Virus record (IMG/VR): IMGVR_UViG_3300042900_000713
Span: 103,886-124,703 of that record
Source: a virus
Lineage: Duplodnaviria > Heunggongvirae > Uroviricota > Caudoviricetes
Length of the DNA stretch: 20,818 nucleotides
Direction: 5' to 3' (one strand)
The notes under the pieces: generated by a model
The model's database searches: none
Told to the model about the DNA's origin: nothing
The model's input: the letters and a program-made list of their open reading frames with translations, nothing else
Shown here: in pieces, positions 1 to 20,818 of the stretch
Position numbering within the stretch: position 1 is the stretch's first letter
Layout of the letters: every line of letters begins with the position of its first letter
Made by a program: the position numbers and the translations under genes

Positions 1-441
1 ACGAAACTTACTTATCATTTCCACTCTATCCGTTTTAATTGAACCAAAAAAAGACCATTTTAAATTTTTATCTTCTTCAAAAACTTTACAACCATTTGTA
101 TAACCAAGAGGTATGTGTAAAGTATTTGAAGTATATTTATATTCTGGATGATGATATTGTCTTAAAAATAATTCACATTCATTTCCAAGTTCATTGTAGA
201 TTGAATTATTATCTTGATAAAATTCATCAGACAGCATAATAATAATCTTTGGTCTAAGTCTTTGTATCGTAGATTTTATATTTGAAAAATTATGAACTCT
301 ACAAGAAAAAGCAAAAACCTCACATTTAGATTGAGTATTTTCTAAATTTGAGGTATTTACATATTCAACATTTCCTTTTGGTAATATTTCATTTAACAAA
401 AAGTCAGTTTCCCATAATCCAGTTTCAAACACATAATTCAT
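1..441 (-). CDS. Partial ORF (3' end beyond window start), putative exostosin/GT47-like glycosyltransferase; missed by ORF track
   Basis: ATG at 441-439 overlaps the TGA of the upstream gene (ATGA). The frame is open for 147 codons to base 1: MNYVFETGLWETDFLLNEIL...IIIMLSDEF...LFLRQYHHP...HIPLGYTNG...KWSFFGSIKTDRVEMISKFR. The IPLGY...WSFxG...R pattern resembles exostosin-like proteins. The ORF itself is well supported; the family call is tentative. Confidence 0.7.
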   Translation of the reverse strand, partial: MNYVFETGLWETDFLLNEILPKGNVEYVNTSNLENTQSKCEVFAFSCRVHNFSNIKSTIQRLRPKIIIMLSDEFYQDNNSIYNELGNECELFLRQYHHPEYKYTSNTLHIPLGYTNGCKVFEEDKNLKWSFFGSIKTDRVEMISKFR

Positions 442-2588
442 AAAGGTCTTGATAAATCAAAATTATTTTGAATTAATTTAATTAACTGTTGATTTTTTGA
501 TACTACTCCAAGACCATAGGTGTGAGTAAAAGTACATTTTGGAAGGTCAATTTCATCAAAAAATCTCTTGACTCCATATTCATTACCAAAGGCACTTTCT
601 ACACAAGTATCGTGTAAAAGAATTACTCCATCATCACTTAAGAACTTACTCCAAGTTTCAAAATCATTCTTAACATCTTCGTATTTGTGACTTCCATCAA
701 TATGAAGAATATTAATCTTCTTATTCCAGGTTTCTGCAATTTCATTAAAATCTCCTTTAATAAAAGTCACATTTTCGTCCATAAAAAGTTTCTCTCTTTT
801 CGTCAGAACATAATCATAATTATGTCCTCCAGTAAGTCCTGTAAAGTCATCACCCATAAAATTATCAATTCCATATACTTGACCAATTCTAGGCATAGCA
901 AAGCAAAAGGTTGAGAACCCCCAATCAACACCTAAATCAACAGTTACTTCTGGTTTTAGATAACTTACAATCCATTCAGCAAATCTACGATGTCCAGTCC
1001 AACAGGTTGATGGAATATCATCAAGATTAGTTAAAAATAAGTTATCAATTGCTTTATGCCTTTCTGCAGATAGTAATGTATTTTGATTAAATGCTGTAGC
1101 AAAGACAGTAATATTTGGATTGTTTAATTTTTTAGAGAGTTCAGTGAGATATGAAAATGCTTGAGAGAGATAAGGTTCTCCTAGATTCATTGCTTCACTT
1201 ACTGCGTGAAAAGCATAGTTTGCTCCTTTTGGAGTATCTTGAAGTTGTATGAGGCAAATACTACACTTAATGAAAGCAATAATTCTAAAAGTATCAAAGT
1301 ATGATTTGGATACATTTAAATATTCTTGACCAAACTCAAGTGCCTTTTGATGATTTCCAACATTAAAATAGTGATTGAAAATAAACCAAATATAATACCA
1401 GTTAGTTTTGTCTTTTTGATATTCTCTTTCACAAATATCAAAGTAAAATAGTTCCTTTGAGACTGAACGATTAATCTTTTTTGTAATCTTAATAGAAGTT
1501 TCTATATGAACTTCATTTTCAAACTCTTCACTAGAAACAAACACAGGCATTTCGTGAACTGCATTTACCCACTTATAATTCTTGGTGCGATGAAATCTTG
1601 TATGAACTTCATTTGATTGTTGTGGTTCTTCTTCACCAATATCATCAAATCTCAAATGTTTAAAGGATGTGAGTTCATTCTCAATCATATTCAATCCTTC
1701 TAAAAATAAGTCTTGAATATCTTCATTAAAATCAATTGAAAATGCCCAGTCAGTTTTTACATAAGAAAGTGCCTGATTTCTTGCTACCGAAAAATCAAAT
1801 TCCTTTTTAGATTGTGAATGCTCATAAACTTCAATTCCAGCGTCTTTAAGTAATGAAACTGTATTATCAGTGCTTCCAGTATCAACTACTACTGTATGAG
1901 AAAATCTTTTTGAGTTTTTAATGAACTTCTCAATATTTCTCTCTTCATTTTTAGCGATAGCATATAAAGTTACATTCATTTTAGTCTCCTCGGGTTTTGG
2001 TTTAAAGTTACACCAGTGAAAAATTCTTTGAGAATAATCATAATTCAAATTCCCATTTAGAAAAAATGTAGTCTTATTTTTAAAATACTCATCAACTGCT
2101 TGAATAACCCCACTCCAACAGAGAGCATAATCATCACCAGCAATTAATCCACCTGGTTTAAGTTTTGGATACCAAGCAGTAATGTCTGCTAAAACATTTT
2201 CATAATCGTGAGATGCATCTATAAAAATAAAGTCAATACTTTCATCATCAAATTGTGATGCAATATCTAAACTTCTTCCTTGAATTGGAGAAACAATATC
2301 ATCAACTTCACATAGAGACATATTTCTTTGAAATATTTCTAATAATGAAGTTGAATTATTTCTTATATCATTTACTATTTCAGTATGCTCTTCACTACCT
2401 TCAAAAGTATCTACGGCAAATACCTTGATATTCTTTTTAGATTCCTTAATAAGTTGCCCTAAACAAGATGCAGACTTACCCATCCAGGAACCAATTTCAA
2501 CAAAAGTTGAATCATCCGAAAACTTATTTACTGCTAATTTATAAACTAAATCAGAATCAAAGAATCCAGGAACTTCTTTCCAATTCAT
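438..2588 (-). CDS. Multidomain enzyme (716 aa): class I SAM methyltransferase (Methyltransf_24-like) - GT2 glycosyltransferase - TPR-like helical region - second Methyltransf_24-like domain
   Basis: N-terminal FVEIGSWMGKS...FIFIDASHDYENV...KLKPGGLIAGDDY. GT2 segment: LYAIAKNEERNI...VVVDTGSTDNTV...FDFSVARNQAL...WAFSIDFNE. Helical region: WYYIWFIFNHYFNVGNHQKALEFG. C-terminal VDLGVDWGFS...ILHIDGSHKYEDVKNDF...GVILLHDT. Start moved from the TTG at 2603 to the ATG at 2588, which forms an ATGA overlap with the upstream stop. Confidence 0.85.
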   Translation of the reverse strand: MNWKEVPGFFDSDLVYKLAVNKFSDDSTFVEIGSWMGKSASCLGQLIKESKKNIKVFAVDTFEGSEEHTEIVNDIRNNSTSLLEIFQRNMSLCEVDDIVSPIQGRSLDIASQFDDESIDFIFIDASHDYENVLADITAWYPKLKPGGLIAGDDYALCWSGVIQAVDEYFKNKTTFFLNGNLNYDYSQRIFHWCNFKPKPEETKMNVTLYAIAKNEERNIEKFIKNSKRFSHTVVVDTGSTDNTVSLLKDAGIEVYEHSQSKKEFDFSVARNQALSYVKTDWAFSIDFNEDIQDLFLEGLNMIENELTSFKHLRFDDIGEEEPQQSNEVHTRFHRTKNYKWVNAVHEMPVFVSSEEFENEVHIETSIKITKKINRSVSKELFYFDICEREYQKDKTNWYYIWFIFNHYFNVGNHQKALEFGQEYLNVSKSYFDTFRIIAFIKCSICLIQLQDTPKGANYAFHAVSEAMNLGEPYLSQAFSYLTELSKKLNNPNITVFATAFNQNTLLSAERHKAIDNLFLTNLDDIPSTCWTGHRRFAEWIVSYLKPEVTVDLGVDWGFSTFCFAMPRIGQVYGIDNFMGDDFTGLTGGHNYDYVLTKREKLFMDENVTFIKGDFNEIAETWNKKINILHIDGSHKYEDVKNDFETWSKFLSDDGVILLHDTCVESAFGNEYGVKRFFDEIDLPKCTFTHTYGLGVVSKNQQLIKLIQNNFDLSRPL
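1986..1991 (-). promoter_or_regulatory. Candidate internal Shine-Dalgarno (GAGGAG) 6 nt upstream of the in-frame ATG at 1979 that opens the GT2 domain
   Basis: Minus strand reads CCC GAG GAG ACT AAA ATG AAT GTA, exactly at the MTase/GT2 domain boundary. Confidence 0.45.
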
Positions 2589-3283
2589 AGATAAAGACTC
2601 CAATCAATACAAGGGGAAATCATTTCTTTTACTGCGTGTGTTGAATAACCAGGAAGACAAGAAATTAAATATCTTCCTTTTTGATTTAAATCTAAAAACT
2701 TTTGATGGTCTGCTGTAGGTTCTACATTTGTAGAATATTGATAATGAATTCTCTTATCTTCTTTTAGTGTTTTGAACTTTGTTGCAAAAGTATTTGTAGT
2801 GGAAGGAACTGGTTTCCAATGAGAACTCTTTGTAATTAAAATCTTACTCATCAAATCCCCATACATTTCTGAATATTTGTCTTTGTGGTCATATAAAGTC
2901 ACATAAGAAACTGGAAGTTCAAATCCTTCTTGTAAAATTGTATCCCAGTTTGGGCGATGAACATAATCATCTTCTAGAAAATAAATGATTGTATCATCAT
3001 CAAAGTTCTTTGAAAGAACATATTCTAAAGTTTTTAGAAAACTTATTGATTCTCCTCCCGCATTAATGATATGAATATTCTCTTCTTGAGAAAGAAAGGT
3101 ATCTTCAATCTTCCCATAATGCTCATCATAAATGAGAGTATAATTAGTGGTTTCTGAATTTAAAGTATTTTTGAAATTCCCAAATACTTTTTCCTTATTC
3201 CACCAATCTGGTCTTTCTTTATTCGGTTGTTCTTGTATCTTTGAATAATAACAATGTCTTAAGAAGACTTCAATTTTTTTCAT
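2585..3283 (-). CDS. Putative GT-A fold glycosyltransferase (232 aa)
   Basis: Hydrophobic strand plus acidic motif IIYFLEDDYVHRPNW; later YVTLYDHKDKY and STTNTFA; C-terminal His (GYSTHA). ATGA overlaps at both ends. Confidence 0.65.
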   Translation of the reverse strand: MKKIEVFLRHCYYSKIQEQPNKERPDWWNKEKVFGNFKNTLNSETTNYTLIYDEHYGKIEDTFLSQEENIHIINAGGESISFLKTLEYVLSKNFDDDTIIYFLEDDYVHRPNWDTILQEGFELPVSYVTLYDHKDKYSEMYGDLMSKILITKSSHWKPVPSTTNTFATKFKTLKEDKRIHYQYSTNVEPTADHQKFLDLNQKGRYLISCLPGYSTHAVKEMISPCIDWSLYL

Positions 3284-4059
3284 ATATTAAATTTATCATA
3301 AAGTTTTACATTTTCTTCTCCAATAATTTCTTCTGGAGAAGGTGAAGTTCTTTGAAGTTTTGGACGAATTTGATGAAGATTATCAATTCCCCAGGCATCA
3401 TCTTTATCTTCGGCACAAGTATTTAGAATGTTGGAAAAATCGTGTTTATGAGATTCTATTTCTAGAAATTCATAAATCTTTTTCACTTCATTCTCTGGAT
3501 TTTCTATAAGATGATTATAATCAACTAAATGAATATTATGTGAATGATGTTGTAATCCATAGACTAGACTTTGATATGGGTCACTTACATAATTTTTCCA
3601 AAGACATTCAATACGATTAGTTGTTGTGATGGGAGTTCCTTCTCGTCTTAAATGAGCATCTACAAAATTATTAGTTCCATTTTTTTCCAAAAGAATAATA
3701 TAAGAAGCAAGAACTTCTGAAATTCTACGATTAGTTGCTATAATTTTTGGTTTTTGATGAATATACTTTTCAATTGAAGAGACATTCTTACACCATCCAC
3801 GATGCTTATCTAATATACAAGGTTTTTCAATATGATTATAAAAATTTGAAAGAATTGAATGATAAGTATTGTATTGAATGTTATCTTTGTCGTATGTATA
3901 TTGAATATCTAATTTAGAAAATCCTTCATCAATCCAACAAAGTAAATCGGCAAGAGGAGATGTTGGAGTTGCTTGAAGTTTGGAATGTTGAGAAAGAATG
4001 GAACCTAATAATGTTGAACCACTTCTGGGAAGACCAGAAAGAAAATAAAGATTTTTCAT
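3280..4059 (-). CDS. PAPS-dependent sulfotransferase (Sulfotransfer_3-like, 259 aa)
   Basis: 5'-PSB loop YFLSGLPRSGSTLLGSIL; ILDKHRGW; KIIATNRRISEVLASY (3'-PB region); LVDYNHLIENPENEVKKIYEFL. Confidence 0.88.
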   Translation of the reverse strand: MKNLYFLSGLPRSGSTLLGSILSQHSKLQATPTSPLADLLCWIDEGFSKLDIQYTYDKDNIQYNTYHSILSNFYNHIEKPCILDKHRGWCKNVSSIEKYIHQKPKIIATNRRISEVLASYIILLEKNGTNNFVDAHLRREGTPITTTNRIECLWKNYVSDPYQSLVYGLQHHSHNIHLVDYNHLIENPENEVKKIYEFLEIESHKHDFSNILNTCAEDKDDAWGIDNLHQIRPKLQRTSPSPEEIIGEENVKLYDKFNI

Positions 4060-4072
4060 TTGTTATGATATT

Positions 4073-5245
4073 TTAGGGGTCAGGTTGATATTGAATTGCT
4101 ATAGTATGATAACCTCCAGCAATAGATTTCCAATTGTTACCACCAAGTAGTGTAGTGACTGGAGTATTTCTTTGTGTAATATCATTGACTCCTAATTGTC
4201 CATAAACATTACGACCCCAAGTCCATAGAGTTCCATCAGTCTTAATTGCTATGGTATGAAAAAATCCACTCGCAATAGATTTCCAATTGTTACCACCAAG
4301 TAGTGTGGTGACTGGAGTGCTTCTATGTGTGGTATCATTTACACCTAATGCTCCATAAGAATTACGACCCCAAGTCCATAGAGTTCCATCAGTCTTAATT
4401 GCTATGGTATGAAAACCTTTACCAGCAATAGATTTCCAATTGGTTCCACCAAGTAGTGTGGTGACTGGAGTGCTTCTAGATGTAGTATTATTTACACCTA
4501 GTTGTCCATTATCATTACTACCCCAATTCCATAAAGTCCCATCAGTATTAAGTGCTATAGTATGATAATATCCACCAGCAATAGATTTCCAATTGGTTCC
4601 ACCAAGTAGTGTGGTGACTGGAGTGCTTCTAGATGTAGTATTATTTACACCTAGTTGTCCATTATCATTATAACCCCAAGACCATAGAGTTCCATCAGTC
4701 TTAAGTGCTATGGTATGATAAAATCCACCAGTAATAGATTTCCAATTGTTACCACCAAGTAGTGTAGTGACTGGAGTGCTTCTTCGTGTAGTATCATTTA
4801 CACCTAGTTGTCCAAAAAGATTAGAACCCCAAGACCATAGAGTTCCATCAGTCTTAAGTGCTATCGTATGATAACCTCCACAAGCAATAGATTTCCAATT
4901 GTTACCACCAAGTAGCGTAGTGACTGGAGTGCTTCTATGTGTATTATCATTTACACCTAGTTGTACACTATTATTACCACCCCAAGACCATAGAGTTTCA
5001 TCAGTTTTAAGTGCTACTGTATGAGATTTTCCACTCGCAATAGATTTCCAATTGTTACCACCAAGTAGCGTAGTGACTGGAGTGCTTCTATATGTGGTAT
5101 CATTTACTCCTAATTGTCCATAAAAATTAAGACCCCAAGACCATAATGCAGGTTGTCTAAAAGTTTCTGCCGGAACAAAGACATCATAAAAATTATAAAC
5201 TACTCCGTTCTCTGTAAAACTATAATTAATATCGTCTGCGGGCAT
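4073..5245 (-). CDS. RCC1/BLIP-II-like 7-repeat beta-propeller protein C (390 aa)
   Basis: Seven 51-aa repeats LWSWGxNxxGQLGVN...TPVTTLLGGxNWKSIAGGxxHTIALKTDGT after a unique 33-aa leader. SD-like AAGGA upstream. Confidence 0.92.
   Translation of the reverse strand: MPADDINYSFTENGVVYNFYDVFVPAETFRQPALWSWGLNFYGQLGVNDTTYRSTPVTTLLGGNNWKSIASGKSHTVALKTDETLWSWGGNNSVQLGVNDNTHRSTPVTTLLGGNNWKSIACGGYHTIALKTDGTLWSWGSNLFGQLGVNDTTRRSTPVTTLLGGNNWKSITGGFYHTIALKTDGTLWSWGYNDNGQLGVNNTTSRSTPVTTLLGGTNWKSIAGGYYHTIALNTDGTLWNWGSNDNGQLGVNNTTSRSTPVTTLLGGTNWKSIAGKGFHTIAIKTDGTLWTWGRNSYGALGVNDTTHRSTPVTTLLGGNNWKSIASGFFHTIAIKTDGTLWTWGRNVYGQLGVNDITQRNTPVTTLLGGNNWKSIAGGYHTIAIQYQPDP
4079..5146 (-). repeat. 7 tandem ~153-bp coding repeats (propeller C)
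   Basis: Periodic CCAGTCACYACRCTACTTGGTGG core on the minus strand; last unit is one codon short. Confidence 0.92.
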
Positions 5246-5255
5246 TTTAGGTTCC

Positions 5256-5609
5256 TTACTGTTTTACAAATATTATAGGAGTATTCATTTTTTGACTCCA
5301 GTTTTCAAAATACTCTACTATATTATTATTTATTGATTCTTTAATTGTTTCAATAATTTTGAGATATTGTCCATTCTCATTATTTTCTACAGAAACTAAA
5401 AATCCACACTTATCTGGACGATATTCTTCGTCTATTAATTCTTGAGACCAGGCACAAAAATAATTCTCACAGGATTTTGGTCTTACTTTATGAACATCAC
5501 ATTTATTCTCACATAAAAATCTACAAGACTTTCCATTTCCAAACTCCCATCCATAAGCATCACCAGTCAACCAAGTGCAACAAACAGTGCAACCATTACA
5601 GTCTTTCAT
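5256..5609 (-). CDS. YkgJ/CxxCxxCC-family cysteine-cluster protein (putative Zn or Fe-S binding, 117 aa)
   Basis: CNGCTVCC...CRFLCENKCDVHKVRPKSCENYFC matches the CxxCxxCC...CxFL...CxxxxxRPxxCxxxxC pattern. Confidence 0.78.
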   Translation of the reverse strand: MKDCNGCTVCCTWLTGDAYGWEFGNGKSCRFLCENKCDVHKVRPKSCENYFCAWSQELIDEEYRPDKCGFLVSVENNENGQYLKIIETIKESINNNIVEYFENWSQKMNTPIIFVKQ

Positions 5610-6292
5610 TCAATATAATCCTCTTCTTTAAAATAATGATTCACTAAATCTATCTCACCATTATGTAGTCTTGAAGAGAAATTTTCATCCCATACTTTCA
5701 AAGATTTTACTTTATATTTTCCACCACTTCCAATCCAGAATTCTCTATCCAGTCTATATCCAGTTTCCAGATACTTATCATTTAGTTTGTTAATATAAGA
5801 AGCATTTGCCCACCAGAAGTTTCCAGGATAATGTCCAATATTATCTACATTTTTTGTAATCTCTCCATTCTCCCAAATCGTATCTCCCAAAATCAACCAA
5901 GTCTGCCCCACACAATCATAAGTATTCAAATATTCTACACATTCTTTCCATCTATCAATCACAAAGTATTCCATCATTAATCTCCAAGATTGTGATTCTA
6001 ATGTATTTTTAGAAGATCCTTTAGTATGAAAATATAGAATCTTATAGTCTGAATTTTCCTTACAAAAATCTCTTAAAGAAATCAAAGTTTCAGTCTCTTC
6101 GTTCCAGTTGGTATTTCTTTTAATTACTGCTTTTTCAGGAACATTAAAAAGTTCTTGGTCTCCATTTATCCCAAAATGAATATAATCTGATTCTTTAATT
6201 AATCCAGAAGCATATAATCTATGCAATTGAGATTGATAAATGAATGCTCCCAATCCTATTTGTGCGATATGATAGAAAATTGCAATCTTCAT
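5606..6292 (-). CDS. Hypothetical protein with YFHTKG / HYPGNFWWA motifs, possibly glycan-modifying (228 aa)
   Basis: Clean ORF with ATGA overlaps at both ends; motifs ILYFHTKG, WRLMMEYF, YDCVG, GNFWWANASYINKL, REFWIG. Function inferred from context only. Confidence 0.75.
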   Translation of the reverse strand: MKIAIFYHIAQIGLGAFIYQSQLHRLYASGLIKESDYIHFGINGDQELFNVPEKAVIKRNTNWNEETETLISLRDFCKENSDYKILYFHTKGSSKNTLESQSWRLMMEYFVIDRWKECVEYLNTYDCVGQTWLILGDTIWENGEITKNVDNIGHYPGNFWWANASYINKLNDKYLETGYRLDREFWIGSGGKYKVKSLKVWDENFSSRLHNGEIDLVNHYFKEEDYIE

Positions 6293-7074
6293 ATTGAATA
6301 ATTTGCGGTCTCCATTCCTTTATTTACATTTAATCCTAGATTTGGAATAGATATAATTCTTTCTTTATTTAAAAATCTATAGAGTGCGTGTTCAATATCA
6401 TTTCCTGTAGTATACTGTATCATTTTTTCCAAATATACGAAACTTCTTTCTAATGCTTCTATCGTCTCATTAAATAACATTTTATCAAAAGACCATAACC
6501 CAGTCACCATCATTCCTTCTGCCTGATATAGATAGGCATAAATATTTTCCAAATTATCAGTATTCATACTTTCTATTTCTTTATTTAAATAACTATAAGT
6601 CTTTGCGATGTAATAGTTTTCTAATAATTTACTTTCATAATCTTTAATTTCAAAATATTCATTTAAAGTATATCTTCCAGTTAATTTAAAAATTCTAGTT
6701 ACATCAGTAAAGAGTTGCTTATCTTTCATTAGATACAAACAGTTTAATATACCTCTGGTTTCTAGTAGTGACTTACCAAAAGTAATGAGTTCTGGTTTTT
6801 GTGAGAAATTTTCATAAAGAGTTTCAATTCCAGGTTCATTATAAAATTCTAAAAATAAATCTGATTTCTCCTGAAGAATTGATTTATATTCACTTGAGAT
6901 TGATTTATAAGAACATTCAAATAAACAAATATAAGCATTTGGAACTTTGGTTCTTATGGATTCAATTGTATCTAAAGTTTGAAAAAATCTTTGCTCTGTA
7001 TTATAACGACTATAATTCTTTTCGGCAAAATGCTCTAGTGAAGAACCAACTAGAAATAAAAATTTATAATCCAT
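6289..7074 (-). CDS. Hypothetical protein (261 aa), possible glycosyltransferase-like
   Basis: Clean ORF overlapping both neighbours; motifs EQRFFQTLDTIESIRTKVP, LFECS, RIFKLTGRYTLN, IEHALY. Function unassigned. Confidence 0.72.
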   Translation of the reverse strand: MDYKFLFLVGSSLEHFAEKNYSRYNTEQRFFQTLDTIESIRTKVPNAYICLFECSYKSISSEYKSILQEKSDLFLEFYNEPGIETLYENFSQKPELITFGKSLLETRGILNCLYLMKDKQLFTDVTRIFKLTGRYTLNEYFEIKDYESKLLENYYIAKTYSYLNKEIESMNTDNLENIYAYLYQAEGMMVTGLWSFDKMLFNETIEALERSFVYLEKMIQYTTGNDIEHALYRFLNKERIISIPNLGLNVNKGMETANYSI

Positions 7075-8404
7075 TTAAAAACTCTCTCAATTGTTGTAAC
7101 GGTGCATCCCAGTTTCTGGGTTTCTTTTGACGAAATAGATGAACATTATCACCATACCACCAAGATTTTCCTGTTGAACTAGTCCAGGCATAATACTCCA
7201 TAATAGGAACAAAGACACATACTTCTTTACCCATAGAAGATGCAATATGAGCGATTGATGTGCAAGAAGTAATCACCAAGTCCATTTGATTTATAATAGA
7301 AAAAGTATCAGCAAATTCTCTATTTTTTGAATGAAATTCTTTGATGTTTCTTTTACAAGAATCTGGAACAGGAGTATCACTCATTTGTAAGGAATAAAGT
7401 GAATATTCAGGTTTGCCTAATACATTAAACAAATTAAAGAAATCTACACTTCTAAAATGTGCCTGTTCAAATCCAGAATCAGAATTCCAGAACATTCCAA
7501 TTTTATACTTTGTGTCTTTTTGAATATAAGAATATTGCTTTTCCTTCTCTGGTAATGGATTAAGATATGGTTCTTGACCTAAATCTTGCACTGAAAGTTG
7601 AAGATAATATGGAAGAGCAAGGGCATAAACCCAACAAGAGTTATCTGGATATTCTGGTTTATCCCAGACACAAACACTTTCAAAACCATTATAATTGAAA
7701 ATATCTGCTAAATGTTTTCTAGTGGTTGCCCATATAGGTCTCATTCCAAGTTCTTTCAGGTTCTTCATAAACCGAATATGCATAATTTCATCACCAGCAC
7801 CACAATTCGCATCAATCACAATTGTCTGATTTGGAGTAATTCTACCATTCCATTTTTGAAAAGGCAATTTAATATTCTTATATGCAGTCTTTTCTGTTTC
7901 TATGAGAAAGTGTTCAAGTGCCTTTGGTAAATCATCTTTATGAAAATAATAACCCGAAAGATTGTGATGAACCTTCTTTTCTATTTCCTCTGGTAAATCG
8001 TTTCTCTTTGAAAGATTAAAAAGTAACTTATGTGCCTTATCTAATTGTCCAAGTTGTGAATATGATGAGGTTTCTTCAAATAAAAGTTCTGGGTCATTTG
8101 GAGTGATTTTCTTACACTTTTCAATTTGAGTAATTGCTTTCTCTGGATAATTAAATTGATTATAAGCATTAATAAGATTTTTAGAAGTAATATATTTTTC
8201 TTCTGTGGTTGTTGCCTTATGAAGTGTCTTTTCTCCATATTCTATTGCTTTTGGAAGATTTTTAAGTTCAAAGAATATTTTTGATATTTCATCATATTGT
8301 GAAAATAGTTCTGCTCTTTTTCCAAATGCTTCTAATAATTCATAAGTAAGTTGTTTTTCATTAAACGAATATAAGGTTTTGGAGACCAATTCAAGAGGAT
8401 TCAT
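7064..8404 (-). CDS. TPR-repeat protein fused to a GT9/heptosyltransferase-like GT-B domain (446 aa)
   Basis: TPR helices (LPKAIEYGEK, YPEKAITQIEKCKKITPNDPEL, YSQLGQLDKAHKLL). GT9-like motifs CGAGDEIMHIRF, KIGMFW, LYSLQ, MDLVITSCTSIAHIASSMGKEV, WWYGDNVHLFRQKKPRNW. Confidence 0.82.
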   Translation of the reverse strand: MNPLELVSKTLYSFNEKQLTYELLEAFGKRAELFSQYDEISKIFFELKNLPKAIEYGEKTLHKATTTEEKYITSKNLINAYNQFNYPEKAITQIEKCKKITPNDPELLFEETSSYSQLGQLDKAHKLLFNLSKRNDLPEEIEKKVHHNLSGYYFHKDDLPKALEHFLIETEKTAYKNIKLPFQKWNGRITPNQTIVIDANCGAGDEIMHIRFMKNLKELGMRPIWATTRKHLADIFNYNGFESVCVWDKPEYPDNSCWVYALALPYYLQLSVQDLGQEPYLNPLPEKEKQYSYIQKDTKYKIGMFWNSDSGFEQAHFRSVDFFNLFNVLGKPEYSLYSLQMSDTPVPDSCKRNIKEFHSKNREFADTFSIINQMDLVITSCTSIAHIASSMGKEVCVFVPIMEYYAWTSSTGKSWWYGDNVHLFRQKKPRNWDAPLQQLREFLNGL

Positions 8405-8426
8405 ATAAAAATAATATATTTAAAAG

Positions 8427-8433
8427 TATTTAG
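8427..8433 (-). promoter_or_regulatory. Possible T4-like late promoter core (CTAAATA) overlapping the stop codon of propeller B; second TAAATA at 8417-8422
   Basis: Minus strand ATC TAA ATA CTTTTAAATATATTATTTTT ATG. Resembles the T4 late consensus TATAAATA. The AT-rich background makes chance matches likely. Confidence 0.3.
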
Positions 8434-9653
8434 ATGTAATCTACAGATTGAATTGCTATTGTATGAAAACCTCCACCAGCAATAGATGTCCAATTGGTTC
8501 CACCAAGTAGTGTGGTGACTGGAGTTCTTCTAGGGGTAAGATCATTTACTCCTAATGCTCCATAACCATTAGCACCCCAAGACCATAAAGTTCCATCAGT
8601 CTTAAGTGCTATTGTATGATAACCTCCACAAGCAATAGATTTCCAATTGGTTCCACCAAGTAGTGTAGTGACTGGAGTGAATTTAGTTGCATTATTATTT
8701 ACACCTAGTTGTCCAAAATCATTATAACCCCAAGACCATAAAGTTCCATCAGTCTTAAGTGCTATGGTATAAGAAAGCCCACCCGCAATAGATTTCCAAT
8801 TGGTTCCACCAAGTAGTGTAGTGACTGGAGTGCTTCTATTTGTAGTATCATTTACTCCTAGTCGTCCATAAGAATTATAACCCCAAGACCATAAAGTTCC
8901 ATCAGTCTTAAGTGCTATTGTATGATAATATCCACCAGCAATAGATTTCCAATTGGTTCCACCAAGTAGTGTAGTGACTGGAGTGCTTCTATGTGTAGTA
9001 TCATTTACTCCTAGTTGTCCAAAATTATTACGACCCCAAGACCATAGAGTTCCATCAGTCTTAAGTGCTATGGTATGATAACCTCCACAAGCAATAGATT
9101 TCCAATTGGTTCCACCAAGTAGTGTGGTGACTGGTGTAAATATACCTGTTCTAGTATCATTTACTCCTAATGCTCCATAATTATTAGCACCCCAAGACCA
9201 TAGAGTTCCATCAGTCTTAAGTGCTATGGTATGATATTGTCCACCCGCAATAGATTTCCAATTGTTACCACCAAGTAGTGTAGTGACTGGAGTTCTTCTA
9301 GTTGTAGGATCATTTGCACCTAATGCTCCATAATCATTATTACCCCAAATCCATAAAGTTCCATCAGTCTTAAGTGCTATGGTATGATATTGTCCACCAT
9401 CAATAGATTTCCAATTTGTTCCACCAAGTAGTGTGGTGACTGGAGTGCTTCTATTTGTAGTATTATTTACTCCTAGTTGTCCATTAACATTATAACCCCA
9501 AGACCATAAGGAAGGAGTAACTGATAATCCAGAATTACCGAGTGAATCTAAAATAGGACCATAGACCTCTAAAAGATAGTCTTTACTGACTAACTTTTTA
9601 CCTAAATCTACACCATCACTGTCTTTAAAATTAGTTGTTGGTTGGTAAGGCAT
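8430..9653 (-). CDS. RCC1/BLIP-II-like 7-repeat beta-propeller protein B (407 aa)
   Basis: Seven repeats of the same 51-aa unit (repeat 3 is 52 aa) after a unique 48-aa leader MPYQPTTNFKDSDGVDLGKKLVSKDY... Confidence 0.92.
   Translation of the reverse strand: MPYQPTTNFKDSDGVDLGKKLVSKDYLLEVYGPILDSLGNSGLSVTPSLWSWGYNVNGQLGVNNTTNRSTPVTTLLGGTNWKSIDGGQYHTIALKTDGTLWIWGNNDYGALGANDPTTRRTPVTTLLGGNNWKSIAGGQYHTIALKTDGTLWSWGANNYGALGVNDTRTGIFTPVTTLLGGTNWKSIACGGYHTIALKTDGTLWSWGRNNFGQLGVNDTTHRSTPVTTLLGGTNWKSIAGGYYHTIALKTDGTLWSWGYNSYGRLGVNDTTNRSTPVTTLLGGTNWKSIAGGLSYTIALKTDGTLWSWGYNDFGQLGVNNNATKFTPVTTLLGGTNWKSIACGGYHTIALKTDGTLWSWGANGYGALGVNDLTPRRTPVTTLLGGTNWTSIAGGGFHTIAIQSVDYI
8436..9509 (-). repeat. 7 tandem ~153-bp coding repeats (propeller B)
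   Basis: Same nucleotide core as in propellers A and C. Confidence 0.92.
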
Positions 9654-10308
9654 TAGGTGTCTCTACTATTTGAGGTTCTCTTAAAATTATATTATAAACT
9701 TCTTCACCAGTGGTACAAGCATCAATTTCTTGAAGTTTTTGATACTCCCAATCAAATGCTTCTTGAACTTTTAAATCAATCTGTGAAATAATATATTCAA
9801 GTTCTGTAGTTGTAATTTGCAACCAAACATCATTACCAAATTTAAAGTTATGAGGTCCTGGAGAAGCAATCAATTTACTCATATAAACTAATCTATTCTC
9901 ACGACTAGTTGAAACTGAAATAGTAGTTCCATTTAGTTCAATTTCAATATTGATATTTTCCTTTTCTTTACGAACTGGGGATACCTGTTGCTTATATTCA
10001 TATTTGATTGTTTCTAATGCCTTATTATAAACTGGATAAGTCATTTCAACTCTTATTGGAATATTATTTTCTTTTATAATTTCCCATTCAAAGTTTCCTA
10101 GACTCTGATATCTTGAATCGTGTTCTGGAATAATTTGAACTACAGAAAGAAGATAAGTATTCTCATCAATTTGTAGAGGTATATTCTCATAATCTCTTGG
10201 AGTAACTTTGCCTTCAACTTCAAGTTCTTCTAGTTCGGCATTAATTAATCGGTAATTATAACCAATTGGTCCTAAAATCAGTTGAGAATCGTGAATAAGT
10301 GAGTACAT
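9631..10308 (-). CDS. DUF4376-like / tail-fibre-assembly-like protein (225 aa)
   Basis: C-terminal half RKEKEN...VSTSRENR...FKFGNDVWLQITTTELEYIISQIDLKVQEAFDWEYQKLQEIDACTTGEEV resembles DUF4376 helical domains that accompany phage fibre genes. Confidence 0.65.
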   Translation of the reverse strand: MYSLIHDSQLILGPIGYNYRLINAELEELEVEGKVTPRDYENIPLQIDENTYLLSVVQIIPEHDSRYQSLGNFEWEIIKENNIPIRVEMTYPVYNKALETIKYEYKQQVSPVRKEKENINIEIELNGTTISVSTSRENRLVYMSKLIASPGPHNFKFGNDVWLQITTTELEYIISQIDLKVQEAFDWEYQKLQEIDACTTGEEVYNIILREPQIVETPNALPTNN

Positions 10309-10321
10309 ATTGTTTTATAAT

Positions 10322-10328
10322 TATTTAG
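10322..10328 (-). promoter_or_regulatory. Possible T4-like late promoter core (CTAAATA) overlapping the stop codon of propeller A
   Basis: Minus strand TCC TAA ATA ATTATAAAACAAT ATG; same arrangement as after propeller B. Confidence 0.3.
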
Positions 10329-11503
10329 GAGAAATCTACTGACTGTCCTGCTGTGAGTGCTACTGTATAATAAGATCCACCAGCAATAGATTTCCAATTG
10401 TTACCACCAAGTAGTGTAGTGACTGGAGTGCTTCTATATGTAGTATCATTCACTCCTAGTTGACCATTACCATTATACCCCCAAGACCATAAAGTTCCAT
10501 CAGTCTTAAGTGCTACCGTATGAACACCTCCACCAGCAATAGATTTCCAATTATTACCACCAAGTAGTGTAGTGACTGGAGTGCTTCTATTTGTAGTATC
10601 ATTTACTCCTAGTTGTACAGAAGTATTAAGACCCCAAGACCATAGAGTTCCATCAGTCTTAAGTGCTATGGTATGATAAGATCCACAATCAATAGATTTC
10701 CAATTGTTACCACCAAGTAGTGTAGTGACTGGAGTGCTTCTAAATGTAGTATCATTTACACCTAATGGTCCAAAATTATTACTACCCCAAGTCCATAGAG
10801 TTCCATCAGTTTTGAGTGCTACCGTATAATAAAGCCCACCAGCAATAGATTTCCAATTGGTTCCACCAAGTAGTGTGGTGACTGGAGTGCTTCTAGTTGT
10901 AGTATCATTTACACCTAATTGTCCATTATTATTATAACCCCAAGTCCATAGAGTTCCATCAGTCTTGAGTGCTACTGTATGATAATATCCACCAGCAATA
11001 GATTTCCAATTGGTTCCACCAAGTAGTGTAGTGACTGGAGTGCTTCTATGTGTAGTATCATTTACACCTAATGCTCCATAAGTATTACGACCCCAAGACC
11101 ATAAAGTTCCATCAGTCTTAAGTGCTATGGTATGAAAACCTCCACCCGCAATAGATTTCCAATTGTTACCACCAAGTAGTGTAGTGACTGGAGTGCTTCT
11201 ATGTGTAGTATCATTTACACCTAATGGTCCAAAATTATTATAACCCCAAGTCCATAGAGTTCCATCAGTTTTGAGTGCTACCGTATGAACACCTCCACCC
11301 GCAATAGATTTCCAATTATTACCACCAAGTAGTGTAGTGACTGGAGTGCTTCTAAATGTAGTATCATTTACACCTAATTGTCCATTATTATTATAACCCC
11401 AAGACCATAAGGTATCGCCGATATATTGGTCTATTAACTTATAATCAGTTATAAAATAATCTTCAATATCTCCAAATTGGTCAGATAAAAATTGATTAGG
11501 CAT
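10325..11503 (-). CDS. RCC1/BLIP-II-like 7-repeat beta-propeller protein A (392 aa)
   Basis: Seven 51-aa repeats after a unique 31-aa leader; ATG directly abuts the fibre stop (TAAATG). Confidence 0.92.
   Translation of the reverse strand: MPNQFLSDQFGDIEDYFITDYKLIDQYIGDTLWSWGYNNNGQLGVNDTTFRSTPVTTLLGGNNWKSIAGGGVHTVALKTDGTLWTWGYNNFGPLGVNDTTHRSTPVTTLLGGNNWKSIAGGGFHTIALKTDGTLWSWGRNTYGALGVNDTTHRSTPVTTLLGGTNWKSIAGGYYHTVALKTDGTLWTWGYNNNGQLGVNDTTTRSTPVTTLLGGTNWKSIAGGLYYTVALKTDGTLWTWGSNNFGPLGVNDTTFRSTPVTTLLGGNNWKSIDCGSYHTIALKTDGTLWSWGLNTSVQLGVNDTTNRSTPVTTLLGGNNWKSIAGGGVHTVALKTDGTLWSWGYNGNGQLGVNDTTYRSTPVTTLLGGNNWKSIAGGSYYTVALTAGQSVDFS
10340..11410 (-). repeat. 7 tandem 153-bp coding repeats (propeller A)
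   Basis: The first two units start at 11410 and 11257 (153-bp period). Confidence 0.92.
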
Positions 11504-12997
11504 TTAGATTCTCCTCTCTAATTCTTCAATACGAAGTTGTTGTTCTTTAATTGCCTCAATCAATACTCCTATAAGATTTCCATAAGATACTGATTTTGTT
11601 CCATCATCATTAGTCTCAACAACTTCTGGAATAATTTTTTCAATATCTTGAGCAATTACACCAATTGAAGGTTTATCATTATGCTTCCAATCAAATCTTA
11701 CTCCATTAAGTTGTTTAGTGAGTTCAAGTGCATTCTTAATAGGTTCAATATTAGTTTTTCTAGATACATCTGAAAGTGAAGTGAACTGTGTTGCTGATAC
11801 GGTTCCTGTTGATGTAGTAAAGGTAAGTGCGGTAGATGAGGTATAAGCAGTTGAATATGTTCCAACAGTTGTAGCACTCATTGTTGGATATAAAGTTCCA
11901 GATGGAGTATTATTGAGTGTTGCGCCACCACTAAATGTTGTCCATCCAATTCCAGTTACAGTTGATTGAAGAACCTGACCTGTAGTTCCTGATGAATTTG
12001 TTGAGTCATAAATTGACCTTCCAATTCCCACATCACCAATTATAGAAAGAGTTCTTGTTGGATTTGTGGTTCCTACTCCAATATTACCACCATAAGCACC
12101 TAAAGAAATTACTCCACTTGCATCTACATCAATACTTGGAATACCTGAAATATCATTTACAGAGAAGAGGCTTCCAGTTGATAGATTATTTGTAATTGAG
12201 AATAATTGACCCGCACTACCTTCCCAAGATAAGGTGCCGGAGTTTAGAGTATCATAAGGAACAATATCAATTATAGTACCAATTCCAAGTGTACCAGTTG
12301 AAGGATTGAATTGGAGTTTTGTTGAAGAAACGTGAGCAGTTTTGGCAATTCCTGATGTGACCGAAAGAATTCCAACATACCAGTTTGAATTTGTTGTGGT
12401 GTTATCAAATACAGTAAATCCACCATCACTAGAACCTTGAACTCCTTGAACTCCTTGAGCACCTTGGACTCCTTGGGCACCCTGAACTCCTTGAGCACCT
12501 TGGACTCCTTGGGCACCCTGAACTCCTTGAGCACCTTGGACTCCTTGAGCACCTTGGACTCCTTGGGCACCCTGAACTCCTTGAGCACCTACAATTCCTT
12601 GAGCACCCTGGACTCCCTGAAGTGCAGCAGTTGCAATTGGTATCCAACTGACTCCAATACCAGTGGAAATTAATACAGAACTTGCAGTACCTACTTGATT
12701 ATTACTATCCTTTAATCCCCCAGCAATTTTGATATAACTATCAGTCTGCCCTAATGATACTGTTTTATTAGTAAGACCTCGTATTTCTCCACTCTGTTCA
12801 AAAACAATATCTACGTTATTAACACCATCACCAATAAAAATATCACGACTTGTATCACCAAGAGTTAAATCTCCACCCGGATTTGCGATGTTGAGATTTC
12901 CATTATCATCCAACTGAATAGTCGCACTACTAATGCCGGTATTTCCTTGAAAATCTACTAGACCCGATGCGGGTGTTATGATTACATCTTTTGGCAT
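11504..12997 (-). CDS. Collagen-like tail fibre with C-terminal peptidase S74 intramolecular chaperone (497 aa)
   Basis: About 20 G-X-Q triplets; IGVGTTNP motif; S74 signature TSLSDVSRKTNIEPIKNAL...GVIAQDIEKIIPEVV...SVSYGNLIGVLIEAIKEQQLRIEEL. Start moved from the TTG at 13018 to the ATG at 12997, 1 nt after the upstream stop and preceded by GGAGGGGGAG. Confidence 0.88.
   Translation of the reverse strand: MPKDVIITPASGLVDFQGNTGISSATIQLDDNGNLNIANPGGDLTLGDTSRDIFIGDGVNNVDIVFEQSGEIRGLTNKTVSLGQTDSYIKIAGGLKDSNNQVGTASSVLISTGIGVSWIPIATAALQGVQGAQGIVGAQGVQGAQGVQGAQGVQGAQGVQGAQGVQGAQGVQGAQGVQGAQGVQGVQGSSDGGFTVFDNTTTNSNWYVGILSVTSGIAKTAHVSSTKLQFNPSTGTLGIGTIIDIVPYDTLNSGTLSWEGSAGQLFSITNNLSTGSLFSVNDISGIPSIDVDASGVISLGAYGGNIGVGTTNPTRTLSIIGDVGIGRSIYDSTNSSGTTGQVLQSTVTGIGWTTFSGGATLNNTPSGTLYPTMSATTVGTYSTAYTSSTALTFTTSTGTVSATQFTSLSDVSRKTNIEPIKNALELTKQLNGVRFDWKHNDKPSIGVIAQDIEKIIPEVVETNDDGTKSVSYGNLIGVLIEAIKEQQLRIEELERRI
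12434..12620 (-). repeat. 9-bp-period (Gly-X-Gln)n collagen-like repeat in the short fibre
   Basis: GVQGAQ iterations. Confidence 0.92.
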
Positions 12998-12998
12998 T

Positions 12999-15458
12999 TT
13001 AGAAAACTCCCCCTCCAAGTCTTATTTTTCTTTCTGATAGAGAACTTCCAACATTAACAAGTGCTGAATTAGTTTGACTACCATTTATTGTGGCAAATGC
13101 TTGAACGGCGTATGGTTTATCTAATAAAACAGTAATATTTTTCATCCAGCATCCCTCAGAAGAAGTGGCTGAATCTACATGAACACCTATATTTATATAA
13201 CGAGAAAATGCCACTGGAGCAATTGTCAATTCTTTTGTTTCATAAGCACTTGTTGCAGCAGCACTAAACCGAACTGCTTCATTGCCACCAGCCATCCAAG
13301 TGCTGTTTTGACCACCAGAATTTGCTAACTGATTTGGTCCAACTCCAGATATTACATTTCTTTGTTCAAATATTGGATAAGTTCCAGAAAATCCTGGCGC
13401 CAATTTGATTTGTGCTTTTGCTCTTACAGTAACTCCTGCTGGAACAAAAACTGATTCAAACCAACCACTTCCATAATCAGAACCATCTGCAATCCAATAA
13501 ACTCTCCAAGCATCTTCGGCAGAATCCCAAAATCTTACAGAAAGATAAGTTTGTTGATAGATAGCATCATATTCCATATTATGTTCAATAACACTTCCAG
13601 ATGCACCATTATGTCCTCTATCAATATGCCCACCATGAAAACTTCCTCTAACCTGCAGATTATTGGCAGCAGGAGAATAACCACTAACAAACTCAAATAT
13701 AGAATATATTAGAGTGTTATTATTGTATGGATCCATTTCCATACCTCGTCTGTTTCCCGTATGTTTATGTTTATAGTATCCTCTATAAAAACCACTAACA
13801 AAATTAAGGTAGTCGGTTCCATTAGAAATGTAGTGATGAATCCCAACATTACCATCATAGAAGTGAAATCTACCTGCCCTAGTTGAACGAGAAATATAAA
13901 CATAACCAACTTCTGCCCATTCACTTGATCCCTCCAATCTACATCCCCATGCTTCACTAGCAACTCCTATACTATTATAAAGACATAGACCCTCACGATA
14001 CCATAAAGCATATGAAACGTTGAATCTACCTTGAACATGGCAACATCTTATCTGATCATATCTACCATAAATCCAAAATCCCCCCAAATCTCTAGTAGAG
14101 TTTGAACCTGTCATTACAATTCCTTCTAACCAACTATTCTGACTGTGTGCTGGAATAGTATTTGTTAAAGTAACAGGCAAACTCACATTAGATTTCCAAG
14201 TACCGGGTCCAAGATATAATCCCCCTTCTGCTTGCCCTTGACTGCTGCCCGCATACTTCAAATATACATCTTTAAAAATTATTGCTCTGGAGTAATTGGT
14301 GCCACCTGCTTCAATATACACTCCATAATAGTCTGTGTTTGGAGTAACTGGTTCAATAACTACATCTCGTGTTAAACGATTGACTAATGCACCAGAAACT
14401 ACATTATAACCAACGGCAGCAGTAAGTGTAATAATACTTCCAGAAACAGATGAAATTGTGTGTTTATATCTTGGTCCGGGTGTTTCATTTCCATACGCAC
14501 TTTGGGCATAGTCAGTTGATCCTCCTGCCTCACTTCTGGCTTCAATCCAAATATCATCATTTGCAACAAACATATTGGCATTTGCTACAGTAATTGTTGT
14601 TGATGCTGCAAGAGAAGAAACAGTAGTAACAGTAGCACACTTTCTCACTTTGTTATTAATAGTGTGAATCTTATCGGAACCAGTTTCATAAACAGTTAAT
14701 CCCGTAACAGTACCAGTAACAGAACCTGATAGTGTCAGTGTGTGGTTGAGATAATTAATTGCACTAATAGTATGAATATTACGATTTGCACCAGTACCAA
14801 AGATAATTATTTGACCAACACGGAATACTTTTGAATTAACAACAACTAAACTTGTTCCAGAAGCAGAAACAACTGTAGATTCTGGTCCAACAAACTGTCT
14901 AAAATAAACTGTATTAGAATCAATATCGTGAATCCAAAACCCCTCATCTCTTAATGTAGATGCTCCTGCATTTGATGCTTGAGTGGTTGTATTATCAAAT
15001 ATAGCAAACCATTCTCCCACTGCAAAATTTGTAGCAGAAGTAAAAGCAAAACTTGTTGCTCGTTCATTTGCACCAGATGAAAGAGTGGTGGTTGGCATAC
15101 CATCACTACCTTCCATAATAACGCTTGCGCCAGTTTCTCCTTGTCCATAAAGGATATGAGAAGCAGCAGCAGTTCCTCTAAATTGTAACTTATGTCCTGC
15201 TCTTGCGTGATAAGTTCCATTAGTTCTTATTCTTAATCTTCCATTCATTCTCAAGGTGGTTCCTGCACCAACTTGAGTTTGTAAAGTTCCATAGACATCA
15301 CTATCATCAAAACCGTTTGTGACTGGTGTTGAGACATTATAAGTGACTGTATGTCCAGTTGCAATTACAAAACTATCAGCATCAACAGGTGCTACTCCAC
15401 CAACCCAAGTTGCTCCTGCTGAAAAATTACCAGTTGTAGTAGATGTAATAACTGCCAT
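12999..15458 (-). CDS. Large putative virion structural / tailspike-like protein with G8-like N-terminus, repeated beta modules, probable beta-helix and C-terminal jelly-roll-like domain (819 aa)
   Basis: N-terminus TGNFSAGATWVGGVAPVDADSFVIATGHTVTY is G8-like. Three related segments (ATSFAFTSATNFAVGEWFAI; GTSLVVVNSKVFRVGQIIIF; STTITVANANMFVANDDIWI). Gly/Asn/aromatic-rich middle. Located between two fibre genes. Confidence 0.6.
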   Translation of the reverse strand: MAVITSTTTGNFSAGATWVGGVAPVDADSFVIATGHTVTYNVSTPVTNGFDDSDVYGTLQTQVGAGTTLRMNGRLRIRTNGTYHARAGHKLQFRGTAAASHILYGQGETGASVIMEGSDGMPTTTLSSGANERATSFAFTSATNFAVGEWFAIFDNTTTQASNAGASTLRDEGFWIHDIDSNTVYFRQFVGPESTVVSASGTSLVVVNSKVFRVGQIIIFGTGANRNIHTISAINYLNHTLTLSGSVTGTVTGLTVYETGSDKIHTINNKVRKCATVTTVSSLAASTTITVANANMFVANDDIWIEARSEAGGSTDYAQSAYGNETPGPRYKHTISSVSGSIITLTAAVGYNVVSGALVNRLTRDVVIEPVTPNTDYYGVYIEAGGTNYSRAIIFKDVYLKYAGSSQGQAEGGLYLGPGTWKSNVSLPVTLTNTIPAHSQNSWLEGIVMTGSNSTRDLGGFWIYGRYDQIRCCHVQGRFNVSYALWYREGLCLYNSIGVASEAWGCRLEGSSEWAEVGYVYISRSTRAGRFHFYDGNVGIHHYISNGTDYLNFVSGFYRGYYKHKHTGNRRGMEMDPYNNNTLIYSIFEFVSGYSPAANNLQVRGSFHGGHIDRGHNGASGSVIEHNMEYDAIYQQTYLSVRFWDSAEDAWRVYWIADGSDYGSGWFESVFVPAGVTVRAKAQIKLAPGFSGTYPIFEQRNVISGVGPNQLANSGGQNSTWMAGGNEAVRFSAAATSAYETKELTIAPVAFSRYINIGVHVDSATSSEGCWMKNITVLLDKPYAVQAFATINGSQTNSALVNVGSSLSERKIRLGGGVF

Positions 15459-15616
15459 TATGGTGTTGTGCTAAGGTATGGATAATTAACTTCTGGTTCT
15501 GGAATACTGATTTCAAGTTCAATCATATTCTCATCTTCTCTTATGTAGTTTATTACACAAGGTTCATCCGCAGTTGCTTCAAGTGTATTCTTATTAATTG
15601 TTATTTTGGTAATCAT
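15458..15616 (-). CDS. Small acidic hypothetical protein (52 aa), not in ORF track
   Basis: [52 protein letters not shown]. It exactly fills the gap, with TAATG overlaps at both its start (15616) and its stop (15458-15460). Confidence 0.8.
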   Translation of the reverse strand: MITKITINKNTLEATADEPCVINYIREDENMIELEISIPEPEVNYPYLSTTP

Positions 15617-18600
15617 TAGAATTCAACCTCTAGTTTTGCTACATCCTTTCTTTCTGCAAATATTGTGTAGTAATAATTCAGTTCACCCTCTTCTTTAGAG
15701 AATATTTCCACAGTATTATTTATTACTCTATTTACTCTTGGTGTTGCACTCTCACCGATTGGAGTGAGATTGACTGTAATTGTTTCTGCATCAACTAATC
15801 CAGTCCAATAATCTGGAAGTTCTATAATAGAACTTTGAGTTCTTCCTCTCACGTAAACACCAAGTTCCGGTCCTTCTAACGAACCATACTGAAGTTTCTT
15901 ACCTTCTTTTGTTGGGTGGTCGATAATGAAGGACTTTGTGGTTGCACCGAAGGAACCGACAACGTGAAGTTTGTATTGAGGATTTGTGGTTCCTATGCCG
16001 ACATTACCTGTTGTTCCTTTAACTAGAATTCCAAGTGATTGATCAGTAAATCCATTTGCTGGTTGAATTCTTATATCACCAATATCATTTCTAATTGTTA
16101 CATTATTTGCCCCACCATCTGTCGTTCTTCCAGAAGAATTAAGGAAAAAGTAAACGCCACCGCCACTTGAAACAAGTTTTAATCCAACATAAGATGCTGC
16201 ACCACTATTTGGATTATTAAATTCACTGAAATGAGAAGCGTTCTGATTTTTAAAAACTACAAGACTGTCACCTGGATTTGTTATTCCAACTCCAAGATTA
16301 CCAGAAACATAAGCACCACCAGTGACTTGAAGTCTTTGTGATGCGGTTCCTGTTGATGTTGCTGCTCCTACAAAAACATTAGCAGAACTTAAAGTATTAG
16401 TAGAAGCATTAAAGGCAAATGCTTGTGCAGTACTTCTTGCCTTTGCTGTTTGATTACTTCCAGTTCCAGCAACCATAACAGGATAAAGTGTTGTGGTTGA
16501 AGTATCATCAGTAGCATTAATAGTTGTGGATGGTCCCCCAGCACCCTGGACTCCTTGAGCACCTTGAACTCCTTGAGCACCTTGAACTCCTTGAGCACCT
16601 TGAACTCCTTGAGCACCCTGGACTCCTTGAGCACCTTGAGCACCTACATTACCAGTTCTTGAAAATTCTACTACTAATGTAGTTCCATTTGTTGGTAAAG
16701 AACCCGAAATGTGTGTTACTGGAATCTTAAAATAACCAGCAGCAGCAGTAACAGCACCAGTAACATTCCATACATTAACAATTGTTCCTACTGAAGATGC
16801 TGAAGTTATGTAAATATAACCTTTTTGAGCATTTGTAGAATCATCCCAAGTATCATACCAAGTGGTTTGAACATTTGAGTTTGAATCATTATTATCAATA
16901 AAAATTTGAGATACACTTCCTATAGTGGCATTATTATAAGCAATAACACCATTACCTGGATCTGCATCTGTAGTAGTGGTATTAAATGTATAAGGTACTC
17001 CACCTCTATTTCCTACAACTCCTTGAGCACCCTGGACTCCTTGAGCACCCTGGACTCCTTGAGCACCTTGAACACCTTGGGCACCCTGGAATCCTTGAGC
17101 ACCTTGAACACCTTGAGCACCTTGTGCTCCTTGACGACCTTGTGCACCTTGAGCACCTACATCACCTTGTCTTCCTTGAGCACCCTGGAATCCTTGAGCA
17201 CCCTGGAATCCTTGAGCACCCTGGACTCCTTGAGCACCTTGGACTCCTTGAGCACCTTGGAATCCTTGAGCACCCTGGACACCTTGAGAACCTGTTGCAC
17301 CTTGGATTCCTTGAGCACCCTGAACTCCTTGAGCACCTTGTGCACCTTGAGCACCTTGAGCACCTGTAGCACCCTGGATTCCTTGTGCTCCCTGAACTCC
17401 TTGAGCACCTTGAGCACCTTGAACACCTTGAGCACCTTGAGGACCTTGTAGTGCTGCTGTTGCTATTGATTCCCACTTAACACCAGAACCAGTAGAAAGT
17501 AATACAGAACTTGCAGTACCTACTTGATTATTAGAATCATAAAGACCAGCACGAAGTCTTATATCTCCATTTACATCAAGTTGTCTTGTTGCATTTGTGG
17601 TTCCAATACCAACAGAACCGGAAACATAAGCGCCGCCAGATACTTGTAAATTTTGTGAAGAAGTTCCTGTTGTTATTGAAGTTCCAACAACAACAACACC
17701 TTTACTCGGACTTAAAAAAGTATTACCATCATTTAAATTAATTATTATAGAATTATGTTCTATAGTAGTTCCTATAGACCTACCCTTTACTACAAATGAA
17801 TTGCCATCACCAAATCCACCGGGTCTAGTATCTAATCTAAAAATACCTCCAACTCGCCCGGTTTCAATACCTATTATTTGTGATACATTAATTCCATAAG
17901 ATAAAATTTCACCATTTACTTCTGTAAATAAAGCAGACGTAATTGTCCCAAGTCCACTAAAAATAATGCCACCATCTGTTGATGGAGTTCCTTCAGTAAT
18001 ATCTCCTATTTTTATATCACAGTCAGTATCTAAGATATGAAGTCTTGATGTTGGATTTGTGGTTCCAATGCCAACTCTTTGATTTACCGCATCATATACA
18101 AAGTTAGTTGCGCCGGCAGATACATTATTATTGTTAAAAATAACTTGAGAGTTGGAACCTGCTATTGGTCCTATGAGACCTTGAGCACCCTGGATTCCTT
18201 GTGCTCCCTGAACTCCTTGAGCACCCTGAGCACCTTGAACACCCTGGACACCTTGAGCACCTTGAGCACCCTGCACACCCTGGAATCCTTGTGCACCCTG
18301 AACACCCTGGAAACCCTGAGTACCTACTGCACCTTGAACTCCTTGTGCACCTTGAGCACCAACAGCACCTTGAATACCTTGAGCACCCTGAATGCCTTGA
18401 GCACCTTGTACACCTTGAGAACCTGTTGCACCTTGTGCTCCCTGGACTCCTTGAGCACCCTGGAATCCTTGAGCACCTTGAGCACCTTGGACTCCTTGAA
18501 CTCCTTGAGCACCTTGAACTCCTTGTGCTCCCTGGACTCCTTGAGCACCCTGGAATCCTTGTGCACCTTGGACTCCTTGAGCACCTTGGGCACCTTGACG

Positions 18601-20817
18601 ACCTTGGGCACCTTGAGGACCTTGCAATGCTATTTGTTGAATATTTGCCCAAGAAACACCAGCACCAGTAGAAATAAGAACTGAAGACGCAGTACCTACA
18701 TTATTATAAATGTCCCTTAATGTAGAATTCAATTCAATAGGACTCTCAAAAACAAAGTTTCCAGAACCATCAATTTGTGCTCTTACTGCCGCATTAGTAA
18801 CATCAACAAAACGAAGATTTGGTGTTGAAGTATTACCATAAACATCGAGATACCAAGCAGTTGCATTATCAGTTGCTCTACCAAAACTTAACTGACCACC
18901 TTCATTAGATGCATCAACTCTACCTGCCTTGATTTCTCCACCAACAACATCAAGTTTAATTCCTGCTGCTGGATTTGCTGTTCCTATACCAACACTCTGA
19001 TTTACTGCATCATATACAAAGTTAGTGGCACCTGCAGAAACATTATTGTTGTTAAAGATGATTTGTTTATTAGTACCAGCAATTGGTCCCGTTAAACCTT
19101 GAGCACCTTGAGCACCCTGGACTCCTTGAGCACCCTGGAATCCTTGAGCACCTTGAGCACCCTGGACTCCTTGAGCACCCTGGACTCCTTGAGCACCTTG
19201 AGCACCTTGAGCACCTTGAGCACCTTGAGCACCCTGAACACCTTGAACACCTTGGGCACCCTGGAATCCTTGAGCACCTTGAACACCTTGAGCACCTTGT
19301 GCTCCTTGACGACCTTGTGCACCTTGAGCACCTACATCACCTTGTCTTCCTTGAGCACCCTGGAATCCTTGAGCACCCTGGACTCCTTGAGCACCTTGGA
19401 CTCCTTGAGCACCTTGAGCACCCTGGACTCCTTGAGCACCTTGAGCACCCTGGACTCCTTGAGCACCTTGAACTCCTTGAGCACCTTGAACTCCTTGAGC
19501 ACCTTGAACTCCTTGAGCACCTTGAACTCCTTGAGCACCTTGAGCACCTTGACGACCTTGTGCACCTTGAACTCCTTGAACACCCTGAAGTGCGGCATTC
19601 TGTATTGTTGCCTTTCCTACAACAGTTCCACTTACATCATAAAGTGCAATAAAGTCACCACTTTGAGGGTCTGTAACGGTAGGTAATCCATTAATATCAA
19701 GACTTGTGGCAGTTCCAATAAATCTAGAAGCCGTGATTTGAGTATCAGTAACGTGAACTCCACCAACTGCCAAACGAACTCCATTTGGTACTTGAGTGCT
19801 TCCAATACCAACACCATAGTTGAATAGCCAGGCATCAGTAGTACCGGCACCTAAAGTACCACCTTTAATCCACATAATTTGCTTATATGTGGAAGAAATA
19901 CTATCAATACCAACAATATTAATATTAATTAATGGAGTGCCTTCGGTAGAAGCAATTGCAATACCACCGTGATTTGCCGTAGTATCAGTAGAAACATCCT
20001 GACCAAAGGCATTTGTTGTAAATCCTAATATAATATCTTTATCTTTAACAACTAGTTCATTAACAGAAATAAATGCCGTAGTACCACCAACAGTTATATT
20101 TCCAGTAACATTTAGATTTGAATTAATATTGGTAGCACCATTAACAGTGAGACCAGTAAATGTAGGAATATCAGTTAGTGTGATTGTCGCACCAACTCCA
20201 GATGCCGTTGCAGTTAGATTTCCACTTACAAAGTTGATTGAAGAAACTGAATTTGCACCACCTACAACAGAACCTTCTTCACGAATTGTAATACCAGTAA
20301 TTGCACCAGCAGAAGCAGCAGCAACCCAAGTAGGAGCAGCACCAACTCCATTTGATTGAAGAACAAATCCAGATGTACCGTTTGCTAAGAATACAGTACT
20401 ATCAGATGCAGATTGATAAGGTATATTACCAACAACACCACCTTTTAGATTAGTTGCTATACCAGCATTAGAAACATAATCAGCAATTGTGATAGTTGCC
20501 CCAGCACCAGATGCCGTTGCAGTTACATTTGGTCCTACAAAGTTAACAGAATTAACACTATCTGTAGTTCCTACAACAGAACCTTCTTCACGAATTGTAA
20601 TACCAGTAATTGCACCAGCAGAAGCAGCAGCAACCCAATCTACTCCAGAACCAGTTGATGCAAGAACTTGTCCGGGTGCTCCAGATTCATTATCCTTGTC
20701 AAAGAGAGAACCACGAAGTCTAATACCACCATTTACATCTAAGTTTGTTGTTGCATTTGTGGTTCCAATACCAACCTTACCAGTAACCTCTAATACTGTT
20801 TGATTTTCAGTATAAGA
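15616..20817 (-). CDS. Long collagen-like tail fibre, 5'-truncated by window edge (at least 1733 aa)
   Basis: The frame of the track ORF 15616..19875 stays open upstream to 20817 ([39 protein letters not shown]...YKQIMWIKG), so M19875 is internal. Four G-X-Q blocks, repeated VGIGTTN motifs, C-terminal TKSFIIDHP...LEGPE domain. Confidence 0.9.
16535..16653 (-). repeat. Collagen-like block 4 (~13 triplets)
   Basis: 9-bp periodic G-X-Q. Confidence 0.9.
17003..17450 (-). repeat. Collagen-like block 3 (~49 triplets)
   Basis: 9-bp periodic G-X-Q. Confidence 0.92.
17064..19382. repeat. Perfect 144-bp direct repeat, copies at 17064-17207 and 19239-19382
   Basis: Base-by-base comparison shows identical copies, including the distinctive GRQ-GDV triplets; offset 2175 bp = 725 codons. 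Confidence 0.88.
18165..18625 (-). repeat. Collagen-like block 2 (~50 triplets)
   Basis: 9-bp periodic G-X-Q. Confidence 0.92.
19085..19587 (-). repeat. Collagen-like block 1 (~55 triplets)
   Basis: 9-bp periodic G-X-Q. Confidence 0.92.
20261..20638. repeat. Perfect 69-bp direct repeat, copies at 20261-20329 and 20570-20638 ([23 protein letters not shown])
   Basis: Identical sequence, offset 309 bp = 103 codons. Confidence 0.88.
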
Positions 20818-20818
20818 A

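What the first reader, a model, noticed from the sequence alone, without database searches (positions are those of the whole stretch)
1..8404. Glycosylation-methylation-sulfation enzyme cluster co-transcribed with tail fibres: candidate virion-decorating system
Seen: TPR-GT9, two unknown proteins, a CxxCxxCC protein, a sulfotransferase, a GT-A protein, MT-GT2-TPR-MT and an exostosin-like ORF all follow the fibre genes on the same strand. Most are linked by ATGA overlaps and I see no terminator. None shows an obvious signal peptide or transmembrane segment, and two GTs carry TPR regions. Known: GT2-TPR enzymes typically glycosylate proteins (flagellin and peptide glycosyltransferases), and GT/MTase/sulfotransferase mixes are typical of flagellar glycosylation islands. 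Inference: the phage may build a methylated and sulfated glycan on its own Ser/Thr-rich fibres or propellers, for shielding or adsorption. The alternative is host surface remodelling.
Basis: partly seen in the sequence, partly recalled or inferred. Interest (0 to 1): 0.72.

Follow-up and report, generated by a model that had tools for sequence, protein, structure and literature searches.

The report
Cyanophage fibre-linked glycosylation and sulfation genes
A virus of freshwater cyanobacteria keeps a tight run of soluble sugar-, methyl- and sulfate-adding enzymes among its tail-fibre and propeller genes; the lead enzymes resemble bacterial enzymes that glycosylate proteins, so they probably decorate the virus particle, but this has not been shown chemically.

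Summary
The window is the last 20.8 kb of a 124.7-kb fragment (CheckV completeness 58%) of a T4-like cyanophage related to Synechococcus phage S-SRM01. All genes lie on the minus strand, with gaps of 25 nt or less and no terminator between them.

Confirmed:
- TPR + GT9-fold glycosyltransferase (AF2 pLDDT 94; Z 17.6 to a GT9 structure, 15.6 to TibC).
- A GT-A protein with an invariant EDD motif.
- A sulfotransferase.
- A methyltransferase-GT2-helical-methyltransferase protein whose GT2 part is closest to GmaR and SunS.
- A CxxCxxCC protein.
- An RXYLT1-like ORF.

New here:
- The block RCC1-x-RCC1-TPR/GT9-...-RCC1-sulfotransferase-GT is syntenic in 51 viral contigs.
- Its core recurs at 28-39% identity in 50 more distant viral loci, one cultured Synechococcus elongatus phage and one marine virus.
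- The CxxCxxCC protein is fused to the TPR-GT9 enzyme in about 600-aa relatives.

Best reading (about 0.5): cytoplasmic O-glycosylation of phage fibre or propeller proteins, then methylation and sulfation. Host-envelope remodelling is not excluded (about 0.27). The scan has met this kind of cluster in at least 7 other genomes. It is a new variant of a known kind.

The parts
15616..20817 (-). Giant collagen-like fibre protein. Its 5' end is cut by the contig end; 1733 aa are visible.
   Evidence: Pfam Collagen E 1.4e-76. 171 triplets, mostly G-[A/V]-Q, in 4 runs.
15459..15617 (-). 51-aa ORF that fills the only apparent intergenic gap, with TAATG overlaps at both ends.
   Evidence: Read directly from the sequence.
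12999..15458 (-). 819-aa protein with no family match, rich in Ser/Thr (19%). Presumed fibre component.
   Evidence: No Pfam or PHROG match; composition.
11504..13018 (-). Tail fibre with a collagen stretch and a C-terminal S74 intramolecular chaperone domain.
   Evidence: Pfam Peptidase_S74 3.6e-15 and Collagen 2.1e-9. The S-SRM01 homologue is annotated as a tail fiber protein.
10325..11503 (-). RCC1-type seven-blade propeller (a).
   Evidence: Pfam WD40_RLD 1.7e-137 and RCC1 1.6e-75.
9631..10308 (-). 225-aa protein. Relatives carry DUF4376, which from memory is common in tail-fibre assembly proteins.
   Evidence: 5 of 11 family members hit DUF4376, best E 3e-6. Kept between two RCC1 genes in relatives.
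8430..9653 (-). RCC1-type propeller (b), directly upstream of the TPR-GT9 gene.
   Evidence: Pfam RCC1 2.9e-80. In some relatives it is replaced by proteins of 1159-2559 aa.
7064..8404 (-). Soluble glycosyltransferase: TPR domain (residues 1-175) plus GT9-fold GT-B domain (residues 187-446). Proposed initiating protein O-glycosyltransferase.
   Evidence: AF2 pLDDT 94.4. VIA Z 17.6, 16.4, 15.8 and 15.6 to GT9, WaaF, WaaC and TibC. Foldseek whole-chain top matches are SPINDLY and OGT. G202, G204 and D205 are invariant.
6289..7074 (-). 261-aa protein of a phage-only family, function unknown. Weak WavE/GT lead only.
   Evidence: No Pfam match. 523 homologues, none annotated. Atlas lead 0.90 to a cluster where 18% of members carry WavE.
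5606..6292 (-). 228-aa protein, function unknown. Its family carries PF27674, which is absent from the local library.
   Evidence: No PDB match by sequence.
5256..5609 (-). 117-aa Cys-rich CxxCxxCC protein, a probable metal-binding partner of the TPR-GT9 enzyme.
   Evidence: Fused to the N-terminus of TPR-GT9 in about 600-aa relatives (A8; BLASTP 2e-24 and 1e-25). phrog_9155.
4073..5245 (-). RCC1-type propeller (c), lying inside the enzyme run.
   Evidence: Pfam WD40_RLD 4e-98. Replaced by an 1165-aa protein with repeated RCC1-like domains (18 RCC1 repeats) in some relatives.
3280..4059 (-). PAPS-type sulfotransferase.
   Evidence: Pfam Sulfotransfer_3 2.3e-14 and Sulfotransfer_1 2.4e-14. PRSGST loop at the N-terminus. 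80% identical to the S-SRM01 sulfotransferase.
2585..3283 (-). GT-A fold glycosyltransferase with an invariant E-D-D motif.
   Evidence: AF2 pLDDT 87.4. Foldseek and VIA matches to GnT-I, LH3 GT domain, POMGnT1 and TarP. Invariant columns.
438..2603 (-). Multidomain enzyme: sugar-type O-methyltransferase, GT2 (GmaR/SunS-like) with a helical TPR-like tail, and a second methyltransferase. The likely true start is the ATG at 2588.
   Evidence: Pfam Methyltransf_24 1.3e-46, TylF 2.8e-11, GT2 1.9e-7. PDB: GmaR 7e-9 and SunS 4.5e-7 over 246 residues.
1..441 (-). N-terminal 147 aa of a 259-aa RXYLT1/exostosin-like protein. The gene ends 339 nt beyond the window start.
   Evidence: RXYLT1_C E 1.2e-4, below the cut-off. 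8 of 8 relatives match, best 1.1e-6.

Best explanation
The block is a phage-encoded cytoplasmic kit for modifying proteins, and it acts on the phage's own fibre or propeller proteins before assembly.

Proposed steps:
1. The soluble TPR-GT9 enzyme, probably working with the CxxCxxCC metal-binding protein, binds a phage structural protein through its TPR groove. The neighbouring RCC1 propellers are the most likely target. It transfers a first sugar to Ser or Thr.
2. The GT-A protein, the GT2 domain of the 721-aa enzyme, the RXYLT1-like protein and possibly the two unknown proteins extend the glycan.
3. The two Methyltransf_24 domains O-methylate sugars and the sulfotransferase adds sulfate from host PAPS.

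The decorated fibres would then carry a capped, partly anionic glycan that alters adsorption, stability or recognition.

Shown: the gene content, the folds, the solubility, the tight packing and the conserved synteny.
Inferred: the acceptor, the order of steps, the sugar identity, late timing and the biological benefit.
For: (1) No enzyme has a transmembrane-like segment. The block holds no polymerase, flippase or lipid-carrier enzyme.

(2) TPR+GT-B in one soluble chain is the architecture of FlmG, where the TPR domain binds flagellin (PMC7591256), and of OGT and SPINDLY. The catalytic domain has the GT9 fold, which TibC, a protein O-heptosyltransferase, also has (Z 15.6, rmsd 3.0, 238 residues aligned).

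(3) The nearest solved relatives of the GT2 domain are GmaR (flagellin O-GlcNAc transferase) and SunS (peptide S-glycosyltransferase). The SunS alignment includes the helical tail.

(4) The gene order RCC1-x-RCC1-TPR/GT9-...-RCC1-sulfotransferase-GT is kept in S-SRM01 and 51 viral contigs and in a marine virus at 27-38% identity. Phage BUCT-ZZ01 has the minimal row of tail fibre, RCC1 protein and GT9-type protein. This resembles the TibC-TibA arrangement of an enzyme gene next to its adhesin substrate gene.

(5) In 50 more distant viral loci the TPR-GT9 gene lies within 10 kb of a sulfotransferase in 36, of RCC1 in 32 and of collagen/S74 fibre genes in 31.

(6) Relatives add 2OG-Fe(II) oxygenases right after TPR-GT9, as well as FkbM methyltransferases and an acyltransferase.

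(7) Early-type promoter boxes occur only at genome 40-88 kb and are absent from the block. There is no terminator between the genes.

(8) Precedent: mycobacteriophage virions are glycosylated by phage glycosyltransferases (Freeman 2023, as cited in PMC12619734).
Against: - No chemical or proteomic evidence exists for any member of this phage group; the S-SRM01 paper reports none.
- GT9 is best known for LPS heptosyltransferases (WaaC, WaaF), which score as well as TibC, so the fold does not identify the acceptor.
- GT25-type genes ('LPS biosynthesis' family) occur in relatives.
- Cyanobacterial exopolysaccharides are often sulfated (my own knowledge), which fits a host-glycan target for the sulfotransferase.
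- The RCC1 proteins have no recognisable virion-attachment domain, so their presence in the particle is itself assumed.
- Synteny with receptor-binding genes is also what a receptor-masking system would show.
- No strong late promoter was found at the head of the block within the window.
Confidence: 0.5

Rival explanations
1. Host envelope remodelling. The enzymes act at the cytoplasmic face on host LPS-core, O-antigen or exopolysaccharide precursors. This changes or masks the receptor, so that superinfecting phages or released progeny do not bind infected cells and debris.
For: - GT9 is the LPS heptosyltransferase family, and WaaF and WaaC score Z 16.4 and 15.8.
- GT25 and WavE-like leads occur in the block or its relatives.
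- This is the usual reading of cyanophage glycosyltransferases (PMC12801897).
- Sulfated polysaccharides are common in cyanobacteria (my own knowledge).
- Co-location with receptor-binding genes would also be expected for a receptor-masking module.
Against: - No membrane-associated, carrier-lipid, flippase or polymerase genes are present, and no nucleotide-sugar or PAPS genes occur in the 125-kb fragment (the fragment is only 58% complete).
- TPR fusions and GmaR/SunS-type GT2 enzymes are typical of protein or peptide acceptors.
- 2OG oxygenases sit next to the glycosyltransferase in relatives.
- Marine Synechococcus LPS is reported to lack heptose (my own knowledge, not checked here).
- A lytic phage gains little from remodelling the envelope late in infection.
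Confidence: 0.27
2. The enzymes modify a target that is neither virion nor envelope. Candidates are a host cytoplasmic protein (takeover by glycosylation, as with effector glycosyltransferases), a small secreted glycopeptide, or a small metabolite.
For: - SunS-type enzymes glycosylate ribosomal peptides.
- A Cys-rich 117-aa protein lies in the block.
- TylF-like methyltransferases also tailor antibiotics.
Against: - The Cys-rich protein is fused to the TPR-GT9 enzyme in relatives, so it looks like an enzyme domain and not a substrate.
- No precursor peptide, transporter or immunity gene is seen.
- The conserved partners are large propeller and fibre proteins.
Confidence: 0.08
3. DNA hypermodification. 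The glycosyl-, methyl- and oxygenase activities decorate phage DNA bases to evade restriction.
For: - Phage glycosyltransferases and 2OG oxygenases are known to hypermodify DNA (Pyle 2024, cited in PMC12619734).
- PHROGs label the Methyltransf_24 family as 'DNA methyltransferase'.
Against: - The block lies in the fibre region, not with the replication genes.
- The oxygenase matches are to 2OG-FeII_Oxy_3/4/5 and DUF6445, not TET/JBP.
- TPR domains, RCC1 propellers and a sulfotransferase have no known role in DNA modification.
- Methyltransf_24 also matches the sugar O-methyltransferase family TylF, and weakly RMNT_CmcI.
Confidence: 0.03

Closest known systems
FlmG of Caulobacter crescentus (flagellin O-glycosyltransferase; PMC7591256), and OGT/SPINDLY
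   Same: A soluble cytoplasmic enzyme with an N-terminal TPR domain and a C-terminal GT-B domain in one chain. In FlmG the TPR domain binds the protein substrate. Foldseek ranks SPINDLY and OGT first for the whole chain.
   Different: The catalytic domain here fits GT9 structures (Z 15.6-17.6, rmsd about 3) far better than GT41 (Z 12.9 at rmsd 16.9). I could not test sequence homology to FlmG because no FlmG sequence was on hand. There are no flagellins here; the neighbouring genes encode phage propellers and fibres.
TibC/TibA and Aah/AIDA-I (BAHT autotransporter heptosyltransferases, GT9-like)
   Same: GT9-type fold (TibC Z 15.6, rmsd 3.0, 238 residues). The enzyme gene is adjacent to the gene of a large surface adhesin-type protein. 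A Cys-rich metal-binding element is associated with the enzyme; here it is a separate CxxCxxCC protein that is fused in relatives.
   Different: TibC has no TPR domain and carries its iron finger in cis. TibC is a dodecamer acting on beta-helix passenger domains. Here the candidate acceptors are RCC1 propellers, and the donor sugar is unknown.
GmaR (Listeria flagellin O-GlcNAc transferase) and SunS (sublancin S-glycosyltransferase)
   Same: A GT2 (GT-A) domain followed by a helical TPR-like domain. These are the best solved matches for the GT2 part of the 721-aa protein (E 7e-9 and 4.5e-7).
   Different: Here the GT2 domain is flanked by two methyltransferase domains. The NCBIfam SunS equivalog model is not matched by the 721-aa protein; only a downstream paralogue matches it, far below the cut-off. 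The acceptor is unknown.
Mycobacteriophage virion glycosylation (Freeman et al. 2023, as cited in PMC12619734 and PMC12801897)
   Same: Phage-encoded glycosyltransferases placed with the structural genes decorate virion proteins.
   Different: There the targets are capsid and tail-tube C-termini in actinophages. Here the genes sit with fibres and propellers in T4-like cyanophages, the enzyme set is much larger, and it includes methyltransferases, a sulfotransferase and (in relatives) 2OG oxygenases. Nothing has been shown experimentally here.
Chlorovirus PBCV-1 A064R and giant-virus fibril glycosylation (my own knowledge; Mimivirus R699 and R655 appear among the fold matches)
   Same: Virus-encoded multidomain enzymes that combine glycosyltransferase and sugar methyltransferase domains. 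They build a capped glycan on a virion protein in the cytoplasm, independently of host secretory glycosylation.
   Different: Those are eukaryotic viruses with different enzyme families, and no sulfotransferase or TPR-GT9 enzyme is known there.

Membership tests
CAZy GT9 / Pfam PF01075 (heptosyltransferase-type GT-B) | GT-B fold superposable on solved GT9 enzymes | tested here: met
   Residues 187-446 against 3tov: Z 17.6, rmsd 3.0, 244 residues aligned. WaaF 16.4, WaaC 15.8. Model pLDDT 94.4.
CAZy GT9 / Pfam PF01075 (heptosyltransferase-type GT-B) | N-terminal Gly-x-Gly-Asp loop with the catalytic Asp (WaaC Asp13, from memory) | tested here: inconclusive
   G202, G204 and D205 are invariant in 47 homologues and follow the first beta-strand of the domain. 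Structural equivalence to WaaC Asp13 was not checked residue by residue.
CAZy GT9 / Pfam PF01075 (heptosyltransferase-type GT-B) | Match to the family HMM above the curated cut-off | tested here: not met
   The window protein has no PF01075 match even at E <= 10. Only 5 of 47 homologues match, best E 9e-5. It is therefore GT9-like by fold and a distant clade by sequence.
CAZy GT9 / Pfam PF01075 (heptosyltransferase-type GT-B) | ADP-heptose as donor | not testable with these tools
   Needs an enzyme assay. No heptose-pathway search was made, and the 58%-complete fragment could not show absence in any case.
TPR-fused protein O-glycosyltransferases (FlmG, OGT, SPINDLY type) | N-terminal TPR superhelix and C-terminal GT-B domain in one soluble chain | tested here: met
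   Ten helices forming five TPR pairs in residues 3-174, then the GT-B domain. No hydrophobic segment. SPINDLY and OGT top the Foldseek list.
TPR-fused protein O-glycosyltransferases (FlmG, OGT, SPINDLY type) | GT41 catalytic domain, or sequence homology to FlmG | tested here: inconclusive
   OGT aligns only at rmsd 16.9 (Z 12.9), while GT9 enzymes align at rmsd 3. No FlmG sequence was available to compare. Earlier scan notes claim FlmG as the closest relative; I did not verify this.
TPR-fused protein O-glycosyltransferases (FlmG, OGT, SPINDLY type) | The TPR domain binds the protein acceptor | not testable with these tools
   Needs two-hybrid or pull-down assays, or complex prediction.
BAHT protein heptosyltransferases (TibC/Aah) | GT9-like fold with the gene next to its adhesin substrate gene | tested here: met
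   TibC Z 15.6. The gene lies directly downstream of RCC1b here and of RCC1-bearing proteins in BUCT-ZZ01, in L058 and in 32 of 50 distant loci.
BAHT protein heptosyltransferases (TibC/Aah) | Cys4 iron finger within the enzyme, and a dodecameric assembly | tested here: inconclusive
   Only one invariant Cys (C381) lies in the enzyme. A separate CxxCxxCC protein is fused to it in relatives. The oligomeric state cannot be tested here.
SunS/GmaR-type GT2 protein or peptide glycosyltransferases | GT-A domain followed by a helical TPR-like domain, homologous to SunS or GmaR | tested here: met
   Profile against PDB: GmaR 7.3e-9; SunS 4.5e-7 over residues 8-253 of the profile, including the helical tail.
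SunS/GmaR-type GT2 protein or peptide glycosyltransferases | NCBIfam equivalog TIGR04195 (SunS family) above its cut-off | tested here: not met
   The 721-aa protein has no match. The downstream 940-aa paralogue scores 19.4 bits against a cut-off of 350.
PAPS-dependent sulfotransferases (PF13469 / PF00685) | Family HMM above the cut-off, and the 5'-phosphosulfate-binding loop | tested here: met
   54.6 and 53.8 bits against cut-offs of 27 and 22. A PRSGST loop lies at residues 11-16. The acceptor class is undetermined; the only PDB matches are weak ones to the TPST1 and CurM loop.
GT-A glycosyltransferases (protein at 2585-3283) | GT-A Rossmann-like fold with a DxD-type metal motif | tested here: met
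   pLDDT 87.4. Z 13.5 to GnT-I and 12.8 to LH3. Foldseek E 5e-6. E104-D105-D106 are invariant after strand 99-104. No Pfam GT model matches.
CxxCxxCC / YkgJ family (PF03692) | N-terminal CxxCxxCC motif and a match to the family HMM | tested here: inconclusive
   The motif is present. The HMM match is E 1.2. 3 of 18 relatives reach E <= 0.01, best 0.002.
Phage virion glycosylation systems (mycobacteriophage type) | Glycan chemically shown on virion proteins and dependent on phage glycosyltransferases | not testable with these tools
   No proteomic or glycan data exist for S-SRM01 or its relatives.

The most novel reading that the evidence does not exclude
A deeply conserved phage kit installs a sulfated, methylated O-glycan on hypervariable RCC1 propeller receptor-binding proteins and fibres. 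The kit is TPR-GT9 with its CxxCxxCC metal domain and a sulfotransferase, often with a 2OG oxygenase, plus lineage-specific glycosyltransferases and methyltransferases. The glycan would then be part of how T4-like cyanophages recognise hosts or evade capture. This would be the first sulfated phage glycoprotein. It would also give a role to many of the 'LPS' and oxygenase genes of cyanophages.
Probability: 0.3. Interest if true: 0.8.

Novelty: new variant of a known kind. Interest (0 to 1): 0.6.

Why it matters
Cyanophage glycosyltransferase, methyltransferase, 2OG-oxygenase and sulfotransferase genes are usually filed as 'host cell-wall modification' or left unexplained. Suppose instead that this conserved block decorates the phage's own host-binding proteins.

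- Virion glycosylation, so far shown for mycobacteriophages and giant viruses, would extend to abundant aquatic T4-like phages.
- Sulfation and methylation would be added to the chemistry known for phage particles.
- A glycan layer would become a factor in host range and in phage decay in lakes and oceans.

A cultured relative (S-SRM01, with its Synechococcus host) makes the idea directly testable.

Tried and rejected
- Collagen-type modification (Pro/Lys hydroxylation followed by glycosylation, or BclA-like Thr glycosylation in the triplets): rejected for the collagen runs, because the 171 triplets are almost all G-[A/V]-Q with 5 Pro, no Lys and 5 Thr.
- Paralogy among the unknown proteins and the GT2 domain: hhalign found nothing (probability below 1%). 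The alignments are shallow (Neff 1.6-2), so this says little.
- Megablast of the region against GenBank phages: no match.
- Exact TATAAATA late promoters: only 2 in the window, both inside genes and no more than chance. Only 7 in the whole fragment and none in the core structural module, so this motif does not mark late genes here.
- Nucleotide-sugar and PAPS supply genes (Epimerase, NTP_transferase, APS_kinase): none in the fragment. The fragment is 58% complete, so absence is not shown.
- PF27674 could not be looked up.
- The search for related loci in genome contigs with alignment A1 failed for lack of conserved stretches.

Full report
**Where the window lies.** The window is the last 20.8 kb of a single 124,703-bp linear viral contig with 35% G+C. 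CheckV estimates its completeness at 58%. The contig carries T4-type portal, tail tube, sheath, terminase and baseplate genes. Its closest cultured relative is the freshwater Kyanoviridae phage Synechococcus phage S-SRM01, whose sulfotransferase is 80% identical. The window is therefore part of an uncultured T4-like cyanophage.

**Anatomy.** Every gene in the window is on the minus strand. In order of transcription:
- a collagen-like giant fibre, cut by the contig end;
- a 51-aa ORF;
- an 819-aa Ser/Thr-rich protein;
- a collagen + S74-chaperone fibre;
- RCC1 propeller a;
- a 225-aa protein whose relatives carry DUF4376;
- RCC1 propeller b;
- the TPR-GT9 enzyme;
- two proteins of unknown function (261 and 228 aa);
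- the 117-aa CxxCxxCC protein;
- RCC1 propeller c;
- the sulfotransferase;
- a GT-A protein;
- the 721-aa methyltransferase-GT2-helical-methyltransferase enzyme;
- the start of a 259-aa RXYLT1-like protein.

All junctions are overlaps or gaps of 25 nt or less. No terminator-like site separates genes on the coding strand.

The cluster continues beyond the window with DUF6165, three ConA-like lectin proteins, a 2OG-Fe(II) oxygenase, a 940-aa MT-GT2-GT2-TPR-DUF6445 enzyme and a GT2-MT enzyme. It ends at a helicase gene.

**Testing the domain calls.**
- *TPR-GT9.* The 446-aa protein had only TPR matches by HMM. An alignment of 47 homologues gave a confident model (pLDDT 94.4, pTM 0.91). Residues 1-175 form five TPR pairs. 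Residues 187-446 superpose on GT9 enzymes: 3tov Z 17.6, WaaF 16.4, WaaC 15.8 and TibC 15.6, all at rmsd about 3 Å. As a whole chain it is ranked nearest to SPINDLY and OGT. G202, G204 and D205 are invariant.
- *Size of the TPR-GT9 family.* The family is very large, with 23,324 representatives at E <= 1e-3. It includes proteins of 1300-3100 aa with 3-8 modules, one of them from an Oscillatoriales cyanobacterium.
- *GT-A.* The 232-aa protein folds as GT-A (pLDDT 87.4; Z 13.5 to GnT-I and 12.8 to the LH3 glycosyltransferase domain). It has an invariant E-D-D motif.
- *GT2.* The GT2 domain of the 721-aa enzyme is closest to GmaR and SunS, and the SunS alignment covers the helical tail.
- *Methyltransferases.* Its methyltransferase domains match Methyltransf_24 and TylF; the second also gives a weak match to the sugar O-methyltransferase family RMNT_CmcI.
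- *Sulfotransferase.* It passes both Pfam cut-offs.
- *Unknowns.* The two unknown proteins stay unknown.

**Comparative evidence.**
- The order RCC1-x-RCC1-TPR/GT9-(2OG oxygenase)-u261-u228-CxxCxxCC-RCC1-sulfotransferase-GT-A-MT/GT2/MT-DUF6165 is kept in S-SRM01 and in 51 IMG/VR contigs at 50-89% identity. Accessory genes are slotted in: 2OG oxygenases, GT2, GT25, GT17, FkbM methyltransferases and a hexapeptide acyltransferase.
- A marine single-cell virus keeps RCC1-x-RCC1-...-TPR/GT9-2OG oxygenase-x-RCC1-sulfotransferase-GT25 at only 27-38% identity.
- Phage BUCT-ZZ01, which infects Synechococcus elongatus, has the minimal row of tail fibre, RCC1-bearing protein and GT9-type protein.
- In 50 further viral loci, whose TPR-GT9 is 28-39% identical to the window's, a sulfotransferase lies within 10 kb in 36, RCC1 in 32, collagen/S74 fibres in 31 and the CxxCxxCC domain in 29. 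The two unknown proteins and the GT-A protein are almost confined to the S-SRM01-like clade.
- The CxxCxxCC protein is fused to the N-terminus of TPR-GT9 in five clusters of about 600-aa proteins. This argues that the two work as one enzyme.

**Mechanism.** The best-supported reading is cytoplasmic glycosylation of phage fibre or propeller proteins. The TPR-GT9/CxxCxxCC enzyme would start the glycan, GT-A-type enzymes would extend it, and O-methylation and sulfation would cap it. The arguments are:
- all enzymes are soluble and there is no lipid-carrier machinery;
- the lead enzymes have protein- or peptide-type architectures;
- the coupling to RCC1 and fibre genes is conserved at great depth;
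- oxygenases sit next to the glycosyltransferase in relatives;
- early-type promoter boxes are absent from the block.

I put this at about 0.5. Host-envelope remodelling stays plausible at about 0.27: the GT9 fold is shared with LPS enzymes, GT25 genes occur in relatives, and a receptor-masking module would also travel with receptor-binding genes. Modification of another protein, peptide or metabolite (about 0.08) and of DNA (about 0.03) are less likely.

**Limits.**
- Nothing shows that the RCC1 proteins are in the virion.
- Expression timing is inferred from context.
- The acceptor, the sugar and the order of steps are all inferred.
- The collagen triplets themselves offer no hydroxylation or Thr sites.

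**Novelty.** Virion glycosylation by phage enzymes is known for mycobacteriophages, and TPR-linked protein glycosyltransferases are known from flagellar systems. The S-SRM01 paper does not discuss this cluster, and the cyanophage literature reads such genes as host-wall modification.

This scan has already met the same kind of cluster in at least seven other phage genomes, and in the stretch adjoining this window. Those follow-ups reached similar readings. I arrived at the FlmG and TibC comparisons from my own fold and literature results before reading them. I could not verify their claim of direct FlmG homology.

I class this as a new variant of a known kind, with interest 0.6.

Noticed in passing
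window 4073-5245, 8430-9653, 10325-11503: The 21 blades of the three RCC1 genes repeat with a 153-nt period and share identical stretches of 11 nt or more at the same phase. This suggests concerted evolution or cassette exchange between blades and genes.
   Followed up: partly
window 5256-5609; proteins P0191, P0143, P0183, P0249, P0253: The CxxCxxCC protein is a separate gene here. It forms the N-terminal domain of TPR-GT9 proteins of about 600 aa elsewhere (37-44% identity, E 1e-25 and 2e-24), a gene-fusion link between the two.
   Followed up: yes
proteins P0122-P0132 and others: Giant proteins of 1300-3100 aa carry 3-8 tandem TPR-GT9 modules. One is named as coming from an Oscillatoriales cyanobacterium MAG. 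Their function is unknown to me.
   Followed up: partly
window 15459-15617: A 51-aa ORF is wedged between the giant fibre gene and the 819-aa gene, with TAATG stop-start overlaps at both ends. It removes the only apparent intergenic gap.
   Followed up: no
window 15616-20817 and 11504-13018: The collagen-like runs are almost pure G-[A/V]-Q (154 of 171 Y positions are Gln; 5 Pro). This is a proline-free, Gln-rich collagen type.
   Followed up: partly
window 13190-13197 and 134-141 (- strand): The only two exact TATAAATA boxes lie inside coding sequence. One is 172 nt upstream of the collagen/S74 fibre gene start; the other is inside the RXYLT1-like gene. They could be internal late promoters or chance matches.
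   Followed up: no
window 5606-6292: Relatives of the 228-aa protein are pre-annotated with Pfam PF27674, a family newer than the local Pfam copy. Its name could not be retrieved.
   Followed up: partly
genome 40,097-88,457 (outside the window): Repeated boxes such as AACTGGCACA (15 copies) and GAGTCAACACCG (9 copies) are confined to the small-gene early region and are absent from the fibre/enzyme block.
   Followed up: partly
L031:2273-9952, L013:2600-6079, L031:14320-17817: In some relatives the single RCC1 propeller genes are replaced by proteins of 1159-2559 aa. The one scanned (1165 aa) holds 18 RCC1 repeats in several RCC1-like domains.
   Followed up: partly

Follow-up and report, generated by a model that had tools for sequence, protein, structure and literature searches.

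Three seven-bladed RCC1-type propellers in the tail-fibre module of a freshwater T4-like cyanophage combine a homogenised scaffold with hypervariable loops and are putative host-binding modules

The window analysed here (the whole stretch of 20,818 nucleotides, positions 103,886 to 124,703 of IMG/VR record IMGVR_UViG_3300042900_000713) encodes three paralogous stand-alone seven-bladed RCC1-type beta-propellers, RCC1_A, RCC1_B and RCC1_C (A, B and C below). Their blade scaffold evolves in concert, and six hypervariable columns per blade show an excess of non-synonymous change. We propose, with a probability of roughly 0.6, that they are putative fast-evolving host-binding modules, either virion-borne accessory adhesins or receptor-binding heads. 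The original prediction from this DNA, an antibody-like receptor-binding repertoire of propeller blades with a frozen scaffold, is partly supported by our data. We found no published description of a hypervariable-face design in phage RCC1 proteins.

The source of the 124.7-kb contig is an uncultured freshwater T4-like cyanophage, and Synechococcus phage S-SRM01 is the nearest cultured relative. The three genes are part of a late tail-fibre module, laid out as follows.

11504..13018, (-) strand: tail-fibre protein; collagen-like run (GVQGAQ), intramolecular chaperone domain of the Peptidase_S74 type at the C-terminus
10325..11503, (-) strand: RCC1_C, stand-alone seven-bladed RCC1-like propeller, 392 aa; 31-aa gene-specific leader, seven blades from C1 (11258-11410) to C7 (10340-10492), conserved tail ALTAGQSVDFS
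9631..10308, (-) strand: DUF4376-family protein, tail-fibre-chaperone homologue, 225 aa
8430..9653, (-) strand: RCC1_B, second propeller, 407 aa; 48-aa leader, blades B1 (9357-9509) to B7 (8436-8588)
5256..8404, (-) strand: four interleaved genes between B and A, in conserved synteny (next four lines)
7064-8404, (-) strand: TPR + GT9-like protein, with TPR matches and a GT9 likeness from Atlas features only
6289-7074, (-) strand: 261-aa protein, no assigned family
5606-6292, (-) strand: DUF8361 protein, 228 aa
5256-5609, (-) strand: Cys-rich protein, 117 aa
4073..5245, (-) strand: RCC1_A, third propeller, 390 aa; 33-aa leader, blades A1 (4994-5146) to A7 (4076-4228)

All three propellers matched PF25390 (E=1.7e-137 for C, 7e-90 for B and 4e-98 for A) and, in seven stretches each, PF00415. 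S-SRM01 gp337 is the orthologue of B, as judged from synteny and leader, and gp344 that of A. The tail-fibre setting anticipated in the original prediction was confirmed. The fibre gene matched Peptidase_S74 (E=3.6e-15), Collagen (E=2.1e-9) and many PHROG tail-fibre families, and its stop codon adjoins the start codon of C; in relatives an S74 fibre gene extends 8 nt into the start of C. The DUF4376-family gene starts 16 nt past the end of C and shares 23 nt with the start of B. Its product reached only E=0.13 against PF14301, although 10/11 of its orthologues match this family (best E=4.1e-11) and its nearest Atlas clusters are DUF4376. With duplicate contigs counted once, about 12 different related phages keep the gene between RCC1 genes. 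Two DUF4376 proteins, V22 gp27 and A5 gp9, have been described as tail-fibre chaperones encoded immediately 3' of the fibre gene (PMC7289586, PMC10579305). The gene order from B to A is the same in L075, L077, L079, L081, L082 and S-SRM01, and the four genes in this interval may encode modifying enzymes.

Open reading frames and repeat counts bore out the predicted seven units of 51 aa in each gene, the sole length exception being B3 (52 aa), whose NDT..TP loop contains one inserted residue. Tandem Repeats Finder returned three arrays (period 153 bp x 6.9 copies, 86-88% matches, no indels), and a Pfam RCC1 search found exactly 21 repeats in the 124.7-kb contig, all within A, B and C. The anchor TPVTTLLGG recurs exactly, at 51-aa spacing, in 21/21 units and is largely preserved at synonymous sites too, as had been noticed: codons CCA, GTC, CTA, CTT and GGT are found in 21/21 units, ACT in 20/21 and ACA in 19/21. 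In all three genes the end of the last unit is truncated or has diverged. Variation is concentrated at the six positions named in the original prediction, with the residue sets given there. Three of them follow the WG of strand D (X1, Y/R/S/L/A/G/N; X2, N/D/S/V/G/T/F/L; X3, Y/N/F/S), one precedes strand A (before RSTP, 10 residue types) and two precede HT in the B-C loop (7 and 5 residue types). Each propeller therefore carries about 42 variable residues, among which Tyr, Asn, Ser, Phe and Gly are enriched. Columns 3, 11, 17, 32, 39 and 45 also vary moderately. In 39 other viral loci the most variable columns are the same six, and across this family they are composed of 18% Y, 17% N, 13% S and 7% G.

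An AlphaFold2 model of C (pLDDT 89.3, pTM 0.87) predicted 7 x 4 strands, with a strand contributed by the N-terminal region completing the ring. The top Foldseek match was UVR8 (TM 0.83-0.88, rmsd 1.5 Å), and among solved structures UVR8, HERC2 and RCC1 come closest; with the HERC2 RLD, RCC1 and RPGR, UVR8 shares the seven-bladed propeller at TM 0.83-0.92 and 25-33% identity. By the topology of the model, the hypervariable columns are confined to the D-A and B-C loops. In the UVR8 alignment, column 6 corresponds to W94 and W250, column 8 to D96 and E43, column 9 to F97 and D44, column 20 to D107, and columns 41-42 to the W-R of GWRHT (W285/R286). Since these UVR8 residues, which the columns match residue for residue, are documented dimer-interface residues (PMC8748919), topology and homology place all six columns on one ('top') face, in line with the original prediction. 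The strands and the opposite face are nearly invariant. The likeness to cellular RLDs ends there: their blades are diverged and their partners fixed, the Trp pyramid and GWRHT motif of UVR8 are not conserved in A/B/C, and no GEF or photoreceptor function is implied. BLIP-II, to which the fold had also been likened, is a seven-bladed RCC1-superfamily propeller whose loops on one face contact the binding partner. The seven-bladed RCC1 fold itself stood, but BLIP-II proved a loose comparison. It was absent from the best 50 PDB fold matches and from a sequence search of solved structures, and this protein, secreted by Streptomyces, has a fixed specificity and no repeat homogenisation.

Fusions and distant relatives point to a place on the virion. 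In L015 four propellers of the A/B/C family are joined to collagen runs in a single 2461-aa protein (L015:2616-9998) that has an S74 domain at its C-terminus, an arrangement seen in one lineage only (L015/L016) among 65 loci. RCC1-like propellers also occur in annotated tail fibres of Pseudomonas phages Littlefix and PollyC. Mass spectrometry of virions of phAPEC6, a Rak2-like jumbo phage with 11 RCC1-like 'DNA condensation' copies, detected six products of ~30-42 kDa that carry the annotation 'DNA condensation protein' (PMC7247149), and we take these to be its RCC1-like proteins. At 23-31% identity, both the phAPEC6 products and the Littlefix/PollyC fibres are distant relatives of A/B/C. Judging from gene context, the fusions and these relatives, A, B and C are likely located on the virion and probably bind receptors. 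They would be made together with the S74 tail fibre and the DUF4376-type fibre chaperone, each might dock through its own leader, and as host surface structures change in the course of evolution the binding faces would keep pace with them. In this explanation the ligand and what the leaders do are, like the virion location, inferred.

Possible, although rather unlikely, is that the propellers bind something other than a receptor, either as intracellular binders of host proteins (takeover or anti-defence), whose variable face would track variable cytoplasmic targets, or as internal proteins packaged in the virion. The latter parallels the DNA-condensing, inner-body role that the phAPEC6 authors proposed and prefer for ordering DNA, and virion mass spectrometry cannot place those proteins within the particle (PMC7247149). 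The Rak2-like sets resemble A/B/C as paralogous ~40-kDa RCC1-like propellers with distant homology to C; they differ in that related jumbo Erwinia phages match part of the query at ~30% identity, and in that the Rak2-like genes lie at genome ends instead of behind a fibre gene. Neither hypervariable faces nor concerted evolution was analysed for them in any publication that we found. Cellular RCC1-like domains, including the top structural matches UVR8, HERC2, RCC1 and RPGR, are cytoplasmic protein-protein interaction platforms, and neither a signal peptide nor a known fibre-attachment domain was recognised by Pfam or the AlphaFold2 model in the leaders of A, B and C (leader pLDDT <50). The genomic evidence argues the other way: A/B/C are tightly packed, in conserved synteny, behind the S74 fibre gene and around the DUF4376 homologue, and the L015 fibre covalently includes propellers of the same family. 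Loops of Y/N/S/G/F with few K/E, turning over rapidly between strains, are moreover typical of arms races at the host surface.

More doubtful is a role mainly within the surrounding glycan-decoration system, with the propellers as putative repeated substrates modified by co-encoded enzymes (TPR-GT9-like, sulfotransferase, methyltransferase/glycosyltransferase) or as lectins for phage or host glycans. Enzyme genes do lie among A, B and C, and their arrangement is unchanged in all relatives, S-SRM01 included; the C-terminal half of the TPR protein (TPR446) resembles GT9 glycosyltransferases, although in Atlas features only. In the adhesins AIDA-I and TibA the repeats are modified by heptosyltransferases related to GT9, and a Ser/Thr-rich loop, NDTTxRSTPVTT, is conserved in each blade. 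The N-x-S/T motif is present in 17/21 blades of the window and in 65% of 935 units elsewhere, and hence is not universal. A substrate role would leave a hypervariable face under positive selection unexplained, and such decoration is therefore better seen as an addition to the adhesin reading than as a substitute for it. If it were true, the cluster would be one decorated-adhesin unit.

As to how scaffold and loops evolve, the blades of one genome resemble each other regardless of gene. Scaffold nucleotide identity in the window's genome is 0.906 within and 0.898 between genes, against 0.82-0.88 with orthologous blades of other genomes and 0.70 with those of S-SRM01; being orthologous does not make two blades more similar. 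Genome-specific scaffold residues recur in all blades (KSI in the window, KSV in L075, FAGG/KQV/TAAI in S-SRM01). The longest exact tracts are of 97 nt (A4=A5) and, between genes, 90 nt (B4=C3), the second taking in loop codons. These shared tracts and the concerted evolution agree with the predicted interchangeable blade. The frozen scaffold needs a qualification: the blades are near-identical largely because recombination homogenises them, and not through structural constraint alone. The 21 blades act as a single recombining pool, in which gene conversion within and between A, B and C homogenises the scaffold and shuffles loop cassettes. Leaders and tails are gene-specific and, unlike the loops, conserved (identity 0.84 and 0.88 in 14 C orthologues).

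A close published parallel in design comes from the HNWD genes (het-d/het-e/het-r) of Podospora anserina, whose WD40 repeats show 'high internal conservation' (Paoletti, Saupe & Clavé 2007, PMC1805685; Chevanne et al. 2010, PMC2873952). They share four features with A/B/C, all reproduced here: near-identical units in a beta-propeller repeat domain, concerted evolution within and between paralogous genes, a few positions per repeat under positive diversifying selection, and clustering of these on a protein-interaction face. The differences are a WD40 instead of an RCC1 fold, four sites per 42-aa repeat instead of six per 51-aa blade, a fungal instead of a viral genome, and allorecognition instead of a presumed host-surface target; A/B/C are stand-alone ~40-kDa proteins without a NACHT/NLR part, and no RIP applies to them.

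Loop sets differ between related strains on the same scaffold, as had been foreseen: in orthologous blades of five syntenic relatives loop identity is 0.10-0.21. The same strain recurs in three other samples, 99.9-100% identical over ~13-20 kb, and protein C is identical on at least 21 contigs. There is therefore no sign of population-level or somatic hypervariation, and 'antibody-like' holds as an analogy only. Targeted mutagenesis, by a diversity-generating retroelement (DGR) or another process on AAT-type codons, instead of ordinary mutation and selection, is a very improbable source of the loop diversity. The loop codons do share the design of DGR variable regions, their NNT form (120/125 in the window) resembling AAY. 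Four/six-fold hypervariable codons end in T in 46/47 cases, where 20.5±3.3 are expected from genome codon usage (27/39 to 67/68 in five relatives, S-SRM01 among them with 40/47), first and second bases are nearly saturated, and K, E, M and W, with their third-position purine, are rare. Yet a search for reverse transcriptase (PF00078) found none in the 124.7-kb contig or in S-SRM01, whose 240.8-kb genome is complete. All 21 units keep three scaffold AAT codons unchanged, scaffold adenines do not vary, and non-A positions show synonymous variation. The T-ending bias is no more than moderate in more distant phages, as would suit an AT-rich genome in which amino acids turn over fast among Y-ending codon boxes. 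That no such enzyme was found and that the strain is clonal across samples (99.93-100%) speak for evolutionary turnover and not hypermutation. Receptor-binding Mtd of Bordetella phage BPP-1 is DGR-diversified, and T4-type gp37/gp38 adhesins carry hypervariable segments. With these A/B/C share a tail-fibre association and variation focused on a small ligand-binding surface of a conserved scaffold; they differ in that neither reverse transcriptase nor template repeat is present, in that mutation, selection and recombination between repeats build up the diversity over evolutionary time, and in the fold, an RCC1 propeller instead of a C-type lectin or gp38-type adhesin.

The excess of non-synonymous change at the variable columns, also predicted, was observed within and between genomes. 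Hypervariable dN was 0.91 against a scaffold dS of 0.22 within the genome, and between orthologues hypervariable dN / scaffold dS was 1.4-4.4 and scaffold dN/dS 0.11-0.46, all these being pairwise counts on recombining repeats with hypervariable columns near saturation. Amino-acid changes at loop codon positions 1-2 are fixed much faster than silent change, which we read as diversifying selection. Neutral drift of unconstrained surface sites without binding function is hardly credible, even if beta-propeller loops tolerate substitution and such sites stand out on young or homogenised repeats, as it predicts equal divergence at all codon positions, no faster than at nearby silent sites, but we observed nucleotide diversities of 0.60, 0.64 and 0.07 at hypervariable positions 1, 2 and 3 (0.13 at scaffold position 3), a hypervariable pN of 0.53 against a scaffold pS of 0.19, and the same six columns, of biased Y/N/S/G composition and all placed on one face, in 39 loci.

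The three propeller genes RCC1_A, RCC1_B and RCC1_C (hereafter A, B and C; blades A1 to C7) proved to be built as the original prediction had described, from seven 51-aa units each, blade B3 with 52 aa being the single exception. TPVTTLLGG was exact in 21/21 units at 51-aa spacing, and per-column entropy recovered the variable columns and residue sets that had been listed; with LWSWG as the start of the unit, the columns are 6, 8, 9, 20, 41 and 42. We refer to these six columns as loops and to the remaining ones as scaffold. Tandem Repeats Finder returned three arrays of 153 bp x 6.9 copies with 86-88% identity. Tested against the gathering thresholds of Pfam families PF00415, PF13540 and PF25390, the three proteins scored 302-459 bits for PF25390 (cut-off 150) and contained seven PF00415 stretches each; no Pfam domain besides RCC1/RLD was present in them, and a Pfam search of the whole contig found exactly 21 RCC1 repeats, all within A, B and C. 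Built from 37 family members, the AlphaFold2 model of C (pLDDT 89.3, residues 1-25 of low confidence) had 29 strands, seven times four plus an N-terminal closing strand at 30-36, and is thus a seven-bladed propeller. Its best match among solved folds was UVR8 (TM 0.83-0.88, rmsd 1.5 Å, 32% identity), followed by the RLDs of HERC2 and HERC1 and by RCC1 (TM 0.83-0.92 for UVR8, HERC2 and RCC1). The PHROG label 'regulator of chromosome condensation' on the window propellers is a name transfer only. To our knowledge, Ran, for which RCC1 proper is the guanine-nucleotide exchange factor, is absent from bacteria.

The IMG/VR viral contig is 124.7 kb long, with an estimated completeness of 58%, and the window forms its final 20.8 kb; every substantial ORF lies on the minus strand of the window, tightly packed. 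In order of transcription these are:

First in transcription order, minus strand: a very large protein and an 819-aa protein
11504-13018, minus strand: tail fibre, 504 aa; collagen-like run, Peptidase_S74 chaperone domain at the C-terminus
10325-11503, minus strand: RCC1_C, after the fibre
9631-10308, minus strand: putative DUF4376-type protein, 225 aa, after RCC1_C
8430-9653, minus strand: RCC1_B, after the 225-aa gene
5256-8404, minus strand: TPR protein and three small unknown proteins, between RCC1_B and RCC1_A
4073-5245, minus strand: RCC1_A, after the TPR/small-gene block
Last in transcription order, minus strand: a sulfotransferase-like gene and a methyltransferase/glycosyltransferase gene

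Among cultured phages, a nucleotide search (megablast) matched only two fibre fragments of ~90 nt. A T4-type late-promoter motif, TATAAATA, lies at 13190-13197 (minus strand), ~170 nt upstream of the fibre start and within the 819-aa gene; with only two copies in the window, no more than chance, it was discarded as a late-promoter signal. Sigma-70 and terminator scans of the window gave no signal delimiting the RCC1 genes. A 105-aa alternative-frame ORF at 12271-12588 (minus strand) shows KEFRVPKESKVL periodicity; it was rejected as a separate gene, since the collagen-like GVQGAQ DNA repeat within the fibre gene gives rise to it.

Gene order is conserved in the closest cultured phage, Synechococcus phage S-SRM01, which carries in turn a fibre, an RCC1 gene (gp335), a 214-aa protein, a second RCC1 gene (gp337), a TPR gene, several small genes, a third RCC1 gene (gp344) and a sulfotransferase, the gene-specific leaders matching those of C, B and A. 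The C orthologue gp335 (6710-7744 of the S-SRM01 locus, 344 aa) has six recognisable blades only, so that blade number is not fixed in the family. Four syntenic metagenome relatives (L075, L077, L079 and L081) are closer to the window, with aa identities of 67-88% for the neighbour genes and of 70-82% for the RCC1 genes, the latter for the best tblastn match, which is not always the syntenic orthologue. In the same four loci the fibre is conserved in its C-terminal S74 chaperone part only (25-39% of its length) and the 819-aa protein has no match, which argues that fibre shafts are swapped among phages that keep the RCC1/enzyme cluster.

The blades do not evolve independently of each other. 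Within the window genome their scaffold nucleotide identity was 0.906 in the same gene and 0.898 between genes, compared with 0.82-0.88 for orthologous blades of other genomes and 0.70 for those of S-SRM01; in the scaffold columns, orthologous blades were no closer to the window blades than non-orthologous ones. Every blade of a genome bears genome-specific scaffold residues (KSI in the window, KSV in L075, FAGG/KQV/TAAI in S-SRM01), and exact tracts are shared both within a gene (97 nt, A4=A5) and between genes (90 nt, B4=C3, two loop patches included). In L079 (genes 10001-11173, 11840-13057 and 16919-18094) whole loop cassettes recur across different genes, GINNLSDRS in B2, B5, A3 and A6 and ACGGNCTIAIKTDGT in C2, B6 and A5, and FNTQ...NNNAQRN is found in C4 and C7. 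The repeats are homogenised within and between A, B and C, i.e. they undergo concerted evolution. Since the three genes are older than the split from S-SRM01, the frozen scaffold reflects continuing homogenisation over ~7.4 kb, added to structural constraint. Blade C3 of L079 bears the FAGG scaffold motif of the S-SRM01 type.

The loops behaved differently from this scaffold. The original prediction had called for a non-synonymous excess at the variable columns, and pairwise counts bore this out: within the window genome the six columns had a pN of 0.53 (dN 0.91) against a pS of 0.19 (dS 0.22) for the remaining columns, and among orthologous blades the ratio of loop dN to scaffold dS was 1.4-4.4, with a scaffold dN/dS of 0.11-0.46. 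The hypervariable codons provide an internal control: their nucleotide diversity was 0.60 and 0.64 at positions 1 and 2 and 0.07 at position 3, with 0.13 at position 3 of the scaffold. Loop sets also differed between related strains, as had been anticipated. The 14 C-type orthologues keep their leader (identity 0.84) and C-terminal tail (0.88), yet their loop sets differ, and loop identity of orthologous blades was 0.10-0.21, equal to that of non-orthologous blades. Diversifying selection, together with movement of loops by conversion, can explain this pattern; neutral drift cannot.

Codon choice in the loops deserves separate consideration. Among the four- and six-fold degenerate codons at the six columns, 46/47 end in T, where genome codon usage predicts 20.5±3.3; Arg is encoded by CGT at hypervariable columns and by AGA in the scaffold, Leu by CTT as against CTA or TTA. 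This bias is common to all five relatives. With their NNT signature the loops resemble DGR targets, which have an AAY design. A DGR origin was nevertheless rejected, since no reverse transcriptase (PF00078, E≤0.1) was found in the 124.7-kb contig or in the complete S-SRM01 genome and since scaffold adenines are invariant, those of the AAT codons at columns 7, 15 and 33 as well as others, while non-A sites vary synonymously (e.g. CTA/TTA, GGT/GGA, ACT/ACC). In our reading, the T-ending bias stems from fast amino-acid turnover among pyrimidine-ending codon boxes in an AT-rich genome. Nor is there a sign that the loops hypermutate at present: the window strain recurs in three other samples at 100%, 99.995% and 99.93% identity, at least 21 contigs carry an identical protein C, and among same-strain contigs no loop variants were seen, one odd 20-bp patch being the only difference of note. 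The patch lies in blade 4 of gene A (4542-4561, aa 229-235) and differs at 11 of 20 bp from L083:15258-15277, on a contig of the same strain that comes from another sample and is otherwise 99.99% identical. In L083 the conserved scaffold motif TLLGGTN stands there as its reverse complement, so that TIALNTD is replaced by LVPPSSV; either the repeats were misassembled or a template switch (quasi-palindrome mutation) took place.

Structure prediction had been proposed as a check on whether the variable columns share one face of the propeller, and the AlphaFold2 strand topology and the alignment with the UVR8 interface both spoke for it. In the strand map of C, columns 6, 8 and 9 lie just past strand D, column 20 just ahead of strand A and columns 41-42 between strands B and C. 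By topology, the six columns would therefore share one face, with the invariant TLLGGxNW and KTDGT loops on the opposite one. In the sequence alignment with UVR8, column 6 corresponds to W94 and W250, column 8 to D96 and E43, column 9 to F97 and D44, column 20 to D107 and columns 41-42 to the W-R of GWRHT (W285/R286 and equivalents). In the UVR8 dimer, these residues provide the tryptophans and salt bridges of the interface (PMC8748919). The predicted common face thus rests on propeller topology and UVR8 homology.

As to function, the S74 fibre gene abuts C in the window and overlaps its start by 8 nt in relatives. The 225-aa gene begins 16 nt past the C stop, a position it also has in S-SRM01, and it sits between RCC1 genes in ~12 distinct related phages. 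PF14301 gave a sub-threshold match to the window's protein (E=0.13, 13 bits, cut-off 25) and matched 10/11 of its aligned orthologues (best E=4.1e-11); the nearest Atlas clusters are DUF4376. In Alteromonas phages V22 (gp27) and A5, DUF4376 proteins are tail-fibre chaperones encoded just downstream of fibre genes (PMC7289586, PMC10579305). The model of the 225-aa protein had a pLDDT of 90, and a fold search with it against the PDB gave no match at E≤0.001. A complex prediction of C with this protein returned a score of 0.00, which is no verdict and weighs neither way on binding. In a related locus (L015:2616-9998), four collagen-like runs and four seven-bladed propellers of the same family lie in one 2461-aa fusion protein, together with an N-terminal domain and a C-terminal S74 domain, which is 51% identical to that of the window fibre. 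Among more distant cases, proteins annotated as tail fibres in Pseudomonas phages Littlefix and PollyC contain RCC1-like propellers. Mass spectrometry of phAPEC6 virions detected six 'DNA condensation' proteins of ~30-42 kDa, for which the authors proposed a DNA-ordering role (PMC7247149); we read these six as the RCC1-like proteins of that phage. Operon context, the L015 fusion, the Littlefix and PollyC fibres and the phAPEC6 virion proteome together suggest that the propellers most likely bind their targets as virion-borne, fibre-associated proteins. Our literature search on RCC1 with cyanophage, tail fibre or receptor-binding protein yielded no paper describing phage RCC1 propellers of this kind, and the S-SRM01 paper mentions neither RCC1 nor virion proteomics. 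The observation behind the original prediction is thereby confirmed and its interpretation partly supported: the structural and evolutionary expectations held, the receptor-binding role is putative, and the 'antibody-like repertoire' stands as an analogy only, same-strain contigs being free of loop variants.

The enzymes interleaved with the propellers might modify the propellers themselves. The TPR protein (7064-8404, minus strand) has a C-terminal half that resembles GT9 glycosyltransferases by Atlas features only, and its sole sequence relatives among solved structures are designed TPRs. A Ser/Thr-rich loop, NDTTxRSTPVTT, is conserved in each blade, with an N-x-S/T motif in 17/21 window blades and in 65% of 935 blade units of other phages.

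A broader reading, to which we would assign a probability of roughly 30%, is that the three propellers constitute a germ-line combinatorial viral binder system. The gene-specific leaders would act as address tags, each plugging its head into its own fibre or baseplate site; the 21 blades would form one recombination pool, in which loop cassettes arising in one head could be tried in others; and the TPR-GT9-like, sulfotransferase and methyltransferase enzymes would act on every blade, decorating its conserved Ser/Thr/N-x-T loop. Lamprey VLRs and fungal NLR repeats would then follow a comparable logic. The WD40 repeats of the HNWD family of Podospora evolve in concert within and between genes, and a small number of sites on their interaction face are under positive selection (PMC1805685, PMC2873952). 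Like these, the window repeats are homogenised within and between paralogous genes and have few positions, the six columns, that pairwise counts indicate to be positively selected and that UVR8 homology places on an interaction face. Unlike HNWD proteins, which combine WD40 repeats with NACHT/NLR, the window propellers have the RCC1 fold, are viral and have no NLR domain. The window system therefore works like the HNWD family but is not a member of it; the evolutionary design is known from HNWD, and we found no paper that describes it for phage RCC1 proteins.

Should the propellers prove to be host-recognition heads, a third route for retargeting adsorption, besides DGRs and fibre-tip mosaicism, would be open to T4-like cyanophages and many other aquatic phages, one in which recombination keeps a repeat scaffold uniform while a small face is rewritten quickly. 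Such a mechanism would help explain how host range evolves in freshwater cyanobacterial blooms, and thousands of proteins that at present bear the label 'regulator of chromosome condensation' would acquire a meaningful role. Since S-SRM01 is in culture, the host-recognition hypothesis is directly testable in the closest relative. Binder design could also profit from the family, as a consensus propeller scaffold in which 42 variable positions are naturally tolerated.

The family is broad. A protein search gave more than 7,800 relatives at E≤1e-30 among at most 8,000 candidates. Were the combinatorial binder reading true, the family would be a natural consensus-designed scaffold from which phages generate binding specificities. 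A scan of viral contigs found 65 loci with relatives at up to 62% identity; 37/65 have two or more separate genes of 6-8 blades and 14/65 have proteins of 13-42 blades. Where units were numerous enough (39 loci), the mean blade-to-blade identity was 0.45-0.79 and the six most variable columns were the same six as in the window; Y accounted for 18% of the residues in these columns, N for 17%, S for 13% and G for 7%, K, E, M and W being rare. Two giant blade proteins, in L057 and L022, were scanned for other Pfam domains and had none but a weak DUF5897 match in L022. Giant proteins that consist of RCC1 blades almost throughout were encoded in three loci, with 26 blades in 1408 aa at L022:2639-6862, at least 38 in an open frame of more than 7195 aa at L064:1-21586, and 42 in 2851 aa at L057:3770-12322.
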